A stretch of 64,000 nucleotides of DNA from an uncultured Candidatus Rokubacteria bacterium (GTDB lineage: Bacteria > Methylomirabilota > Methylomirabilia > Rokubacteriales > CSP1-6), in the NCBI GenBank assembly GCA_963762145.1, contig CAVXJS010000011.1, forward strand, positions 1-64,000. The letters are read 5' to 3'. Positions 1 through 64,000 of the stretch are shown piece after piece; position 1 is the first letter of the stretch; the number at the start of each line of letters is the position of its first letter. Below the pieces are notes generated by a model. That model was given only the letters and a program-made list of their open reading frames with translations. It did not search any database and had not been told where the DNA came from. Made by a program: the position numbers and the translations under genes.

Positions 1-573
1 TCTGCCCCTCGGCACCCGCATCGCTCACGACCAACTCGGCCTCGCCGTCAACATCACTGACCGCGGCCGGAATCACCTCGATCCGAGGGGCGACGTGGGG
101 GTTCGCTTGACGATGATCCTCCAGGCGAGCGATGTTCACCTCTCCCGGCTCAAAGGCGACGACACGGGTAGTCCCATGTCGGGCACACAGCAGAGACACA
201 ATGCCAACGTTGGCCCGATATCCCACACGTCCTTCCCCCGGCACTTCCACCGATCATCGCTCAACAGACGTACCAACCACCGGCTCACCCAGGGCTCGTA
301 GAGTCCCATGGGCACCCACAAATGATTTACGTGGGTCGCGCGCAGATGAAGCCCACGATACGGCAGTTCTTCGCAGTGTGCCATCCGAGCCGGGTCGCGT
401 TCCAGCCGAGGTGCCGGCACACGCCGGCGAACGCCCGCCACCGACGCGGCTCGGCGGCGATCCACTCCTTCAATGGCCATGGCTGGTTGACCAAGGCGTG
501 CAACGCCGTAGGCAAACGCTGGTCCTGATGCGGAACGACTGGCGGGGTTGTGGCCAGCACCGCTATGCTCCAC
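1..573 (-). CDS. FkbM-family SAM-dependent methyltransferase (frameshifted, runs off window start)
   Basis: Reading across indels near 170-215 gives ...GLYEPWVSRWL...DVWDIG(A)NVGIVSLLCARHG(A)TRVVAFEP, the FkbM DxGANxG...AFEP motif. The start is uncertain. Confidence 0.65.
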
Positions 574-1615
574 GCCTGCTCACTGCCTCGACCAGCAATC
601 CTTCCACCGCGTCAACGAGCGCCTTGGCGCTGAAACGAGCTTCGCAATCCGCGCGCGCGGCCGCGCGATCAATCCAGTCGAGGTTCCCCACCGCGCCAAC
701 AGCCTCACTCACGCCCCGGAGACGAACCCGTTCACGCCCTCCTTGATGACCTCGGGCACGCTCCCGCACGGAAACCCGATCACCGGCGTCCCGCACGCAA
801 ACGCCTCGGCCATCACAATACCGAAGGCCTCCTTCCACTGGATAGGAAATAGCCGAGCGCCGCCGCCGAGCCGAGCAGTTGATTCTTCTCGGCGTCCTCG
901 ACCGCGCCGACGTATCGGATGGCGGCCCTGTTGAGGTGGGGCGCAATCTCCTGCTCGAAATAGGCGGCTTCCTCACCCTGCGTGCTCCTGTTCCCGGCAA
1001 TGACGAGCTTCCGGCCGGCCGCTCGAGCAATGGCGATGGCGCTGTGGGCGCCCTTGATCCGTTCGATCCTGCCCATGAAAACCAGCGGGGCGTCGCGAGG
1101 AACCCGGGGTACAAAGGTGTACTTGCTGGTCTCGACGCCGTCGTACACGGTGGACCACCGCCCGCCGTACTTGCCCTGTCGGCCGCTCGTCATAGACGCT
1201 CGCCGACGCTCCCGCAAACCGGATGGAGCTTCCCGCGATCCGCACGGCCATGCACACACTCCGCCACGGCACCAGGTTGCGGCAGTACCGCTGAATTTTC
1301 GGCAATCCCCGGTACGGAAAGATCGGCAAGAGCGCCGCGAGCCGACCCCAGCTAACACGACATCGAGTTCCCGGCGTCGGCGCCAGAGCGCGTTACCCAC
1401 TTGCCACAATTCGGTGTGACGCGGCCGCCAGCCCAAGTGCGGCGGCGCCCCATAGGGAACAGGTGGCCTGCGGTCCGGCTATCCGGGTGGGCGAAGAGGG
1501 TCACGCGGTGGCCCCGTTCCGACAGTCCTGCGACGACGATATCCGCGACGCGCTCGATGCCGCCGTACAATCGAGGCGGAGGGACGTAGGGGTCAACCGT
1601 AATGGCAACGCGCAT
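563..1615 (-). CDS. GT4 glycosyltransferase (frameshifted)
   Basis: N-terminus MRVAITVDPYVPPPRLYGGIERV, internal LVFMGRIERIKGAH, and EAFGIVMAEAFACGTPVI (EX7E) across frames. Confidence 0.85.
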
Positions 1616-1622
1616 ACGGATG

Positions 1623-2787
1623 TCAGATCTTCTCGCCGGAGAGCAACGCGCCTCGGACGAGGGCCGCCACTTCGTCAATCGTGGGTGTCGAGCGGGCGAT
1701 GGCCGCGACCTCTTCTGGGCCGCCGCCGCAGTTCCAGGATCCGCGAACGCGAGCGCGAGCCGCGCGAGAGCTTCCGGGGTGTCGGCCATAGGCAGGCTCC
1801 CTTCCCGCCAGCGGTACCCGCGGCAACCGGGGGGCGTAGTCAGAACCGGAATGTGCCAGCTCAGCGCGACGGCCAGCTTCGTGCTGCATCCGCGCGCATA
1901 ACAAAACACGGGGTGCACGAAGCTCAGCCAGGTCGCGGCTTCTTTGTCCAGCTCTTCGTCGGAAAGGGCGCCCAGGTACCTGACCAGCCGAAAGCGCCGC
2001 GCCGGCCTCGGCACCCGCGGCCGGCGGTCCACCGACGACCCGCACTTCGATCTCAGGAGGAGCCAGCGGCTCGGTGCTCCAGGAACTGCACCAGCCCATC
2101 CCGGTTCGGGGGATGGTCCATGGTTCCCACGAAGCCGAACCGGCCCGGCACCGGAGACCAGTCGAGCGGTGCCCGCTCCGGAATGGTGCGCGGCAGCCAA
2201 CTGACCCCCTTCGCCCCTAGCCACCGCTCGATCTCGGTCTCGACAGATGTGAGGCAGAACACGTGGTCGATATGCCGCCGCTGAGCGAACTCCTCGAAGA
2301 GCTGTTGGCCGAGCGTGCGTTCTTCGCTCGCCGAGCGGCTTCTGGCACTCGAACGGGCCTGCACATCGACCGCATGGAGAAAATCGACACTTTCCAGGCC
2401 GTGAGACAAGAGCACTATCTTGCAAGCCGCGTCGACCCGTGCTCGGAGCAGCGGAGCGAGCGGTGCCAGGTTCACCAGATTCAGGAAGATGAAGCGTGCC
2501 CGGACCTCGCGGACGTTCATGACGATCTCGTCCACCAGCTCTGGACGCCACTCCGGCGGATAGGGACGAGGCCGCAGCCGCCGCACGAGCCGCGTAAGCA
2601 GGCGTCGGTCGTGCTCCACCGCCTTGATCGATACCGCAAACCCCGCGGTCCGGACCGTCCTCAGATACTCGCTGGTGCAAAGCTGCTGCCCGCCGAGCGC
2701 CGAGCTGAGGCCGTGCGCGTGCGCCACGAAGACCGCTGCCGGTGCCGAGCTCGATGCGCCGCGCGAGACGGTGCCGGGCGCGCTCAT
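1623..2787 (-). CDS. GT-B/GT4-like glycosyltransferase (frameshifted near 2050-1990)
   Basis: ORFs 2053..2970, 1352..2680 and 1623..2099 join: FGFVGTMDHPPNRDGL...GCSTKLAVALSWHIPVLTTPPG. The ATG overlaps the upstream stop. Confidence 0.7.
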
Positions 2788-4030
2788 GCCATGCGCTCCC
2801 CGATCATCTGTTCCGACAGTCCGACCAAGCCGTCGGCATATCGACTCCACGGGAACTCGAGGGCGCGTAGCCGAGCGTGCCGTCCCATGGCCAGACGCGC
2901 GTCCCGGTCTCGGTGCAGGAACTCGATGCTCGATACGAGAGAATCTACGTCGCGAATGGGAACGATGCACCCTTCGATCCCATCCCTCACAATCGAACCT
3001 GCATTCGGGGTGGTCACGACCGGTAAGCCCGACGCTAAGGCTTCATAGATCGCGAGGGATGACCCCTCGAACAGCGAGGGCAGGACCAGCACATCGGCGC
3101 CCTGGTAGAGCTCGGCCATCTCCTCGCCGGGGACGCGGGGCACGAGGCGAACCTTGTCCGCAATGGACGCCAGCGCCTTGGTCGGCACCGTCTGCGTGCC
3201 GACTACTGTGAGCGAGAGGCCGTGCAGGCGGCGCAGGCGATTCAGCGCCTCCGTGAGATACCAGGCCCCCTTCCGAATGCCAAAGTGCCCCACGAAGAGC
3301 AGGCGGAGCTGATCGGCCGAGCCGGGAGAAGACGCCGGCACAAAGGCAGCCGTGTCCGCACCGTAGGAGATGACATGGAGCTTGCCCGCGTGTACCCCTT
3401 CCTCGATCAGCGTCTTCTTGACGAACTCCGAGCCACAAACGATCCCATCCGCCGCTTCGATCTCGGCGTCCACGCTGGCGAGATCGCGTTCCGGGTACGG
3501 TCGCGGGTAGGGGTCGAAGTCGTGCCCAGACGCTCACGTTCTTCACTCAGAATTTGGTTCCAGATCCGCGGATGCCCGATGGTCTGTTCCAGTACGCAGC
3601 GGATACCCCGGGCCTTCACCTCCCTGAACGTCGTCAGGCTGGCCGTGTCGAAACCCCAGACGCAGTCCACGCCATCCCGCAGGGCCCAGCGGGCGACGTG
3701 TCTGGCGAAGCTCGCGTTCCCCCACTCGTTGGCGTAGTGCTCTAGCCGACGCTGCCCCAGACGCATGCCGATCCGTTCGACCCACTCCCAGTAGCCGAAT
3801 GTGCGGAGCAGTGCAGGATCCATCTCGGGATGATGGCGCCGTCTAAGCTCGCGCTCGAGCCGCCGGCGCAGGCCCGACGGCACGAATTGGAGCATCCGAT
3901 AAGGCCAACGGTTCGGATCGTAGAAGATGCCAGTGGCGTACCAGGCGAGCCGACCCGCGCGCTGGAAAGCCAGCGCCGTCTGGTACGAGTGCTGCATCCC
4001 TGGATGAAATACGGCGATGCGCGGGATCAT
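2784..4030 (-). CDS. GT4 glycosyltransferase (frameshift near 3480-3530)
   Basis: RIAVFHPGMQHSYQTALA N-terminus; LLFVGHFGIRKGA and VLPSLFEGSSLAIYEALASGLPVVTT in the C-terminal part. Confidence 0.85.
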
Positions 4031-4956
4031 GCGCGCCCAAGCCTGCGCCACGAGTAGCACAGTCGATGGGCCAACTCCGCGGCGGAGACGCCCGCCAACA
4101 TGAGGAAACGGGAAGATTCCAGCGGCTCCTCGTGAGGAGTCGCGAATCCCGTGCGGGTCGTGAACGCCGTTTCGAAGCCGCTCCCTTTGACCAGCGCCAC
4201 TGTGTCGGTGCTGTAGTCCTGGCCGGGGCGGCCATTAGGGTAGGCGAATGCCGTCACCGGCCGGCCGATCCAATCCTCGAGACGGGCCTTGCTGCCAGCA
4301 ATCTGGGCGTATTGCTGCTCCATGCTGCCTCGGGCGAGGATGGGATGGGCCGCGGTGTGCGCTCCGATCTCGATGCCCGAGATCTCCGCCAAGGCTCGGA
4401 GCTCAGCTACGGTCAGGGGCGCGTTGGGATCGGTCTCTTCCGCTGGCCGGGACCAGACCGCTTGCAGAGCCGCCCACTCGTCGAACGGCAGGGTCTTGAC
4501 CCGCTCCACCTCGTCCTCCCCGCGGGCCCGGGCCATCGCGTCGTACCAGAGAAGGCGGCGCTGACCGACCGGATCGCTGCAGACGAGCACCACCGCCGGA
4601 ATGGCGTAGCGCTCGAGAATGGGGCGGGCCAAGGTGAAGACCGTGCGATAGCCATCGTCGAAGGTGAACAGTACTGGGCGAGGCGGGAGCGATGGGCCCC
4701 CGGCGCGTGCGCGGCCCCATTGAGCTAGGCTGATGGGATGGCACGTCGCGCGTATGAGACGGCAGTGAGCATCCAGCTCACCGGCCCGCACATGCAGCCC
4801 CTCGAACGTCATGGTGCCGACGGGCCAGTCGTCGGCCCGGACTCCGTGGTACCCGAGCACCGCGACCCCTGGAAACGTATCCCGTCGGAGCCGGCGGGCG
4901 TAGTGTCCCGAGGTTAGGAGGGCCGATTTCGCGAGAAACGACAGCGCCCTGTTCAT
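4027..4956 (-). CDS. polysaccharide deacetylase (CE4/NodB-like)
   Basis: VLGYHGV, LFTFDDGY, IGAHTAAHPIL and FAYPNG motifs. Confidence 0.9.
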   Translation of the reverse strand: MNRALSFLAKSALLTSGHYARRLRRDTFPGVAVLGYHGVRADDWPVGTMTFEGLHVRAGELDAHCRLIRATCHPISLAQWGRARAGGPSLPPRPVLFTFDDGYRTVFTLARPILERYAIPAVVLVCSDPVGQRRLLWYDAMARARGEDEVERVKTLPFDEWAALQAVWSRPAEETDPNAPLTVAELRALAEISGIEIGAHTAAHPILARGSMEQQYAQIAGSKARLEDWIGRPVTAFAYPNGRPGQDYSTDTVALVKGSGFETAFTTRTGFATPHEEPLESSRFLMLAGVSAAELAHRLCYSWRRLGRA

Positions 4957-5687
4957 GCCATTCGCGAGGCGAGTGGCTTACGACACACCACGGTGATCAG
5001 CACGGGATACCGTGGATCCATCACGTCGAGCTCTGAGGGCGTCAGTTCTTCGAGCGCGAGCCCGAGCATCGCCGCGATCGCGGCCAGGCAATTGCCCTGG
5101 CTCTCCACCTGGATCTCACAGCCGGTCCAGACACGCCGGGTGATCTCGAGCCATCCGGCCGCGCTCAGATGCCAGTAATCGGGGTAATCGGGCGTCAACG
5201 GGACGAACCCGGCCGTGCTCGCGAGGATCACGCCTCCGGGCTTGATCACGCGGAGCGCCTGACGCAGGCAGCTCTCGACGTCCCGGAGAACGCACAGCGT
5301 GTTGGGCAGCAGGAAGCAGTCATAACGATCGTTCGGGATGACGGCCTCGGCGGCGGCGAGATCGCAGACATAAGTCGGGGTATGCGCCGGGTTGATGTCG
5401 ACGCTATCGACTTGACGAAGGTGATGACCATAACGCGTCGTGTATCCGGGCATTTGAATCTCGAGCACGTCACCCGTGATGAGCTCCTGGTGCGCCTCCA
5501 GGAATTTCGCCAGGTAATAGCGATCGACCGGCGTCCCACGATCGAAGCCGAAGTTCGTGGAGAACGGGGTGACTCGTCGGAGGTTTCCCCAGCGCGGCCA
5601 GCCCTTTCCGCGGACAAGGCAACGTAGGCGAGTGGTCCAGCGCGGACCAAAGAGCCTCTTGACCTCCTCGCGCAAGACGCGGCTCAT
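4953..5687 (-). CDS. class I SAM-dependent methyltransferase
   Basis: FGFDRGTPVDRYYL, GDVLEI and LRVIKPGGVILAS; coupled to neighbours by ATGA overlaps. Confidence 0.8.
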   Translation of the reverse strand: MSRVLREEVKRLFGPRWTTRLRCLVRGKGWPRWGNLRRVTPFSTNFGFDRGTPVDRYYLAKFLEAHQELITGDVLEIQMPGYTTRYGHHLRQVDSVDINPAHTPTYVCDLAAAEAVIPNDRYDCFLLPNTLCVLRDVESCLRQALRVIKPGGVILASTAGFVPLTPDYPDYWHLSAAGWLEITRRVWTGCEIQVESQGNCLAAIAAMLGLALEELTPSELDVMDPRYPVLITVVCRKPLASRMA

Positions 5688-7009
5688 GCCGTGTAGACGG
5701 CCAGATAGTCTGCCGCGACCTGGTCCATGGTCCGAGCCGGGGGCAACGCCAGCCGCCAGCGATCGATGGTCCCCGCCGGGTTCTCGGCCGCGTCGCGAAG
5801 CGCGCCCGCGAGAGCCCGCCAGTCACCGGGAGGGACCAGCCATCCATTGAGGCCGTCGGTGACCAGTTCAGCGATCCCGCCGATGCGCGTGCCGATCACC
5901 GGCGTACCGACCGCGTGCGCTTCAATGGCGACCGTGGGGCCGCCCTCGAGGCACACGGCCGGACAGCACAGGAGATCGTAGCCCGCCAGCACGCGAAGCG
6001 CCTCGGTTTCACTCACGGCAGGGGCGAAGGTGACGCGTGGATCACCCGCTACGAGCCCGCGGAGGTCATGCACGACGGCCCGCTCGGCGCTATTCCGGAC
6101 CGGACCGCGAAATTCGACATGGATCGGAACATCGGGGGGCAGGCTCGTCACCGCTCGCGCCAGGTCGTAGACTCCTTTGATGATATCGAAACGACCAAGA
6201 TAGCCGACCGTGACCGGCGGCGCCGTAGGACGATCCTCCGTGTCTGGCTTACGCGTGACCTTCTCCTGACTCTGCCCGAGGCAGTTCAGGACGAGTTTGC
6301 TACGGGGTGCCCCGTTGGCCACAACGGCCTCGAGGGCCCAGCGGGTGAGGAGCACGAACGCGTCGACTGTAGCCAGCATCTCCCGTTGCATCCCCTGATT
6401 TCGTGCGATGAGGTCGCCCATGGCGAGCGCGGTGCCGACCTTGCCGGGCAGCCCGCGGGCGGCCCGACCAAGCGCAGGCGGAATCGCTCCGACGATCCGT
6501 GCCAGCGAGCGCGTGAGCCCGCGACGCTGGAGTTCACAGGCGGCGCACTTGGCAGGCTCGCACACCCCATCGCAGAGGTGCTGCCCCCACCGCATCATGG
6601 TGCCGCGCTGGCAAACCCAGCCCAGGCTGCCGGCGTGGGTGGTCACGATCACACGGGCACCCATAGCCTTCGCTACTTTGAGCTCCGCCAAGCCGAGGCC
6701 AGTGACGAAAGTGTGCGCGTGAAGAACGTCGGGCCGCTGATTCGCCAGCCATGCGTGAAACAACTCGGCGCCCCGGACAACGACCAGTCCCTGGCATTCG
6801 GCGCGTGTCGGCGCCGCCGGGATCGGGTAGCGATAGACCGGTACGCCATGATGCTCGTACACGCGCTCGCGGCCGTGTGCGGGATCCGGGGCCGCCACGA
6901 GCACCTCGTGACCCGCGGCGCGCAGCCGGCGACATAGACCCGCCACGTATACTTCCGTGCCGCCAAGGCGCTCGGGATAGTACCAGCCCACCGCCTGGAC
7001 GATCTTCAT
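5684..7009 (-). CDS. GT4 glycosyltransferase
   Basis: MKIVQAVGWYYPERLGGTEVYV, VGYLGRFDIIKG, EGGPTVAIEAHAVGTPVIG, plus a Cys-rich insert (CQRG...CDGVC...CAAC). Confidence 0.9.
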   Translation of the reverse strand: MKIVQAVGWYYPERLGGTEVYVAGLCRRLRAAGHEVLVAAPDPAHGRERVYEHHGVPVYRYPIPAAPTRAECQGLVVVRGAELFHAWLANQRPDVLHAHTFVTGLGLAELKVAKAMGARVIVTTHAGSLGWVCQRGTMMRWGQHLCDGVCEPAKCAACELQRRGLTRSLARIVGAIPPALGRAARGLPGKVGTALAMGDLIARNQGMQREMLATVDAFVLLTRWALEAVVANGAPRSKLVLNCLGQSQEKVTRKPDTEDRPTAPPVTVGYLGRFDIIKGVYDLARAVTSLPPDVPIHVEFRGPVRNSAERAVVHDLRGLVAGDPRVTFAPAVSETEALRVLAGYDLLCCPAVCLEGGPTVAIEAHAVGTPVIGTRIGGIAELVTDGLNGWLVPPGDWRALAGALRDAAENPAGTIDRWRLALPPARTMDQVAADYLAVYTA

Positions 7010-7048
7010 GCCTTCACCGCGATGCAAGTGATAAGATCCCCCAGGCGC

Positions 7049-9025
7049 TCATGCGGGCGCCACTGTCTTCCGACATGCGTCGAAGGCCGCCAGCACCACC
7101 AGCGTCCAGGGCCGCGACCAGTGGACCCGGCCCGCCTTATACTCACGCCATATCGCTTCTACTGCGCTGCGCTGGAGCCACTTCGTCGACGTGCTGGCTG
7201 ACTCGAGATCTTCCGCGCGTTGCCTCATCCACAAGTCGAAGGGAAAGGTGAACCCCATCTTGGGTCGATCCCAGACTTCCTGGGGCAGTGAATCACCGAG
7301 CGCAGCGAGCAGCAACGGCTTCGGCCGGTCTCCGTCGAGCTTGAGCGCCGGGGGCAGGCCCATCACATATTCCACGAGCCGGTGGTCCAGATAGGGCACC
7401 CGGGTCTCGATGGAGTGGGCCATGCTCATGACGTCTGCGTCCTTGAGGAGCTGGCTCTGCAGGTAGTGAGTAAACTCGAGCCGCTCGAAGGCGCCGAGCG
7501 TCCCTCCAATCCGCCCGTCATCGACTGGCGGCAAGGCGGGGCCCCAGGCTTCGAATTCCGCCTGACCGATGCCGAGCAGATCCTGGATCTGCTTCGGGCT
7601 GAATACCCCGCGCACCAGGAGATAGACGTTGTCGAGCGAAGGCTGCTCCAGGTACTGGAGCCGGTTCAGACCTGGGCGGCCCAGCGCGGCCCCGCCCCGG
7701 AGCACCGCCGTGATGAGCCCCCGGCGCGCTTGGACGGGTACGGCGCCGAGCAGTCTCCGGAGCCGGTCGAGGGCCGCGCTCCAGCGGAAGTGGCTATAGC
7801 CGAAGAATAGCTCGTCACCGCCCGTCCCCGAGAGAACAACGGACAGGCCAGCCCGTTTTGCCGCCTCGGAGACGAAGTAGGTGTTCACCCCGTCCACCGT
7901 CGGCTGGTCCATCGCCGCGAAGATCCTCGGCATACCCTCGAAGAGGTCGTTCGCGTGGAGCACGACCTCGCGGTGAGCCGTCCCATACCGCTCAGCCACC
8001 ACCCGCGCGTAGGGCGCTTCGCTGTAGGCCGCCTCCTCGAACGCGATGGACAAGGTGCTCAAGGGGGTCCCGCCGAACTGGCTGGCCAGCGCCACGAGCC
8101 CCGACGAGTCGATCCCCCCGCTTAGGAACACGCCGAGCGGCACGTCGCTGACGAGGTGGAGTCTGGTCGACTCCTCGAGGAGGGCGCGCGTGGTCGCCGC
8201 GGCCTCGTCAGGACTCACGGCCGCGGCAGGGTCCGAGCGGCACCACGAATACGCGGAGAGGTCCCAGTACCGTCGAAGGGCCGCGCCCTGCCCATCTATG
8301 GTCAGGTAGTGTGCGGCGGGCAGCGCCGCCACACCCCTGACCGTCGTTCTCGGCACGGGCACGGAGCCAAGCTGAAGGAACCGAATCAGCGCCGTCGGTT
8401 CGGCCTCATCCGGGACCATGCCGCTTCGGATGAGAGCTCGGACCTCAGAGGCGAAGACGAGCCGTTCCTGGTCCTGATGGTAGTACAGCGGCTTGATCCC
8501 GAAGTGGTCCCGGGCCAGGAGTAATCGCGGGCGCGGGGCCGCCTCGAACACCCCAAAAGCGAACATGCCTCTTAGGCGCGCCACCACCGCGTCGTCCCAG
8601 ACCGCGTAGCCGCGGAGAATGGCCTCGGTGTCGGTTGTCGAGTGAAATGGCTTGCCCTGGCCTTCAAGCTCGGTTCGGAGCTCGCGGTAGTTGTAAATCT
8701 CTCCGTTGTGGGTGATCCAGAAGCGGCCGTCGGCGCTGCCCATGGGCATGCGCCCCTGTGCCGACAAGTCGAGGATGGAGAGGCGGCGCGCTCCCAAGAT
8801 CGCGCCAGGGCCCGAGCTGAGATCGGGATATGTGCGCAGATGCTCCTGAACGCCGGCCTGAAGAACCGACGGTAGCCCGACATTCGTGGCGAGCGAGGTC
8901 GGGACAAGCATCCCCCAGTCGTCCGGCCCCCGGTGGAGTTGGGCGTCCATCATCCGAAGGACGGCCGCCGCATCCTCGACGGTCGGACGGCCGGTCAGTC
9001 TGAAGATTCCTGCAATCCCACACAT
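7049..9025 (-). CDS. asnB: asparagine synthase (glutamine-hydrolysing)-family amidotransferase, EPS-associated
   Basis: MCGIAG N-terminal nucleophile Cys, HRGPD, RRLSILDL, NGEIYN, RDHFGIKPLY, LSGGIDSS, SGTGGDELF, ETRVPYLD and RPKMGF. Confidence 0.92.
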   Translation of the reverse strand: MCGIAGIFRLTGRPTVEDAAAVLRMMDAQLHRGPDDWGMLVPTSLATNVGLPSVLQAGVQEHLRTYPDLSSGPGAILGARRLSILDLSAQGRMPMGSADGRFWITHNGEIYNYRELRTELEGQGKPFHSTTDTEAILRGYAVWDDAVVARLRGMFAFGVFEAAPRPRLLLARDHFGIKPLYYHQDQERLVFASEVRALIRSGMVPDEAEPTALIRFLQLGSVPVPRTTVRGVAALPAAHYLTIDGQGAALRRYWDLSAYSWCRSDPAAAVSPDEAAATTRALLEESTRLHLVSDVPLGVFLSGGIDSSGLVALASQFGGTPLSTLSIAFEEAAYSEAPYARVVAERYGTAHREVVLHANDLFEGMPRIFAAMDQPTVDGVNTYFVSEAAKRAGLSVVLSGTGGDELFFGYSHFRWSAALDRLRRLLGAVPVQARRGLITAVLRGGAALGRPGLNRLQYLEQPSLDNVYLLVRGVFSPKQIQDLLGIGQAEFEAWGPALPPVDDGRIGGTLGAFERLEFTHYLQSQLLKDADVMSMAHSIETRVPYLDHRLVEYVMGLPPALKLDGDRPKPLLLAALGDSLPQEVWDRPKMGFTFPFDLWMRQRAEDLESASTSTKWLQRSAVEAIWREYKAGRVHWSRPWTLVVLAAFDACRKTVAPA

Positions 9026-9469
9026 CGCGCGAGCCCAGCGATAGACGTCAAGGGCGTGATCGTAGCACACCCGGGCGAAGCGGAGGAATCACTGTTCGTT
9101 CGACCACGCCGAGAACGCCCCCGGCGCACGCAGCGGCGGAGGTGAGCAGCCCCTCACCGCGACAAGCTCTTAGCTTGTCACTCCAGTCGTGGCCCCTTGC
9201 TCGACACCTCCGATGAAGCACACGATAATCGGCGAACGCCGCGCGGTCGCGAAAGCAACTACGCCGTGGGCCTGAAGCGAAAGCGCACAGGGCGCGCCCC
9301 TTTGAGGCTTTGGAAGATGAGTCGTGTGGCAATAAGAATGGGTACAACGAACTACGCGCTCGATCATATCCTTGTGGCTCCGCGTTCATCTCGATAGCGC
9401 GATTCTGACGAGCGCGTTGGCCGTCGTCGAACCCGCGGATCACATTCAGGACGGGGCAGGAACCAGGCA

Positions 9470-10160
9470 GTGACCCTCAAGCAGCGTTTTCGGGCGCTGG
9501 CTGTTCTCGCCCACATGCCAATCATACGGTTCTTGTTCGACATCTCCGCGTTGAGGCCAATGCGTTCCTGGTGTGGTCCGGCAATGCTCTGCTGCGCTGG
9601 CGCCGTCGGCGCCTCGCCACGATACACCGTGGTCGCGAGCAGCGCGTGAACATCGCGTGCGGGCCACAGATCCTTCCCGGCTTCGTGAACCTCGATCTGT
9701 TCCCAGGCCGCCGGGACGTCGTCGGATGGGGCTGCCGTCGGAGACTGTCGTTGGCCGATCGATCGGCGGCGGAGATCCGGGCCGAACATTTCATCGAGCA
9801 CCTGGAGCCGCGAGAGGAGCTGCCCGCGTTTCTCGAAGACTGCCGCCGACCGGGGTCTTGAGAATCATCGTCCCGGACGCCCAACGGTATCTGCGGGCCT
9901 ACTGCCGGGAGAATCTCGAGGGATTTCGTGAGCTAGTCGTCCCAGTCCCATTTCTCGGAGGATCTGCCTATGCGGATGGACATCGTCAGCCACCTCTTCC
10001 AGCAATGACATGAGTATCGTTGTTGGGGCTATGGCTTCGAGACCCTGATGAATCGGCTGCGGAGGGCAGGCTTCGCGTCGAGCGCGCCGAACACAGGTCA
10101 TACTTAGATCCTGATCTACCACGGGATCGCGAGGAGCACGCGCCATACTCTCGCAGCGGT
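9470..10160 (+). pseudogene. degraded class I SAM methyltransferase (Methyltransf_11-like)
   Basis: Fragments in several frames: VNIACGPQILPGFVNLD...AEHFIEHL...EDCRR / GVLRIIVPDAQRYLRAYC. Stops and indels are present and the 3' end is lost. Confidence 0.6.
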
Positions 10161-10850
10161 GAGGTAGCGGCATCTCTCGATGGTCGTTCTCGCATCGGCA
10201 CGGAGCCAAGCTGAAGAAATCGGATCAGCGCCTCCGACCCGGCCTTATCCCGGGGCTATGCCGCTTGGCAGGAGCGCTCGGACGTCGGAGGCGAAGACGA
10301 GACGTTCTCGGCCCTGGTGGTAGTATAGCGGCTGGATTCCGAAGTGGTCTCTCGCAAGGAGCAGTCGGGGTCGCGGGGAAGCCTCGAACAGCGCAAACGC
10401 GAACCTTCACCACCGCGTCGTCCAGAGCGCGTAGCCGCGGAGAATGGCTCCGGTGTCGGTCGCCGAGTGAGACGGCTCACCATGGCCGTCGAGTTGGGCC
10501 CGAAGCTCGCGATAATTGTAGACCTCCCCATTGCAGGTGATCCAGGTGATCCACAGCCGACCGTCCTCGCTGCTTATGGCATGCGCCCCTGCGCTGACAA
10601 GTCGAGGATGGAGAGGCGGTGGTTCCTGAGATCGCGCTTGGGCCTGAGCCGAGATCGGGATAGGTGCGCAGATGCTTCCGGCCGTTGGCCTGAAGAAGCG
10701 ACGATAGGCCGGTTTCGGCAGCGAGCGAGCCTGGAACCCTCCCCAGTTGTCCGCGCCCTGATCGAAACGGGCGTTTATCCGAAGGACGGCTGGAACGTCC
10801 TCCGGCGCCGGATGGCTTGTCAGTCTGACGATTCCCGCAATCCCGCACAT
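10140..10850 (-). pseudogene. truncated, decayed copy of the asnB 5' third
   Basis: MCGIAGIVRLT..., CNGEVYNYRELRAQL and ATDTGAILRGYALW. The DNA aligns by eye to 8300-9070 with many indels, and there is no synthase domain. Confidence 0.8.
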
Positions 10851-10972
10851 CCTTTTGGCCTCGGAGATGGGCCGCTAAACGGATCATCGTAGCACGCCAA
10901 GCACGGAAAACATTGTGTACCAAGTCACAGGCCGGCCGGATCGCCCTCGCTGCACTCTGCTACCCTTGATCC

Positions 10973-11881
10973 ATGTCCGCCGGCGATATGCGACCCCGCA
11001 TCGGAACGCCCGCTGACGTACGCTTGATCCGATGCGGTTTCCGGTGGTGGCCCTTTCGTCGAGGCAAGGGTCAGCTCCTCCGCCTAGTCCGGCCCTGGCT
11101 GGCCCGCCGGCGCTTCGTCTTTGAAATCGAGCCTGGTATCGTGCTTCAAGCAGATTTCGACGACCGCATCCTTTACTGGGCCTTCGTCGATGGTAGGAGC
11201 GGGTGGGACCCGATCATGGATCTGTCCCGTGCGCTGATCGGCACCGGCGACGTCGTAGTCGACGTCGGGGCCAACGTCGGCGTGTGGTTGCTGGGAGCCG
11301 CGCGGTGTGCGGGCGAGACTGGGAGCGTTCACGCCTTCGAGCCGATGCCGGAGAACCTGGTGCGGCTGCGTACGCATCTCTCGCTGAATGCCCTCGACTT
11401 CGTCCGCGTGGACCCACGCGTGCTCTCGAGCGAGCCGGGTGAGGTGCAGTTCTTCCCCTCTTGCACGAGCAACAGCGGCATGGGCTCGTTGGTCCGTCAC
11501 CATCGAGCAGCCGAACCGGTCCTGGTCACCGCCACGACTCTTGACCTCTATTGCCAGGAACACGGCCTAGGGCGCGTCGACTTTCTTAAGGTCGATGTCG
11601 AGGGTGCCGAGCTGCTGGTCTTTCACGGCGGCGCGCGTTCCCTCGCCGCCTCCGACGCGCCGGCAATTATGTTCGAGGCAGATGACAGCCTGGCCGCTGC
11701 CCTATCGAGCTCCACCGCTGCCACCAAGCAGTTCCTGGAATACTGTGGCTACCGCATATTCCATTTCACCGGCACCCGTCTCGAGCCGATCGCCCCGTCA
11801 GCAACTCACGCGAATAGCGATCTGCTTGCGCTCAAGCCCTACCATTTCGAGCGGCATCAATTCCTGTGCCGGTACGTATGA
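10973..11881 (+). CDS. FkbM-family methyltransferase
   Basis: VVVDVGANVG, VHAFEPMP, TTLDLY and FLKVDVEGAELLV. Confidence 0.92.
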   Translation: MSAGDMRPRIGTPADVRLIRCGFRWWPFRRGKGQLLRLVRPWLARRRFVFEIEPGIVLQADFDDRILYWAFVDGRSGWDPIMDLSRALIGTGDVVVDVGANVGVWLLGAARCAGETGSVHAFEPMPENLVRLRTHLSLNALDFVRVDPRVLSSEPGEVQFFPSCTSNSGMGSLVRHHRAAEPVLVTATTLDLYCQEHGLGRVDFLKVDVEGAELLVFHGGARSLAASDAPAIMFEADDSLAAALSSSTAATKQFLEYCGYRIFHFTGTRLEPIAPSATHANSDLLALKPYHFERHQFLCRYV

Positions 11882-12181
11882 TCCTTCCCCGCGTACCGCC
11901 AAGAGCCAGGGCGCTTAGGTCGAAAACTCCATGACCGGCTTTTGAGGCCAGATCTTTTTGGAGCATCAAAGCGCTGTCGGGACAGGGTAGATACCGAATA
12001 GCGCTTTTGCTATGGGTGATGATCGCCTGACGCCCGCGAGAAGGGTGCTGTTGTAGTGCAGCCGGGACGTATGTTCCCCCTGGACTTGCGACGGTGCTCG
12101 GCGGGCTTCCCGGAGGACCGCGGGTGAGAGCCTGGCTGCCGCTGCACAGCATGTTCCGGATTTCACCGCTCCCATAGCACG

Positions 12182-13772
12182 ATGCGGTACTATACGGTAC
12201 TCTCGGCGGGCGATGGCGGTGGACAATCTGCACTTGGGTTCGGGCTGCTAAGCGCCGTGAGGCGCCTCGCGCCGAAGCGTCTGGCGCTGCCTGGGCTCGC
12301 CATAGCGCTCGGGCTCGCGTCGGCGGGCGTCTGGTTCCTCGCGGAAGACTGGATTCCGGCGGTCGCCCTCTGGGTCCTGTGCGCCGGATGGCGTTACCTC
12401 CCGACGGGTGATGGGCCGCCGGTGCTCCCGATGGCGTTCACCTTCCAGTGGATGCAGGTCACCCTCGGCCTGTACTACTACGCGTTCACGGGCTACCAGT
12501 CTCCCGCGATGGTGCTCAGTGACTACCGGGCCATGGTGCTGATCGGGCTGGGATGTCTGGTCGCCCTGCTGCTCGGCCTGAAGTCGGGGCTGGCTCTGGT
12601 CCGGCGCCCGTCGGGCGCGGTGCGTGCATCATCGGAAGCGTTCAGCTGGCCGGTGCTCGTCGCGTGCTACATGGTATCGGTTACGGTGACGGCTACGGTT
12701 CAGGGGTTGGCCTGGGATGTTCCCGCACTTACCCAGGGTATTTTGGCCCTGACCTATGGACGCTTCGCGCTGCTCTTCCTAATCTTCCATCGCCTGAGCC
12801 ATCCGCGAGTCAGGTCCGGTTGGATCGCCGTCATCCTGGCAGGCGAGACCTTGCTCGGATTCACTGGTTACTTCGCTGGGTTCCGCGAGCCGATGGTGAT
12901 CTCGGCGCTGGCGCTTACGGGGGGCTTCGACCGCCGGAAGGTGAAGCACTGGGTCGTACTCGGGGCAGTTGGCGTGGTAATGCTGGTGACGAGCGTGGGC
13001 TGGACGGGAATCAAAAGGGAGTACCGGGGCGGCTTCGAGGACGAGGTGTTCGCCGCCTCCCGCGAGGCGCGCCTCGACCGCGTTGTGGCCCTTTCCTCGG
13101 AGTGGTTGGAGCGTTCCCCCTCCGAGATGGTCTCCGACGTGGAACTGTTCGTGGACCGGCTGTGGACCGTCTACTACCCAGCGCTGGCGCTGGACATGGT
13201 GCCGGCCGTGCTGCCGCACGAGAACGGCGCCCTACTTTGGAAGGCCGTGCTGCACGTGTTGACGCCGCGCCTACTCTTCCCCGACAAGGCGCCGTTGGAA
13301 TCGGATAGCGAGATGGTGCAAAAGTATGCAGGCATCTGGGTGGCTGGCGCGGACGAGGGCACGAGTATCGCATTCGGTTACGCGGGAGAGTCGTACATCG
13401 ACTTCGGGGTGCCGCTAATGTTTCTCCCCGTGCTGGCCTACGGCCTTTTCATGGGGACCGCCTACCAGCTGGTGGTTTCGACTGATCAGGAGGCGAGAAC
13501 TGGCCACGGCAGCGGCGGTGGTGATCTTCTGGCTGGCCCTCTACCTCTTCGAGCGCTCGTGGATTAACATGCTCGGGCTCTCGCTCACACTCTTCGCATA
13601 TCTCGGGGGTGGTGTCTTCCTCCCGACCGCTTTCTGGGCCGGCATCGTGCATCCGGATCTCGGGCTCGCCTCCGACAGGTGCAGCCCGACGTCCCGAGCA
13701 CCTGACCCATCGGGCGTTGCGCTAGCCTCGGGCGCATACAGGGAGCATAGAGCTTGCGCATTTTGCACGTGA
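12182..13772 (+). CDS. multi-pass membrane protein, putative Wzy-like polysaccharide polymerase (3' frameshift near 13475)
   Basis: About 10 hydrophobic segments, a large loop with LTPRLLFPDK and GYAGESYIDFG, and EPS context. The C-terminus continues in ORF 13518..13772. Confidence 0.6.
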
Positions 13773-14932
13773 CGCCGTACTTCCCTCCTGCGTTCCGGTA
13801 CGGGGGTCCTCCGCGGAGCATCTTGGGCCTGTGCCGGGCTCTGCAGCGCGCTGGCGTGGAGGTAGGGGTTTTCACGACCACAGCAAACGGCGATACGGCG
13901 TTGCCGCCCTCGCCCGTTGGAGGAGACCGCTACGAGGGTGTCCCTGTTTGGTACTTTCCCTGGACCTATCCTCGCCGTCTGTTCGGGGTGCGGGGCTTGG
14001 GGGAGGCGCTCGAGTCAGAGTTCGGCAAGTGCGATGTACTGCACATTCAAGGACTCTGGACTCTCCCGGGCTGGATCGCAGCGCGGCAGGCCCGGCGAGC
14101 GGGTGTGCCCTACGTGATCTCTCCTCGAGGGATGCTGGATGCCTGGTCAATGGCGCACCGTCCAGTCAGGAAGCGAATCGCGTACTGGATGACTGATCGG
14201 TGGAATCTCAGGGGGGCAGCATTCCTCCACGCGACCTCGAGTGCTGAGGCCACAGCGATCGGGAACTGGTCTCGAGGGGTTCCAATCGTTACTCTTCCAA
14301 ACGGGGTGGATCCTCCCGAAACCCGCACTCGGGGAGAGTTTCGGCGGAGATTGAACGTTCCCGCAGATGCGCCCATGCTGGTCTCGCTGGGCCGGCTACA
14401 TGTGAAGAAGAGGCTGGATCTTCTTGCCGCCGCCTTCGAGCGGATCTTGCCGCTTTATCCGCTAGCTCAGTTGGTGATCGCTGGACCCAACGAGGGTGAC
14501 TATCGGCAAAAGGTGGAGTCTCGTTTTTCCGCGTTCAGCAGATGGGTGCACTGGACCGGTGAACTGCAGGATGCCGAGAAGTGGGCGCTTTTGGCCGACG
14601 CCACCGCGCTTGTGATGTGCTCGGACTCGGAGAACTTCGGGCTGGCCGTGCTTGAGGCTCTGGCTGCCGGTGTCCCGGTTGTTGTGGTGCAAACTTGTCC
14701 CTGGGAGGAGGTGCAGAGTGCCCGCTGCGGGTTCTGGGTACCGCAGAGCGCCGAGGCTATCGCCGACGCCCTGCTTAAGTTGCTGCGGGATCCGGAAGGC
14801 GCCCGCGCCATGGGTGAGCGAGGAAGGGCTCTCGCCCGCGCCAAGTACTCGTGGGATGCGATTGCGCGCGCCATGGCTGACCGCTACGAGGCTGTCGTCA
14901 ACGCTCGGAGCGGACGGGTCACGGCACGATGA
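13754..14932 (+). CDS. GT4 glycosyltransferase
   Basis: MRILHVTPYFPPAFRYGGPPRS, SPRGML, LGRLHVKKRLD and SENFGLAVLEALAAGVPV. Confidence 0.92.
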   Translation: MRILHVTPYFPPAFRYGGPPRSILGLCRALQRAGVEVGVFTTTANGDTALPPSPVGGDRYEGVPVWYFPWTYPRRLFGVRGLGEALESEFGKCDVLHIQGLWTLPGWIAARQARRAGVPYVISPRGMLDAWSMAHRPVRKRIAYWMTDRWNLRGAAFLHATSSAEATAIGNWSRGVPIVTLPNGVDPPETRTRGEFRRRLNVPADAPMLVSLGRLHVKKRLDLLAAAFERILPLYPLAQLVIAGPNEGDYRQKVESRFSAFSRWVHWTGELQDAEKWALLADATALVMCSDSENFGLAVLEALAAGVPVVVVQTCPWEEVQSARCGFWVPQSAEAIADALLKLLRDPEGARAMGERGRALARAKYSWDAIARAMADRYEAVVNARSGRVTAR

Positions 14933-16035
14933 GCCCTGCCTACGTTGTCCTGACCCCGGGCCTGACTGGCCGGGACGGTATCGCTAGGGCGTCGAGGCTT
15001 ATTGTGAGTGCGCTACCTCTGCCAGCGGCAACCGCTTTGGATCACGTCAGGACGCTTGCCATGAATGATCCGCCACGTATGCCATTCCCGAACGATCATG
15101 CGGGTGCGATTCACCTAGCCGGCGCCGGCGGGAAGAAGCTCCGCTTCGCCATGTCTGCGCTGCTCGCCGGCCTTGGTCGTCCGCGGCCCCCAGAGGTCTT
15201 ATGCCTTCACTTGCACATGAGTCCGCTGGCGTGGATGGTCGCAGGGAGCCGGTCACGCCTGACTGCTTTCCTCCATGGCATCGAAGCATGGCGGCCGCTC
15301 GCCAGAGTGGAGCGGTGGGCGTTGATCCGAGCAGACGTCCTCATGGCGAATTCCGAGCACACTGCTCGCCGCTTTCGCCAGGCGAACCCGGGTTCGCCTC
15401 CCGGCCGATCGACGTCTGTCACCTCGGCGTAGCGAGGTGGCCCGAGACGGTGGTGCCGCCGCTGGCGCAAGCGGATGAGCGCCCACGGTCGGCCCTTTCG
15501 CCCTCATCGTCGGGCGCCTGGCCGGCTCGGAGCGGTACAAGGGGCATGATCTGCTCATCGACCTCTGGCCGCGGACCGGGCCGAGGTGCCCGGACGCGCG
15601 CCTCGTCGTGGCCGGAGACGGCGACGATCGCGCGCGCCTCGAAGCGAAGGCCGCCGCGCTCGGCGCGGCCGTGCGGTTCCTCGGGCACGTGTCCGATCAG
15701 GCGCTCGACGCGCTGTATCGAGACTGCGCGTTCTTCGTGATGCCGAGCCGCGACGAGGGATTCGGCCTGGTGTTCCTCGAGGCGATGCGCGGCGGGAAGG
15801 CGTGCATCGGCGGCGCGGGCGCGGCCGCCGAGGTGATCGAGGACGGCATGACGGGGCTCGTGGTCGACGCCGCCGAGCCGGAGCAGGTCGCTAAGGCGGT
15901 CGTGCGGCTCTTCCTCGAGCCCGAGACGCGGGCGCGCATGGGGCGGGCGGGGGCCGAACGCCTGGCGCGGCAATTCACCGAGGAGCATTTTCGCCGCCGC
16001 TTCCGCGCCATCCTCGGGCTCCGGGACGGCCGTGA
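14929..16035 (+). CDS. GT4 glycosyltransferase (frameshifted)
   Basis: FLHGIEAW and ANSEHTARRF, then VGRLAGSERYKGHD and MPSRDEGFGLVFLEAM across frames. Confidence 0.8.
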
Positions 16036-17823
16036 CCGCGGTGCTCGGCATCAGCGCCTACCACGGCGACGCCGCGGCGGCGCTGCTGTCGTCGACGGGC
16101 GGCTCGAGGCGGCCGTGGAGGAGGAGCGATTCACGCGCGTCAAGCACTGGGCGGGCTTTCCGCGCGAGTCGATCCGGAGCTGTCTCGACATGGCGGGGCA
16201 TGGCGCCCGCCGACGTGGACCACTTCGCCATCGGCCGGAACCCGCGGGCGCAACCTGTGGCGCAAGGCGCGCTTCGCCCTTGCGCATCGGCCGAGCCTGC
16301 AGCCTGGTCTCGGACCGCGCGAAGAACGCTCGCCGCGTGCGGGACGTGGCGGCCGCCCTCGCCGCAGGCGCTCGGCGCTCGACCCGCGCGCACGTCGACG
16401 AGCGCCTGCACTGGGTGGAGCATCATCCGGCGCATCTCGCGAGCGCCTTTCTTCGTCTCGCCCTTCGAGGAGGCGGCCGTCTGCGCCATCGACGGCTTCG
16501 GCGACTTCGTGAGCACCTCGTGGGCAGTCGGCCGCGGGGCGTCGGCTCGAGGATGCTGGATCGCGTGTACTTCCCCCACTCGCTCGGCCTCTTCTACCTC
16601 GCGATCACCCAGTACCTCGGGTTCACAGTCCTATGGCGACGAGTACAAGGTGATGGGCCTGGCTCCCTACGGGACGCCCGACTTCGCCGGGCGCTCTCGC
16701 GCGGCCTCGCCTCCTGCCGGAGGGGCGGGCGTTCACGCTCGACCTCTCGTACTTCCGCCACGCGTCCGAGCGGCGATCAGCATGACCTGGGACGACGGGG
16801 AGCCGGCGATGGACCCGGTCTTTACGCCGAAGCTCGAGGAGCTCCTCGGGCCGGCGCGGCACCCGGCGGAGCCCCTCACGCCGCGGCACGAGGCCATCGC
16901 GGCCTCGCTTCAGGTCGGTCTTCGAGGAGGCGGTCTTCCACGTGCTCCGCGGGCTCCACGCGCGGACGCGGCAGCCGCGGCTCTGCCTGGCGGGCGGCTG
17001 CGCCATGAACAGCGTCGCCAACGGCAAGATCCGCGAGCGAGACGCCGTTTCAGCGAGGTGTACGTCCAGCCCGCCGCCGGCGACAATGGGACGGCCCTCG
17101 GGGCCGCCCTCTACGTGTGGCATCAGCTCCTCGGGGGCGCGCGGCGCTTCGTCATGGACCACGCGTACTGGGGGCCGGCGTTCGGCCAGGATGCGGTCCG
17201 CGCGGCGCGCTCGACGCGCGGAGCGCGGAGCTGGACGGCCGCGGCATGCCGGCGTCAGCGAGATCGCCGACGACGAGGCGCTGTGCCGCTGGACGGCCGA
17301 GCGGCTCGCCGAGGGCCAGATCGTCGGGCTGGTTCCAGGGGCGGATGGAGTGGGGGGCGCGGGCCCTCGGCAACCGGAGCATCCTCGCCGATCCCCGGCG
17401 GGCGGACATGCGCGAGATCATCAATGCGAAGATCAAGCTCCGCGAGACGTTCCGGCCCGTTCGCCCCATCCATCCTCGAGGAGGCGCTCGACGAGTACTT
17501 CGTCGGAGCGGCGCCGGACCCGTTCATGATGCAGGTGTACCCGGTGCGCCCGGAGAAGCGCGCCGTGATCCCGGCGGTCGACGCACGTGGACGGCTCCGG
17601 GCGGCTGCAGACGGTGAACCGCGACGCACAACCCGCTCTACTGGCAGCTGCTGCGGGCCTTCGAGAAGCGCTGACCGGCGTGCCGGTGCTCCTCAACACC
17701 TCGTTCAACGAGAACGAGCCCATCGTGCACAAGCCGGAGGAGGCGCTGGACTGCTTCCTCCGCACGGGCATGGACGTCCTGGTGATGGAGAGCGTCGTGA
17801 TCGAGAAGCGCGCAGGAGGATAG
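16032..17823 (+). CDS. NodU/CmcH-family carbamoyltransferase (heavily frameshifted)
   Basis: [88 protein letters not shown] and [13 protein letters not shown]. Confidence 0.9.
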
Positions 17824-17826
17824 ACG

Positions 17827-18831
17827 ATGCCGGATTCACGGATCGCGATCACGGGTGGGGCCGGGTATATCGGATCGCTCTTGACCGGAGAGTTGCTCCG
17901 GAGGGGTCACCAGGTGACGGTGCTGGACACGCTCCTGTTCGGAGGCGAGTCATTGCTCGCGCACCTGGCGCATCCGGGATTTGCGTTCCGCAAGGTCGAC
18001 GTGGCGGATCGGAAGAACTGATCTGGTGCCGCTCCTGGAGGGCAGCGAGATCGTTTTCCACCTGGCGGCGATCGTCGGGTTCCCGGCGTGCCAGCAGATC
18101 GGCGAGCAGGCCGCGTGGCACTACAACGTGGAGGCGACGCAGCGGGTGTTCCAGGCCGCCGAGACCGCCGGGGCGTCACGTCTCGTCTTCGCGTCGACCT
18201 ATAGCAACTACGGCATCGCCGAGGGTGGCGCGCCGGTCACGGAGACGAGCCCGCTGCGCCCGCAGTCGCTGTACGCGCGGACGAAGATCGCCTCGGAGGA
18301 GTATCTGCTCGAGCGAGGGCGCCGGTCGCCGGTAGCGGTCGTCATCCCGAGATTCGCCACGCTCTACGGCTCTCGCCGCGCACCCGGTTCGATCTCATCG
18401 TGAACCAGTTCGTACTGGAGGCGCTCACGAAGCGGAAGCTGGTCATCTACCAAGGTGACTACACCAGGTCGTTCATCCACGTGAGCGACGTGGTCGACGC
18501 CCTCATTCAGATGGCGGAGGCTCCTGCGGAGCGGGTCCGGAACGAGATCTTCAACGTCGCGGCCGCGAACGGTAACTACTCCAAGCTGGAGCTCGTGGAG
18601 CTCATCCGGAAGAACGTGCCCGTCGTCGAGATCGAGCATCGCGATCTGAGCTTCGGCGAGGACATGCGCGACGTGGCCGTCTCCTGCGAGAAGATCGGTC
18701 GCGTCTTAGGGTTCCGGGCTCGACGAGGGGTCGAGGACGGGATCGTCGAGATCCGGGACGCGATCGAGACTGGCCTGATCAAGGATCCATCGTCCGCGAA
18801 GTACCGCAACCACCAGTTCATCGTGAACTGA
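17827..18831 (+). CDS. NAD-dependent epimerase/dehydratase (frameshifted)
   Basis: ITGGAGYIGS, HLAAIVGFPAC, FASTYSNYG, YARTK (YxxxK), RFATLYG and RSFIHVSD. Confidence 0.85.
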
Positions 18832-18842
18832 AGGAGGCCCAC

Positions 18843-19789
<947 letters not shown>

Positions 19790-19793
<4 letters not shown>

Positions 19794-21072
19794 CAACAAC
19801 GTCACCCCTGCGGGTCTGCTTCTTCAACCGCTCGTACTATCCGGACCAGGCCGCCACCGGGCAGCTCCTCACCGAGCTGGCGGAGGATCTGGTCCGGGTG
19901 CACGGCTGCGAGGTCACGGTCGTGGCCGGGCCCGGCGCTGTCGACCCGCCGGGACCGGGGCGACGCCGCGCGGTGGCGGCCGGCTCTTCGAGCGGGAATG
20001 GCACAACGGCGTCGAGATCATCCGCGACGCGGGGCACGACGCTGCGCCCGCAGCGATTCGTCGGCGCGGGCCACGAACTACGTGAGCTACTTCCTCTCGG
20101 CGTGTCTGCGCCGGGCTGCGGCTGGGCCGCCCGGACGTCGTCGTCGCGCTGACCGATCCGCCGATCATCGGCCTGGCCGGCCATGCTCGCGGCGCGGCGC
20201 GGCCCGGCGCGCGGTTCGTCGTTCCTGTGCCAGGACATCTTCCCCGAGGTGGCGCGACTGCTCGAGGATTTCCAGAGCGAGACGGGTCAACGGGTCGCTC
20301 GAGCGGGTCAACCGCTACCTGGCTCGCGAAGGCGGACCGGGTGGTGGCGCTGGGCGAGACGATGCGCGAGCGGCTCGTCGAAGGGCAAGGGCGCCGACCC
20401 CGGCGAAGATCATCGGTCATCCACAACTGGGCGGACTGGCGAGCCATCGTCCCCGGGCCGAAGCGGAATGCCTTCTCGATCGCGCAACGGACTGGCCGAG
20501 ACACGTTCGTCGTCATGCATTCGGGGAACATCGGCCTGTCGCAGAGCTCGAGACGCTCGTGCACGCTGCCGCGCGGCTGAGCCGCGTATCCCGATATCGT
20601 GGTGGTCGTCGTCGGCGACGGGCGCAAGCGGGCCGGCCTTGGACGACTCGTGCGCGGGCGACTGAGGCTGGACAACGTGCGGTTTCTTGCCCTATCAGCC
20701 GAAGGAGCGGCTGAACGAGTCCTTCGCCACCGCCGATGTGTTCGTCGTCTCGCTCGAAGGCGGGCCTCGCCGGCTACATCGTGCCGAGCAAGCTCTATGG
20801 CATCCTGGCGGCCGGCCGGCCGTACGTGGCGGCGGTGGAGGAGGACTCCGAGGTGGACCGGGATCACCCGCGAAGTATGGCTGCGGCCTCCTCGCGCGAG
20901 CCCGGCGACCCGGGAGGACCTCGCCGAGCAAGATCCTCGCGCTGTATCGCGACCGGGCACGGGCGCGACGGCTCGGCGCCAATGCGCGGCGAGGCCGGCG
21001 CTCGAGTACGATCGGCCGCGGTCCAGATCCAGAGCGTACCACGAGCTGCTCCGTGCAGGCTGGCGCGACTGA
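19790..21072 (+). CDS. WcaI/WbuB-like GT4 glycosyltransferase (heavily frameshifted)
   Basis: FFNRSYYPDQAATGQLLTELAEDL, LCQDIFPE, VIHNWAD, HSGNIGLSQ and IVPSKLYGILAAGRP. Confidence 0.8.
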
Positions 21073-21109
21073 GAGCCGCATCGGGGCCGGCCGCTGGCGC
21101 CCGCCGCTC

Positions 21110-21716
21110 TTGAAGCGCCCGTTCGACGTGGTGCTGTCCGGAATCGGTCTGCTCGGCTCCGCTCCGCTCTGGGCGCTCATCGCGGCCGCCATCAAGCTCG
21201 AGGACGGCGGCGCGGTCTTCTTCCCGCAGGAGCGGGTCGGCCAGGGGGGGCGCCGGTTCAAGAGCTGGAAGTTCCGCTCGATGATCGAGGGCGCGGATGC
21301 CGAGCGTCGGCCCGCTGCAGGCCCGGGAGCGCGACCCGCGCATCACCCGCGTCGGCCGCCTGCTGCGCGCGACGGCGATGGACGAGCTGCCCCAGCTCTG
21401 GAACATCTTCCGGGGCGACATGAGCTTCGTGGGGCCGCGCGCGCTGCTGCCCGGAGGAGATCGAGGTGAGCGGAACGGGCGCGCGCGTGCCCATCGAGGC
21501 AGATCCCGGGCTACGAAGCGCGGCATCGCGTTCGGCCCGGCCTCACCGGCCTCGCGCAGATCTACGCCCCGCGGGACATTCCCGCGCCGGCACAAGTTCA
21601 AGCTCGACCGGCTCTACGTCAGGCGGCAGAGCTTCTGGCTCGATCTCAGGTTGATCGCGGTGTCCTTCTGGATCAGCTTCCGGGGGACCTGGGAGCGGCG
21701 GGGAGCGAAGTTTTGA
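21110..21716 (+). CDS. priming sugar (phosphoglycosyl) transferase, Bac_transf family (frameshifted)
   Basis: [65 protein letters not shown] and WLDLRLI. Confidence 0.88.
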
Positions 21717-22400
21717 GTGTGGCTCGCGCCCGCGAGAGGCCGGCGCTCCGACCGCGTGCTCACGTGGCCGCGGACCGCGCTGGTCGTGACGGTCTTGATC
21801 GCCGTGGTCGCGGCCTGCGTCGTCTGGGGGGTGAGGGGCCTCGGCGCCTGGCTGGTCGTGGAGGATCCGCTGGCGCCGGCGAAAGCGGTGGTGGCACTGG
21901 GAGGCGAGGTGCCGTTCCGAGCCATGGAGGCGGCATCGGTCTACCGCCAGGGATGGGCTTCGGAAGTCTGGCTCACGCGGCCGCCACAAGGCGCCGGGGA
22001 GGCCGCGTTGCATCAGCTCGGTATCCAGGTGCCCAGTGAGGACGCCTACAACCGTGCGGTGCTCGAGCGGCTGGGTGTCCCGGTCACGGCGATTCGAGTC
22101 CTGAGCCGGCCCGGGCAGAACACGGCCCAGGAGGTCCTGGTCATCGCGGAGGAGCTCCAACGAGCCGGTGGCGGGCAGGTGATTCTGGTCACGTCCAAGC
22201 CCCACAGCCGTCGGGTTCGAGCCACCTGGCGCGCGCTCATCGGCGAGCGCGCGATTGTCCGGTATGCAACGTCCGACCCCTACGATGCGCATCGCTGGTG
22301 GCGTCACACGGGCGACGCATTGGCAGTCTCGCGCGAGGTCTTCGGGCTCCTGAACGTGTGGGCGGGCTTTCCCGTCCGGCCGGCTCGCGCTGGGTTATGA
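21717..22400 (+). CDS. YdcF/DUF218 family protein
   Basis: N-terminal TM, AVVALGG, ERLGVP, QNTAQE, ILVTSKPHSRR and REVFG. Confidence 0.85.
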   Translation: MWLAPARGRRSDRVLTWPRTALVVTVLIAVVAACVVWGVRGLGAWLVVEDPLAPAKAVVALGGEVPFRAMEAASVYRQGWASEVWLTRPPQGAGEAALHQLGIQVPSEDAYNRAVLERLGVPVTAIRVLSRPGQNTAQEVLVIAEELQRAGGGQVILVTSKPHSRRVRATWRALIGERAIVRYATSDPYDAHRWWRHTGDALAVSREVFGLLNVWAGFPVRPARAGL

Positions 22401-22888
22401 TGCGCCGTACCACCATGAGGGCGTTGAGCCGCGGGCGAAAGATTCTCGGTTGCCTCGCAACCGACCGGGGGCTGCTGGTCTCCGCCCTCTGCCTGGTGTC
22501 AGCGATTCGGCTTGGACTCTGGGTCTTGCCCGTCCGGATGGTTGGCCGCGTCCTCGGCTGGGTGGTCTCTCGGAAGCCGGGAGTTGCCAGGGATCCGTCG
22601 CTTGCCGATCGGGTGGCGCGGGCCGTCACGCGGGCCGGTCGGGTGGTACCTGGTGCAACGTGTCTGACCCAGGCGCTGGCGACACAGGTGCTCCTCGAAC
22701 GGCACGGGCTCCCGACGCGGCTCCACATCGGGGTCGTCCGCGCCGGCGGGCAGGCAGTGCGCGGCCACGCCTGGGTGGAAACTCAGGGCGTGATCGTGAT
22801 CGGGGGAGCCATGTCCGGACAGTGGAGCACGTTGCTCACCGTCGAAGGGCCACGGGCGTGGTCCTCTTCCACTGGGCGGGCCTCGTGA
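22397..22888 (+). CDS. lasso peptide biosynthesis B2 protein (transglutaminase-like leader peptidase)
   Basis: ATCLTQALA (catalytic Cys), LHIGV and GHAWVE motifs; ATGA overlap with the ydcF stop. Confidence 0.9.
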   Translation: MMRRTTMRALSRGRKILGCLATDRGLLVSALCLVSAIRLGLWVLPVRMVGRVLGWVVSRKPGVARDPSLADRVARAVTRAGRVVPGATCLTQALATQVLLERHGLPTRLHIGVVRAGGQAVRGHAWVETQGVIVIGGAMSGQWSTLLTVEGPRAWSSSTGRAS

Positions 22889-23157
22889 TTCGGTCGAGTT
22901 TTCGACCGAGTCCGGATGCGATTGCCACGCGAGTCGGCGACGAGATCGTGCTGGTGGACCTCAGGACCGACCGGATCTACTCGCTGAACCGGACGGCGGC
23001 GCGCCTCTGGGAGCTCGTGGGCGCCGAGTGCGATCGGTCCGAGGTCGAGCGACGCATGCTGGAGGAATTCGACGTCACCCCGGACCAGCTCGCGGAGGCG
23101 ATCGACGAGTTCGTCCTGTCGATGACCCGGGACGGCCTGCTCTCGAGATCGGCATGA
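22885..23157 (+). CDS. PqqD-family RiPP recognition element (lasso B1)
   Basis: 90 aa: GDEIVLVDLRTDRIYSLNRTAARLWEL...EEFDV...IDEFVLSMTRDGLL; GTGA overlap with B2. Confidence 0.9.
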   Translation: MIRSSFRPSPDAIATRVGDEIVLVDLRTDRIYSLNRTAARLWELVGAECDRSEVERRMLEEFDVTPDQLAEAIDEFVLSMTRDGLLSRSA

Positions 23158-24941
23158 CGGACCCCTGGCTCCTGCGCTGGGACACCGCCCAGGATCAGCG
23201 GCCGACCGTCGTTCGCGCCGCGGACGTGGGCCGCTTTGGCCCGGGCTCGACGAGCTTCGTTGCATTCCAGGGGTACCTCTTCGACCGCGGTGAGCTGAGC
23301 ATCGGCCAGTCCGCGTCGGACGCGGGCCTCGTCGCATCGGCCTACGAGCGATGGCAGAGCGCCCTCTTCGACAAGCTGCGCGGGGGTTTCGCCCTGGCGA
23401 TCTGGGACGAGGAGCGCCAATGCGTGGTCGTTGGACGGGACGCCATGGGGCTGATCCCTTGCTTCTACTGGTGGAACGAGCGCATCCTCCTGGTGTCTCC
23501 GTCGCTCGACGCGCTCCTGGGCCAGCCGGAAGTGGACGCCCGTGTCAATCGGGCGCTCGTCGCGGAGTATCTGCAGAACATCCGGGGCTTCCAGCAGGTC
23601 CATGAGACCTTCTATGAGGACGTCCGGCGCCTGCCGCCCGCGCACTGGCTGTCCGTGAGTCGCGGGGCGCTGTCCCTGGCCCGCTACTGGGACCCGGTGC
23701 CGCCCGGCTTTGCCTGGGCGACCGAGGACGAGGTGTCCCGCTTCGCGGATGTCCTCGGCGCGGCGGTCGATCGTTGCCAGTCCGCCGGCGCGGACAGCCT
23801 GGCGCTGAGCGGCGGGTTCGACTCCGTGAGCATCGCGGTGGCGGCGGCTGCGCGCCGCCACGGGCGGCCCCCGCTGCACGCCGTGTCGCTGCGCTTCACC
23901 GATCCCTCCTGCGACGAAGGCCTGCGGCAGACCCAGGTCGCACAGGCTCTGGGGATGCCGCAGGTGATGCGGTCGCTCGACGAGTGCCTCGACGAGGACT
24001 CCTTCGTCGGCGAGCTCCGGGCCCTGTCCCGCGCATGCCCGGGCCCCGTCATGAGCGCGTGGCAGCCGATGTATGGCCGACTGCTGCGCGCGGCGGCCGA
24101 TCAGGGCCTCGGCCACCTGATGACGGGCGCCGGCGGGGACGAGATGTACTACGTGAATATGGGCTACGCGGCGGACTGTCTCGAGGCCTTCGACCTGCGC
24201 CGCCTCTGGCGCTTCTGTCAGGCCTGTCACGCGACGTGGCCGGGCATGCCGGTGCGAATCGCACGTTCAGTCCTCTGGGACGGGGCGATCAAGGGCGTGC
24301 TCAGGGAGCGGGCCCGCACACTGCTGTCTCCCGGGGCTCGCGAGCGGATCCGTACGCGACGGCTGAGGCGGGCGCGCCCGCCCTGGCTCGTGCCGGCCGA
24401 CGGGGGTCTCATCGCGAGGCTTGAGCGGCGGGCGGTCGAATCGCCCGCGGTGGAGATGGCCCCCGGTGAGGGCGCGTACGTGCGCGCCATGCGGCGTCTG
24501 CCACAGTCGCCGACCTTTTCGATGGAACTCGAACAGTCGCACGCGTGGACGGACCAGGTCGGATTCAGACTCCTGTACCCTTACTTCGATCGTGACCTGG
24601 TCGAGCTCTCCCTCCGCATGTCTCCTGAGCACCTGGTCGCGGGCGGGCGGGCCAAGGCGCCCCTGCGGCGACTGGTGGCAGAGCGGCTCCCGTCCGTGGC
24701 AATGCCCGCCCAGAAGGTGCTCTTCGGCCAATCGTTCGATCGCCTGTTCCGTCTCCATGGCCGGCGCGCGTGGACAGCGCTGGGTGGACCACGGGTGCTC
24801 AGCGAGTTGGGGATCGTCGATGCGCCGCAGGTTCGTGCCTTGATGGAGGAGTATTTCAGTGGTGTCGGCTCACGAAGCATGGAGGCCTGGCTGGTGCTGA
24901 GCACGGAACTCTGGCTCCAGGCCCGGTCTGACAGGCCCTAG
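23154..24941 (+). CDS. lasso peptide cyclase (C protein; asparagine-synthase-like, no N-terminal Cys)
   Basis: RDAMGLIP, RRLPPAH, LSGGFDS PP-loop, GAGGDE and YPYFDRDLVE. It lacks the MCG nucleophile and overlaps B1 by ATGA. Confidence 0.88.
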   Translation: MTDPWLLRWDTAQDQRPTVVRAADVGRFGPGSTSFVAFQGYLFDRGELSIGQSASDAGLVASAYERWQSALFDKLRGGFALAIWDEERQCVVVGRDAMGLIPCFYWWNERILLVSPSLDALLGQPEVDARVNRALVAEYLQNIRGFQQVHETFYEDVRRLPPAHWLSVSRGALSLARYWDPVPPGFAWATEDEVSRFADVLGAAVDRCQSAGADSLALSGGFDSVSIAVAAAARRHGRPPLHAVSLRFTDPSCDEGLRQTQVAQALGMPQVMRSLDECLDEDSFVGELRALSRACPGPVMSAWQPMYGRLLRAAADQGLGHLMTGAGGDEMYYVNMGYAADCLEAFDLRRLWRFCQACHATWPGMPVRIARSVLWDGAIKGVLRERARTLLSPGARERIRTRRLRRARPPWLVPADGGLIARLERRAVESPAVEMAPGEGAYVRAMRRLPQSPTFSMELEQSHAWTDQVGFRLLYPYFDRDLVELSLRMSPEHLVAGGRAKAPLRRLVAERLPSVAMPAQKVLFGQSFDRLFRLHGRRAWTALGGPRVLSELGIVDAPQVRALMEEYFSGVGSRSMEAWLVLSTELWLQARSDRP

Positions 24942-24964
24942 CGAGCGGAGGGAGGACGATCAGG

Positions 24965-25147
24965 ATGGGAAAGCCCGAAGAGAGATTTCCACAGGCCCAC
25001 CCGGAGGAGAAGTCGCCATGGGAGCGTCCCAGAGTGACGCTGGCCGGTACAGTCTCCTTGCTCGTGCGCGCCGGTAGCGCTCAGGGCAAGGGCGGTACCG
25101 AGCAGGACGGCGATATGAGTCAATTTCAGGCCCGGAGCAACCCCTGA
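24965..25147 (+). CDS. putative lasso-like RiPP precursor peptide (60 aa)
   Basis: Strong RBS (GGAGGGAGG). Leader motif W-E-R-P-R-V-x3-G, then the Gly/Asp-rich core-like tail AGSAQGKGGTEQDGDMSQFQARSNP. Lies between the cyclase and the kinase. Confidence 0.8.
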   Translation: MGKPEERFPQAHPEEKSPWERPRVTLAGTVSLLVRAGSAQGKGGTEQDGDMSQFQARSNP

Positions 25148-25184
25148 ACGAGCGGGGCCGCGCGAGGCGACGCCAGAGATCGGT

Positions 25185-26081
25185 GTGCTGAACCACACGA
25201 GAGCCAGGGCCGTGTCGGAAGACGGATCAGCGATCCCTGGGTTGATCCTCGTCGATCGCGTGCAGCCGACATCCGATTTGCTGGACCCGCTCGCCCCCGG
25301 TGTCGAGGTGTGCCACGACGCCAGGGGAGATCTGCTCGCCTACTGTCGCGCGGGGAACGGGACGCTTCGTGTGGACATCCCCGACCTGGCCTCGTTCTCC
25401 TACGAGCGCGGCACCGGCCACGTGAGGGCGATCCCCTATCGGCCGCTCTCGCCCGGCTTCATCCTGGAGACGTATCAGCATTGCGTGCTTCCCTTGATCC
25501 TGCCGGCGCTGGGCACTGAAGTCCTGCACGCGAGCGCCGTCGTCGGCGCTGCGGGTGTTGCCGCATTCTGCGGCCCGTCGGGAACCGGCAAGTCGACGAT
25601 TGCCGTCGCGCTGGCGCGTCGCGGGTATGCGCTCTGGGCCGATGATGCGGTCGCGATCGACACGGCCGAGCCCGAGCCGACGGCCATCCCGCTGCCGTTC
25701 ACGGTCCGGCTTCACTCCGACTCCGCCCGTTTCTTGGATGCCGCGTGCGAAGCGGGGACCTCTGTTGCGGCGGCCCCGCTCGACGCACAATCCGCTCCGC
25801 TCGCGGTGCTGTGCATGCTGCGGCGGACTCCGGACGCGACCGCCGCGGTGGCGGTCGAGCGGCTCGAGGCCGCCTCGACGTGTCAGGCGGCGCTGGCCCA
25901 CGCCTACTGCTTCAGCGTGAAGGACCTGGCGCAGAAGCGGCGCACGATCTGGAACTACCTGACGATGAGCGGACGGGTGTCGGCGTACGAGATTCGATTC
26001 CGCCCCGGGTTCGAGCGTCTCCCGGTCGTACTCGACGCCATCGAGGCGATCGTCGGCCGCGTACCGACCGACCCGAGATGA
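25185..26081 (+). CDS. HPr-kinase-like (lasso peptide-associated) kinase
   Basis: VLHASAV, Walker A GPSGTGKST and WADD motif, as in PadeK-type kinases. Confidence 0.85.
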   Translation: MLNHTRARAVSEDGSAIPGLILVDRVQPTSDLLDPLAPGVEVCHDARGDLLAYCRAGNGTLRVDIPDLASFSYERGTGHVRAIPYRPLSPGFILETYQHCVLPLILPALGTEVLHASAVVGAAGVAAFCGPSGTGKSTIAVALARRGYALWADDAVAIDTAEPEPTAIPLPFTVRLHSDSARFLDAACEAGTSVAAAPLDAQSAPLAVLCMLRRTPDATAAVAVERLEAASTCQAALAHAYCFSVKDLAQKRRTIWNYLTMSGRVSAYEIRFRPGFERLPVVLDAIEAIVGRVPTDPR

Positions 26082-27342
26082 CCGGAGCTATCAAGCCCGA
26101 AGACGGACTCTCGCCCGAGCTGGCATGTCTGTTGCTCCTCGTGCGGGGTGATCTGACCGCAGCGGACCAAGACCGTGCTCACGGGTTCCTAGAGCAGCCT
26201 CTCGCCTGGCAGGTCATCGTGCGATCGGCGTCCGAGCACGGAGTGTACCCGGCGGTTGCCCGGAATCTGAGGCGGCTCGGCTGGCCTCACGTCCCCGAGG
26301 CCTTCCGGAGCAACCTGGAGGCCGCCGCGCGCCTCAACGCCGCCCGGAATGCGCTGCTCGTCCGTGGCCTCGAGCAGATCCTCGGCCAATTCACCCGCGC
26401 TGCGGTCCCGGTGATCCCCCTCAAGGGGGTGGCGCTGGCCGAGTCGCTCCATGCTGACGTCGGCCTCCGGGTGTGCTCGGACCTGGACATTCTCGTGCCG
26501 CGCCGTGCGGTCGCGCAGGCCTTCGAACTGCTGCTGGCCGCCGGCTACGAGCAGACTGACCGGTTGCGCGTCGAGCCGCCGGACGTGGACTTCCTCGTGC
26601 GCAGCGCCATGGAGTATGGCTTCACTCCGCCGGTATCGGCCTTCCCCTACCTCCTCGAGCTTCACTGGGACATTGCCTGGCGCTGGCGAGGCGACACGGC
26701 GATGGTGGACGACCTGTGGGCCGAGGCGCGGCCGCAGCGCGTTCCGGGGAGTCGAGGCATGGACGCTGAGCCCCGAGTGGGAGCTGCTCTACCTCGCCGT
26801 GCACGCGGCCCGGCATCGCTGGCAGGGATTGAAGTGGCTCGTGGACATCCACGAGGTATGCATCGCGGGCGAAGTTCGACTGGGACACGGTGACGGACAA
26901 GGCGCATCGCTTCGGGCTCGAACGGGTGCTGGGCGTCAGCCTGAGCGTCTGCCAGGCGCTCTTCGGCACGCCGCTGCCGCCCGACTATTCCGGGCATCCG
27001 GTTCCGTCGTGGGTCCCCCTGTTCCCGGCATCGGCCCCGAGCATGGGCGAATGGCGAGAGGCCTTGCGGGCGCGGCGCCTGTTCCGGCGCCCGCAGGATC
27101 GGCTGCGCTATCTGGCGCGGATCGCGTTGCGTCCGACGCTGGGTGAGCTCGAGATGGTCCGGCTGCCGCCCGGCCTCCGGATGCTCTACTATCCGTTGCG
27201 TCTTCTTCGCCTGGGGATCGCAAGTGGTTGCGGGCTAGCGCGCGCCGCACTGCGGGCGAAATTGCTTGGGACCGTCATCGGGGGAGTCCATACTCTCACC
27301 TCGACCTATAGGCATCGGCCTTCGACTATAGGGAGGGACTGA
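26078..27342 (+). CDS. nucleotidyltransferase family protein (NTP_transf_5-like; frameshifts near 26745 and 26875)
   Basis: PLKGVALAE, RVCSDLDILV, LELHW and LLYLAVHAARH...LKWLVDI; ATGA overlap with the kinase. Confidence 0.85.
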
Positions 27343-27343
27343 T

Positions 27344-28532
27344 ATGCATCGGGTAGCGGTGAGACGTGTGGCTTCGGTCCTGCTGGGATGCCTGCTCGCC
27401 CTGGCTGCCATCGGCAGGCCGGCGCTGGCGCTGGACCTCGGCGAGTGGATCCCCGGGCTCAAGCTCAGCCCGTTCCTCAGCGAGCGGGTGGAGTACCAGA
27501 GCAACGTCTTCCAGGTTCCGAGTCACTCGCAGAGCGACGTGATCTTCAAGACCATTCCCGGCTTCCTGGCCGATTACACGTTCGGGCCCCACTCCGTGAC
27601 GCCGGCTACCGGGCCGAGATCCTGAACTACGTCGACCTCACTGACCAGAACACCGTCAACCATATCGCGGTCTTCTTGCTCCGGCTCGACTTTCCACGCC
27701 GCTGCTCACCCTGCGCGAGGACTTCGTGCACACCAGCGATCCGCCGGGGACGGAGCTGACCGGGGCCCGATGGAGAGCTCCACCAACACGCTGAGGCCCG
27801 AAGGGGAGTACCGGATCACATCGACCTTCTCACGGGAGTGAACTTCACGTGGACGCACGTGCGGTTCGACCAGGCATCCATTGGCAACCTCATCGACCGC
27901 GACGAGTACCGTCCCGGCGCGTCGGTATTCTGGAAGTTTACCCCGAAGGCGGATATCGGGCTCAACTACACCTACGGGCGGGTCATCTTCTCGGAGGCCA
28001 GACGACCGGAACTACACCGACAATCTCGTCTTCGTCGAGCCTGCGGGGAGACATCACGGCCAAGCTCTCCTCGACGTTGCGGGTGGGATACCTGATCCGC
28101 ACGCCCGACTCCAGCAGCCAGCCCGGCTGGAGTGGGTTGACCTTCGGGGGAGACACGACCTACAAGCCGACCGAGCGGACCACCATCACCCTGGCGACCC
28201 AGCGGGTTCCGCAGGAGTCGACATTCGGGACGGACCCGTTCTATGTCACGACGAACGCGAGCCTCTCGGTGACGCAACAGTTGCTCCCCAAGCTGAGCGT
28301 CAACGCCCGCCTCGGGGGCGGAGTCAACGACTACTCGACGAAGCAGACGACCGACGGGAGGACCGACTTCCGGCGGGACACCTTCATCCTGGCCGGTGCC
28401 GGCATCGACTACGACATCCAGCCGTGGCTGCGGGTCGGGCTCGAGTACCGGCGGACGAGCCGCGATTCCAACTTCCCTTCGTTTCGCTTCGTGGATGACC
28501 GCGTGAGCGGGCGGGCTACGGTGCAGTTCTAG
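27344..28532 (+). CDS. outer-membrane beta-barrel protein, EPS-locus type (frameshifted)
   Basis: Signal peptide, alternating beta-strands, YRRTSRDSN and a C-terminal Phe (ATVQF); upstream of wza. Confidence 0.75.
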
Positions 28533-28569
28533 CCCCCTCACCCTGCCCTCTCCCCGGAGGGGAGAGGGG
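28533..28569. repeat. REP-like GC-rich palindromic element
   Basis: CCCCCTCACCCTGCCCTCTCCCC-GGA-GGGGAGAGGGG with a perfect 10-bp stem, directly after a stop codon. There is one copy in the window. Confidence 0.55.
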
Positions 28570-28577
28570 TAGGCCGC

Positions 28578-28606
28578 TTGACAGCCGGTCGCCCCTCGCA
28601 TAAGCT
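28578..28606 (+). promoter_or_regulatory. putative sigma70 promoter of wza-wzc
   Basis: TTGACA-N17-TAAGCT, ending 25 nt before ATG 28632. Confidence 0.6.
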
Positions 28607-28631
28607 TCCGACACTACAGGTGAAAGTTCCG

Positions 28632-29486
28632 ATGGTCCGGCTTCTGCACAGCTCTCTATCATTCCCGGTTACCTTGGCGCTGGTGCTCTGCGTGGGCTCC
28701 CCGGCGTTGGGCCAGGAGTACACGATCGGGCCCCGCGACGTATTGGGGATCTCGGTATGGGGGCAGGCGGATCTGTCCCGGGATTACACGGTGGACCCGG
28801 ACGGTTTCATCCCGTTTCCGCTGGTCGGCCGTGTGAAGGCGGTGGGGTCGAACCCGAAGGAGCTGGCGGCGCAGCTGACCGAGCGCCTCGGGAAAGACTA
28901 CCTGGTCAACCCGCAGGTCATCGTATGGGTGAAGGAGTATCTCTCCCAGAAGGTCCAGGTGCTCGGGGCGGCGGAGAAACCAGGCGTCTACTATCTCAAT
29001 GGCCCGACGACGATGCTGGAGATCCTCTCGAAGGCGGGCGGGCTGGCGTCTACCGCCGGCAAGCAGGTCATTCTCCTCCGGAACCACGTCGCCTCCGCAG
29101 GCGGCGAGGTGAGCGCAAGCCCCATCCTGCGCATCAGCCTGGACAAGATGCAGGCGGGGGACCCGGCGGAGAACACCCGGGTGCAAAATCAGGACACCAT
29201 CATCGTGTCCAAGGCGCAGGCCCACTCGTATTTCGTCCTGGGCGAGGTCAAGAAGCCCGGCGGGTACACGCTCGAGAAGGAGACGAACATTCTGGAGGGG
29301 ATCACGATCGCGGGCGGCTTCACGGACAAGGCGGCGCCCAGCCGCATCCGTCTGCTCCGCTCGACCCCCGAGGGGCAGAAGGTCATCGAGGTCGACATGA
29401 ACGACATCCTCCGGCGCGGCCGCGAGGCGAAAGGCATCATGCTCCAGGAGAGCGATGTCGTGGTGGTGCCCGAGAGTTTTTTTTAG
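28632..29486 (+). CDS. polysaccharide export protein (Poly_export + 2 SLBB; Wza-like)
   Basis: YTIGPRDVLGISVWGQADLS, VDPDGFIPFPLVG, LVNPQV, GEVKKPG and AGGFT. Confidence 0.9.
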   Translation: MVRLLHSSLSFPVTLALVLCVGSPALGQEYTIGPRDVLGISVWGQADLSRDYTVDPDGFIPFPLVGRVKAVGSNPKELAAQLTERLGKDYLVNPQVIVWVKEYLSQKVQVLGAAEKPGVYYLNGPTTMLEILSKAGGLASTAGKQVILLRNHVASAGGEVSASPILRISLDKMQAGDPAENTRVQNQDTIIVSKAQAHSYFVLGEVKKPGGYTLEKETNILEGITIAGGFTDKAAPSRIRLLRSTPEGQKVIEVDMNDILRRGREAKGIMLQESDVVVVPESFF

Positions 29487-29528
29487 TGGTGGAGCCCAAG
29501 GTGAAGGATTTTGTCCCCAGATAGGCAC

Positions 29529-30893
29529 ATGATGCTCGAACGCGAGCCACAGCCACGGGCTGCCGATTATCGGCGCCTCCTGCGCAAGCACCGGTGGCTG
29601 ATGACCGGGGTCTTCCTCCTGACGGTGCTCACCGCCGCGATCTGGACCTTCGTCCAGGTGCCGATCTACGAGGCCGTGGCGACCATCCTCATCGACCCCG
29701 AGCCGCCGAGGGTGCTGAACATCCAGGACGTGGTCCCGATGGGTAGTGGGTTGTGGGACCGAAACTTCTACCCGACCCAGTACGAGATCATCCAGAGCCG
29801 GCCGGTGCGCGAGCGGGCCGCCGCGGTGCTGAGGGCTCGGAAGGGCTTGGCGGAAGGTGTAGCTGGCGAGCTGTCAGGGGCGATCACCGTCGAGCCCAAG
29901 CGGAATACGCGGCTGGTGCTGATCAAGATCGCTGGTCCCGATCCGGTGCTTTCGGCCGAGGAGGCCAACGCGGTCGCCAGTGCCTACGCGAGGTACAACG
30001 TCGAGCTCAAGCTCAAGGGGGCTCGGGACGCGCTCACGTGGCTGACGGAGGAGGCTGGGCGGCTCCGGGCGAAGGCCGAGGAATCCTCCCAGGCGCTGCA
30101 GAACTACCGGGTCAAGACCGGAATCCTCGGGATGCAGGAGCAGCGCCAGATCACGGCCGCGAAGATCATGGACTTCAACAAGGCCTTTCTGGAAGCCCAG
30201 GCCCAGCGGCTGTCCCTGGAGTCCAAGCTCCAGCAGCTGGATCGGATCGCCAAGGAACCGGCCGGCGTCCAGACGATCTTCACCGTGGCGGAAAATCCCC
30301 TTATCGACCGGCTGAAGGGCGAGGCGTCAACCCTCGAGACCGAGAAGTCCAAGCTCCTGAAGGTGTACAAGGATCAGCATCCGGAGATCCTGAAGGTCGA
30401 TGCACAGATCCTGCAGGTCAAGCAACGGCTCGAGGCGGAGTTTCAGAACACGCTTCGGGCCGTCCAGACTCAATACAAGGTGGCCAAGGGGCGTGAAGAC
30501 ACGCTCGCCAACCAGGTCAATCAGCTCCGTCAGGAAGGGCAGCAGCTGAACGAGAGGGAGATCCAGTACCAGAACCTCCAGCGCGAGGTCGAGTCCAACC
30601 AGGCCCTCTACGAGTCCGTGGTCAAGCGCATGAAGGAGACCGGGGTGGCCGGCGGTCTCGAGGACAGCAACGTGCGGATCATCGAGGCGGCCACGCCGCC
30701 CACCGTCCCGATCCGACCGCGACAGACCCGGAATCTGGTGGTGAGTATCGTGGCGGGGCTGATTCTCGCGTTCGGGGTGGCCTTCGCCCTCGAGTACCTC
30801 GACACCACCGTGAAGACTCCCGACGACGTGGAGCGCTATCTCGGCCTGTCGGTGATCGGGGTCGTCCCGGCGTTCCAGGCCAGGCGACGCTGA
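29529..30893 (+). CDS. GumC/Wzc-type polysaccharide co-polymerase (chain length determinant)
   Basis: Two TMs flanking a coiled coil, PIYEAVATILI, YKDQHP, NVRIIEAATPP..P and EYLDTTVKTPDDVERYLGLSVIGVVP. Confidence 0.9.
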   Translation: MMLEREPQPRAADYRRLLRKHRWLMTGVFLLTVLTAAIWTFVQVPIYEAVATILIDPEPPRVLNIQDVVPMGSGLWDRNFYPTQYEIIQSRPVRERAAAVLRARKGLAEGVAGELSGAITVEPKRNTRLVLIKIAGPDPVLSAEEANAVASAYARYNVELKLKGARDALTWLTEEAGRLRAKAEESSQALQNYRVKTGILGMQEQRQITAAKIMDFNKAFLEAQAQRLSLESKLQQLDRIAKEPAGVQTIFTVAENPLIDRLKGEASTLETEKSKLLKVYKDQHPEILKVDAQILQVKQRLEAEFQNTLRAVQTQYKVAKGREDTLANQVNQLRQEGQQLNEREIQYQNLQREVESNQALYESVVKRMKETGVAGGLEDSNVRIIEAATPPTVPIRPRQTRNLVVSIVAGLILAFGVAFALEYLDTTVKTPDDVERYLGLSVIGVVPAFQARRR

Positions 30894-31636
30894 TGGCTGC
30901 GCACGAGAGCCGGGGGCACCCCCACCATCCCGATCCGGTCCTCATCACGCTGAGCGATCCCAAGTCCGCCGCCTCGGAGGCTTTCCGGACGCTCCGCACC
31001 AATATCCAGTTTGCCGGGCTGGATCAGCCCTGCCGGAGCATCGTGGTCACCTCGGCCGGTCCCGAAGAAGGGAAGACCACCTCTGCGGCCAACTTCGGCG
31101 TGGTGGCCGCGCAGGCCGGCGTCCCGCGTGTGCGTGGTCGATTCCGACCTCCGGCGCCCGACGCTGCACCGTCTCTTCAAGCTGAGCAATGCGCGGGGGC
31201 TGACCACGGCCCTGCTGGAGGGCCTGTCGTTCGCCGAGGTGGCCCAGCCCACGGTGGTGCCCAACCTCTCGATCCTGCCCAGCGGGCCGCTGCCACCCAA
31301 CCCGGCCGAGCTGGTGGGCTCCCACCGGATGCGCGAGCTGTCTGCGGGCCGCCACCGAGTCGTTCGATCTCGTCCTGTGTGACAGCCCCCCGCTGATGGC
31401 CGTCGGCGACGCGGCGGCCCTCGCCGCGCAGTGCGACGGGGTGATCTTCGTGATCCGGGTCGGCAAGACGGCCCATGACGTCCTGCGGCGCGTGGTGGAC
31501 CAGATCGAGGCGGTCAAGGGGCAGGATCCTGGGCGTCGTCCTCAACCGGGCCGATCCGCGACGCGACGGCTACTACTATTACTACCAGGCCTACCAGAGC
31601 TACTACGGAGCCGATGAGGGCGGCACGAAGCGCTGA
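30893..31636 (+). CDS. CpsD/CapB-family BY-kinase (frameshifted)
   Basis: SEAFRTLRTNI, Walker A GPEEGKTT, DSDLRRP, PPNPAEL, DSPP and the Tyr cluster YYYYYQAYQSYY. Confidence 0.9.
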
Positions 31637-32406
31637 GGCGCGCCGGCCTGTACGGCCAGCGGGCCGTCTGATCCGCGCGGTGACGCTCGATCTGTGGGGC
31701 ACGCTGTTTCTCGACGGCCCGGCCAGCGATGATCGCTACAAGCGCCAGCGACTGGCCGGGATCCAGGCCGCGCTGGCCGGTGTCGGCATCACGGTAGCTT
31801 CGGCCCAGCTCGAGCGAGGCTACGCCGCCGCCGGCCACCGGCTCGGCGAGCTCTGGCAGACGAACCGGGACGTCCCGATCCGGGAATTCGTCGATGGCGC
31901 TCCTCGAGGCGGTCGATGCCGCGCTGCCGGGTCGGCTGAGCGCCGAAACCATGGCGGTCCTGATCAGGGCCTACGCGAGCCCGGCCCTGCTGGCGCCACC
32001 GGCCGTCGACCCGGGCGCTCGCTCTGCGCTCGAGACGCTCGCCGCCGAGGGAACCCGCCTCGCGATCATCTCGAACACCATGCGCACTCCGGGCGAGGTG
32101 GTGCGACAGGTGCTCGACAAGTCGGGACTCCTCCCGCTGTTCCGAGTGCTGACCTTTTCCGACGAATGCGGGATCAGGAAACCGGCCTCGGGGATCTTCC
32201 TTCGCACGCTGAAGGATCTGGATGTGTTGCCCGAGGAGGCGGTGCACGTGGGTGACGACGCGATCCTCGATGTCGAGGGCGCCCGGGATGCCGGGATGCG
32301 CGTGATCCAGGTGACCCACGACGGGCGCGCCACCGCCCCCGTGAAGCCGGACGCCGTCATCCGGCACCTCGGCGAGCTGCCGGCCGCGTTGCGGCGGCTC
32401 CGCTGA
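31614..32406 (+). CDS. HAD-family hydrolase (one frameshift near 31895)
   Basis: TLDLWGTL, IISNT, RKP, HVGDD..LDVEGARDAGM. The start is uncertain. Confidence 0.85.
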
Positions 32407-34497
32407 TGGCATTCCGCGCTGACCGGCCCGCGCGGGCGGGTCTACCTGATCGCCACCGCGGTCATCGTGCTGGTGCTGGCCCTCTTTCTCTGGGCGCCCG
32501 ACTTCCTGCAGGCGGTGGAGGTGCGGCTCTACGACCTCCACTTCAAGCTGCGGGGCACCCAGCCGCAGACGGCGGAGCGCATCGTCATCGCCGCCATCGA
32601 CGAGAAGAGCCTGGCCGCGCTCGGTCGCTGGCCCTGGCCGCGCTCGCTCATGGCCGATCTCATCCGGAAGCTCTCGGCGGACGGCGCCAAGGTGATCGCG
32701 GTCGATATCCTGCTGAGCGAGCCGGAGGTGAGTGGCGAGCTCCGGGCGGCCGCGCAGCTCTCGGAGCGCCTCCGGACGCTGGGGCTCGCCGGGAGCTCCG
32801 CAGGGTCGGCGGTCCAGCGCGAGCTCGACGCCTACACGCGCGAGGCTGATCGCGACCGCCAGCTGGCCGAGGCCGTGCGCGACAGCGGCCGCGTGGTCCT
32901 GCCGATCGTGTTCGAGGTCGGGCCGGATCGGACCGGGCCGCCTCCCGAGCCGGCCGGCGCGGCCTTCAAGTCGGCCCTGGTAAGCTTCCGTCACTGCGAC
33001 GAGCGGGGAGTGTATCCGCCGCCGGCAGGCCGCAGCGCCACGCCTGCCCATCCCGCGTGCTCGCGGCGCGGCGCCAAGGACGCTCGGGCACGTGACGATG
33101 CTGGCCGACCGCGATGGCACGACGCGCTGGGAAGCGGTGGCCTTCGAGCACCAGGGCCACTACTATCCCTCGTTGGCGGTCCAGGCGGTGCGCCTCGCCA
33201 TGGCGGTGGAGCCGACACAGCTGACGCTCGACTTCGGCCGGAACCTCACGGTCGGATCGGTTTCTGTCCCGCTCGATCCCCGCGACCGGATGCTGATCAA
33301 CTACGCGGGGCCCGGGGGGACCTTCCGGCACCTGTCCGCGGTGGATCTGCTGACCGGGAAAGTGGCGCCGGATGCGGTGCGCGACCGCATCGTCTTCGTG
33401 GGGGCCACCGCGGCCGGGACGTACGATCTCCGCGTCACGCCCACGAGCCCGATCATGCCCGGAGTGGAGAAGCACGCCAACGTGGCGGCCAATATCCTGA
33501 CCGGGCAGTTCCTCCGGCGTCCGGACTGGGTGGAGCTCGTCGAGCTGGCCGGCATTCTGGTCTTCCCGCTGGTGCTCGCGTGGCTGCTGCCCCGGTTGCG
33601 GCCCGCGGTGAGCGTGGGCGCCGTGGCGCTCGTCTGGGTGATCCTCTTCGGCGCCGTGCATCTCGCGTTCCGCGGCGGGCTCTGGCTGCCCGTGGTGTAT
33701 CCGACGCTCGCTCTGGGACTCGACCTTCCTCGGGATCACGGTGTACCGTCTGCTCACCGAGGAGCGACAGCGCCTGTGGACGAAGCGCGCGTTCCAGCAG
33801 TTCGTCAGTCCGGAAGTCGTCGAGCAGCTCATGGACAATCCCGCCGCGCTGCAGTTCGGGGGCGAGATGCGGAACCTCACCGTGCTCTTCTCGGATATCC
33901 GCGACTTCACCCCCTACACGGAGCGCCACCCGCCCCACGAAGTGGTCCAGATGCTGCGGGAGTACCTCACGAAGATGGTGGACCAGGTCCTGGCCCAGCA
34001 GGGCACGCTCGACAAGTTCATCGGCGACGGGGTCATGGCGATCTTCGGGGCCCCGGTGCCGCTGCCCGATCACGCCGAGCGGGCGTGCCGGGCCGCGCTC
34101 GGCATGAACCGGGAGCTGGAGGCGCTCCAGGCCCGATGGGTCGCCGAGGGCCGGGAGCCCTTCAAGATCGGCATCGGGATCAACACCGGCGACATGATGG
34201 TCGGCAACCTCGGCTCGGAGCAGCTCTTCGATTACACGGTGGCCGGCGACGGGGTCAACGTCGGGGCCCGGGTGGAGTCGCTCAACAAGGAATACCAGAC
34301 CGAGACGTCCATCATCATCAGCGAGACGACGTACCTGGCGGCCCAGGACGTCCTGGACGTCCGGCGGCTCGGCGAGGCGACGGTCAAGGGCAAGACGCCG
34401 CCCTATCGTGGTCTACGAGCTGCGCGGGATCCGTGAGACAGTGGAGCGCGTGCCCATTCCGGCTCCCTTGACAAAGGAGCCAGCGAGGGCCTATTGA
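32406..34497 (+). CDS. CHASE2-domain adenylate cyclase (frameshifted)
   Basis: IDEKSLAALGRWPWPR, DRDGTTR, LINYAGP, PGVEKHAN, 3 TMs, LFSDIRDFT, LDKFIGDG, GINTG, DYTVAGDGVNVGAR and VVYEL. Confidence 0.88.
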
Positions 34498-34537
34498 TGC
34501 GGTACACCGAACACTTGAGCACGAGGGGGGAGTAGGC

Positions 34538-35464
34538 ATGGGCGGACGGCGAAGGAACGGCTCGCTCCGGCTCGGGGCAGCGGCTCTCCTCGGAGCCCTG
34601 CTCTCGCTGGTGTTCGCGCCTCCCGCCCTCGCGCAGCAGGCCCCGCCCAGCGCGGAGCTCAAGCGCGTGATCGGCCGCGTCGAGCTCCTCCGCAAGGGTC
34701 AGACGCAATGGATCCCGGCCGTGATCGGGGCCCGGCTCGTGGAGGGAGACGACATCCGGGCCTTCGCGGGCGCCCAGGCCGAGCTGGAGATGCCCGACAC
34801 CAGCACGGTGCTGCTCGCCGAGAACAGCCGCCTCCTGATGACCAAGATCGAGTACGACCAGCAGAATCAGAGCCGCATCGTCCTCCTGCATCTGGTGGTC
34901 GGCAAGGTGCGGGCCGTGATCGCCCAGACCGCAATCACGCTGGTACGGGCCCGCCAGTCCAACTTCGGCATCTCGACCCCGACTGCGGTGGCGGCGGCGA
35001 GGGGCACGATCGTGTGGGTGTACACCGACGGGACGCGGACGCTCATGGCCGTCGAGCCCCAGCCGGGGCTCCGGATCCAGCCCCGGATCGAGTGCATCAC
35101 CGTGGCCACCCCCCAGCCGAAGCGCCAGATGGTCCTCGCCGGGTACGCGACGACGGATTGCGGGCCGACCGTGACCGCCACGCAGCAGTTCATGTCACCG
35201 TCGAATCCCCTGACGGCCGGCACGCCCCTGCTGAACGCGCCCGTGGCCATGCCGGGGAATATCGAACAACTGGTCACCGGCATCGGGGACCTCCAGGCGG
35301 GTGCGCCGGTGAGCTTCTTCACATCCGGCCCCCCGTTCGGCACTACCTCGCCCCCCTCCTTTGGTAACGACGCCTTCGTCAATCAGCAAAACCAGAACCA
35401 GAACCAAGGGAACAAGGGCTGCGCGAGCGCCGGAGGTCAACAGGAGAACTGCCAGGGCCAGTAA
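34538..35464 (+). CDS. FecR-domain secreted protein
   Basis: Signal peptide, LVEGDDIRA, LAENSRL, LVVGKVRA and TPTAVAAARGT; N/Q-rich tail. Confidence 0.8.
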   Translation: MGGRRRNGSLRLGAAALLGALLSLVFAPPALAQQAPPSAELKRVIGRVELLRKGQTQWIPAVIGARLVEGDDIRAFAGAQAELEMPDTSTVLLAENSRLLMTKIEYDQQNQSRIVLLHLVVGKVRAVIAQTAITLVRARQSNFGISTPTAVAAARGTIVWVYTDGTRTLMAVEPQPGLRIQPRIECITVATPQPKRQMVLAGYATTDCGPTVTATQQFMSPSNPLTAGTPLLNAPVAMPGNIEQLVTGIGDLQAGAPVSFFTSGPPFGTTSPPSFGNDAFVNQQNQNQNQGNKGCASAGGQQENCQGQ

Positions 35465-35610
35465 GGCCAGCAGTGAGATAGAGAATTCCCGGTTCTGCAT
35501 CTGACCGTCTAGATCGTCTCGGTCGCGCCTGCCTTTACGCACTTCTCCTCTGGGCTCCTCTGGCCTCCGGCGCCGATCGCGGCTGGCCGCTGGCCGTTGC
35601 CGAGCTTCTG

Positions 35611-38478
35611 ATGCTGCTCGGTCTGCTCTGCTGGCTGCTCGGGATGGTGGTCGAGCGCCGCCTCGTATGGCGGTGCTCGGCCCTCGATTGGCCACTCGTC
35701 CTGCTGATCGTCCTCGTCCTGGTCCAGCTCGCCCTCGGCAACCGCCCGCTGGCGGCCTGGGCGCTGGCTCCTACCGGCAGTCTGGACGCCCCCCCAGCCC
35801 TGCCCTTGCTCGTTCTCGCCCTCGGTACCATCGCTCCGTCCCATACGGTCCAGGCGCTCATGCTCTTCCTGACCTACGCGGGCGCCTACGTGCTGGTGAT
35901 CCATCTGATCCGGACGCGGGCGCAGCTCGACCGGCTGCTGAGAACCCTGCTGATCCTGGGCGGCCTCCTCGCGTTTTTCGGACTGCTCGACTACCTCGGT
36001 CGCGAGGCGTGGCTGTTGCGGTGGCGAAATACTCCCGTCACGGGGCGGCTGTCCGGAACCTTTGCCAATCCGGATCATTTCGGCGCCTGGCTGGCGATGC
36101 TGATCTTTCTCGGCATTGGCTACCTGCTGGCACGCCGCGGACTGGCGGGTAGGGCGCCAGCGCTCCGCGGCCTGTTCCGCTCCCCCGGAAGGCGTGAGGA
36201 GGCCGTCCGCCAGTACTTGCCCTCCATCGCCGTGGTCACCATGGCGGTCGCCCTGATCTTCACGCTGAGCCGGGGGGCGGTGGTGAGCGCCCTGGTCGCG
36301 GTCCTGCTGCTCTTGCCGCTGCTCCGCGCCTTGAACCGGATTCGCCGAAGCCTGGCGCTGGTCGGCACCCTCCTGGTTGCGACTCTGGGCTACGGCGCCT
36401 GGATCGGCTTCGACCCGTTTCTGCAGCGCGTCTGGCACGCAGACTATGCCGGGCGCTGGATCCAGACCCTGAGCAGTCTGCCGATCCTTCGGTCATTCCC
36501 GCTGCTCGGGGTGGGGCTCGGGACGTATCAGGACATCTATCTCCGCTACCAGCCCGCGGCGCTCGACCCTGGCCACGTCTACTACACCTATGCCCACAAC
36601 GATCTCCTCCAGCTGGTGCTGGAGCTGGGGCTCATCGGAGCGGCGCTGTGCCTCGCGCTGTTCTGGAGGACCACTCAGGATCTGCTCGGGGCCCATCTTC
36701 TGGGTCGCGCCACCTGCCCAGCCGGCGCGGGGGAAGCCGAGGGGGCCCGCCGGAACGATCCCTTCAGCGTCGGTATCGGCATCGGAGCCATGGGCGGCGT
36801 GCTGGCCCTCCTGGTCCACAGCGTCTTCGACTTCGGGGCCCGGATCGCCGCCAACGGCATCCTTGCCGCGACCTGTCTCGGCATCGCCACGGTCGCCCTG
36901 CACACGCGCTTCAGCCCGACCGGCGAGCGGCTACTGGCGAGGGTTCGGGTCTGGCCCCTGGGGAATGGCCGGCTGTTTCCCGTCACGCTGGCAGCCACGG
37001 CGGTCATCCTGTCGCTCGCCCTCACGGTGTGGATGGTACGGCCCCCCCTAATCGCCGCGCGACTCGCAGAGGCCACGCGACCCGGCGTCGATCCCCGGAC
37101 TGCGATCCAGCGGGCGGAGGCCGCGCTCGCGCTGAGTCCAAGTGACGAGCGCGCCCTGGCCGTGCGCGGGCGGCTGCGGCGGCAGGCCGCGATGGACATC
37201 TGGACCACCGGGGCGACACGCGAGGGACGGGTCCTGCTCTCCTGGGAGGAGCGGCAGCAGGCGGCCCTGCCGCTTGCGACGGGTGCCGTCCAGGATTTCC
37301 AGAACGCCATCCGGGGGGTTCCGTCGGAGCCGACCTACCACCGCGACCTGGCGCGTGCCGAGTGGACGCTGGCCCTGCTCGACCCTCGAGACGGGCCGCA
37401 GCGCCAGGCGGCCGCGCTGGCGGCGTTCTCACGGGCCGCCACGCTCGCCCCGAACGATCCATTCATCCAGCAGGCGCTGGCGAGCTTCGCGGTGCCGCAA
37501 GGCGGCCGCGCGACCGAGATCGGGCTGCGCGCGGCACGAGCAGCCGTCGAGCTTGATCCCGGGCTGCTGCCGGACCTCGTTGACCAGTTCCTCCTCCAGG
37601 GCTTGACCGGCGATCAATGGGTCGCCATGGTCCCCGAATCTGCGCTCGACCGGGCCGATCTCGGCACCCTCCTGGAACAGCGCGCGCTTGTTGCAGAGGC
37701 GGCCCACGCCTACCAGCGCGCCATCGAAGTGGCCCCGACGGAGCAGCGCGTGCTGCCGCGCTGGCTGCACGCCCGGCTCCTGCTCCGGCAGGCGCACGCG
37801 CGTGAGGCGCTGGGGGACATCGAGATGGCTCTGGCCGGAGACCGCGACAACTCGGAGCTCTATCTCACCAGGGGACAGGCGCTGACCGCCCTCGGCGATC
37901 CCGGTGCCCTGGACGCCTATCGCCTGGCCGTGCTCAACGCGAAGGTGAAGCCCTTCGGGCCTCTACCCCTACGAACCAGTGCCCTCGTCGCCCGTGTGAT
38001 CCGCGACCAGGTCGGGGCTGGCCGCTACCGTCGTGCCCTGGCTCGATACCTGACCGACCGTCACCTCTGGTATCAGGCGCTCCCCGAATGGCAGGCGGTG
38101 CTCGCCGAGGTGCCCGCAGATGCGGAGGCCCATTTCTTGCTCGGGGTCGTGCACGACGGCCTCGGGGTCAGGGAGCGCGCCCTTCAGGCCTACCGGCAGG
38201 CCGTGGCCCTCGACGGGACGCGCAGCGCCTTCCGGCTGCGGCTAGCTCAGCGCCTCTGGGAGACCGAACAGTATTACCAGGCGATGAACGAGTGGCGGGC
38301 GGTCCTTGGACAGGATCCGGGCAATCTCGAAGCGCGTCTCGGTCTCGCGCGCGCATACGTGAAGGCGGGAGACCGCCGCGAGGCCGCGCAGGAATACGTG
38401 CGGATCCTCCAGATTGTTCCCGACCAGCCTGAGGCCCGGCGGGAGCTGGCCCGCCTGGGTCGAGCCGCGGGCACCTAG
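35611..38478 (+). CDS. O-antigen ligase (Wzy_C/WaaL-like) fused to TPR repeats
   Basis: GTFANPDHF, TLSRG, GVGLGTY, YAHNDLLQLVLELG, HSVFDF and a C-terminal TPR array. The open frame extends upstream to about 35485 (LWAPLASGA), so the true start may be earlier. Confidence 0.88.
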   Translation: MLLGLLCWLLGMVVERRLVWRCSALDWPLVLLIVLVLVQLALGNRPLAAWALAPTGSLDAPPALPLLVLALGTIAPSHTVQALMLFLTYAGAYVLVIHLIRTRAQLDRLLRTLLILGGLLAFFGLLDYLGREAWLLRWRNTPVTGRLSGTFANPDHFGAWLAMLIFLGIGYLLARRGLAGRAPALRGLFRSPGRREEAVRQYLPSIAVVTMAVALIFTLSRGAVVSALVAVLLLLPLLRALNRIRRSLALVGTLLVATLGYGAWIGFDPFLQRVWHADYAGRWIQTLSSLPILRSFPLLGVGLGTYQDIYLRYQPAALDPGHVYYTYAHNDLLQLVLELGLIGAALCLALFWRTTQDLLGAHLLGRATCPAGAGEAEGARRNDPFSVGIGIGAMGGVLALLVHSVFDFGARIAANGILAATCLGIATVALHTRFSPTGERLLARVRVWPLGNGRLFPVTLAATAVILSLALTVWMVRPPLIAARLAEATRPGVDPRTAIQRAEAALALSPSDERALAVRGRLRRQAAMDIWTTGATREGRVLLSWEERQQAALPLATGAVQDFQNAIRGVPSEPTYHRDLARAEWTLALLDPRDGPQRQAAALAAFSRAATLAPNDPFIQQALASFAVPQGGRATEIGLRAARAAVELDPGLLPDLVDQFLLQGLTGDQWVAMVPESALDRADLGTLLEQRALVAEAAHAYQRAIEVAPTEQRVLPRWLHARLLLRQAHAREALGDIEMALAGDRDNSELYLTRGQALTALGDPGALDAYRLAVLNAKVKPFGPLPLRTSALVARVIRDQVGAGRYRRALARYLTDRHLWYQALPEWQAVLAEVPADAEAHFLLGVVHDGLGVRERALQAYRQAVALDGTRSAFRLRLAQRLWETEQYYQAMNEWRAVLGQDPGNLEARLGLARAYVKAGDRREAAQEYVRILQIVPDQPEARRELARLGRAAGT

Positions 38479-38638
38479 CTGGTTGCGCCACCGTGTCCTT
38501 ATACGGGAGGCCGGGAATGGCGAGGCTCGTCTGGGACTTACCTCCCGATCGGTCCCGATCAACCCCAGGGCACGATCCCGGCGGGTCCGCCAAATTCCCC
38601 TCACGGGCTCGCACGTGACTCGGGTAGTATCAGCCTCC

Positions 38639-39796
38639 ATGCTCGATGTCGTCGTGGTGGGTGGGGGCCCGGCCGGCCTCTACACGGCTTTGCTCCTGGC
38701 CGAGGAGGGCTTCGACGTCGTCGTCCTCGAGGAGCACGAGACGCTCGGCGCGCCGACTCACTGCACCGGGGTCGTTTCGGACGAGCTGTCCGAGCTCTTC
38801 AAGATCCCGGAGAGCCTGGTCCTCAGTCGTCCGACGGCCTGCCTGATTCACTCGCCGGCCGGCCGCGTCTTTCCCTTCGCGTCCAACGGCGAGGGCATCG
38901 CCGTCATCGATCGCGGCGAGTTCGACCGTGAGCTCGCCACCGCCGCCCAGCGGGCCGGCGTCGAGATCAGGACGGGGTTCAGGGTGGAGCGCCTGCGCCC
39001 GGGGCCCCGCGGCATGCAGATCGAGGGCGCAGTCGGGGTCGTGAGCGCGCGGGTATGCGTGCTCGCGTGCGGAGTCGGGTATGGGCTGCAGCGTCAGCTC
39101 GGGCTCGAGCTCCCGTCGCTCTTTCTCCACTCGGCCCAGATCGAAGTGGACACGCGCGCCGTCTCCTCCGCGGTCGAGCTCTATCTCGGTCGAGAGGTCG
39201 CCCCCGAGGGCTTCGCGTGGATGGTCCCGTTGACCCGGGGGGAGCGCCCCAGAATGAAGATCGGCGTGGTCACGCGCGGCGACGCCACGCAGCGCCTACG
39301 AGGAGTTCTGGCCACGCCTGGCGTGACCGAACGTATGGCCTCGCCTCCCGGGATACCCCTCCGGCGCGTGCTCCCTCTTGCCCCGGCCCGACGCAGCTAT
39401 GGCCATCGCGTCCTCACGGTCGGGGATGCCGCGGGTCTGACCAAGCCGACGACGGGAGGCGGGATCTTCTACAGCCTCCTGTCAGGGCGGTTCGCGGCCG
39501 AAACGCTGACCAGGGCCCTGCGACGCGACCGACTCGCGGCGCGCGACCTTCGTGTCTATGAAGGGCGCTGGCGGGCCCGCCTCGGTCCCCACCTGTGGAT
39601 CTCGAGCAGCGTCCGTTCCCTGTTCGCGCGGCTCGGCGATCAGGAGCTGGAGACGCTGCTGGAGGCGATCGCGTCGGAAGACGTCCAGCGTGTCATCCGG
39701 GACACCGCTCGCTTCAACTGGCACGGCGAGCTGATCAGGACCCTGCTCGCCCAGCCCGGCGTCAAGTCGACGCTGCTCCAGACCTTTCTCAGGTAG
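38639..39796 (+). CDS. geranylgeranyl-reductase-family FAD oxidoreductase
   Basis: DVVVVGGGPAG, HCTG, DRGEFD, FAWMVP and VGDAAGLTKPTTGGGIFY. Confidence 0.88.
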   Translation: MLDVVVVGGGPAGLYTALLLAEEGFDVVVLEEHETLGAPTHCTGVVSDELSELFKIPESLVLSRPTACLIHSPAGRVFPFASNGEGIAVIDRGEFDRELATAAQRAGVEIRTGFRVERLRPGPRGMQIEGAVGVVSARVCVLACGVGYGLQRQLGLELPSLFLHSAQIEVDTRAVSSAVELYLGREVAPEGFAWMVPLTRGERPRMKIGVVTRGDATQRLRGVLATPGVTERMASPPGIPLRRVLPLAPARRSYGHRVLTVGDAAGLTKPTTGGGIFYSLLSGRFAAETLTRALRRDRLAARDLRVYEGRWRARLGPHLWISSSVRSLFARLGDQELETLLEAIASEDVQRVIRDTARFNWHGELIRTLLAQPGVKSTLLQTFLR

Positions 39797-42700
39797 ACGC
39801 GGCCGCGGGCTCGGCCGCCACCACGACGGCAAAGCCGCGCGCGCGCAGGGTTTCGTCGAAGGCCGCCTGACGTCGCCGGTCACCCACGCGTCGCTCCGGC
39901 GCCTCCTCCTGCGCGCGTCGCCGGCGCTCTCCCTCGCGCCGGTCCAGGATGACCGTGACCGGCCGAGCGCCCAGCTCTCGCTTGAGGTCGTCGAAGAGCG
40001 CAGGCTTCGATCGGGCCACGACGAACAGATGGCCGAGGATCTGAAGCTCGTCGAGGGTGTTCGCCAGCCAGGGCCGCATGCCCATGTCATGCAAGAGCAT
40101 GAAGGCGTCGGCGAGCCGGTCCGCCGCCTGGGCCGGCCGACCGGTCCGTTTGTAGAGCTGGCCGAGACCCAGGAGAATCTGGGCGGTGAGCGGGCGCATC
40201 GCGAGCTCGTCGGCCAGCGCGAGGGCCTGCTGGTAGCTGTCTTCTGCCGCGGCCGGATCGGCGGGGCTCGCAGCCGCCATGACATCGCCGAGAAGCTTGA
40301 GGCCCCGCGCGTGATGGCCGCGCTCCTTGTGCGCGAGGGCCAGCTCCAGCACCTGTTGCACCGTGGCTCTGGCGCGTTCGATCTGCCCCGCGGCCAGGAG
40401 GCCTTCGGCGAGCTGGGCGGTCCAGAGGGCGAGATAGGCCCGGATGCCCAGCGCCTCCGAGCGGCTCACGCTCTCCTCGAGGAGGGCCAGTCCCTCGGCA
40501 ACCTGGCCCAGTCGGACCCGGGTGAGCCCGAGCAACGAGGCCGGGATGGGACGCCAGACGTCCAGACCCTTCTCACGACAGGCGTCGACGCTCTGCTCGA
40601 GGAACGGGAGGGCCTCCTCGAGCTGACCGCGCCGGAGGTGAACGAGGCCGGCCAGGGTCTGCGCGATCGCCTGCGGATAGGGATGCCCGCTGGCCTTGGC
40701 GGCTCCGGCCGCCTGGTCGAGGTAATCGATCGCGGCGTCGAACTCACCACGGTCCGCACAGGTGAACGCCACCCACGCCGCCGACGTCACGAACGAGATG
40801 CGATTCTGGATGCTCACGTCGCCGGCCGGCGTCGCGGCGAGCGCGTCGAGGTTCTGGCGCAGGACGCGTTCGGCCTCCCGGAACTTTCCCTGGGCATGAT
40901 AGCTGGAGCCCAGGTAACCGCGCGCCAGCGCCTGGAGTGAGCGGTCGGCGGCGGCTTCGCCGATCCGCAGGCAGCGCTCGCCGTATTCGATGGCCAGGTC
41001 GGGCTCGCCCTTGAGGTAGTGATAGTTGATCAGATACGTGTAGACCCGCGCGAGGCGTGGTGCGTCTCCGAGTTTCTCGGCGATCACCTCGGCTTCCTGC
41101 GAGAGCGCCAGCACGCGCTCGATCTGTCCCATCTGGATCAACGGAGGCCGCAGGTCGAGCCGCAGATCGATCGACTGCTCGGATCGCTCCGGGCTGTCCG
41201 GAAGATGCGACAGGCCCGCCAGCGCCTGCTCGAGGAAGGCGACGGCTTCACGGTTGGCCCCGCGCGCGGCGGCCTTGGCGCCGGCCTGTCGCAGATAGAG
41301 CACCGCCTTGTGCCATACCTCGCCGCGCAGCGCGTGGTGGGCCAGGGACTCCACCTGATCGCCCGGGCGGTCGGCCTCCAGGTGCTCCAGCGCTTCCAGC
41401 ACCCGCGCGTGCAGCGCCCGGCGACGCCCCCTGAGCACAGTATCGTAGGCGACTTCCTGGGTCAGGGTGTGGCGAAAGGTGTACTCCATGCTCGGAAAGA
41501 GTCGGAGCTCGTGGAGGAAATCGCCGGCCTGGAGGATGGCGAGATTGCGGCGGACCTCATCCTCCGACATGTCGGCGATGGCCTGGAGCAGTACCAGCGG
41601 CACGTCCTTGCCGATGACGGCGGCCGCCTGCAGCAGACGCTTCCCCTCCGGGGGCAGCCGATCGATGCGTGGGGCCAGGACGGCGTGGATCGTGGCCGGC
41701 AGCTGGATGCTCTCGATGGGCTTGACCAGTCGATACGCGCCCCGCTCGCCCGTGAGCGTCTGGGTCTCCACGAGCGTGCGGATGCTCTCCTGGATGAAGA
41801 AGGGGTTGCCCTCCGTCCGGTTGATCAGCCAGGTCTTGAGTGCCTGGAGAGTCGGGTCGCTGCCGAGCAGAGGGTCCAGGAGCTGCTCGGCATTGGCGGG
41901 CGGCAGCGACTTCAGGAGGAGTCCGGTGTAGTGGCTCGCGTCGGCCCAGGGGTGTTGATACTCGGGGCGGTGGGTGACGAGGAGGAAGACCCGGGCGCCC
42001 GGCAAGCCCTGGACGAGGGCGTCGAGGAACGCGTGGGTCTCCGAGTCCATCCAGTGCAGGCTATCGAAGAGCAGGAGCAGCGGCTGGATCCGGCTCTCGC
42101 GCAGGAGCAGGCGCCGCAGCACGTCCAGCACGTGCTGGCGGCGGCGGAGCGGGTCGAGGAGCGACCACGGCGGATCATCCGTCGGCGCGTCGAGCACCTG
42201 GAGGATCGCAGACGCGGTGGGCCAGGCGCTCTCCTGCAGCGTGTCGAGCTGGGCCGCGACCTTGTCGCGGATCGCGGGCTGGTCGTCGCGCGCGTCGATC
42301 TGGAAATAGGTCCTGAGCAGCTCGACGAGTGGCAGGTACGCGGTGGTCTTGCGGGTTGCGACGCCGATGGCCTCCAGGATGCGCCACCCGTGCGCGGCGT
42401 CCGCATGCAGGAACTCGCGGATCAGCCGCGACTTGCCCACCCCCGGCTCGGCCGCGATCGCCACGACCTGCCCGTATCCCCCGGCGGCGCGCTCGAGGGC
42501 CTGCAGCAGGGTCGCCATCTCGGCGTCCCGCCCGACGAAGCGCGTGACGTCTCGCGCCGTTGCGGCCTGCCGCCGCGAGCCCGTCGTGCTCGCCCCGGTC
42601 ACCTCATAGACATCGATCGGAGTCGCGAGGCCCTTCATCGACCGCGGGCCGAGCGGGCTCACGGCGACGGCATCGCGGGTGAGGCTCAGCATGGTCCCGG

Positions 42701-43376
42701 GGATGAGGATCGTGTCCGGCAGGGCCGTCTGCTCCATCCGTGCCGCGAGGTGGGTCGTCTGGCCCACCGCCGTGTAGTCCATGTGCAGGTCGTTCCCGAT
42801 CGACCGCACGACCACTTCGCCGCAGTTGAGCCCGACGCGGATGTGGATCGGCACGCCCGTGGACTTGGCGACCTCCTCCGCGTACCGCTTCACCGACTCC
42901 TGCATCCGGAGGGCCGCATAGCAGCCGCGCACGGCGTGGTCCTCGTGCGCCAGCGGCGCGCCAAAGAGCGCCATGATCCCGTCGCCCATCACCTGGTTGA
43001 CGGTGCCCTCGTAGTAGTGCACGGCCTCCATCATGCGATCGAGCACCGGATCCAGGAGCTTCCGTGATTCCTCCGGATCGCGGTCGACGAGGAGCTCGGT
43101 GGATCCCTTGAGGTCTGCGAAGAGGACCGTCACCTGCTTCCGCTCGCCTTCGAGCGCGGCCTTCGAGGTGATAATTCGCTCGGCGAGGTGTCGGGGGATG
43201 TGACTGCCAGGAGTGCCGGTCGTGGCGGCGAGTCGCGTGCCACACTCCCAGCAGAAGTTCTGGCCAGGGCCGTGGGGCGTTTCGCAGCCGGGGCACGTCG
43301 GGGTATGGCGAGCCCCGCACTCGCCGCAGAACCGGGCGCCAGCCGGGTTTTCCTGCTGGCACTTCGCACAGAGCAT
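39789..43376 (-). CDS. double zinc ribbon + class III adenylate/guanylate cyclase + AAA/STAND ATPase + TPR protein
   Basis: CxxC...FCGECG twice, ERKQVTVLFADLKGST, MGDGIMALFGAP, FVGRDAE, EPGVGKSRL, EGNPFFI and TPRs. Confidence 0.92.
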   Translation of the reverse strand: MLCAKCQQENPAGARFCGECGARHTPTCPGCETPHGPGQNFCWECGTRLAATTGTPGSHIPRHLAERIITSKAALEGERKQVTVLFADLKGSTELLVDRDPEESRKLLDPVLDRMMEAVHYYEGTVNQVMGDGIMALFGAPLAHEDHAVRGCYAALRMQESVKRYAEEVAKSTGVPIHIRVGLNCGEVVVRSIGNDLHMDYTAVGQTTHLAARMEQTALPDTILIPGTMLSLTRDAVAVSPLGPRSMKGLATPIDVYEVTGASTTGSRRQAATARDVTRFVGRDAEMATLLQALERAAGGYGQVVAIAAEPGVGKSRLIREFLHADAAHGWRILEAIGVATRKTTAYLPLVELLRTYFQIDARDDQPAIRDKVAAQLDTLQESAWPTASAILQVLDAPTDDPPWSLLDPLRRRQHVLDVLRRLLLRESRIQPLLLLFDSLHWMDSETHAFLDALVQGLPGARVFLLVTHRPEYQHPWADASHYTGLLLKSLPPANAEQLLDPLLGSDPTLQALKTWLINRTEGNPFFIQESIRTLVETQTLTGERGAYRLVKPIESIQLPATIHAVLAPRIDRLPPEGKRLLQAAAVIGKDVPLVLLQAIADMSEDEVRRNLAILQAGDFLHELRLFPSMEYTFRHTLTQEVAYDTVLRGRRRALHARVLEALEHLEADRPGDQVESLAHHALRGEVWHKAVLYLRQAGAKAAARGANREAVAFLEQALAGLSHLPDSPERSEQSIDLRLDLRPPLIQMGQIERVLALSQEAEVIAEKLGDAPRLARVYTYLINYHYLKGEPDLAIEYGERCLRIGEAAADRSLQALARGYLGSSYHAQGKFREAERVLRQNLDALAATPAGDVSIQNRISFVTSAAWVAFTCADRGEFDAAIDYLDQAAGAAKASGHPYPQAIAQTLAGLVHLRRGQLEEALPFLEQSVDACREKGLDVWRPIPASLLGLTRVRLGQVAEGLALLEESVSRSEALGIRAYLALWTAQLAEGLLAAGQIERARATVQQVLELALAHKERGHHARGLKLLGDVMAAASPADPAAAEDSYQQALALADELAMRPLTAQILLGLGQLYKRTGRPAQAADRLADAFMLLHDMGMRPWLANTLDELQILGHLFVVARSKPALFDDLKRELGARPVTVILDRREGERRRRAQEEAPERRVGDRRRQAAFDETLRARGFAVVVAAEPAAAST

Positions 43377-43425
43377 CCAGGGGCCTCCACTCGCTTGCGC
43401 GACATGGTCGCGAAGCGATGCTCGG

Positions 43426-43458
43426 AGCGTAGCCCCTTGACGACTGGCGCGTCAAGGG
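43426..43458 (-). promoter_or_regulatory. putative sigma70 promoter overlapped by a 9-bp inverted repeat
   Basis: Minus strand TTGACG-N18-TACGCT upstream of ATG 43376; the IR is CCCTTGACG-N7-CGTCAAGGG. Confidence 0.4.
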
Positions 43459-43563
43459 AATCGGCATGGCACACTGGCCCGACGGCGTGCGCAATGGTTG
43501 CACCCCGTGCCATCGTTCGATTCGGGGTCGCTAGGACGATGGTGTCGGGCGGGCGGGAGGCGC

Positions 43564-43680
43564 CATCCCGCCGTCCTCGAGACGGCGGTGGAACACGCGG
43601 ATAACGACGAGCTGATCAAGCCGAAGGCCTACGTGGTGGTGAAGGATGGACACGCGGGCTCCTACAAGCTGCGGCAGTGA
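43564..43680 (+). pseudogene. remnant of an acyl/benzoate-CoA ligase C-terminal domain
   Basis: HPAVLETAVEHADNDELIKPKAYVVVKDG resembles AMP-binding_C, and the rest of the gene is absent. Confidence 0.55.
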
Positions 43681-44800
43681 CCACCTCGTCGAGGACGTTC
43701 ATCACGTCGGCGGTGTGGCGTGCCACCGAGAACGTGGCCCGCGCCCATTCCTGAGCGTTGCACCCGAGCCGCTCCCTGAGCGCGGGGTCCCGGTAGAGAC
43801 GGTCGATCCGCTCCGCGAGATCGGACGGATCGCCGTGAGCATAGAGCAGGCCGGTCACCTCATCCCGGATGAGCTCGCGGGTGGCGGCGCGGTTGGCGCC
43901 GATGACGGGCAGCCCGAGCTTCATCGCCTCCACGGTCACGCGCCCGAACGCTTCCGATCTCGAGCACATGAGGGCGACGTGGGCCTGCTGGAGGTAGGGG
44001 AAGCGGTCCTCGGTGAAGTCGACGAAATCGACCACGTCGTCGGCCCGCACCTCTCGGGCCAGCCGGGCGAGCCAGGGCGCGTAGTCCGGTGCGCTGTGCC
44101 CGACGAGCGCCAGCCGGATGTCGCGCCCGCGCTCCCGCAGGAGCCCGACCGCCCGGATCGCATCCTCCTGGCCCTTGGAGGGCGCCTTGAGCCCGACGAG
44201 GACCAGCCGGAACGGACGCTCCGGCTGGGGACAGGCGCGGGCCAGCCCGTCCGGCACGTGGACCCCGCAGTACGCGACGCGCAGCTTCTCGGAGGGGATG
44301 TGCCGCGAGAATTCATCGTACGTGGCTCGCGAGTTGACGATGACCCGGGCCGACAGCCGGTTCACCAGCCGGACACTGCGCCGCAGGCCCAGGTCGAAGT
44401 GCAGGCCGTGGTCCTTCTCTCCGAACTCGTGCAGATACCACACGTGAGGAATCCGGAGCACCTTCGCCGCGACCGCCGCGGACGGAATGGTGAGGGTGTT
44501 GGTCACCACCACGTCGGGCTCGAGCCGTCTGAGCAGAGGCAGCATCGACACCGCGGCCAGGAGGTTGCGGCCGGCCCTTCGCCGCGCGTCCGCGCGTGAC
44601 CGTCGAAGCGCCGCCCACCACTCGTACCGGACGCTCCACCGCCGCGCGCCGGCGGCCGCCAGCCGGTCCCCGAGCACGCCCGGGCCGGGCAGGAGAACGT
44701 TCACCGCCACGCCCCGGGCGATGAGCCCCGTGACGAGCTCCAGCAGGACGAGCTCGGCACCGGCGATCTGCCCGGAGTGTGAGGCGAGGACGACCTTCAT
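43616..44800 (-). CDS. GT4 glycosyltransferase
   Basis: SHSGQIAGAELVLLEL, HVWYLHE, KGQEDAI and SEAFGRVTVEAMKLGLPVIG. Confidence 0.9.
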   Translation of the reverse strand: MKVVLASHSGQIAGAELVLLELVTGLIARGVAVNVLLPGPGVLGDRLAAAGARRWSVRYEWWAALRRSRADARRRAGRNLLAAVSMLPLLRRLEPDVVVTNTLTIPSAAVAAKVLRIPHVWYLHEFGEKDHGLHFDLGLRRSVRLVNRLSARVIVNSRATYDEFSRHIPSEKLRVAYCGVHVPDGLARACPQPERPFRLVLVGLKAPSKGQEDAIRAVGLLRERGRDIRLALVGHSAPDYAPWLARLAREVRADDVVDFVDFTEDRFPYLQQAHVALMCSRSEAFGRVTVEAMKLGLPVIGANRAATRELIRDEVTGLLYAHGDPSDLAERIDRLYRDPALRERLGCNAQEWARATFSVARHTADVMNVLDEVVTAAACRSPRVHPSPPRRPSA

Positions 44801-44825
44801 GGCGTGGGCGGACCGCCCCACGCCC

Positions 44826-45830
44826 TCATTCGTGGCGTCGATTCGACGCTCGCGGGGTCGGGCGGTCGCGCACGAACCACCGGCCGAGGGGCTCCTCGAT
44901 GCGCGACAGCGAGTGGGCCAGCTTCGGGCCGAGACGAGATCGCAGGGCACGCGCGAGGAGGGAATCGGGCGGGACCAGCGCCTGACGACGCCAGCGGGTC
45001 CACTCCGTGAACTGGCGGGTGAGGTTCGGATCGTCATCCGGCAGATCCCACTTCTCCCGGAATCGCTCGAGGGAGGCCCGGTTCCAGGCGGTGCTCCATC
45101 GCCGGAGGAAATAGGGCAGGTCCGACCACGCGAGCGGCGGGGGAGGCAGATAGGTGACGAGCGACGTCGGCTCGAAGTAGACCTCGCCGCCGGACCGGCG
45201 CACGCTCATGCAGAAGTCCGGGTTCTCCAGCGCGCTCTTCAGCCCCTCGTCGAGCGGCCCGAGCTGCTGAAAGACGCGGGACGCCACCAGCATGCAGTGG
45301 AATTCCACCATCTCGCAGGGCTCCCGGCGGAGGCCGGGAAGGACCTCGGGCAGCGGTCGGCTCCAGAAGCGGTGATCCTCCTGGAAGCGGCGCTTGCCGT
45401 CCTTTTCGAAGATGTGGGCATGGCCGCCGGTCATGTGGACCGTCTGCTCCTCGAACTCCCCCATGCAGTAGAGGGGACCGACGACCGAGGCGCCGGTCTC
45501 TTTCGCGCACCGGAGCAACGCCTCGAGCCAGCCGGGCGTGACCAGCACGTCGTTATCCAGGAAGACGAGGTAGGGAGTCGTGACGTGGGCGATGCCGAGG
45601 TTCCGGGCCTGGTTGGGCGTCAGATAGGCATCGGTGCGGAGCAGGCGGAATCCGCGAGCGCTCGACTGGGCCGCGAGGTACCGTCGCGTCGCGGGCGGGG
45701 AGCCGCCGTCCACGTAGATCAGCGTGAACGGGGTATCAGTATTCGCGTAGATGCTCTCGAGCGACCGACGGCTCAGCCCAAAGCGCTCTCTTGGGACGAC
45801 CAGGAGCGTGACTTCGGCGGCGGCGGTCAT
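44826..45830 (-). CDS. GT2 glycosyltransferase
   Basis: VVPRERF, YVDGGSP, QARNLG, VFLDNDV (DxD), PGWLEAL and EFHCML. Confidence 0.88.
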   Translation of the reverse strand: MTAAAEVTLLVVPRERFGLSRRSLESIYANTDTPFTLIYVDGGSPPATRRYLAAQSSARGFRLLRTDAYLTPNQARNLGIAHVTTPYLVFLDNDVLVTPGWLEALLRCAKETGASVVGPLYCMGEFEEQTVHMTGGHAHIFEKDGKRRFQEDHRFWSRPLPEVLPGLRREPCEMVEFHCMLVASRVFQQLGPLDEGLKSALENPDFCMSVRRSGGEVYFEPTSLVTYLPPPPLAWSDLPYFLRRWSTAWNRASLERFREKWDLPDDDPNLTRQFTEWTRWRRQALVPPDSLLARALRSRLGPKLAHSLSRIEEPLGRWFVRDRPTPRASNRRHE

Positions 45831-45882
45831 GGTTGAGGTGGCGTTCGACTTTGCTAAGATAGCACTCCACGTGACGCGTCCG

Positions 45883-46260
45883 CTAGGCTGGCCGGCTGGG
45901 ACGCGCGAACGGGGAGGACTGCTGCAGGATCTGGCGAACACGGTCGTTGAGGCTCTGCACGCTGAACGGCTTGCTGATGAAGGCCCACCCCGACGTGGCC
46001 ACCTCCGACATCGGGTATGCCGACATGAGGAGGATCTTGGTCGACGGGCTCACCGCGAGCAGGTTGGTCGCGAGCTCCGGCCCTTTCATGAGCGGCATCA
46101 CCACGTCGGTGACCAGCAGATGAATCGGCTGCTCTCGCGCGAGGCGGAGCGCGTGCATCGGGTCGCCGGTGTCGAGGATGGCGAAACCATCCGACTCCAG
46201 CATGTCGCGCACCACGCTGCGCACCACCTCTTCGTCGTCCACCACCAGGATCGTGTGCAC
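45883..46260 (-). CDS. single-domain response regulator receiver
   Basis: ILVVDDE, LLVTDVVMP, LLMSAY and ISKPF. Confidence 0.88.
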   Translation of the reverse strand: MHTILVVDDEEVVRSVVRDMLESDGFAILDTGDPMHALRLAREQPIHLLVTDVVMPLMKGPELATNLLAVSPSTKILLMSAYPMSEVATSGWAFISKPFSVQSLNDRVRQILQQSSPFARPSRPA

Positions 46261-46288
46261 CGGGCGGCCTCCGCGATCGAGTGTACGG

Positions 46289-47599
46289 ATGAGCGACGCT
46301 TTCGCCGCGTTCCTGGACCGGCGCCTCGAGACGCTCGATCCGGAGGCGCTCCGCCGGCACCAGTGGGCCCGCGTCGAGGCTCTGGCGCGCGCCGCGGTGC
46401 CCGCCAACGCTTTCGTCACCGCCCAGTGGACGCGCGCCGGCCTCGCCGGCCCGGCCGATCTCCGGAGCTGGGACGACTTCCGGCGGCTGCCCTTCACGCG
46501 CAAGAGCGATCTGGTGGCGGATCAGGCCGCGCATCCGCCGTTCGGCCGCAACCTGAGCTATCCGCTCGATCGCTACGTGCGCGTGCACCAGACGTCGGGC
46601 ACCACCGGCGCGCCGCTCCGCTGGCTCGACACCGAGGAGTCCTGGGCGTGGTGGGCGCGCTGCTGGGGCTTCGTCTTCCGTGGCGCGGGCCTGGGTCCGG
46701 GCGACCGGATCTTCTTCCCGTTCTCCTTCGGGCTCTTCGTCGGATTCTGGGCCGGCTTCGAGGGGGCCCGCGCGCTCGGCGCCCTCGCGATCCCCGGCGG
46801 CGGCCAGGACTCCGCGCAGCGGCTGGCCGCGATGGAGACGCTCGGCGCTACCGCGGTGTGCTGCACGCCGTCCTACGCGCTGCACCTGGCCGAGACCGCG
46901 CGCGAGCGCGGCGTCGCCCTCCACCGGCTGGGCATCCGGGCCACCGTGCACGCGGGCGAGCCCGGCGCGGGGATTCCCGCGGTGCGCGCGCGCATCGAGG
47001 AGGCGTGGGGCGCCCGCGCCTACGACCACGCGGGCATGACCGAGATGGGCGCCTACGGCTTCGAGTGCGCGGCCCGGTCCGGCCTCCACGTGAACGAGGC
47101 CGAGTTCATCGCGGAGGTGATCGATCCCGCCACCGAGGCGCCCGCGGACGAGGGCGAGCTGGTGCTGACGAACCTGGGCCGGCTCGGCTCGCCACTGCTC
47201 CGCTACCGGACCGGCGATCGGGTGCGCGCGGCCCGGACGCCGTGTCCGTGCGGCCGGACCTTCCTGCGCCTCGAGGGCGGCATCCTGGGGCGCGTGGACG
47301 ACATGCTCATCGTCCGCGGCGTCAACGTCTTCCCCTCGGCGCTCGAGGGCATCGTGCGGCGCTTCCCGGACGTCGACGAGTTCGTGATCGAGGTCTACCG
47401 GCGCGGGCAGCTCGACGAGGTACGCCTGCTGCTCGAGGTCAGCGGTCACGCGCCGGCGCCCCACATGACGATCGCGGCGGTGCAGGAGGCGGTGCGGGTG
47501 GACCTCGGCATCCGCGTCGAGGCCGTGCCGGTGCCCGGGCAGAGCCTGCCGCGCTACGAGCTCAAGGCCCGGCGCCTGATCCGCCGCGCGAGCGAGTAG
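46289..47599 (+). CDS. phenylacetate-CoA ligase family protein (PaaK-like)
   Basis: LPFTRKSDL, HQTSGTTG, TPSYAL, AGEPG, LLRYRTGD and GRVDDMLIVRGVNVFPS. Confidence 0.9.
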   Translation: MSDAFAAFLDRRLETLDPEALRRHQWARVEALARAAVPANAFVTAQWTRAGLAGPADLRSWDDFRRLPFTRKSDLVADQAAHPPFGRNLSYPLDRYVRVHQTSGTTGAPLRWLDTEESWAWWARCWGFVFRGAGLGPGDRIFFPFSFGLFVGFWAGFEGARALGALAIPGGGQDSAQRLAAMETLGATAVCCTPSYALHLAETARERGVALHRLGIRATVHAGEPGAGIPAVRARIEEAWGARAYDHAGMTEMGAYGFECAARSGLHVNEAEFIAEVIDPATEAPADEGELVLTNLGRLGSPLLRYRTGDRVRAARTPCPCGRTFLRLEGGILGRVDDMLIVRGVNVFPSALEGIVRRFPDVDEFVIEVYRRGQLDEVRLLLEVSGHAPAPHMTIAAVQEAVRVDLGIRVEAVPVPGQSLPRYELKARRLIRRASE

Positions 47600-47604
47600 T
47601 CGGC

Positions 47605-48624
47605 ATGCGCCCTATCCGCTCGCCCGAGGTGTCGCGACGCGCGTTCATGGCGGTCATCGCGGGCGGCCTCCTCGCCGCGCGTCGCGCCGCCGAGGCGCAG
47701 CCGGCAGGAAGGATCTGGCGGATCGGTTATCTGTCGCTCGTCTCGGAAAAGCTCGAGCAGTACAAGCCCTGGATCGCCGCTTTTCGGGATGGACTGCGGG
47801 AGCTTGGATACGTCGAGGGTGAGAACGTCGTCATCGAGCAGCGTTACGCGGCGGGGCATGTCGAGCGGCTCCCCGCGCTGGCCGCCGAGCTCGTCCGTCT
47901 CAAGGTCGATATTCTCGTTGCGGCGCCGTCCGGCAGCGCACTCTCGGCCAGGAGCGCCACGAGCACGATCCCGATCGTGTTCATGGGCGAACCCGACCCC
48001 GTCGGCACCGGACTCGTGGCCAGTCTGGCCCGTCCCGGTGGGAACGTCACGGGTCTGGCGGACGCGCACGCCGATCTGATCGCTAAGAGACTCGACCTCC
48101 TCAGAGAGGTCGTGCCATCGGCGTCTCGAGTCGGTGTCCTGTGGACTCCGTCCAACGCCAGCACCGCACCCCAGCTGAAGATGGTCCAGGCCGCGGCTCC
48201 GGCGCTGGGGCTGACCGTGGTCCCGGTCGAGGTCAAGGGACCGGGACGTGGCGATCTGGACCGGGCCTTCGCGACGATCGGGAGCGAGCGCCTGGGGGGC
48301 CTGTTCGTCATCGCCGATCCCACCCTCGGGAATCTGCGCACCCGGATTGCCGAGCTCTCGATCGCGCACCGACTCCCTGCGTCCGGCACCCACCGGGGAT
48401 GGGCCGAGGGAGGCCTGCTGATGTCCTACGGCACGGACTTCATCGCTCTGTTCCGGCACGGCGCCGTGCTCGTCGACAAGATCCTGAAGGGAGCCAAGCC
48501 CGCCGCCCTCCCGGTCGAGCAGCCGACCAAGTTCGAGATGGCGATCAACCTCAAGACCGCGAAGGCCCTCGGCCTGAAGATCCCGCCGGCGCTGCTGCAG
48601 CGAGCCGACCAGGTGATCGAATAG
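47605..48624 (+). CDS. orphan ABC transporter substrate-binding protein (ABC_sub_bind)
   Basis: SRRAF signal, GLRELGYVEGEN, DPVGTGLVASLARPGGNVTG and PVEQPTKFEMAINLKTAKALGL. Confidence 0.92.
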   Translation: MRPIRSPEVSRRAFMAVIAGGLLAARRAAEAQPAGRIWRIGYLSLVSEKLEQYKPWIAAFRDGLRELGYVEGENVVIEQRYAAGHVERLPALAAELVRLKVDILVAAPSGSALSARSATSTIPIVFMGEPDPVGTGLVASLARPGGNVTGLADAHADLIAKRLDLLREVVPSASRVGVLWTPSNASTAPQLKMVQAAAPALGLTVVPVEVKGPGRGDLDRAFATIGSERLGGLFVIADPTLGNLRTRIAELSIAHRLPASGTHRGWAEGGLLMSYGTDFIALFRHGAVLVDKILKGAKPAALPVEQPTKFEMAINLKTAKALGLKIPPALLQRADQVIE

Positions 48625-48687
48625 CTCTACGCGCGAGACCCCCGGTCTGGATGTATTGACCGGCTCCGAGCGGGCTGGTAGTGATGA

Positions 48688-49272
48688 GTGAGCATGGCGT
48701 CCGCGGGAGCCGGCTCCGAGACCTCCACGCTCATCACGCGCATCGCCGCGGGTGATCGCGACGCGTTCAGCCGCTTCTACGATCTCCTGGCCCCCACCGC
48801 CTTCGGCCTGATCCGCCGCGTGCTCCGCGACCCGGAGGCCGCCGCCGAGGTGCTGCAGGAGGTGTTCTGGCAGGTGTGGCGCGAGGCCCCCCAGTACGAT
48901 CCCACGCGCGGCAGCCCCGAGGCGTGGCTCGTCATGCGGGCCAAGACTCGAGCAATCGATCGGCTCCGGTCCATACGTAGAAGAGATAGGACCTTCGTGG
49001 CGCCGGTGGACGAGTCCGTCGCGCGAAGCAGCGATGAGCCCGCCGAGAACCCGGCGGTGGTGGCGGAGGATCGGAGCCTGGTGCAGACCGCGCTGGCGCA
49101 GCTCCCGGAGCCGCAGCGCCGCGTCATCGAGCTGGCGTTCTACGACGGCCTGACCCAGTCGGAGATCGCGATCCGGCTGGGCGAGCCGCTCGGCACCGTG
49201 AAGACGCGCGCGCGCCTCGGCCTCGAGCGGCTGCGGGGAGCCCTGCGGGGAGAGAGGGTGTCGGCCACATGA
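48688..49272 (+). CDS. ECF sigma factor (SigK-like)
   Basis: AFSRFYD, EVLQEVFWQVW, RAIDRLR, LPEPQRRVIELAFYDGLTQSEIA and GTVKTR. Confidence 0.92.
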   Translation: MSMASAGAGSETSTLITRIAAGDRDAFSRFYDLLAPTAFGLIRRVLRDPEAAAEVLQEVFWQVWREAPQYDPTRGSPEAWLVMRAKTRAIDRLRSIRRRDRTFVAPVDESVARSSDEPAENPAVVAEDRSLVQTALAQLPEPQRRVIELAFYDGLTQSEIAIRLGEPLGTVKTRARLGLERLRGALRGERVSAT

Positions 49273-50042
49273 ATCGCGAAGAGATCGACGAGCTGGCGGC
49301 GGCGTACGCGCTCGGGGGCCTCGAGGCCGACGATCGCGCGCGCTTCGAGACGCTGCTCCGCGCGGGCGACCCCGAGACGGTGACCGCCCTCCGCGAGTTC
49401 GAGGCCACCCTCGCGGACCTGGCCGCCGCGGCCCCCGAGCCGCCCCCGGCCGCGGTCAAGGCCGCGCTCATGGAGCGCATCGCGGCGGCCCCGCCGGCCG
49501 CGCGCGAGCCGGTGCGTCCGCGGCCGCGAGCCCGCCGAGCCATCTGGCCGGCGATCCTGACCGGGGCCATGGCCGCCGGCCTCGCCGCGATCGTGGTCGG
49601 CTGGTCGGTCTCGTCCACTTACGAGAAGCGGCTCGACGCGCTGGCCCGCGATGCCGAGGAGCTCAAGGCCGAGCTGCGGGGCCAGCAGACCGTGATCGCG
49701 ATCCTGCGCGACCCGGCCACCCAGGTGGTCGTGCTCGCCGGCCAGGCGCCCGCGCCGACCGCGCGCGCCCGCATGATGTGGCACGCGAAGGCCGGCGGAG
49801 TCTTCGTCGCCGCCGGGCTCCCGGAGGCGCCCACGGGCAAGGCCTACCAGCTCTGGGCCATCGCGGGCAACAACGCGCCGGTCTCGGCCGGGGTGTTCAG
49901 CGTGGACCCGTCGGGGACCGGGAGCCTCTCGGTGCGGCCACTGCCCGGCGTGGCGACGGTCGATGCGTTCGCGGTGACGCTCGAGCCGGCGGGCGGTCTC
50001 CCCGCGCCGAGCGGCGCGATGTATCTTCTCGGCAAGTCCTGA
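49269..50042 (+). CDS. anti-sigma factor (RskA-like)
   Basis: AAAYALG, PPAAVKAALM, one TM, YQLWAI, PVSAG and FAVTLEPAGG. Confidence 0.9.
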   Translation: MNREEIDELAAAYALGGLEADDRARFETLLRAGDPETVTALREFEATLADLAAAAPEPPPAAVKAALMERIAAAPPAAREPVRPRPRARRAIWPAILTGAMAAGLAAIVVGWSVSSTYEKRLDALARDAEELKAELRGQQTVIAILRDPATQVVVLAGQAPAPTARARMMWHAKAGGVFVAAGLPEAPTGKAYQLWAIAGNNAPVSAGVFSVDPSGTGSLSVRPLPGVATVDAFAVTLEPAGGLPAPSGAMYLLGKS

Positions 50043-50065
50043 GCGGCCGGCGCCGCCTGACCCGC

Positions 50066-50647
50066 CTAGCTCCCGCGCAGCCGCGCGGCGCGCAGCACCG
50101 CGATGATGGTCATCGCGTCCTTGATCTCCGCCCGCTCCACCATGCCGAGCACCTCGGTGAAGGGGAAGGCCCGGCGCTCGATGAACTCGGTCGGGTCGGC
50201 CGGGCGCGACGCGGGCCGCAGGTCGTGGGCCACGTAGAGATGGGCGACCTCGCGCAGGATGCTCTTCGAGGTGTGGAAGTCGCCCAGCGCGACGAGGCGT
50301 CCGGCCTCGTGCCCCGCCTCCTCGGCCAGCTCACGCTGCGCGGCCTCCACGGAGGTCTCGCCGGCGTGCTGGCCGCCCGTCGGGATCTCCCAGAAGAAAT
50401 CGCCCGCCACGTAGCGGTACTGCCCCACCAGGAGCACGGTGTCGCGGTCGAGGAACGGGAGAATTCCGACGCACTCGCTGCATTGCACCACGCCGTAGAG
50501 CGTGTGGCGGCCGTCCGGCAGCTCGACCATGTCCTCGCGGACGGAGATCCACTGGTTGGAGTAGACCGGCCGGGTGGACGTCCGGCGCCAGGGCGTGCGG
50601 GACCACGACGAACCGGCCGGCGGAGTACCAGTGGGCTCGCTCATCAT
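50066..50647 (-). CDS. NUDIX hydrolase (ADP-ribose pyrophosphatase-like)
   Basis: GQYRY and WEIPTGGQHAGETSVEAAQRELAEEAG (Nudix box). Confidence 0.9.
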   Translation of the reverse strand: MMSEPTGTPPAGSSWSRTPWRRTSTRPVYSNQWISVREDMVELPDGRHTLYGVVQCSECVGILPFLDRDTVLLVGQYRYVAGDFFWEIPTGGQHAGETSVEAAQRELAEEAGHEAGRLVALGDFHTSKSILREVAHLYVAHDLRPASRPADPTEFIERRAFPFTEVLGMVERAEIKDAMTIIAVLRAARLRGS

Positions 50648-50680
50648 CCGGTTGTATCATGTGGGCCGGGAGGAAACGTG

Positions 50681-51220
50681 ATGGCCTGGCCGGTCCCCGT
50701 CGAAACGCTGTGGAACGAGCTGCAGAGCGTCCGCTCCGCGCTGCTCAAGGAGACGGAAGGGCTCAGCCAGACCCAGGCCGACTGGCGCCCGGCCGAGCAG
50801 GAGTGGTCCGTCGGGGAGATTCTCCACCACCTGACCCTGGCCGAGGTGGGCACCGGGAAGCTGACCTCCAAGCTCTTCAAGGACGCGCCGCAGCCGCTGC
50901 CGGTGTTCCCCGCGGATCTCAAGACCTTCGCGCCGGTCCCGCCCTCGCCTCCCGGCCCGGCGAAGGCGCCGGAAGTGGTCTACCCGGAGCGAGGCCACGC
51001 GCTGGACCGGCTGGTCGCCGACCTCCAGGCGATCCGGGAGCGCAGCCGGCAGTCCATCGAGCGGCTGGCCGCGGTGGATCCGCGCGGGCTCAGGTGGCGG
51101 CACTTCACGCTGGGCGAGATGGACCTCGCGCAGTGGTGGCAGCTCCACGCACGCCACGAGGCGGACCACCTCGAGCAGCTCCGCGCCGTGAAGGCGGCAC
51201 CCGGGTTCCCCCGCTCGTGA
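50681..51220 (+). CDS. DinB family protein
   Basis: WSVGEILHHL, HFTLGEM and HEADHLEQL. Confidence 0.85.
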   Translation: MAWPVPVETLWNELQSVRSALLKETEGLSQTQADWRPAEQEWSVGEILHHLTLAEVGTGKLTSKLFKDAPQPLPVFPADLKTFAPVPPSPPGPAKAPEVVYPERGHALDRLVADLQAIRERSRQSIERLAAVDPRGLRWRHFTLGEMDLAQWWQLHARHEADHLEQLRAVKAAPGFPRS

Positions 51221-51426
51221 AGATCATCCTGCGCAATCCCCGGAAGGAGATCGAGGTCGACGGCAAGCGCCGGGTCAAGGAGCTGCTCGTCGAGCTCGAC
51301 ATCCTGCCCAGCACGGTGCTGGTCATCCGGGGCAACGAGCTCCTGACCGGGGATACCGTGGTGGGCGGCGACGACGTGCTCGAGGTGCGCCCGGTCATGT
51401 CCGGCGGCAGCGCGGGGACGCCATGA
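51217..51426 (+). CDS. MoaD/ThiS ubiquitin-like sulfur carrier (TtuB-like)
   Basis: 69 aa, RVKELL..LDI, DDVLEVRPVMSGG followed by SAGTP; coupled to the TtuA-like gene. Confidence 0.85.
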   Translation: MKIILRNPRKEIEVDGKRRVKELLVELDILPSTVLVIRGNELLTGDTVVGGDDVLEVRPVMSGGSAGTP

Positions 51427-52328
51427 AGTGCCGCAAGTGCGGAGGGGCGGCCGCGCTCGAGCTGCGGCGCCACAACGCGGCCTTCTGCTCGCCGCACTTC
51501 CTCGAGTTCTTCCGCAAGCAGGTCGCGGAGGCGGTGCACCGGCACCAGATGTTCACCCGCGACGAGAAGATCATGGTGGCCGTCTCGGGCGGCAAGGACT
51601 CCCTCGCCCTCTGGGACGTGCTGATCGAGGACGGCTACCAGACCGCCGGCCTCTATCTCGACCTGGGCATCTTCGACTACTCGAAGGAGTCCCGGGCCAA
51701 GTGCGAGGCGTTCGCGGCCTCGCGCGGCCAGACCCTGCACATCGAGCGGGTGGCGGAAGCGGTGGGAGCGCCGATTCCGGTGGTGCAGCAGGCCACCCGG
51801 CGCCCGACGTGCTCGGCCTGCGGCCTCTCCAAGCGGTACCTGATGAATCGCGCCGCGCTCCAGCACGGCTACCCGGTGGTGGCCACCGGCCACAACCTCG
51901 ACGACGAGGCCGCCACGCTCTTCGGCTCCGTCATGCACTGGCAGACCGACGCGCTGCCGCGGCAGTCGCCCGCGCTGGCCTCGACGCATCCGAAGCTGGT
52001 TCGCCGCGTGAAGCCGCTCTACCGCCTGTCCGAGCTCGAGACCGCGGCGTTCGCGTTCCTGCGCGGCATCGACTACATCGTGGAGGAGTGCCCGTTCGCC
52101 AAGGGCGCCACGTCGATCGCCCACAAGCAGGTGCTGGACCGGCTCGAGGAGGCCTCGCCCGGCTCCAAGCACAACTTCCTGTTCGGCTTCCTCGAGAAGG
52201 CCCGCCCGGCCTTCGAGAAGATCGAGCACGTCGAGCTGCTCGAGTGCACCTCCTGCGGGCAGGTCACCACGGGCGCGATCTGCGCCTTCTGCAAGCTCGC
52301 CGATCTGGTCAAGCGTCGCACGTCGTGA
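51423..52328 (+). CDS. ttuA: TtuA/Ncs6-family tRNA 2-thiouridine sulfurtransferase
   Basis: N-terminal CxxC, AVSGGKDS PP-loop, CSAC, GHNLDD, KPL, EECP and a C-terminal CxxC...CxxC. Confidence 0.8.
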   Translation: MKCRKCGGAAALELRRHNAAFCSPHFLEFFRKQVAEAVHRHQMFTRDEKIMVAVSGGKDSLALWDVLIEDGYQTAGLYLDLGIFDYSKESRAKCEAFAASRGQTLHIERVAEAVGAPIPVVQQATRRPTCSACGLSKRYLMNRAALQHGYPVVATGHNLDDEAATLFGSVMHWQTDALPRQSPALASTHPKLVRRVKPLYRLSELETAAFAFLRGIDYIVEECPFAKGATSIAHKQVLDRLEEASPGSKHNFLFGFLEKARPAFEKIEHVELLECTSCGQVTTGAICAFCKLADLVKRRTS

Positions 52329-52350
52329 ATCCTTCGAAGAGGAGATAGCC

Positions 52351-53496
52351 ATGCAGAACGCGGTGATCGTCGGCGCGGTCCGGACCGCCGTCGGCCGGAA
52401 GAACGGCAAGCTCGCGGGCTACCGCCCGGACGACCTCCTGGCCGACACGCTCAAGGCCCTGGTGGCGCGCGTGAAGATCGACCCGAGCGAGATCGAGGAC
52501 GTGGTGATGGGCTGCGTGGACCAGGTGGGCGAGCAGGGGTTCAACATCGCCCGCAACGCCGCCCTGATCGCCGGGTTGCCGCTGGACGTCTGCGGCACGA
52601 CGCTCGACCGCATGTGCGGCTCGGGCCAGCAGGCCGCCAACTTCGCGGCCATGGGCGTGATGTCCGGCCAGTACGAGTGCGTGATCGCGGGCGGGGTGGA
52701 GAACATGAGCCGCGTGCCGATGGGCTCGAACGGCATGGGGCCCGGCGACGGGCCGCTGTCCCCGCGGCTCCAGGCGCTCTACAACATCATCCCGCAGGGG
52801 CTCTCCGCCGAGATGATCGCCGAGCAGTGGGGCATCAAGCGCGAGGAGCTCGACGAGTTCGCGGCCCAGAGCCACGAGCGGGCGGGCCGGGCGATCGCGG
52901 AGGGGCGCTTCAAGCGGGAGATCGCCCCGCTCACGCTGGCCGACGGCAGCGTGTTCGACACCGACGAGGGCGTGCGGGTGCCCGTGAACCGCGAGAAGAT
53001 GGCGGCACTCGCGCCGTCCTTCAAGCCCGACGGGGTGGTCACCGCGGCCAACTCCTCGCAGATCTCGGACGGCGCCGCCGCGCTGCTGATCATGTCGGAG
53101 ACGCGGGCCAAGGCGCTGGGGCTCACCCCGCGCGCGCGCATCGTGGCCACGGCTCTGGCCGGGGTGGACCCGACCATCATGCTGACCGGCCCCATCCCGG
53201 CCACCCAGCGGGTGCTCAAGAAGGCGGGAATGAAGCTCGAGCAGATCGATCTGTTCGAGATCAACGAGGCCTTCGCCTCGGTGGTGCTGGCCTGGGAGCG
53301 GGAGCTGCACCCGGACATGACTCGCGTCAACGTCAACGGGGGCGCGATCGCGCTGGGCCACCCGCTCGGCTGCTCGGGCGGCAAGCTCATGACGACGCTG
53401 CTGCACGAGCTGGAGCGCAGCAAGAAGCGCTACGGGCTCCAGACCATGTGCATCGGCTTCGGGCAGGGGATCGCCACCATCATCGAGCGCGTGTAG
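52351..53496 (+). CDS. thiolase (acetyl-CoA C-acyltransferase)
   Basis: DRMCGSG, GGVENMS, EINEAF, NGGAIALGHPLG and MCIGFGQG. Confidence 0.95.
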   Translation: MQNAVIVGAVRTAVGRKNGKLAGYRPDDLLADTLKALVARVKIDPSEIEDVVMGCVDQVGEQGFNIARNAALIAGLPLDVCGTTLDRMCGSGQQAANFAAMGVMSGQYECVIAGGVENMSRVPMGSNGMGPGDGPLSPRLQALYNIIPQGLSAEMIAEQWGIKREELDEFAAQSHERAGRAIAEGRFKREIAPLTLADGSVFDTDEGVRVPVNREKMAALAPSFKPDGVVTAANSSQISDGAAALLIMSETRAKALGLTPRARIVATALAGVDPTIMLTGPIPATQRVLKKAGMKLEQIDLFEINEAFASVVLAWERELHPDMTRVNVNGGAIALGHPLGCSGGKLMTTLLHELERSKKRYGLQTMCIGFGQGIATIIERV

Positions 53497-53533
53497 CGTC
53501 TCACGCCGCGCCGGCCGCATTCGCCGGATTGCC

Positions 53534-54739
53534 ATGAGCCAGCTCAACGCCAAGAAGCGGGCGAAGCTGCCCAAGAGCGCGTTTGCGTACGTGGATTCGC
53601 GCGGCCGACGACGCCTGCCGATCAACGACGAGTCGCACGTGCGAAACGCCCTGGCCCGCTTCACCCAGGTGGCCTTCGAGGACGAGGCGGCCCGGGAGGC
53701 GGCGCGCAAGAAGCTCCTCAACGCCGCCCGGAAGTACGGGATCGTCCCCGTCGGGTTCATCACCGGTCAGCTCGAATCCCGGACGAGCGAGGCCACCGCC
53801 GGACGGCTGGTGATCGAGCTCGGGCAGGGCGGGACCCCGGCCGAGTTCGAGCGAAGGCTACGCGCCGCCCTGCGTGATCCCACGCTGGCGGTCCTGCACT
53901 GGTCCGAGTCGGCGGGCGCGTACCTCGACGGTGCCGGGCAGCCGACCGTCCTGCCCGGCGCGGGCGTGGGTCGGGCGGTGACGCTCCTCGAGCACCAGGG
54001 GCGACCGATGACCGCGCTCGTGCACGATCCCGCCGTCTTGAAGAATCCGGATCTCGTGAAGACGGTGACCGCGGCGGTCAGGCTGACGGTCGAGAACGAG
54101 CGGCTCCGAGGCCAGGTCGAAGCCCAGGCCAGCGAGGTGCGAACCCTGCCGACCGGGAGCGTGACCTTTCTCCTTACCGACATCGAAGGCTCGACGAGCC
54201 TCCTCAATCGGCTCGGCGATCGGTACGCCGCGCTCCTGGCCGACGTGCGCGCCATCATCCGGGGCTGCACGCACCGGGCCGGTGGCCGCGAGGTCGACGC
54301 TCGCGCGGATGAGTTCTTCGCCGTCTTCGTCCGGGCGCCGGCGGCGCTGGAGGCCGCCCTGGCGATCGATCGGACCGTACGGGAACGCGCCTGGCCCGAT
54401 GGGGTCGAGGTCAGGGTCCGCGCGGGCATCCACAGCGGCCGGCCGACACTGACCGATGCGGGCTACGTCGGCCTCGCCGTGCACACCGTCGCCCGCATCT
54501 GCTCGGCGGGTCACGGCGGTCAGATCCTGCTCTCGGGCGCGGCCCGGGATGCTCTGGGCCGGTCACGGCCGGCCGGCATGCGCCTCCGGAGCCTGGGCTC
54601 TCATCGGTTCCGCGGCCTGCGCGAGCCTCAGGCGATCTTCCAGGTTCAGGTCCCACACCTGCAGGAGCGCTTTCCCCCGCTGCGGACCCTCATCGCGTCG
54701 GGCGAGGCGGACGATCGGGCGAGCGAGGCGACTCGGTAG
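53534..54739 (+). CDS. N-terminal DUF6582-like domain fused to a class III nucleotide cyclase
   Basis: SAFAYVDSRGRRRLPINDESHVRNALARF, then TFLLTDIEGST, ADEFFAVF, RAGIHSG, ARICSAGHGGQILLS. Confidence 0.75.
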   Translation: MSQLNAKKRAKLPKSAFAYVDSRGRRRLPINDESHVRNALARFTQVAFEDEAAREAARKKLLNAARKYGIVPVGFITGQLESRTSEATAGRLVIELGQGGTPAEFERRLRAALRDPTLAVLHWSESAGAYLDGAGQPTVLPGAGVGRAVTLLEHQGRPMTALVHDPAVLKNPDLVKTVTAAVRLTVENERLRGQVEAQASEVRTLPTGSVTFLLTDIEGSTSLLNRLGDRYAALLADVRAIIRGCTHRAGGREVDARADEFFAVFVRAPAALEAALAIDRTVRERAWPDGVEVRVRAGIHSGRPTLTDAGYVGLAVHTVARICSAGHGGQILLSGAARDALGRSRPAGMRLRSLGSHRFRGLREPQAIFQVQVPHLQERFPPLRTLIASGEADDRASEATR

Positions 54740-54879
54740 GCTTTCGCGAGCTCCGCTTCGAGCAATGCCGGCAAATAGGCATGCGCGAGGCAACCGCCTT
54801 GTGTAGATTCTACGCAGCACCGTCAGGTCTCATGCCAGCCCGATGCTCCTGATGTTTTAGCGATCGCCGGCGGAACCCA

Positions 54880-56223
54880 GTGGCGAGAGAGACTCATCAA
54901 ACAGATATGACGTATCTTGTCCGTCTCCTAGCGGGCACGGCGCTGTTCGCGGTCCTGTCGGGGCTGGTGGCCTGCGATCGGTCTCCCCAGGTGAGTGCCG
55001 CCCCCAAGCCGCCCGCGGTCACGGTGGTCGCGGTGGGGCAGCGCTCGGTCCCGGTGTACGGCCAGTACGTGGGCCAGACGGAAGCCGTGAAGACCGTCGA
55101 GGTGCGCGCCCGGGTCGAGGGGTTCATCGAGCGCCAGGTGGCGGCCGACGGCGCCGACGTCAAGGCGGGGGATCTGCTCTTCGTCATCGATCCGCGTCCC
55201 TTCGAGGCCGCCCTCCGCCAGGCGGAGGCCAACGTCTCCCGCGACACCGCCCAGCTTCGCCAGGCCGAGGCCGCCCTCACCCAGCGCGAGGCCGACGTGC
55301 GGCAGGCGCAGGCCAACGTCGACCGCGATCTGGCCCAGGTCGAGAACGCCCGGACCCAGGAAGAGCGCTATCGCTCGCTGCTCCAGCAGCAGCTGATCGC
55401 CCGGGAGCAGTACGACCAGATCCGGACCAACATGACGTCGCTCGAGGCCACCGTGAATGCCGACCGCGCCGCTCTCGAGAACGCGCGGGCCGCGCTGACC
55501 GCGGGGCACGCGGCCATCGAGAACGCGCGCGCCGCCGTCCGCGCCGACGAGGCCGCGGCCGACACCGCCCGGCTCCAGCTCGGGTACACGTCGGTCAGGT
55601 CGCCGCTGGATGGGCGCATGGGCCGAGCCGAGGTCCGGGTGGGCGCCTTCGTGGGCAAGGGCGAGGCGACGCTCCTGGCCACCGTGTCCACCATCGATCC
55701 GATGTACGTCATCTTCAGCGTGAGCGAGCGCGAGTCTCTGGCGGTGTGGGCGCGCCGGCGCGCGGAGATGCAGGCGCGGTCTGGCCACTCCGGCATCACG
55801 ATGACGCTGCCGGACGACAGCCCCTATCCCCAGGACGGCCGGCTCGACTTCGTCGACCGCGTGGTCGATCCTCGCACCGGCACCCTCGCCCTGCGCGCCG
55901 CATTTCCGAATCCGGCCCGGACGCTTCAGCCCGGGCAGTACGTGCGGCTCCGGATTCTCCTCGCGGAGCGTCCCGACGCGCTCGTGGTGCCGCAGGCCGC
56001 GATCCAGGAGAGTCAGGGGTCGGCCTCTCTCTTCGTGGTGGCGCCGGACCAGACGGTGCAGGCGCGCGCCGTCCGGATGGGGCCGCGCGTGGGGCCGTTG
56101 TGGGTGGTCGAGGAGGGCGTGAAGGCCGGCGAGCACGTCGTGGTCAAGGGTCTCCAGCAGATCCGGGCCGGGATCCGCGTGGAGCCGACCCTGGAGGCGC
56201 TGCCGGCCACCCCCGGAAGCTGA
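54880..56223 (+). CDS. RND efflux periplasmic adaptor (MFP)
   Basis: Lipobox LVAC, VEVRARVEG, LFVIDPRPF, VRSPLDG, VDPRTGT and LVVPQAA. Confidence 0.92.
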   Translation: MARETHQTDMTYLVRLLAGTALFAVLSGLVACDRSPQVSAAPKPPAVTVVAVGQRSVPVYGQYVGQTEAVKTVEVRARVEGFIERQVAADGADVKAGDLLFVIDPRPFEAALRQAEANVSRDTAQLRQAEAALTQREADVRQAQANVDRDLAQVENARTQEERYRSLLQQQLIAREQYDQIRTNMTSLEATVNADRAALENARAALTAGHAAIENARAAVRADEAAADTARLQLGYTSVRSPLDGRMGRAEVRVGAFVGKGEATLLATVSTIDPMYVIFSVSERESLAVWARRRAEMQARSGHSGITMTLPDDSPYPQDGRLDFVDRVVDPRTGTLALRAAFPNPARTLQPGQYVRLRILLAERPDALVVPQAAIQESQGSASLFVVAPDQTVQARAVRMGPRVGPLWVVEEGVKAGEHVVVKGLQQIRAGIRVEPTLEALPATPGS

Positions 56224-56229
56224 CGCCCG

Positions 56230-59200
56230 GTGTTCGTCAATTTCTTCATCGACCGTCCGATCTTCGCCTCCGTGCTCGCCATCGTCATCGTGGTGGCCGG
56301 CGCGGTGGCGATCCCGTTCCTGCCGATCGCGATGTTCCCGGAGATCACGCCCCCGCAGGTGGTGGTGACCGCCACCTATCCCGGGGCCAGCGCCGAGGTC
56401 GTCGAGCAGACGGTGGCCACGCCCATCGAGCAGCAGGTCAACGGCGTCGAGGACATGATCTACATGTCCTCCCGCAGCGGCAGCGACGGGACCATGACGC
56501 TCACCGTGACGTTCAAGGTGGGCGCCGATCTCGACATCGCCGCGGTGAACGTGCAGAACCGCGTCTCGATCGCGCAGGCGAAGCTCCCGGCGGAGGTGAC
56601 CCGGCAGGGGCTCACCATCACCAAGCAGCGCCCCGATCTGGTCGAGATCGTCGCCCTGATCTCGCCCGACGGCAGTCGCGACGAGCTCTTCCTGTCCAAC
56701 TACGCCACGCTCCAGCTGGTGGACGTGCTGGCGCGCGTGCCCGGCGTCGGGCAGGTGACCGTGTTCAACGGGCGCGACTACGGGATGCGGCTCTGGCTGA
56801 ATCCCGACCGGCTCGCCAGTCTCGGGCTCACCGCCGGCGACGTGGCCGATGCGGTCCGGGAGCAGAACCTGCAGGCCGCCGCCGGGCAGATCGGCCAGCC
56901 CCGGCGCTGCCCGGCCAGCAGTTCCAGTACACCGTCACCACGCGCGGACGGCTGACGACCCCGGCCGAGTTCGAGGACATCATCCTCCGCACCCGGTCCG
57001 ACGGCTCGGTGCTGCGCGTCAGCGACGTCGCGCGCGTGGAGCTGGGCGCCCAGAGCTACGGGTCCTTCGGCCGGGTCGGCGGCACGCCGGCCGCGCTCAT
57101 CGGCATCTTCCAGCTCCCCGGCGCCAATGCCCTCGACGTGTCGCGGGGCGTGCAGGCGGCGGTGGCCCGGCTCGCCCCCAGCTTTCCCAGCGGGGTCACC
57201 CACACGCGCCCGTACAACACCACCGAGTTCGTGCGGGTCTCGATCGAGGAGGTCGTGCTGACCCTCCTCATCGCCATCGGGCTCGTCGTCCTCACCGTCT
57301 ACGTCTTCCTCCAGGACTGGCGGGCGACGCTGATCCCGACCCTGACGATCCCGGTGTCGCTCGTCGGCACCTTCGCGGTCATCAGCGTGTTCGGGTTCTC
57401 GATCAACACGCTGACGCTCTTCGGGCTCGTCCTCGCCATCGGGATCGTGGTGGACGACGCCATCGTGGTCGTGGAGAACACCCAGCGGCACCTCGACGAG
57501 GAGGGGCTGGGCGCCGCGCGAGGCCGCGCGCCGCGCGACCGCGGAGGTGGTGGGGCCGGTCATCGCCACCGCGCTCGTCCTCATGGCGGTGTTCATCCCC
57601 ATCGCCTTCCTGCCCGGCATCACCGGTCGGCTCTACCGGCAGTTCGCGCTGACCATCGCGGTCTCGGTGGCGCTGTCCGCGCTGAACGCCCTGACCCTGA
57701 CGCCGGCGCTCTGCGCGCTCCTCCTCCGGCCGCCGGGCACGACCCGGAAGCGCTGGCTGGCGCGAACCTGGAACGCGGCATTCCTCCGGCTCACGAACGG
57801 CTACGATCGCACGGTCCGGCGCATCGTCCGGCGGTCCGCCCTCGCGGTGGTGGTCTTGCTCGCTCCTGAGCGGGGCCGCCTACGGGCTGCTCCGCACGGT
57901 GCCCACCGGCTTCGCGCCCGACCGAGGATCAGGGCTATCTCCTGGTCAACGTCCAGCTTCCCGACGCCGCCTCGCTCGAGCGGACCGACGCGGTGGTGCG
58001 TCAGATCGAGAAGATCCTGCTGGAGACGCCCGGGGTCGAGACCGTGGTGGCCATCGGCGGGCGCAGCTTCATCACGGGTGTCAACGGCCCGAACGTGGCC
58101 TCCCTCTTTCCGCGATTGACGCCCTGGTCGAAGCGGAAGGCGTCCGATCTCCAGGCCGGAGCGATCCTGGGGCGCCTGCGCGCGCGTCTCGGCCACCATC
58201 CAGGAGGCCTCCATTGTGGTCTTTCCGCCGCCTCCCATCCGGGGCATCAGCTCCGGCGGCGGGTTCCAGTTCGAGCTGCAGAGCGTGGCCGGTGGCTCGC
58301 TGGAGGAGCTGGACGCGACCGCCCGCAAGATCATGGACGCGGCCCGCCAGCGGCCGGAGCTGGCCGCGACCTTCACCGGCTTCCGGCCGGGGTGCCCCAG
58401 CTCGACGCGCAGGTGGACCGCGCCAAGGCCAAGGCGCTCGGCGTCCCGCTGTCCGACGTGTTCTCTAGCCTGCAGATCTTCCTCGGCTCACTCTACGTCA
58501 ACGACTTCAACGCGTTCGGACGCGTGTACCGGGTCCAGCTCCAGGCGGAGCCGAGCTTCCGCGCCTCGCCCGGCGACGTCGGGCGGCTCTACGTCCGGAG
58601 CCAGCCGGGGGCGGGCGGCCAGCCCCCGCAGATGGTGCCGCTGAGCACGCTCGTCACCGTGAAGCCGATCACCGGGCCCGACACGATCTCGCACTACAAT
58701 CTCTATCGGACGGCCGAGATCGCGGGTGACACCGCCCCGGGCGCCAGCTCCGGTCAGGCCATCGCGGCCATGCAGGACGTGGCGCGCAGTGTCATGCCGG
58801 CGGGCATGTCCTACGAGTGGACGGGCCTCGCGTACCAGGAGCTCGAAGCGGGCAGCCGGGCGGGACTCGTCTTCGCGCTCTCCGCGCTCTTCGTGTTCCT
58901 CGTCCTGGCCGCGCAGTACGAGAGCTGGCTCGTCCCCCTCGCGGTGCTCCTGGCGGTCCCCCTGGGCGTCCTCGGGGCGCTGGGCGCCCTGTGGCTGGGC
59001 GGGCTCGCGAACGACGTGTACGCCCAGATCGGCCTCGCGCTCCTCATGGGACTCGCGAGCAAGAACGCCATCCTGATCGTGGAATTCGCCAAGGAGCGCC
59101 GCGAGCACGGGGCCGAGATCCAGGAGGCGGCGCGCGAGGCCGCCCGGCTCCGCTTCCGCCCCATCCTGATGACGTCGTTCGCCTTCATCCTGGGCTCGCT

Positions 59201-59411
59201 GCCGCTGGTCTTCGCGACGGGCGCGGGCGCGGCCAGCCGGAACTCGATGGGCACCACGGTGGTGGGGGGGATGCTCGCGGTGACCGTGATCGGCGTGCTG
59301 CTGGTGCCCGCGTTCTACGTGGCGGTGGAGCGGCTCGCGGAATCGCGCCGGCGGCCCATCAGGAAGGGCACCGAGGCTGTCGATCTGGCCCCTCCTCGTT
59401 CGACTGTCTAG
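56230..59411 (+). CDS. HAE1 RND efflux permease (AcrB/MexF-like; frameshifted)
   Basis: FFIDRPIFA, YPGASAE, AIGIVVDDAIVVVEN, ALTLTPALC, SKNAILIVEFA and RFRPILMTS. Confidence 0.92.
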
Positions 59412-59442
59412 CAGAGGCACCACCACCGGGGAGGAGAGGACG

Positions 59443-59805
59443 ATGATCCAAGGGCTGCGCGGCGCGACGATCTGGAGCGAGGACCTGGCCAAGCTACTGC
59501 CGTTCTACCGAGACCTGCTGGGCCTGTCGGTCGCGATCCAGATCCCGGGCTTCGTGGTGCTGGGGGAGCGGGGCGCGCCGTCGCTCGCGCTGGGTACCCA
59601 CAGCGAGGTGCGCGGCCGCAACCTGGACCCCGCGCGGCACATGGTGGGCCTCGGCAGCGACGACGTCGACGCCGACTGGACGCGGCTCGCGGCCGCCGGC
59701 GTGGAGTTCGTCGAGCGCCCGACGGATTACGGTCAGCTCCGGATCGCGACGCTGAAGGATCCCGAGGGTAACCTCATCCAGCTCCTGCAGCCCATCGCGG
59801 GGTGA
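59443..59805 (+). CDS. VOC/glyoxalase family protein
   Basis: FYRDLLGL, DDVDA, GVEF and DPEGNLIQL. Confidence 0.88.
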   Translation: MIQGLRGATIWSEDLAKLLPFYRDLLGLSVAIQIPGFVVLGERGAPSLALGTHSEVRGRNLDPARHMVGLGSDDVDADWTRLAAAGVEFVERPTDYGQLRIATLKDPEGNLIQLLQPIAG

Positions 59806-59809
59806 GGCG

Positions 59810-61027
59810 ATGAAGATCTTCTACGGCTGGGTCATCGTCGCGGTGGGGATCGTCGTCACCTGCGTCGGGTTCGGCGCGATGCTCACGCTGAGCGTCTTCC
59901 TGCAGCCCATGGCCGAGGCGATGGGGTGGTCGCGCTCGGGGATCGCCACCGCCGCGATGGTCAACTTCCTCTGCATGGGCCTCGGCGCGTTCATGTGGGG
60001 CGCGCTCTCCGACCGGCTCGGTACGCGCGCGGTCATCCTGTGCGGCGGCGCCCTGCTGGGGCTCGGGATGGTCCTGGCCAGCCAGGCGACCACGCTCCTG
60101 CAGTTCCAGCTCCTGTACGGCGCGATCGTCGGTGTCGCCACCGGGAGCTTCTACGCGCCGCTGATCTCGACCACGACCCGCTGGTTCACGCAGCATCGCA
60201 GCCTCGCGGTCGCCCTCGTCTCCGCCGGATTGAGCGTCGGCTCGACGGTGATGGCGCCGCTCTCGCGCTGGCTGATCACCAGCTACGACTGGCGCACCGC
60301 GATGTGGGTCATCGGCGATCTCGTGTGGCTCGTGATCATCCCGGCCGCCTTCCTGGTGCGCAATCCGCCGGGCGCCACGGCGGCCGCCGCGCCCCTGACC
60401 GCCGCCGGCCCGGACCTGACGATCGGGCAGGTGGTGCGCACGCCGCAGTTCGCGGCCATCGCGCTCACCCACTTCGCCTGCTGCGCGGCGCACTCCGGGC
60501 CGATCTTCCACATGGTCACCCACGCGATCGACCGGGGGGTGCCGGCGATGGCCGCCGCCACCGTGCTGAGCGTGGCCGGCCTCGCCTCGCTCAGCGGCAA
60601 GATCGGCTGCGGCCTCTTCGCGGACCGCGTCGGGGCGAAGCGAACGCTCGTGGCCGGCCTCGCGCTGCAGGCCGCCGCGATCAGCCTCTACCTCTTCACG
60701 GGCGGCCTGGGGGGCTTCTACGCGGCGGCGCTGGTGTTCGGCTTCGCCTACGGCGGCGTCATGCCGCTCTACGCCATCCTGGTGCGCGAGTACTTCGGGG
60801 AGCGGGTCATGGGCAGCGCGTTCGGGGCGGTATCGCTGGCGGCCACCCTCGGCATGGCGGTCGGGCCGTGGATCGGCGCCTACCTGTACGATTCGCTGGG
60901 CAGCTACGCGTGGATGTTCATCGGCTCGTCCGCGATCGGCATCGGGGCGGTGGCCATCGCGCTCACGTTCCGGCCGCCGGGGGCGGCGGCACCGCCGCGG
61001 CTCACGCCGCGCGCGGCGACGTCCTGA
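59810..61027 (+). CDS. MFS transporter
   Basis: 12 TM; GALSDRLGTR and GLFADRVGAK motif A. Confidence 0.92.
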   Translation: MKIFYGWVIVAVGIVVTCVGFGAMLTLSVFLQPMAEAMGWSRSGIATAAMVNFLCMGLGAFMWGALSDRLGTRAVILCGGALLGLGMVLASQATTLLQFQLLYGAIVGVATGSFYAPLISTTTRWFTQHRSLAVALVSAGLSVGSTVMAPLSRWLITSYDWRTAMWVIGDLVWLVIIPAAFLVRNPPGATAAAAPLTAAGPDLTIGQVVRTPQFAAIALTHFACCAAHSGPIFHMVTHAIDRGVPAMAAATVLSVAGLASLSGKIGCGLFADRVGAKRTLVAGLALQAAAISLYLFTGGLGGFYAAALVFGFAYGGVMPLYAILVREYFGERVMGSAFGAVSLAATLGMAVGPWIGAYLYDSLGSYAWMFIGSSAIGIGAVAIALTFRPPGAAAPPRLTPRAATS

Positions 61028-61119
61028 CCGGCCGGCGATTCTCGCTCAACGCCGGGGACCGGGAGCCCGGACAAGCTGAGAACCGGCGCAGGCTCTCGAT
61101 ACGTGTTTCACTGGTGGCT

Positions 61120-61866
61120 ATGGTGACGACCCTCAGCGGAAAAGTGGCGCTCGTAACCGGCGCCTCGCGCGGGATCGGCCGCGCGTGCGCGATCAAGCTG
61201 GGAACGCTGGGAGCCAGGATCGCGGTCAACTACAACAAGAGCGCCGCCGCGGCTGATGACGTCGTCGCCCGCATCAAGGCCGGCGGCGGGGAGGCCACGG
61301 CCGTGCAAGGCGACGTGAGCGACTTCGCCACCGCGCAGGCCGTCGTCAACACCGCCATCGGCGCTTACGGTCGGCTCGACATCCTCGTCAACAACGCCGG
61401 AACGACCCGCGACGGCCTGCTCGCGACGATGAAGGAAGAAGACTTCGACGTCATCATCCAGCAGAACCTCAAGAGCGTATTCAACTGTAGCCGCGCCACC
61501 CTCCGTCAGATGCTCAAGCAACGATACGGCCGCATCGTCAACATCACCTCGCTCGCGGGAGTGATTGGCGGCGCGGGCCAGACGAACTACGCGGCCGCAA
61601 AAGCCGGGATCATCGGCTTCACGAGGGCGATGGCGAAGGAGTATGGCGGGCGGAATATCGCGGTCAACGCCGTCGCGCCGGGCTACATCCCCACCGACCT
61701 GACGAGCGGTCTGCCGCCGGAGATCACGGAGAGCATCATCAAGCTGACGGCATACGGTCGGGCGGGAACCCCGGAAGAGGTGGCCAACGCCGTAGCGTTC
61801 CTCGCATCCGACGAGGCCAGCTACATCACGGGGCAGGTCCTGGCCGTCGACGGCGGAGTGGCGTAG
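61120..61866 (+). CDS. fabG: 3-oxoacyl-ACP reductase
   Basis: VTGASRGIG, VNNAGTTRD, NYAAAK and VAPGYI. Confidence 0.85.
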   Translation: MVTTLSGKVALVTGASRGIGRACAIKLGTLGARIAVNYNKSAAAADDVVARIKAGGGEATAVQGDVSDFATAQAVVNTAIGAYGRLDILVNNAGTTRDGLLATMKEEDFDVIIQQNLKSVFNCSRATLRQMLKQRYGRIVNITSLAGVIGGAGQTNYAAAKAGIIGFTRAMAKEYGGRNIAVNAVAPGYIPTDLTSGLPPEITESIIKLTAYGRAGTPEEVANAVAFLASDEASYITGQVLAVDGGVA

Positions 61867-61936
61867 CTAGCCGGCGCACGAGAGCTCCATTGAGCCCTCT
61901 ACGCGGATCATGCTAGGCTTGCGCGTGGCTGCACGA

Positions 61937-62830
61937 ATGCCGTCGAGCATCGATAGGGCAGCGTTCCGCTGGTACTCGCACTCCTACAATCGGCCGAATT
62001 TTTATCGGCTCGCGGCGGCGTTGGGCTGGGTGCCACGCCGGTGGCGGCTTGCACTCGCACGGCGTATCGGGCGTCTCGCCCCGTCGCTCATGCCAACCGA
62101 ACGGGCCGCAATCGAGAAGGCCATGATGCGCTTCACCGGGGTCACCGGATCCCAGCTGGACACGCTCACCGTCCGCGTGTTCACTGATTTCGCCATGTGT
62201 TTCAGTGACTTGGTCTCGACAAACCGACAGCTCGCGGCGGTTCGCACCTTCCCGGTCGACAACGTGGAGGGCGTCGAACGGCTGGCCAGCCTGTCGGGGG
62301 GACTCATCTCGCTGACTGCGCACGTGGGCAACTGGGAGCTGGCCGGGCGGCTCCTCGCCGGAAGGAGTGCCCGGCCGACGCACGTGGTCGTCACTCCAGA
62401 CGAGGCGCGGGAGCTGCAACGCTGGGTGCGGCGGGATGGCGAAGGGGTGCGCTTCGTCTCGCGCTCGCGTCCCACCGTGTCGCTGGAACTGCTCGCCGCA
62501 CTCCGACGCGGCGAGGTGGTGGGTGTGCAAGGGGACCGGGCGCTCGGTACCAAGGGAGACGTTGAGATTCCCTTCTTTGGGCGCCCGGCACGGTTCCCGC
62601 TCGGGCCGTTCCTGCTGTCCAGCCGGGTCGGGGTCCCACTCTTGCCGGCCTTCTGCGTCCTGGACGCGCAGTATCGGTACAGGGTTAAAATAGCCGAGCC
62701 GTTCATCGCCGTGCGCGGCGAGGAGGAAGCCGCCGCGCGCACCTGGGTGGCGGCCCTCGAGGCCATCGTGCGGGAGTACCCGACTCAGTGGTTCAATTTC
62801 TTTGACATCTGGGCGCCGTTCGACCAGTAG
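61937..62830 (+). CDS. LpxL-like lysophospholipid/lipid A acyltransferase
   Basis: TAHVGNWE (HX4E), QGDR, PFFGRPA and YPTQWFNF. Confidence 0.88.
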   Translation: MPSSIDRAAFRWYSHSYNRPNFYRLAAALGWVPRRWRLALARRIGRLAPSLMPTERAAIEKAMMRFTGVTGSQLDTLTVRVFTDFAMCFSDLVSTNRQLAAVRTFPVDNVEGVERLASLSGGLISLTAHVGNWELAGRLLAGRSARPTHVVVTPDEARELQRWVRRDGEGVRFVSRSRPTVSLELLAALRRGEVVGVQGDRALGTKGDVEIPFFGRPARFPLGPFLLSSRVGVPLLPAFCVLDAQYRYRVKIAEPFIAVRGEEEAAARTWVAALEAIVREYPTQWFNFFDIWAPFDQ

Positions 62831-62857
62831 GACCACTTTCGGTTCAGGGGAGATGGG

Positions 62858-63133
62858 GTGGAGATCGACAAGGTGCTCGAGGAGCTCAAGGACCTCATGG
62901 TAGAGCGGCTCAAGTTCGAGCCGGGCCGCCTCCCAGAGCTGTCCCTGGCCACCGTGCTACCCAAGGACATAGAGGGATCGCTCGGGCTTGATTCGCTCGA
63001 CTTCATCGAGCTGTCGATTGGCATCGAGGAGCGCTTCGGGTTCGTAATCGACGAGTCGCAAGAGCTCGAGGCACACTTTCAGTCGTTAGGTACGTTGGTC
63101 GAGTACATCAAATCGCGCATGGCCGACCGCTGA
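62858..63133 (+). CDS. acyl carrier protein
   Basis: Acidic 91 aa; LGLDSLDFIEL phosphopantetheine site and EERFG. Confidence 0.9.
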   Translation: MEIDKVLEELKDLMVERLKFEPGRLPELSLATVLPKDIEGSLGLDSLDFIELSIGIEERFGFVIDESQELEAHFQSLGTLVEYIKSRMADR

Positions 63134-63135
63134 CC

Positions 63136-64000
63136 ATGGATGAGGTCGGGGCCACGCAAGCAATCAGTGGCATAGGACAAGCCAAAGCCGACGCGGACGC
63201 CGCGTTGCTCCGGGAGATGCTCCCTCCGTATCTCCTGCCGGTTATCAACCGCTCGTTCCTCCGGTCGCACAATCTATACGACGAGTTCGTCTGCCGCTTG
63301 GTTCTCAAGGTCATCCGCGAGATGGGGCTTGAATCGGCGATCCGGGAGGGGGGCAGCGCAGAGGTGATCGCCGCGCGGGAGAGACTCGACGTCGGCCAAG
63401 CTGTCGTGCCACTCGACTGGATGCTGCGGCTATTGGCCGCGCATGGGGTACTGGAGCATCTCCCCGGCGGGTCGGCGCATGAGTTCCGTGCGCGTGGTCC
63501 CTTGCCTACGGCAGATCCTGCCGCCGTGCGCGATGTGCAGCTTCAACACGATCCGTCGTGGCTGCCTTCCTATGTCCTCGCGGAAACGGTCGCCCAGGAC
63601 TATCCCGCGTTTCTGCGGGGAGACGTCGTCGGTGAGGAGGTGTTGTTCTCGCCGCGCCGGCTTCGGCTCTGGGTCGACTTCTTTTCGAACCAGAACGGCT
63701 TGTACGCCGTGAACAACCGGATTGGAGCGGCGGCCGTCGAGCAGTGGCTCCCTCTGGACGGTGGGGTGCTTGTTGAGCTCGGCGGAGGGTTAGGTAGCGG
63801 TGCCATCGCAGTGCTGGAGCGCCTGGGGGTGGCGGGCCGGCTTGGAGCGATCCAAGAGTATCGGTTCACCGAGCTCGTACCCGCGTTCCTGCGGCGCGGC
63901 GAGCAGGCGTTGCGGGCGCGTCGGCCTGAAAGCGTGCCCATCAGATTCGACATCCTCGATATGAATCGCCCCTTCGAGGCGCAGGGTATCGCACCGTCCA
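63136..64000 (+). CDS. stand-alone PKS-like SAM methyltransferase (partial, runs off window end)
   Basis: Open frame from ATG 63136: YPAFLRGDVVGEEVLF, YAVNN, LVELGGGLGSGA, YRFTELVPAFL and LDMNRPF. Confidence 0.75.
   Translation, partial: MDEVGATQAISGIGQAKADADAALLREMLPPYLLPVINRSFLRSHNLYDEFVCRLVLKVIREMGLESAIREGGSAEVIAARERLDVGQAVVPLDWMLRLLAAHGVLEHLPGGSAHEFRARGPLPTADPAAVRDVQLQHDPSWLPSYVLAETVAQDYPAFLRGDVVGEEVLFSPRRLRLWVDFFSNQNGLYAVNNRIGAAAVEQWLPLDGGVLVELGGGLGSGAIAVLERLGVAGRLGAIQEYRFTELVPAFLRRGEQALRARRPESVPIRFDILDMNRPFEAQGIAPS

Follow-up and report, generated by a model that had tools for sequence, protein, structure and literature searches.

Six genes in the order B2-B1-C-A-K-N occupy positions 22397-27342 on the plus strand of the window, by which we mean the whole stretch of 64,000 nucleotides that was analysed. 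They lie between Bac_transf and DUF218 genes on one side and genes for an EpsL-like barrel, Wza, Wzc and a tyrosine kinase on the other, within a same-strand polysaccharide locus of about 30 kb. The features are as follows.

20996-21716, plus strand: Bac_transf, priming sugar-phosphate transferase (PF02397, with profile positions 1-64 and 66-177 matched in different frames)
21717-22400, plus strand: DUF218 protein, YdcF/SanA-like (PF02698, 1.7e-11); its stop overlaps the B2 start
22397-22888, plus strand: B2, transglutaminase-like leader peptidase (NF033537 lasso_biosyn_B2, 84 bits; PF13471, 7.6e-21)
22885-23157, plus strand: B1, PqqD-like RiPP recognition element (PF05402, 5.6e-13)
23154-24941, plus strand: C, asparagine-synthetase-like macrolactam cyclase (PF00733, 2.4e-31)
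24965-25147, plus strand: A, 60-aa precursor peptide (position, and motifs common to 35 peptides of related loci)
25185-26081, plus strand: K, HprK/PEPCK-fold peptide kinase (weak Hpr_kinase_C and HprK_rel_A/B matches; model fold)
26078-27342, plus strand: N, PF14907 nucleotidyltransferase (PF14907, 4e-36 and 4e-9 in two frames)
27344-28532, plus strand: outer-membrane beta-barrel, BBP2_2/EpsL-like (PF10082, 6.2e-17; TIGR03014 EpsL, 1.2e-16)
28547-28569, no strand: REP-like palindrome between the barrel gene and wza (depth spike; exact copies)
28578-29486, plus strand: Wza-type polysaccharide export protein (PF02563, 1.2e-24; SLBB domains; TIGR03027, 1.3e-43)
29511-30893, plus strand: Wzc/EpsF-type chain-length determinant, Wzz + GNVR (TIGR03017 EpsF, 1.2e-56; PF13807, PF02706)
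30893-31617, plus strand: BY-type tyrosine autokinase, EpsG-like, split (TIGR01007 matches spread over three frames)

A preliminary description of this DNA had let the cassette begin at 21717. This is the start of the DUF218 gene, and B2 begins at 22397; the gene order on one strand downstream of DUF218 was borne out by the profile matches and open reading frames. The cassette had also been called complete, which holds for A, B1, B2, C, K and N but not for the ABC exporter D, which is absent from it.

The B2 score lies well above the curated cut-off of NF033537 (33 bits), and B2 was the only PF13471 match in a whole-genome profile search. B1 scored 49 on the PqqD profile (cut-off 23) and matched TbiB1 (5v1u) over residues 9-86 with an E value of 0.0011. 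Judged by these two scores and by its recurrence in dozens of loci, the cassette is beyond chance. For C, 178 homologs were recovered. On NF033535 it reached 151 bits, under the cut-off of 525, and was outscored by a housekeeping-type AsnB paralog with 214 bits; the paralog at 7049-9070 has the Cys nucleophile (MCGIAG), whereas the N-terminus of C (MTDPW) has none. The Pfam and NCBIfam matches of K stay under their cut-offs; its motifs GxxGxGKST and ADD are invariant, and its model (pLDDT 86.6) was matched by Foldseek to PEPCK and HprK/P with E values of about 1e-5. The intact N ortholog of locus L048 matches PF14907 with 3.7e-59, the DxD residues D138/D140 (L048 numbering) are invariant, and the fold neighbours of N are MenT and ANT(2'')-Ia, with entries 5cfs and 4xje among them. 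These matches support the assignment to a lasso-type cassette with split B, an HprK-like kinase and a PF14907 transferase.

Among the flanking genes, the Bac_transf ortholog of L047 matches the EPS polyprenyl glycosylphosphotransferase family TIGR03025 (7.7e-72), and the intact barrel ortholog of L048 comprises 395 aa. DUF218 was found in the clade of the window and in L053, and tblastn gave no match to it in L019, L054, L061 and L067. The palindrome downstream of the barrel gene occurs in 170 exact copies in the 6.26-Mb genome, the only one in the window being that at 28547, and in soil data the region 28531-28569 shows a depth spike of 63-142 and numerous loose ends. Because of this REP-like element the genes downstream of it may form a separate transcript.

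Reading frames and gene junctions

N, the barrel gene, the tyrosine kinase gene and Bac_transf are each split across two to three frames in the window. The nucleotidyltransferase named in the preliminary description is thus present as a PF14907 gene, but its reading frame changes twice, near 26737 and near 26864, so that three frames are used. The barrel gene has at least two breaks, the tyrosine kinase gene two and Bac_transf one; the Bac_transf orthologs of L047 and L053 align in frame 2 and then in frame 3 from about 21306, and the tyrosine kinase ortholog of L067 aligns in frames 2 and 3. For comparison we used near-identical short-read contigs from four public soil runs of two studies. 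Relative to these contigs there are 83 indel places, and the 12 that are listed are single-nucleotide indels in N (26737, 26864), in the barrel gene (27599, 27699, 27765, 27770, 27831, 28000, 28036), in the tyrosine kinase gene (31120) and further downstream (31894, 33721); the Bac_transf break and the second tyrosine kinase break are absent among these 12. Since the soil contigs differ by single-nucleotide indels where breaks were mapped in N, the barrel gene and the tyrosine kinase gene, these breaks are assembly errors, and gene decay is ruled out as their cause. Misassembled cassette junctions, which the preliminary description had regarded as fatal to its proposal, are ruled out as well because short-read contigs span both borders. 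The region 22063-24802 has no indel relative to the short-read contigs. The contig over 24848-25997 has three unplaced gaps, and therefore the 3' end of A or the 5' end of K may contain a small error.

The TGA of Bac_transf directly abuts the GTG of DUF218 with a 0-nt gap. The junctions DUF218/B2, B1/C and K/N are 4-nt ATGA overlaps, B2/B1 is a 4-nt GTGA overlap, and N is followed after a single nucleotide by the barrel gene (TGA-T-ATG, with GGGAGGG just upstream). These overlaps and the 1-nt gap had been listed before and could be read directly from the sequence. The gap is genuine, as all eight gaps of the soil contig X1-record 4 (25990-28031) were placed elsewhere. It is specific to the window strain, since N of the closest intact orthologs (L048, L045) ends about 24 codons sooner, and the barrel gene of L048 lies 65 nt beyond N. 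The overlaps may reasonably be taken to indicate translational coupling, with predicted start codons for B1, B2 and K. No promoter- or terminator-like site was found on the plus strand between 20500 and 32500. The region 19000-30000 contains only short, chance-level repeats and, in agreement with the earlier account, neither IS elements nor terminal repeats. That account had further placed the cassette inside an EPS operon, and indeed the neighbouring genes overlap or abut those of the cassette.

Recurrence and genomic context

The order Bac_transf-(DUF218)-B2-B1-C-A-K-N-barrel-Wza-Wzc-tyrosine kinase is kept, as far as the flanks reach, in about ten related loci (L019, L045-L048, L053, L054, L056, L061, L067), the C proteins of which are 48-83% identical. 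In genome G027 a distant cassette, whose C groups with actinobacterial types, is located inside the orthologous barrel-Wza-Wzc-tyrosine kinase EPS operon but at another position than in the window, namely between Wzy_C/NusG-like and AsnB/GT1 genes. In other lineages the cassette also adjoins glycan genes (L026 from Anaerolineales, L058, L021, L062, L072). When the loci were sorted into 14 context groups, GT, Bac_transf, Wzz or Wzx genes were present within about 10 kb in eight of them, or in nine if G227 with its NeuB/UDP-glucose-dehydrogenase genes is counted, and Wzz/Wzc was nearby in four. In genome G000, taken as background, 11% of the sequence falls within 10 kb of a GT1/GT2 match, and for Wzz matches the same distance covers 1%. 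The corresponding binomial tails, 2.8e-6 for 9/14 and 8.6e-6 for Wzz/Wzc in 4/14, are rough, since the groups were defined by us and lack strict independence, and a single genome supplies the null. No glycan genes were found nearby in the remaining five groups (L024, L027, L028, L029, L030); consequently, the link to glycan genes is frequent but not obligatory. The preliminary description had stated that random contexts would count against it: the ten or so relatives and G027 keep the EPS setting, whereas these five groups do not. The acidobacterial versions L020 and L058 have an ABC transporter gene after K, of the kind that export of the product would require.

One explanation of this distribution is that the cassette is a self-contained RiPP passenger in a horizontally mobile polysaccharide locus, its tight junctions reflecting operon compaction and its peptide being unrelated to the polysaccharide. 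The patchy spread fits such a passenger, the C ortholog being present in 5 of 251 genomes of the phylum and 2 of 21 of the genus, and so does the finding that a matching Wzc (E <= 1e-80) is missing in the other 20 genomes of the genus, suggesting that locus and cassette come and go jointly. L053 is a mosaic, its Bac_transf, DUF218 and B2 being about 70% identical to those of the window, whereas identity drops to about 50% in B1 and C and the precursor is of another type, which points to recombination within the cassette. The five groups without glycan neighbours also agree with a passenger, as do G032, G034 and G036, which have the orthologous export module but lack the cassette. However, phylogenetically distant cassettes occupy different sites in one kind of EPS operon in the clade of the window and in G027, the unrelated lineages named above adjoin glycan genes far over the rough genome background, and the same link has independently been published for Bacilli (excerpted text of PMC13381572). 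We therefore regard a mere passenger as rather unlikely.

The reading towards which we lean, with modest confidence, is that of a paeninodin-like, K/N-tailored lasso-type RiPP that would be co-transcribed with a Wzx/Wzy-type EPS operon and whose product would be associated with the envelope or its glycans. A role at the envelope rather than as a secreted antibiotic seems most likely because the cassette lacks an exporter gene and because paeninodin and pseudomycoidin, its characterised relatives, have no antibacterial activity, as far as the excerpts of PMC6993621 report.

A more specific role, close to the structural tag, anchor or glycan carrier suggested in the preliminary description, would be that of a glycan primer, anchor or covalent carrier, in which glycosyltransferases extend the phospho-sugar on the peptide and the product leaves via Wza. 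N-type enzymes put hexose on peptide phospho-Ser (PMC6993621, in excerpt), resembling a phosphoglycosyl primer; the cassette follows the priming Bac_transf gene, precedes the export genes and has no exporter of its own; and neighbouring polysaccharide genes 'could contribute to peptide modification' (PMC13381572, in excerpt). Against this, Bac_transf already is the normal lipid-linked priming enzyme of the locus, the export modules of G032, G034 and G036 do without the cassette, five context groups have no glycan genes nearby, and cytoplasmic, ATP-dependent lasso maturation offers a glycopeptide no route into the periplasmic Wzx/Wzy pathway. A carrier function thus appears improbable.

Precursor peptide and proposed maturation

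The gene for A, with GGAGGGAGG located 8-16 nt upstream of it, encodes the peptide MGKPEERFPQAHPEEKSPWERPRVTLAGTVSLLVRAGSAQGKGGTEQDGDMSQFQARSNP. Its conserved residues are W19-x-x-P22-x-V24, G28, V34, G41-K42, D48 and D50. A small open reading frame with W-x-x-P-x-[LV]...G...[VI] and then G-K-x5-D-x-D follows C in all loci examined, giving a precursor family of 35 peptides from several phyla. If the core is taken from the residue preceding the conserved Lys, Asp or Glu stands at core position 7-9 in 34 of the 35 peptides, and the first residue is Gly in 31 and Thr or Pro in 3 of them. A core start at G41 puts the leader aromatic at -22 in the window and at -19 or -20 in other clades. With canonical spacing (W19 at -17) the first core residue would be A36, which places V34 at -2 and S38 at position 3; the first acidic residues of the core would then be at 11, 13 and 15 in the clade of the window and at 10 in most other clades, which conflicts with the known rule of 7-9 residue rings. 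Cleavage before G41 is favoured as most likely from these alignments, the site being uncertain. The close ortholog L048 has no Ser or Thr in its G-K core. The C-terminal Ser that is the acceptor for PadeK and PsmK is missing from A, which ends in S-N-P, as it is from most of the family, which ends in G-x-G (psm acceptor: excerpts of PMC6993621).

A predicted complex of B1 with A scored 0.51 (best control 0.00), with at least 94% of contacts agreeing between runs and a partner pLDDT of at least 52. Of 157 solved complexes 116 reached this mark, as did 2 of 215 mismatches; scores from the mark up to 0.60, however, were obtained for just 18 of the 157 solved complexes and for both mismatches, so that the support is weak. 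The pass may also reflect memory, as the similar TbiB1-leader complex has already been solved.

We propose that B1 would hold the precursor by the leader motif W19-x-x-P22-x-V24 and that K would phosphorylate a Ser or Thr of the still linear peptide. B2 would remove the leader, most likely before G41, C would form an isopeptide ring from G41 to D48, and N would then modify the phosphate with a sugar or a nucleotide-activated group. The outcome would be a phospho(glyco)peptide produced only alongside the polysaccharide machinery; at the cell envelope it most likely works with the glycan machinery or is decorated further by it. That lasso-like enzymes instead yield a branched-cyclic or linear phospho(glyco)peptide, or an unusual ring size, we hold to be unlikely. 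In favour of such a product, canonical leader spacing would put the ring acceptor at position 10-13, Thr(-2) is missing, pseudomycoidin made without K and N was unthreaded (PMC6993621), linear polyphosphorylated peptides with the same K, N and RRE set are known (PMC13381572) and the mature bsf product was never detected (PMC10368454; all three in excerpt), but B2 and C are present, intact and conserved in every context group, and the G-K core model gives a 7-9 residue ring in 34 of 35 peptides.

Comparison with known clusters

The comparisons that follow draw on excerpts of the published reports. As proposed before, the gene set is of the paeninodin/pseudomycoidin type, matching the paeninodin, pseudomycoidin and Bsf clusters (PMC8498205, PMC6993621, PMC10368454). 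In the pade cluster of Paenibacillus dendritiformis the linear precursor is the substrate of an HprK-like kinase before it folds into the lasso, as we propose for K; unlike the window, pade has a C-terminal Ser acceptor, exporter D and, in the excerpts, no N gene (PMC8498205). The pseudomycoidin cluster psmCAKB1B2ND of Bacillus pseudomycoides shares split B, C, K and a PF14907-type N with the window but differs in gene order and in having exporter D. PsmN, which adds hexose(s) onto phospho-Ser, has its DxD metal residues conserved (D134/D136, corresponding to D138/D140 of N) and shares the ANT(2'')-Ia fold neighbours 5cfs and 4xje with N (PMC6993621).

The bsf cluster of Bradymonas sediminis is, like that of the window, a Gram-negative lasso cluster with K and N, a leader [Y/W]xxPxL motif and an aliphatic residue in place of Thr near the cleavage site, Ile(-2) in BsfA; Ile/Val(-2) precursors are also known from Acidobacteriaceae and Sphingomonadales. 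BsfK phosphorylates the internal Ser3 of the linear precursor in a B1-dependent manner, and a Gly1-Asp8 ring is predicted, similar to our proposal. In contrast, bsf has an ABC exporter and flanks that the excerpts describe as unrelated to glycans, the BsfA core starts with G-T-S instead of G-K, and the spacing from the aromatic residue to the proposed core is longer in the family of the window (-19 to -22) than in bsf (PMC10368454).

Closest in context are paeninodin-like lasso clusters of Bacilli, and also LPP clusters, that lie inside capsular polysaccharide loci (PMC13381572). In both these and the window, a polysaccharide locus that includes a BY-kinase contains lasso A, B1, B2 and C together with genes for an HprK-like kinase and an 'uncharacterized NTP transferase'. 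The Bacilli clusters were up-regulated together with an eps gene (RT-qPCR), and a link to biofilms was only speculated upon. The host of the window belongs to an uncultured diderm phylum, and its locus contains Wza and an outer-membrane barrel, has no MsbA-like exporter, SipW-like peptidase or second RRE, encodes a different precursor family and has cassette genes that overlap their EPS neighbours. The association between lasso clusters and capsule loci, published for Bacilli with the function unknown, is here extended to a distant group.

Architecture of the locus and quality of the assembly

The cassette lies within a polysaccharide locus that spans about 2.8 to 32.4 kb of the window and in which all genes from about 9.6 kb onward are on the plus strand. 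The genome (G000) comprises 6.26 Mb on 25 contigs and is 88% complete; its relatives in the public collection carry the titles Rokubacteria or Methylomirabilia. The window, whose G+C content is about 70%, makes up the initial 64 kb of contig C11. The following features were assigned.

Features of the cassette and of the surrounding polysaccharide locus
21717-22400, plus strand: DUF218 protein (Pfam/NCBIfam)
22397-22888, plus strand: B2, leader peptidase (NF033537 lasso_biosyn_B2, 84 bits)
22885-23157, plus strand: B1, PqqD
23154-24941, plus strand: C, Asn_synthase and GATase domains
24965-25147, plus strand: A, precursor, 60-codon ORF with a GGAGGGAGG motif upstream
25185-26081, plus strand: K, weak HprK/PEPCK P-loop matches
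26078-27342, plus strand: N, PF14907
Upstream of the cassette: Bac_transf priming transferase
Downstream of the cassette: EpsL/BBP2_2-like barrel, Wza, Wzz/GNVR protein, BY tyrosine kinase
Other content of the polysaccharide locus: GT1/GT4 enzymes, deacetylase, true glutamine-type AsnB, FkbM methyltransferase, carbamoyltransferase, two epimerases, HAD hydrolase

The cassette is real, intact, without an exporter and embedded gene-to-gene in the EPS operon. The junctions claimed in the preliminary description were found in the sequence, namely ATGA overlaps at DUF218/B2, B1/C and K/N, a GTGA overlap at B2/B1 and the barrel gene starting 1 nt after N; a gap of 0 nt precedes the DUF218 gene. Flanking IS elements or repeats are likewise lacking, as had been stated, with repeat matches at chance level only. 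The cassette had also been called complete, which holds for A, B1, B2, C, K and N and fails for the exporter: no ABC_tran match (exporter D) was found among the ORFs of window 20687-31617, unlike in the related loci L020 and L058, where an ABC transporter is present 3' of K. A consensus scan, which is weak evidence in a genome of 70% GC, gave no promoter-like site and a single terminator-like site, on the minus strand inside wza. For 21500-31400 the public runs listed include no RNA run, a result that speaks neither for nor against joint expression. There is one B2 gene in G000, so the cassette is the only lasso-type cluster found there.

A PEP-CTERM/exosortase EPS system was dismissed, since a search of G000, 88% complete, gave no match to the exosortase family PF09721 (EpsH/XrtA). 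The EpsL, EpsE, EpsF and EpsG models match below their cut-offs only.

Two further elements were observed in the locus and next to it. A REP-like palindrome with 10-nt arms and a 3-nt loop (window 28547-28569) lies between the barrel gene and wza and is followed on its 3' side by TTGACA. The 6.26-Mb genome contains 170 exact copies, and at the palindrome contig depth spikes 63-142-fold with many loose ends; it may mark the boundary of a transcript or act on RNA stability. Directly past the EPS locus (32467-35464, plus strand) a CHASE2-domain adenylate/guanylate cyclase, whose frame is likewise broken in the assembly, and a FecR-domain protein are encoded, which could provide a signalling input to the EPS locus.

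The genes for N, the barrel, the tyrosine kinase and Bac_transf are each spread over two or three frames in the window. By comparison with intact orthologs on metagenome contigs (L047, L048, L053, L067) the breaks were mapped near 21306-21330, 26737, 26864, 27600, 27700, 31113 and 31349. Part of the stretch was found in 20 public soil or related metagenome runs, and near-identical contigs of four runs from two studies were aligned to the window; the best-matching run is possibly the sample of origin, so that this evidence is independent of the assembly and not necessarily of the sample. The contigs differ from the window by single-base indels at 26737, 26864, 27599, 27699, 27765, 27770, 27831, 28000, 28036, 31120, 31894 and 33721, these 12 being the listed positions among 83 indel places in 19 kb (window 15000-34000). 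Nearly each listed indel was seen in all runs covering its place.

From the compensating 1-nt indels in the contigs it follows that the genes are intact in nature and that the consensus sequence of the window contains indel errors. At the located breaks four runs thereby rule out decay of N, the barrel and the tyrosine kinase into pseudogenes; the 12 listed indels include neither the break in Bac_transf nor the one at about 31349. The region 22063-24802, comprising B2, B1 and C, and the 3' end of N are free of indels relative to the contigs. One contig over 24848-25997 has three unplaced gaps, so some caution applies to the 3' part of A and the 5' part of K. The carbamoyltransferase (16032-17823) and one epimerase (17827-18831) look frameshifted in this indel-rich assembly as well, and the excess of indels probably extends to the whole contig. 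With so many 1-nt indels, gene calls of G000 should not be taken for pseudogenes.

Misassembled junctions, named in the preliminary description as a possible objection, are ruled out by contigs spanning 21096-25995, 22063-22737, 25990-28031 and 26003-27457, among others. Both borders of the cassette are bridged by short-read contigs.

Modification enzymes and precursor peptide

B2 is a transglutaminase-like Cys protease scoring well above the cut-offs of NF033537 (84 bits against 33) and PF13471 (74.7 bits against 26); a search with its sequence against solved structures gave no match. B1 matches PF05402 with 49.4 bits (cut-off 23.4) and TbiB1 (5v1u) with an E-value of 0.0011, and it stays below the cut-off of the curated lasso_PqqD models (32 vs 80 bits). 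A predicted complex of B1 with A received weak support: the score was 0.51 with a best control of 0.00, a mark that 116 of 157 solved complexes and 2 of 215 mismatches attain; at scores up to 0.60 only 18 of these solved complexes and both mismatches are found. The prediction runs agree in at least 94% of the contacts, and the pLDDT of the partner is at least 52. Because a like complex has already been solved, the pass may be owed to that known structure.

C matches PF00733 with 110 bits and starts with MTDPW, thus without Cys2. A paralog in the same locus (7049-9070, minus strand) has the N-terminal Cys in a canonical MCGIAG start, and this AsnB paralog passes the asparagine-synthase cut-off (413.6 vs 267.1 bits). 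Lasso cyclases are not known to carry the Cys2 nucleophile. On the lasso-cyclase model NF033535, whose cut-off is 525 bits, C scores 151 and the paralog 214; the model does not discriminate between the two. Since C is below the cut-off and the paralog scores higher, C is assigned as the putative cyclase from its context.

Matches of K in Pfam and NCBIfam are below the cut-offs, and among solved structures its sequence finds PEPCK only (E about 1e-3). The model of K (pLDDT 86.6) matches HprK/P (3tqf, 1kkl) and PEPCK in Foldseek at E about 1e-5, and 12 K orthologs share an invariant His, GKST and the DD within A-D-D. PF14907 matches the piece of N in the window with 125 bits and an intact ortholog with 200.7 bits. 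D138-x-D140 is invariant in N (numbering of the intact ortholog L048), and the model of an ortholog (pLDDT 76.6) matches MenT-type and ANT(2'')-Ia nucleotidyltransferases, including 5cfs and 4xje; by sequence, N found no match among solved structures. 5cfs and 4xje are also the two entries with which the metal ligands D134/D136 of PsmN were located in the pseudomycoidin paper (PMC6993621). A second, weaker PF14907 match (42 bits) was observed elsewhere in the genome (contig C21, 745456-745917, minus strand), apart from any B2 gene.

A small ORF of the same architecture as A is found 3' of C in all related loci reaching that far. In this family the Trp of W-x-x-P-x-[L/V] and a Gly nine positions on are invariant, and an aliphatic residue (V34 in the window) and then G-K-x5-D-x-D come next; outside the window clade the peptides end in K-x-G-x-G. 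The leader motif of A reads W19-E-R-P22-R-V24, its Trp being invariant in 24 of 24 aligned peptides, and [Y/W]xxPx[L/V/I] is quoted as the leader motif of lasso precursors (PMC13381572). Peptides of the window clade have three extra residues ahead of G-K, a different tail and often two Cys; A itself has no Cys.

Two placements of the core were considered. With the residue preceding the conserved Lys (G41 in the window) taken as core position 1, this position is Gly in 31 of 35 peptides, and Asp or Glu is at position 7-9 in 34 of 35. The canonical spacing, with an aromatic residue at -17, is the one used for BsfA (PMC10368454); applied to A it makes V34 the -2 residue and S38 residue 3, both of which echo BsfA, and it puts the acidic residue at position 10-13, outside the known ring sizes. 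We prefer G41 as the putative core start, with a putative ring G41-D48. Thr at leader position -2 is absent in A, where V34 (canonical spacing) or A39 (core from G41) takes its place; Ile, Val and Ala are known as exceptions at -2 (PMC10368454). A C-terminal Ser as phospho-acceptor is absent too, as A ends in S58-N59-P60 and most family members in G-x-G. By analogy to Ser3 of BsfA (PMC10368454) the acceptor in A is possibly internal. The motifs of the A family had no occurrence in the one text supplement of that paper that was searched.

Variants of the cassette were observed in several related loci: two tandem precursor genes (L062, 11650-11912), a PqqD domain in the same ORF as the cyclase (L024, 9662-11776), a 776-aa protein with a C-terminal B2 domain (L028, 7296-9626) and, after the kinase region, a 417-aa ORF whose residues 294-400 form the B2 domain (L030, 5843-7096).

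Cassette homologs and their glycan context

Close relatives, that is, loci with C 48-83% identical and long enough flanks, share the gene order of the window in large part. Bac_transf is found just upstream of the cassette in L019, L045, L046, L047, L053, L054, L061 and L067, the barrel just downstream in L019, L045, L048, L056, L061 and L067, and Wza and Wzc come next in L019, L048, L056, L061 and L067. The exceptions are the genome G227 (L018/L117), with NeuB, UDP-glucose dehydrogenase and a sugar nucleotidyltransferase and neither Wza nor Wzc within 10 kb on each side, and L020/L058; L058 has a Bac_transf/GT/DegT/CapD block upstream. Without L020/L058 the close relatives form one clade in a quick tree (SH-aLRT 87), for which SH-aLRT is the only support, from which L072, L064, L065 and L032 were dropped as partial matches and into which L019 and L061, with C matches split into several pieces, never entered. 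This clade could go back to a single ancestral insertion. Of 251 genomes in the phylum, 5 yielded a C ortholog (E <= 1e-60), as did 2 of 21 in the genus; at E <= 1e-80, none of the 20 remaining genomes of the genus yielded a matching Wzc. Three genomes (G032, G034, G036) have the orthologous export module without the cassette, and their upstream genes differ.

A mosaic was observed in L053 (7757-12276). Its Bac_transf, DUF218 and B2 are 69%, 72% and 70% identical to those of the window and its B1 and C 48% and 51%; B1 and C fall in a different clade, and the precursor, which ends in G-V-G, is of the other type. These identities point to recombination at the B2/B1 boundary, given which one B2 type would serve two precursor types.

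More telling than the close relatives on whether the EPS context is an accident is G027, a genome whose C is 38-39% identical to that of the window and groups with actinobacterial types (99). Its cassette is located inside the orthologous operon on the same strand, in the order barrel-Wza-Wzc-TK-Wzy_C/TPR-NusG-like-B2-B1-C-A-K-N-AsnB-GT1. Compared with that of the window, this second cassette is phylogenetically distant and occupies a different place in the orthologous EPS operon. Adjoining B2 in G027 (L118, contig C7 30000-49999; 9189-10103 therein, minus strand) we observed a NusG-domain paralog (PF02357, 8.8e-18), past a 980-aa Wzy_C/TPR protein in the stretch of about 3.7 kb from the tyrosine kinase gene to B2. 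NusG-type operon-specific antiterminators occur in polysaccharide operons, and the paralog may be one.

Glycan genes also accompany more distant cassettes. The cassette follows directly after a Wzz-BY-kinase, an LMW phosphatase and an LCP protein in L026 (Anaerolineales), lies among GT2/GtrA, UDP-glucose dehydrogenase and AT3-SGNH genes in L021 (Alphaproteobacteria), is 3 kb away from three glycosyltransferase genes in L023, close to a Wzx flippase and a Wzc in L062, and 3' of five glycosyltransferase genes in L072. No glycan genes were found near the cassettes of L024, L027, L028, L029 and L030. The association with glycan loci proposed in the preliminary description is therefore upheld in part: by a strict count 8 of 14 context groups (9 with G227) have glycan genes nearby, 4 of 14 with Wzz/Wzc, and five groups do not. 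For comparison, places no more than 10 kb from a GT1/GT2 match make up 11% of G000 and those equally near to a Wzz match 1%; binomial tails, roughly estimated at 2.8e-6 (computed for 9 of 14, glycosyltransferases) and 8.6e-6 (Wzz/Wzc), show direction only, as the groups are our own grouping and not strictly independent and the null is one genome. The recurrence of EPS embedding is not explicable by one insertion. Repeated independent juxtaposition leads to a testable rule, that the K/N peptide module works with glycan machinery, and culturable carriers of the same precursor family are pointed to in Acidobacteriota and Alphaproteobacteria.

Possible role and comparison with known systems

Both the chemistry and the role of the cassette product we infer. 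Kinases of the K type act on the linear precursor, at the C-terminal Ser in paeninodin and at Ser3 in BsfA, the latter in a B1-dependent manner (PMC8498205, PMC10368454), and PsmN is required for the addition of one or two hexoses to the phosphate (PMC6993621). Neither paeninodin nor pseudomycoidin inhibited the bacteria tested; the characterised paeninodin-like lasso peptides, phosphorylated or glycosylated, are without antibiotic activity (PMC6993621).

There is a small chance that the peptide is a glycan carrier, as first suggested in the preliminary description. A broader reading, which we regard as rather improbable, is that RiPPs tailored by K and PF14907 proteins would form a cross-phylum accessory module of polysaccharide loci: a phospho-sugar peptide would be extended by the glycosyltransferases of the locus to a peptide-linked glycan, a 'glyco-lasso' primer, cap or anchor within the exopolysaccharide or steering its assembly. 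Were this the case, the window would be a diderm example in which one transcript yields the peptide together with the priming transferase and the Wza/Wzc exporter.

In the literature searched, only PMC13381572 and a remark in PMC7533575 bear on a link between lasso peptides and EPS; no report of such a link outside Bacillota was found there, and none of the A family by name. The remark, from a rumen survey, concerns GT2 and EpsH genes next to Butyrivibrio clusters (PMC7533575). In Bacilli, paeninodin-like lasso clusters and cyclase-less 'LPP' clusters are embedded in capsular polysaccharide loci; they are up-regulated together with an eps gene, and their roles are stated as unknown (PMC13381572). 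The LPP clusters described in that paper have neither a cyclase nor B2 and use a SipW-like signal peptidase, whereas the cassette has both C and B2 intact; signal-peptidase families had no match among the cassette ORFs.

The pairing of lasso and capsule genes seen in Bacilli is now found in an unrelated, uncultured diderm phylum, where cassette genes and adjacent EPS genes overlap and the precursor belongs to a different family, one that extends across several phyla. Capsule-embedded paeninodin-like clusters have been in print since 2026; new here is a diderm, exporter-less version with a different and widely spread precursor family.

Follow-up and report, generated by a model that had tools for sequence, protein, structure and literature searches.

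A Bsf-like lasso-type precursor family with a conserved core lysine that departs from the rule of a ring acid at core positions 7-9

The window (the whole 64,000-nucleotide stretch of DNA analysed here, with a G+C content of 68.5%) carries on its forward strand an operon whose genes follow the order B2 (protease), B1, C (asparagine synthetase-like), A (precursor), K (HPr kinase-like) and N (NTP_transf_5), with four-base overlaps at the B2/B1, B1/C and K/N junctions. The product of B2 (22298..22888, start codon uncertain) is a transglutaminase-like leader peptidase (Transglut_core3, 74.7 bits, E 7.6e-21); its Cys122 and His157 were conserved in a three-sequence alignment, and Met172 replaces the Asp that two relatives carry 15 residues after the His. 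The B2 stop overlaps the GTG start of B1 as GTGA, and B1 (22885..23157), a predicted PqqD-type leader-binding protein (RRE; Pfam PqqD, 49.4 bits, E 5.6e-13) whose orthologue in locus L001 has 92 aa, ends in a TGA overlapping the ATG of C. The 595 aa encoded by C (23154..24941) contain Asn_synthase (E 2.4e-31) and GATase_7 domains together with an SGGFDS motif, as in a putative macrolactam (isopeptide) synthetase, and lack the N-terminal Cys, so that, from what is known of AsnB, C cannot draw ammonia from glutamine. The best NCBIfam match of C was the lasso peptide isopeptide bond-forming cyclase (NF033535), with 151 bits against a cutoff of 525, and its score against the generic asparagine synthase model was slightly lower (129 bits). 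Public relatives of C carry only asparagine synthase-related names, and a sequence search of the PDB returned no solved lasso cyclase or peptide kinase near enough to be used.

Downstream of the precursor, K (25185..26081, forward strand, start codon uncertain) encodes an HPr kinase-like peptide kinase with scores under the respective thresholds (Hpr_kinase_C, E 1.4e-5, under the gathering score; NCBIfam HprK_rel_A, 25 bits, under its cutoff). The K stop overlaps the ATG of the nucleotidyltransferase gene N (26078..27342, forward strand) as ATGA; N is read in three frames in the window and matched Pfam NTP_transf_5 in two successive frames, over profile positions 3-173 (E 4e-36) and then 168-211 (E 4e-9). 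The operon is flanked by exopolysaccharide (EPS) genes, encoding a sugar transferase, a DUF218 protein, an EpsL-like barrel, and Poly_export and Wzz/GNVR proteins, all of them with NCBIfam scores under the curated cutoffs. No ABC exporter was found in the operon, and the Pfam scans of the operon and the flanking ORFs submitted revealed no clostripain-like transpeptidase.

The precursor gene A (24965..25147, forward strand) is an ORF of 60 codons, a 60-residue peptide by translation. A Shine-Dalgarno-like sequence read directly from the DNA, GGAGGGAGGA (24947..24956, forward strand), places a GGAGG-type site about 9 nt 5' of the ATG. The GC3 of the ORF is 0.70, and the other reading frames over 24900-25260 offered no better precursor candidate. 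Scans of the peptide against Pfam and NCBIfam assigned it to no family. The leader, M1-R35 (24965..25069), holds W19 (-17), P22 (-14), V24 (-12) and G28 (-8) with the YxxPxLxxxG spacing, and ends in V34 (-2) and R35 (-1). W19-x-x-P22-x-V24 conforms to the [Y/W]xxPx[L/V/I] leader pattern of lasso precursors, and the predicted B1 supplies the PqqD-type RRE that accompanies it; the slot of the usual Thr(-2) is occupied by Val34. Assuming a cut after R35, the predicted core extends from A36 to P60 (25070..25147 with the stop codon) and includes S38 (25076-25078), K42 (25088-25090), D48 (25106-25108) and D50 (25112-25114). Counted from A36, its acids fall at core positions 11 (E46), 13 (D48) and 15 (D50), with none at 7-9; an Asp or Glu would come to lie at position 7, 8 or 9 only if the cut were moved to Q40|G41. 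The peptide ends in ...SNP, that is, in Pro and not in Ser, and the C-termini differ among homologues. The leader spacing, the Val at the Thr position and the acids at 11, 13 and 15 had all been part of the original prediction, and ORF translation confirmed them.

Contigs from four soil metagenome runs (X1, X3, X4 and X9, belonging to three studies) were aligned to positions 22300-27400. Run X9 gave no depth over the precursor ORF, where coverage came from X1, X3 and X4, and in these contigs the ORF differed from the window by a single substitution (25137 G>A, S58N) and by no indel. The best-matching run may be the source sample of the window itself; the runs of a second study agree with it. 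No RNA run was among those matching this stretch. The window does carry frame breaks in several neighbouring genes, two of which were shown to be extra bases: in the N gene, the contigs lack one base at 26737 (X1, X3, X9 and X4) and another at 26864 (X1, X3 and X4), and since these missing bases match the walk of the reading frame (2->0->1), the N-gene breaks are extra bases specific to the window, the gene being intact in the contigs of the aligned short-read runs. In a window so prone to error, the precursor could in principle be a chance ORF, or its core could have been damaged by assembly errors, and the broken neighbouring genes would agree with this. Such an origin was ruled out by the short-read contigs, with one substitution and without indels, by the homologues and the 102 profile matches described below and by the conserved synteny, which leave it a negligible probability. 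Neither V34 nor the core stems from sequencing error, a possibility that the original prediction had left room for, and the small ORF is a real, widely conserved lasso-type precursor gene.

All 12 candidates retrieved from a set of 5.8 billion proteins proved to be homologues of the precursor (E ≤ 4.7e-11). In the resulting 13-sequence alignment, the invariant residues were W19, E20, P22, L26, G28, T29, L32-R35, G37-A39, G41, K42, D48-D50 and F54. It had been proposed that such an alignment would tell whether V(-2), the G41-K42 pair and D48-G49-D50 are conserved, and all of them were, in 13 out of 13 sequences. E46 was present in just 3 of the 13 and likewise lacks conservation across the wider family. 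A nine-residue ring from S38 to E46, one of the options put forward originally, was rejected on these grounds; among those options, the comparative data shift the weight towards the conserved pair Lys42/D48.

A search with C at E ≤ 1e-30 yielded a match in 15 of 251 genomes. Orthologues were found in four other Dormibacterota genomes (82, 52, 52 and 39% identity), each with a related precursor directly 3', and the remaining matches showed about 30% identity. The precursor lay between the cyclase and kinase genes in all five Dormibacterota loci with a strong match; K, N and EPS genes were present in all three orthologue loci long enough to be read further, and every Dormibacterota copy of the operon sits in an EPS locus. 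Ordinary lasso precursors, with Y(-17), T(-2) and an Asp or Glu at core position 8 or 9, also occur in this phylum (loci L028, L034, L040 and L041, judged by eye), which indicates that the counting rule works there and that the lysine-containing family stands apart. Two further precursors of the phylum, L031 and L037, appeared by eye to have a cut site shifted by 2 residues.

A profile built from 15 precursors was then run on 1.84 billion representative sequences and gave 102 matches at E ≤ 1e-3. Five long proteins were dropped before counting, three of them low-complexity or repeat proteins (P0018, P0085 and P0103) and two of them ORF calls running into a family precursor (P0034 and P0100); after addition of the close homologues and removal of duplicates, 109 distinct peptides remained, in which positions were counted with the W set at -17. 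Two names among the relatives point weakly to Dormibacteraeota and Methylomirabilota as sources of the family, and weak taxon labels add Acidobacteriota and Myxococcota. G(-8) was present in 108 of the 109. Position -2 was occupied by V (82), L (13), I (12), T (1) or R (1), so that 107 peptides have one of the aliphatic residues V, I and L there; at position -1 there were 57 R, 30 Q and 10 H (97 altogether); and position +1 was G in 54, A in 40 (94 in total) and another residue in 15. Acids were found at predicted core positions 7, 8 and 9 in only 6%, 6% and 8% of the peptides, so the lack of an acid in this interval, as counted from the predicted cut, is a family trait.

K42, D48 and D50 were, by contrast with E46, conserved across the whole family. 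A lysine, never replaced by Arg, was found in 106 of the 109 peptides, at core position 3 (n = 3), 4 (n = 34), 5 (n = 43) or 7 (n = 26), and the three peptides without it look truncated or frame-broken. In all 106 peptides an acid follows the lysine at K+6 (65%) or K+7 (35%), these counts being somewhat biased because the collecting profile already contained the K and the D, and resting on about five related architectures, with K and acid at (4,10), (4,11), (5,11), (5,12) and (7,13), and not on 106 independent events. Measured from the cut site, the same acid is found at position 10, 11, 12 or 13. A second conserved acid lies at K+8 (59%) or K+10 (37%). The conserved acids thus occupy positions 10 and 12 when the lysine is at core 4, 12 (sometimes 11) and 15 (sometimes 13) when it is at core 5, and 13 and 15 when it is at core 7, the group to which the precursor studied here belongs. 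In this last group of 26 peptides, 92% have Ser or Thr at core 3; in the core-4 and core-5 groups, 88% have one of the two within two residues after the lysine (K+1 or K+2). Among the 103 peptides whose lysine lies at core 4, 5 or 7, it is preceded by Gly in 85 cases, by Pro in 7 and by Glu in 2.

For the largest subfamily, with K at core 5, a degenerate DNA pattern recovered at least 120 metagenome stretches, 80 of which were taken as loci; as the pattern itself selects GGGGK-x6-DPGE, these loci were used for gene neighbourhood and not for K/D conservation. Forty-two of the 80 held a precursor matching the family profile, the other 38 being chance matches. C was encoded upstream on the same strand in all 12 loci with at least 1900 bp of upstream sequence, B1 was present in all 12 with at least 2400 bp upstream, and of the 16 loci that extend 1000 bp or more downstream, 14 had K; C or K was near 41 of the 42 precursors. 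Seven long loci contained, according to Pfam scans of their ORFs, Asn_synthase (7), NTP_transf_5 (4), Transglut_core3 (3) and ABC-transporter domains (3), in mixed contexts that were not uniformly related to EPS.

The closest described relative of this operon is the Bsf cluster of Bradymonas sediminis (bsfA, B1, B2, C, D, K and N; Duan et al. 2023, PMC10368454), with which it shares the split B1/B2, the asparagine synthetase-like C, the HprK-like kinase and the NTP_transf_5 protein. The BsfA leader has Ile at -2, is cleaved in vitro at the canonical site by BsfB1 and BsfB2, and the BsfA precursor is phosphorylated by BsfK on core Ser3; Ile or Val at -2 is recurrent in kinase-encoding clusters of Acidobacteriaceae and Sphingomonadales (PMC10368454). 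The mature Bsf lasso was never obtained, its G1-D8 ring being a prediction, and Ala(-2) precursors predicted by others are cited in the same work. The BsfA gene printed there, translated by eye, shows an I-R|G-x-S junction, an Asp8 and a core free of Lys. The two leaders agree in the aromatic residue at -17, P(-14), an aliphatic residue at -12, a beta-branched aliphatic residue at -2 and Arg(-1), and the two cores in a small +1 residue and a Ser at position 3, the proven phosphorylation site in BsfA, the junction being V-R|A-x-S in our precursor. K also carries, judged by eye, the 8 residues of the BsfK motif H-G-G-G-K-S-D-D with identical spacing (H, G+15, G+18, G+20, K+21, S+22, D+38 and D+39). 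The original prediction was thus right that Thr(-2) is absent, Val34 standing in its place, but not in taking this as a breach of the lasso rules: the missing Thr is an already published variant of kinase-containing lasso clusters and is not new. The homology between the junctions supports a cut after R35, which B2 would quite probably make, and S38 as the candidate phosphorylation site. The differences lie in the core and in the setting. BsfA has its Asp at core 8 and no core Lys, whereas the precursor studied here has no acid at position 8, so that a Gly1-Asp8 type of ring has no counterpart in it, its first conserved acid being at 13 with an invariant Lys 6 residues earlier; in addition, the operon lacks a detectable ABC exporter, belongs to another phylum, the soil genome being Dormibacterota-like, and resides in an EPS locus.

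Lasso peptides of the paeninodin, ThcoK and pseudomycoidin type are phosphorylated on a C-terminal Ser. Their clusters likewise place an HPr kinase-like kinase and a nucleotidyltransferase alongside the lasso machinery, but the precursor described here differs from theirs in its Pro end (...SNP), which offers no C-terminal Ser as acceptor, in the Val replacing Thr(-2) and in having no acid at core 7-9. A second point of comparison is provided by the class V lasso peptides (lariocidin B and gelatinamin A; PMC13178200), in which a clostripain-like transpeptidase joins a Lys to the C-terminus after a normal ring between residue 1 and Asp8 has formed. They have a Lys side-chain isopeptide in a lasso-type peptide, as is proposed below for the present case, and resemble it superficially in an X-K...D-G arrangement if the core is counted from G41; they differ from it in that separate transpeptidase, which was not seen among the ORFs scanned here. 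The clusters of linear polyphosphorylated peptides (LPP; Popov et al. 2026, PMC13381572) share with our operon the RRE, the HprK-like kinase, the NTP-transferase, a leader-bearing peptide and the polysaccharide locus, and the same article places both phospho-lasso and LPP clusters in polysaccharide loci of Bacilli. LPP clusters are, however, devoid of a cyclase and use a SipW-like leader peptidase, whereas the operon has B2 and a C gene directly 5' of the precursor.

Taken together, precursor A can tentatively be placed in a Bsf-like, kinase- and nucleotidyltransferase-associated lasso-type pathway whose product would be closed by an isopeptide between the Lys42 side chain and Asp48. B1 would bind the leader motif W19-x-x-P22-x-V24, and K would phosphorylate a core Ser on the uncut precursor, most likely Ser38 (core 3) by analogy with BsfA. 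B2 would then cut canonically after V34-R35 and free A36, and C would adenylate the side chain of Asp48 and close the isopeptide onto the epsilon-amine of Lys42 (K-x5-D), instead of using the N-terminal alpha-amine. The product would begin with a stub (A36-G41) bearing phospho-Ser, continue with a ring of 7 residues anchored on the Lys (K42-D48) and end in a tail (G49-P60), and N may further decorate the phospho-Ser stub. In this scheme we infer the cut site from homology to BsfA, and likewise the phosphorylation site and, above all, the choice of nucleophile. Consistent with the scheme are the translationally coupled B2-B1-C-A-K-N order, conserved in four other Dormibacterota genomes, and the canonical cut-site pattern with its [IV]-R|[GA]-x-S junction shared with BsfA. 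What ranks the Lys42-Asp48 isopeptide above a ring from the Ala36 alpha-amine to Asp48, this above other chemistries, and a shifted cut with a G41-D48 ring last, is that in 106 peptides the acid keeps a fixed distance from the lysine (K+6/K+7) and takes four different distances from the cut site, together with the ring sizes: by our own count, K-x5-D and K-x6-D rings would have 26 and 29 atoms, as canonical 8- and 9-residue Glu rings do, against 31-40 atoms for alpha-amine rings of 10-13 residues. The Q, T or V present at +1 in 11 of the 109 peptides is, moreover, unusual for a ring-forming first residue.

Several observations tell against the Lys42 closure. We know of no lasso cyclase that uses a Lys side chain, and the known Lys isopeptide, that of class V, is the work of a separate transpeptidase, which was not seen in the scanned ORFs. 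The small number of related lineages and the K/D-containing profile weaken the spacing counts, and the model leaves D50, the other conserved acid, without a function. B2 has a Met where two relatives carry the putative triad Asp. The invariant Lys could instead be a recognition element for the kinase, given the S/T at K+1/K+2, or answer a need of target binding. Extended to the whole, the proposal would be that the lasso-cyclase homologues of a large family spanning several phyla use an internal Lys side chain (K-x5/6-D), in place of the N-terminal amine, for ring closure, a generalization that we regard as doubtful.

A ring of 13 or 15 residues would form if, once B2 had cleaved behind R35, C linked the alpha-amine of A36 to Asp48 or to Asp50, respectively; in the sister subfamilies the ring would have 10-12 residues. 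Lys42 and the Gly-rich segment would lie inside it, and a bulky phospho- or glyco-modified residue may then lock the tail. Such closure is the sole chemistry ever shown for lasso cyclases. It suits the canonical cut-site pattern, in which Gly or Ala is the first core residue of 94 of the 109 peptides, as well as the Lys42 closure does, the stub is Gly-rich and of fixed length in each subfamily, as a ring segment would be, and the retention of B2 in the Dormibacterota loci fits a need to free the alpha-amine. Yet four ring sizes (10, 11, 12 and 13) would have to coexist in one peptide family, both the invariance of the Lys and its constant spacing from the acid would go unexplained, and rings of 31-40 atoms would hardly trap a tail sterically. 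Reviews and methods papers up to 2026 give lasso rings as 7-9 residues (PMC10368454 and PMC13352647), and the latter, a 2026 review, states that a change of one residue in ring size strongly cuts production, so cyclases tolerate it poorly. An N-terminal ring of this size seems somewhat less likely than the Lys42 closure. The textbook range would be restored if B2 cleaved at Q40|G41 and G41 closed on Asp48, giving an ordinary 8-residue lasso with Lys at position 2 and rings of 8 (K+6) or 9 (K+7) residues in the sister subfamilies. G41 and D48 are indeed invariant in the 13 close homologues, Gly precedes the lysine in 85 of 103 peptides, the L031 and L037 precursors seem shifted by 2 residues, Ala(-2) precursors have been predicted (cited in PMC10368454), and the X1-K2...D8-G9 pattern recalls class V cores (PMC13178200). 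The near-invariant [VIL]-[RQH]|[GA] junction at W+15..W+17, whose BsfA counterpart is a proven cut site, would nevertheless lose its role; the cut would lie at differing distances from the W motif (-19, -20 and -22), position -2 would become Gly or Ala, the Pro (7/103) or Glu (2/103) before the lysine would make implausible ring-forming first residues, and the conserved Ser38 would be lost with the leader even though the equivalent Ser3 is the core phosphorylation site of BsfA. A shifted cut is accordingly the least probable of the ring closures weighed here.

C may also do something else altogether, an outcome that we hold to be improbable, if slightly less so than the shifted cut. It could form two isopeptides, with the alpha-amine and Lys42 joined to D48 and D50; it could amidate or conjugate the acids; or the product could stay linear and carry phosphate, as do the LPP peptides, whose clusters have no cyclase, and may then be linked to the exopolysaccharide of the locus. 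In favour of such chemistry, there are two conserved acids and not one (K+6/7 plus K+8 in 59% or K+10 in 37%), the 151 bits of C lie far closer to its 129 bits as a generic asparagine synthase than to the lasso-cyclase cutoff of 525, and the Dormibacterota copies are all within EPS loci, as phospho-lasso and LPP clusters of Bacilli are within polysaccharide loci (PMC13381572); nor was a mature Bsf lasso ever obtained (PMC10368454). Against it, C has no N-terminal Cys and is invariably found next to the genes for the precursor, B1 and K, an arrangement like that of lasso clusters, and the seven long loci of the core-5 subfamily are not uniformly EPS-related, three of them carrying ABC-transporter genes.

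The new element at this locus is a Bsf-like lasso-type pathway whose whole precursor family departs from the 7-9 rule, and the ring architecture of its product has probably not yet been described. A search of the accessible literature on larger or non-canonical lasso rings and on Dormibacterota lasso peptides found no description of this architecture, with the proviso that the supplementary alignments of Acidobacteriaceae and Sphingomonadales precursors in PMC10368454 may already show such cores. The BsfA-type pathway, the mature product of which has never been obtained (PMC10368454), is part of the same problem. If the ring is Lys-anchored, or if it has 10-13 residues, the capability of lasso cyclases is broader than assumed and a new scaffold for peptide engineering would be at hand. 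Lys-anchored closure, if true, would yield a peptide, either lasso or branched-cyclic, whose N-terminal stub is free, phosphorylated and possibly glycosylated, a topology that to our knowledge is unrecorded for any RiPP, and in Dormibacterota such peptides would be wired into exopolysaccharide loci. Genome-mining tools for lasso peptides and their training sets depend on Thr(-2) and on an acid at core 7-9; a family of more than 100 clusters at 50% identity that complies with neither is therefore likely to have been missed or mis-split by them. Finally, a kinase and a nucleotidyltransferase constantly accompany the precursor, as do EPS genes in Dormibacterota, and this points to a role other than the usual antibiotic one.

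Reading frames are split in several genes of the window, namely those encoding NTP_transf_5, Epimerase, Bac_transf, the EpsL-like barrel and CHASE2/guanylate cyclase; the split genes lie at 18400-19793, 20687-21716, 27344-28532 and 32467-34436, and the nucleotidyltransferase gene N (26078-27342) is broken at 26737 and 26864. At each of these two breaks in N, the window carries one surplus base relative to the contigs assembled from short-read soil-metagenome runs. Because of the surplus bases at both positions, together with the other split genes, the window assembly looks indel-prone, and the assembly completeness figure of 88% may be depressed by such indels. A further, in-frame difference was found near the N-terminus of the kinase K, where three bases at 25218 of the window are absent from the short-read contigs of runs X1, X3 and X4.

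Residue 172 of the leader peptidase B2 (window 22811-22813) is a methionine; two relatives (loci L001 and L022) have an aspartate here, located 15-16 residues past the conserved histidine and expected to be the third residue of the catalytic triad. Between 22300 and 23417, contig X1 and the window had just two listed differences, both of them outside B2, and Met172 therefore does not appear to result from misassembly.

Most close homologues of the precursor (P0009 and P0011-P0017) have a longer C-terminal tail containing two cysteines spaced as C-x6-8-C, a pattern that suggests a disulfide in the tail of these peptides. A shorter C-terminus without any cysteine is seen in the window peptide (compared region 25128-25144) and in P0006-P0008 and P0010. 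Other Dormibacterota genomes gave weak, leader-only matches (L028, L030-L037 and L040-L047); these are further precursors of lasso type, carrying Y(-17) and T(-2). In some, position 8 or 9 is occupied by D or E; in the L031 and L037 precursors the acid falls at position 10 if no two-residue shift of the cut is assumed. Several tandem precursor copies are present in genome G064.

The cassette is surrounded by a PEP-CTERM/EPS-type locus (window 18400-22400 and 27344-30893), its flanking genes encoding a sugar transferase, DUF218, an EpsL-like barrel, Poly_export and Wzz/GNVR. This context is common to all three other Dormibacterota loci of readable length. In the sister subfamily with lysine at core position 5 (K5), it is not shared uniformly by the seven long metagenomic loci. 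In one relative (genome G228), the N gene of the cassette is adjoined by a second asparagine synthase, which is AsnB-like (L022:4276-6630, minus strand), with an Asn_synthase match of 287 bits and a full GATase domain. The metagenomic K5-subfamily locus L076 has two Transglut_core3 (B2-like) genes, at 1374-1868 and 6717-7229.
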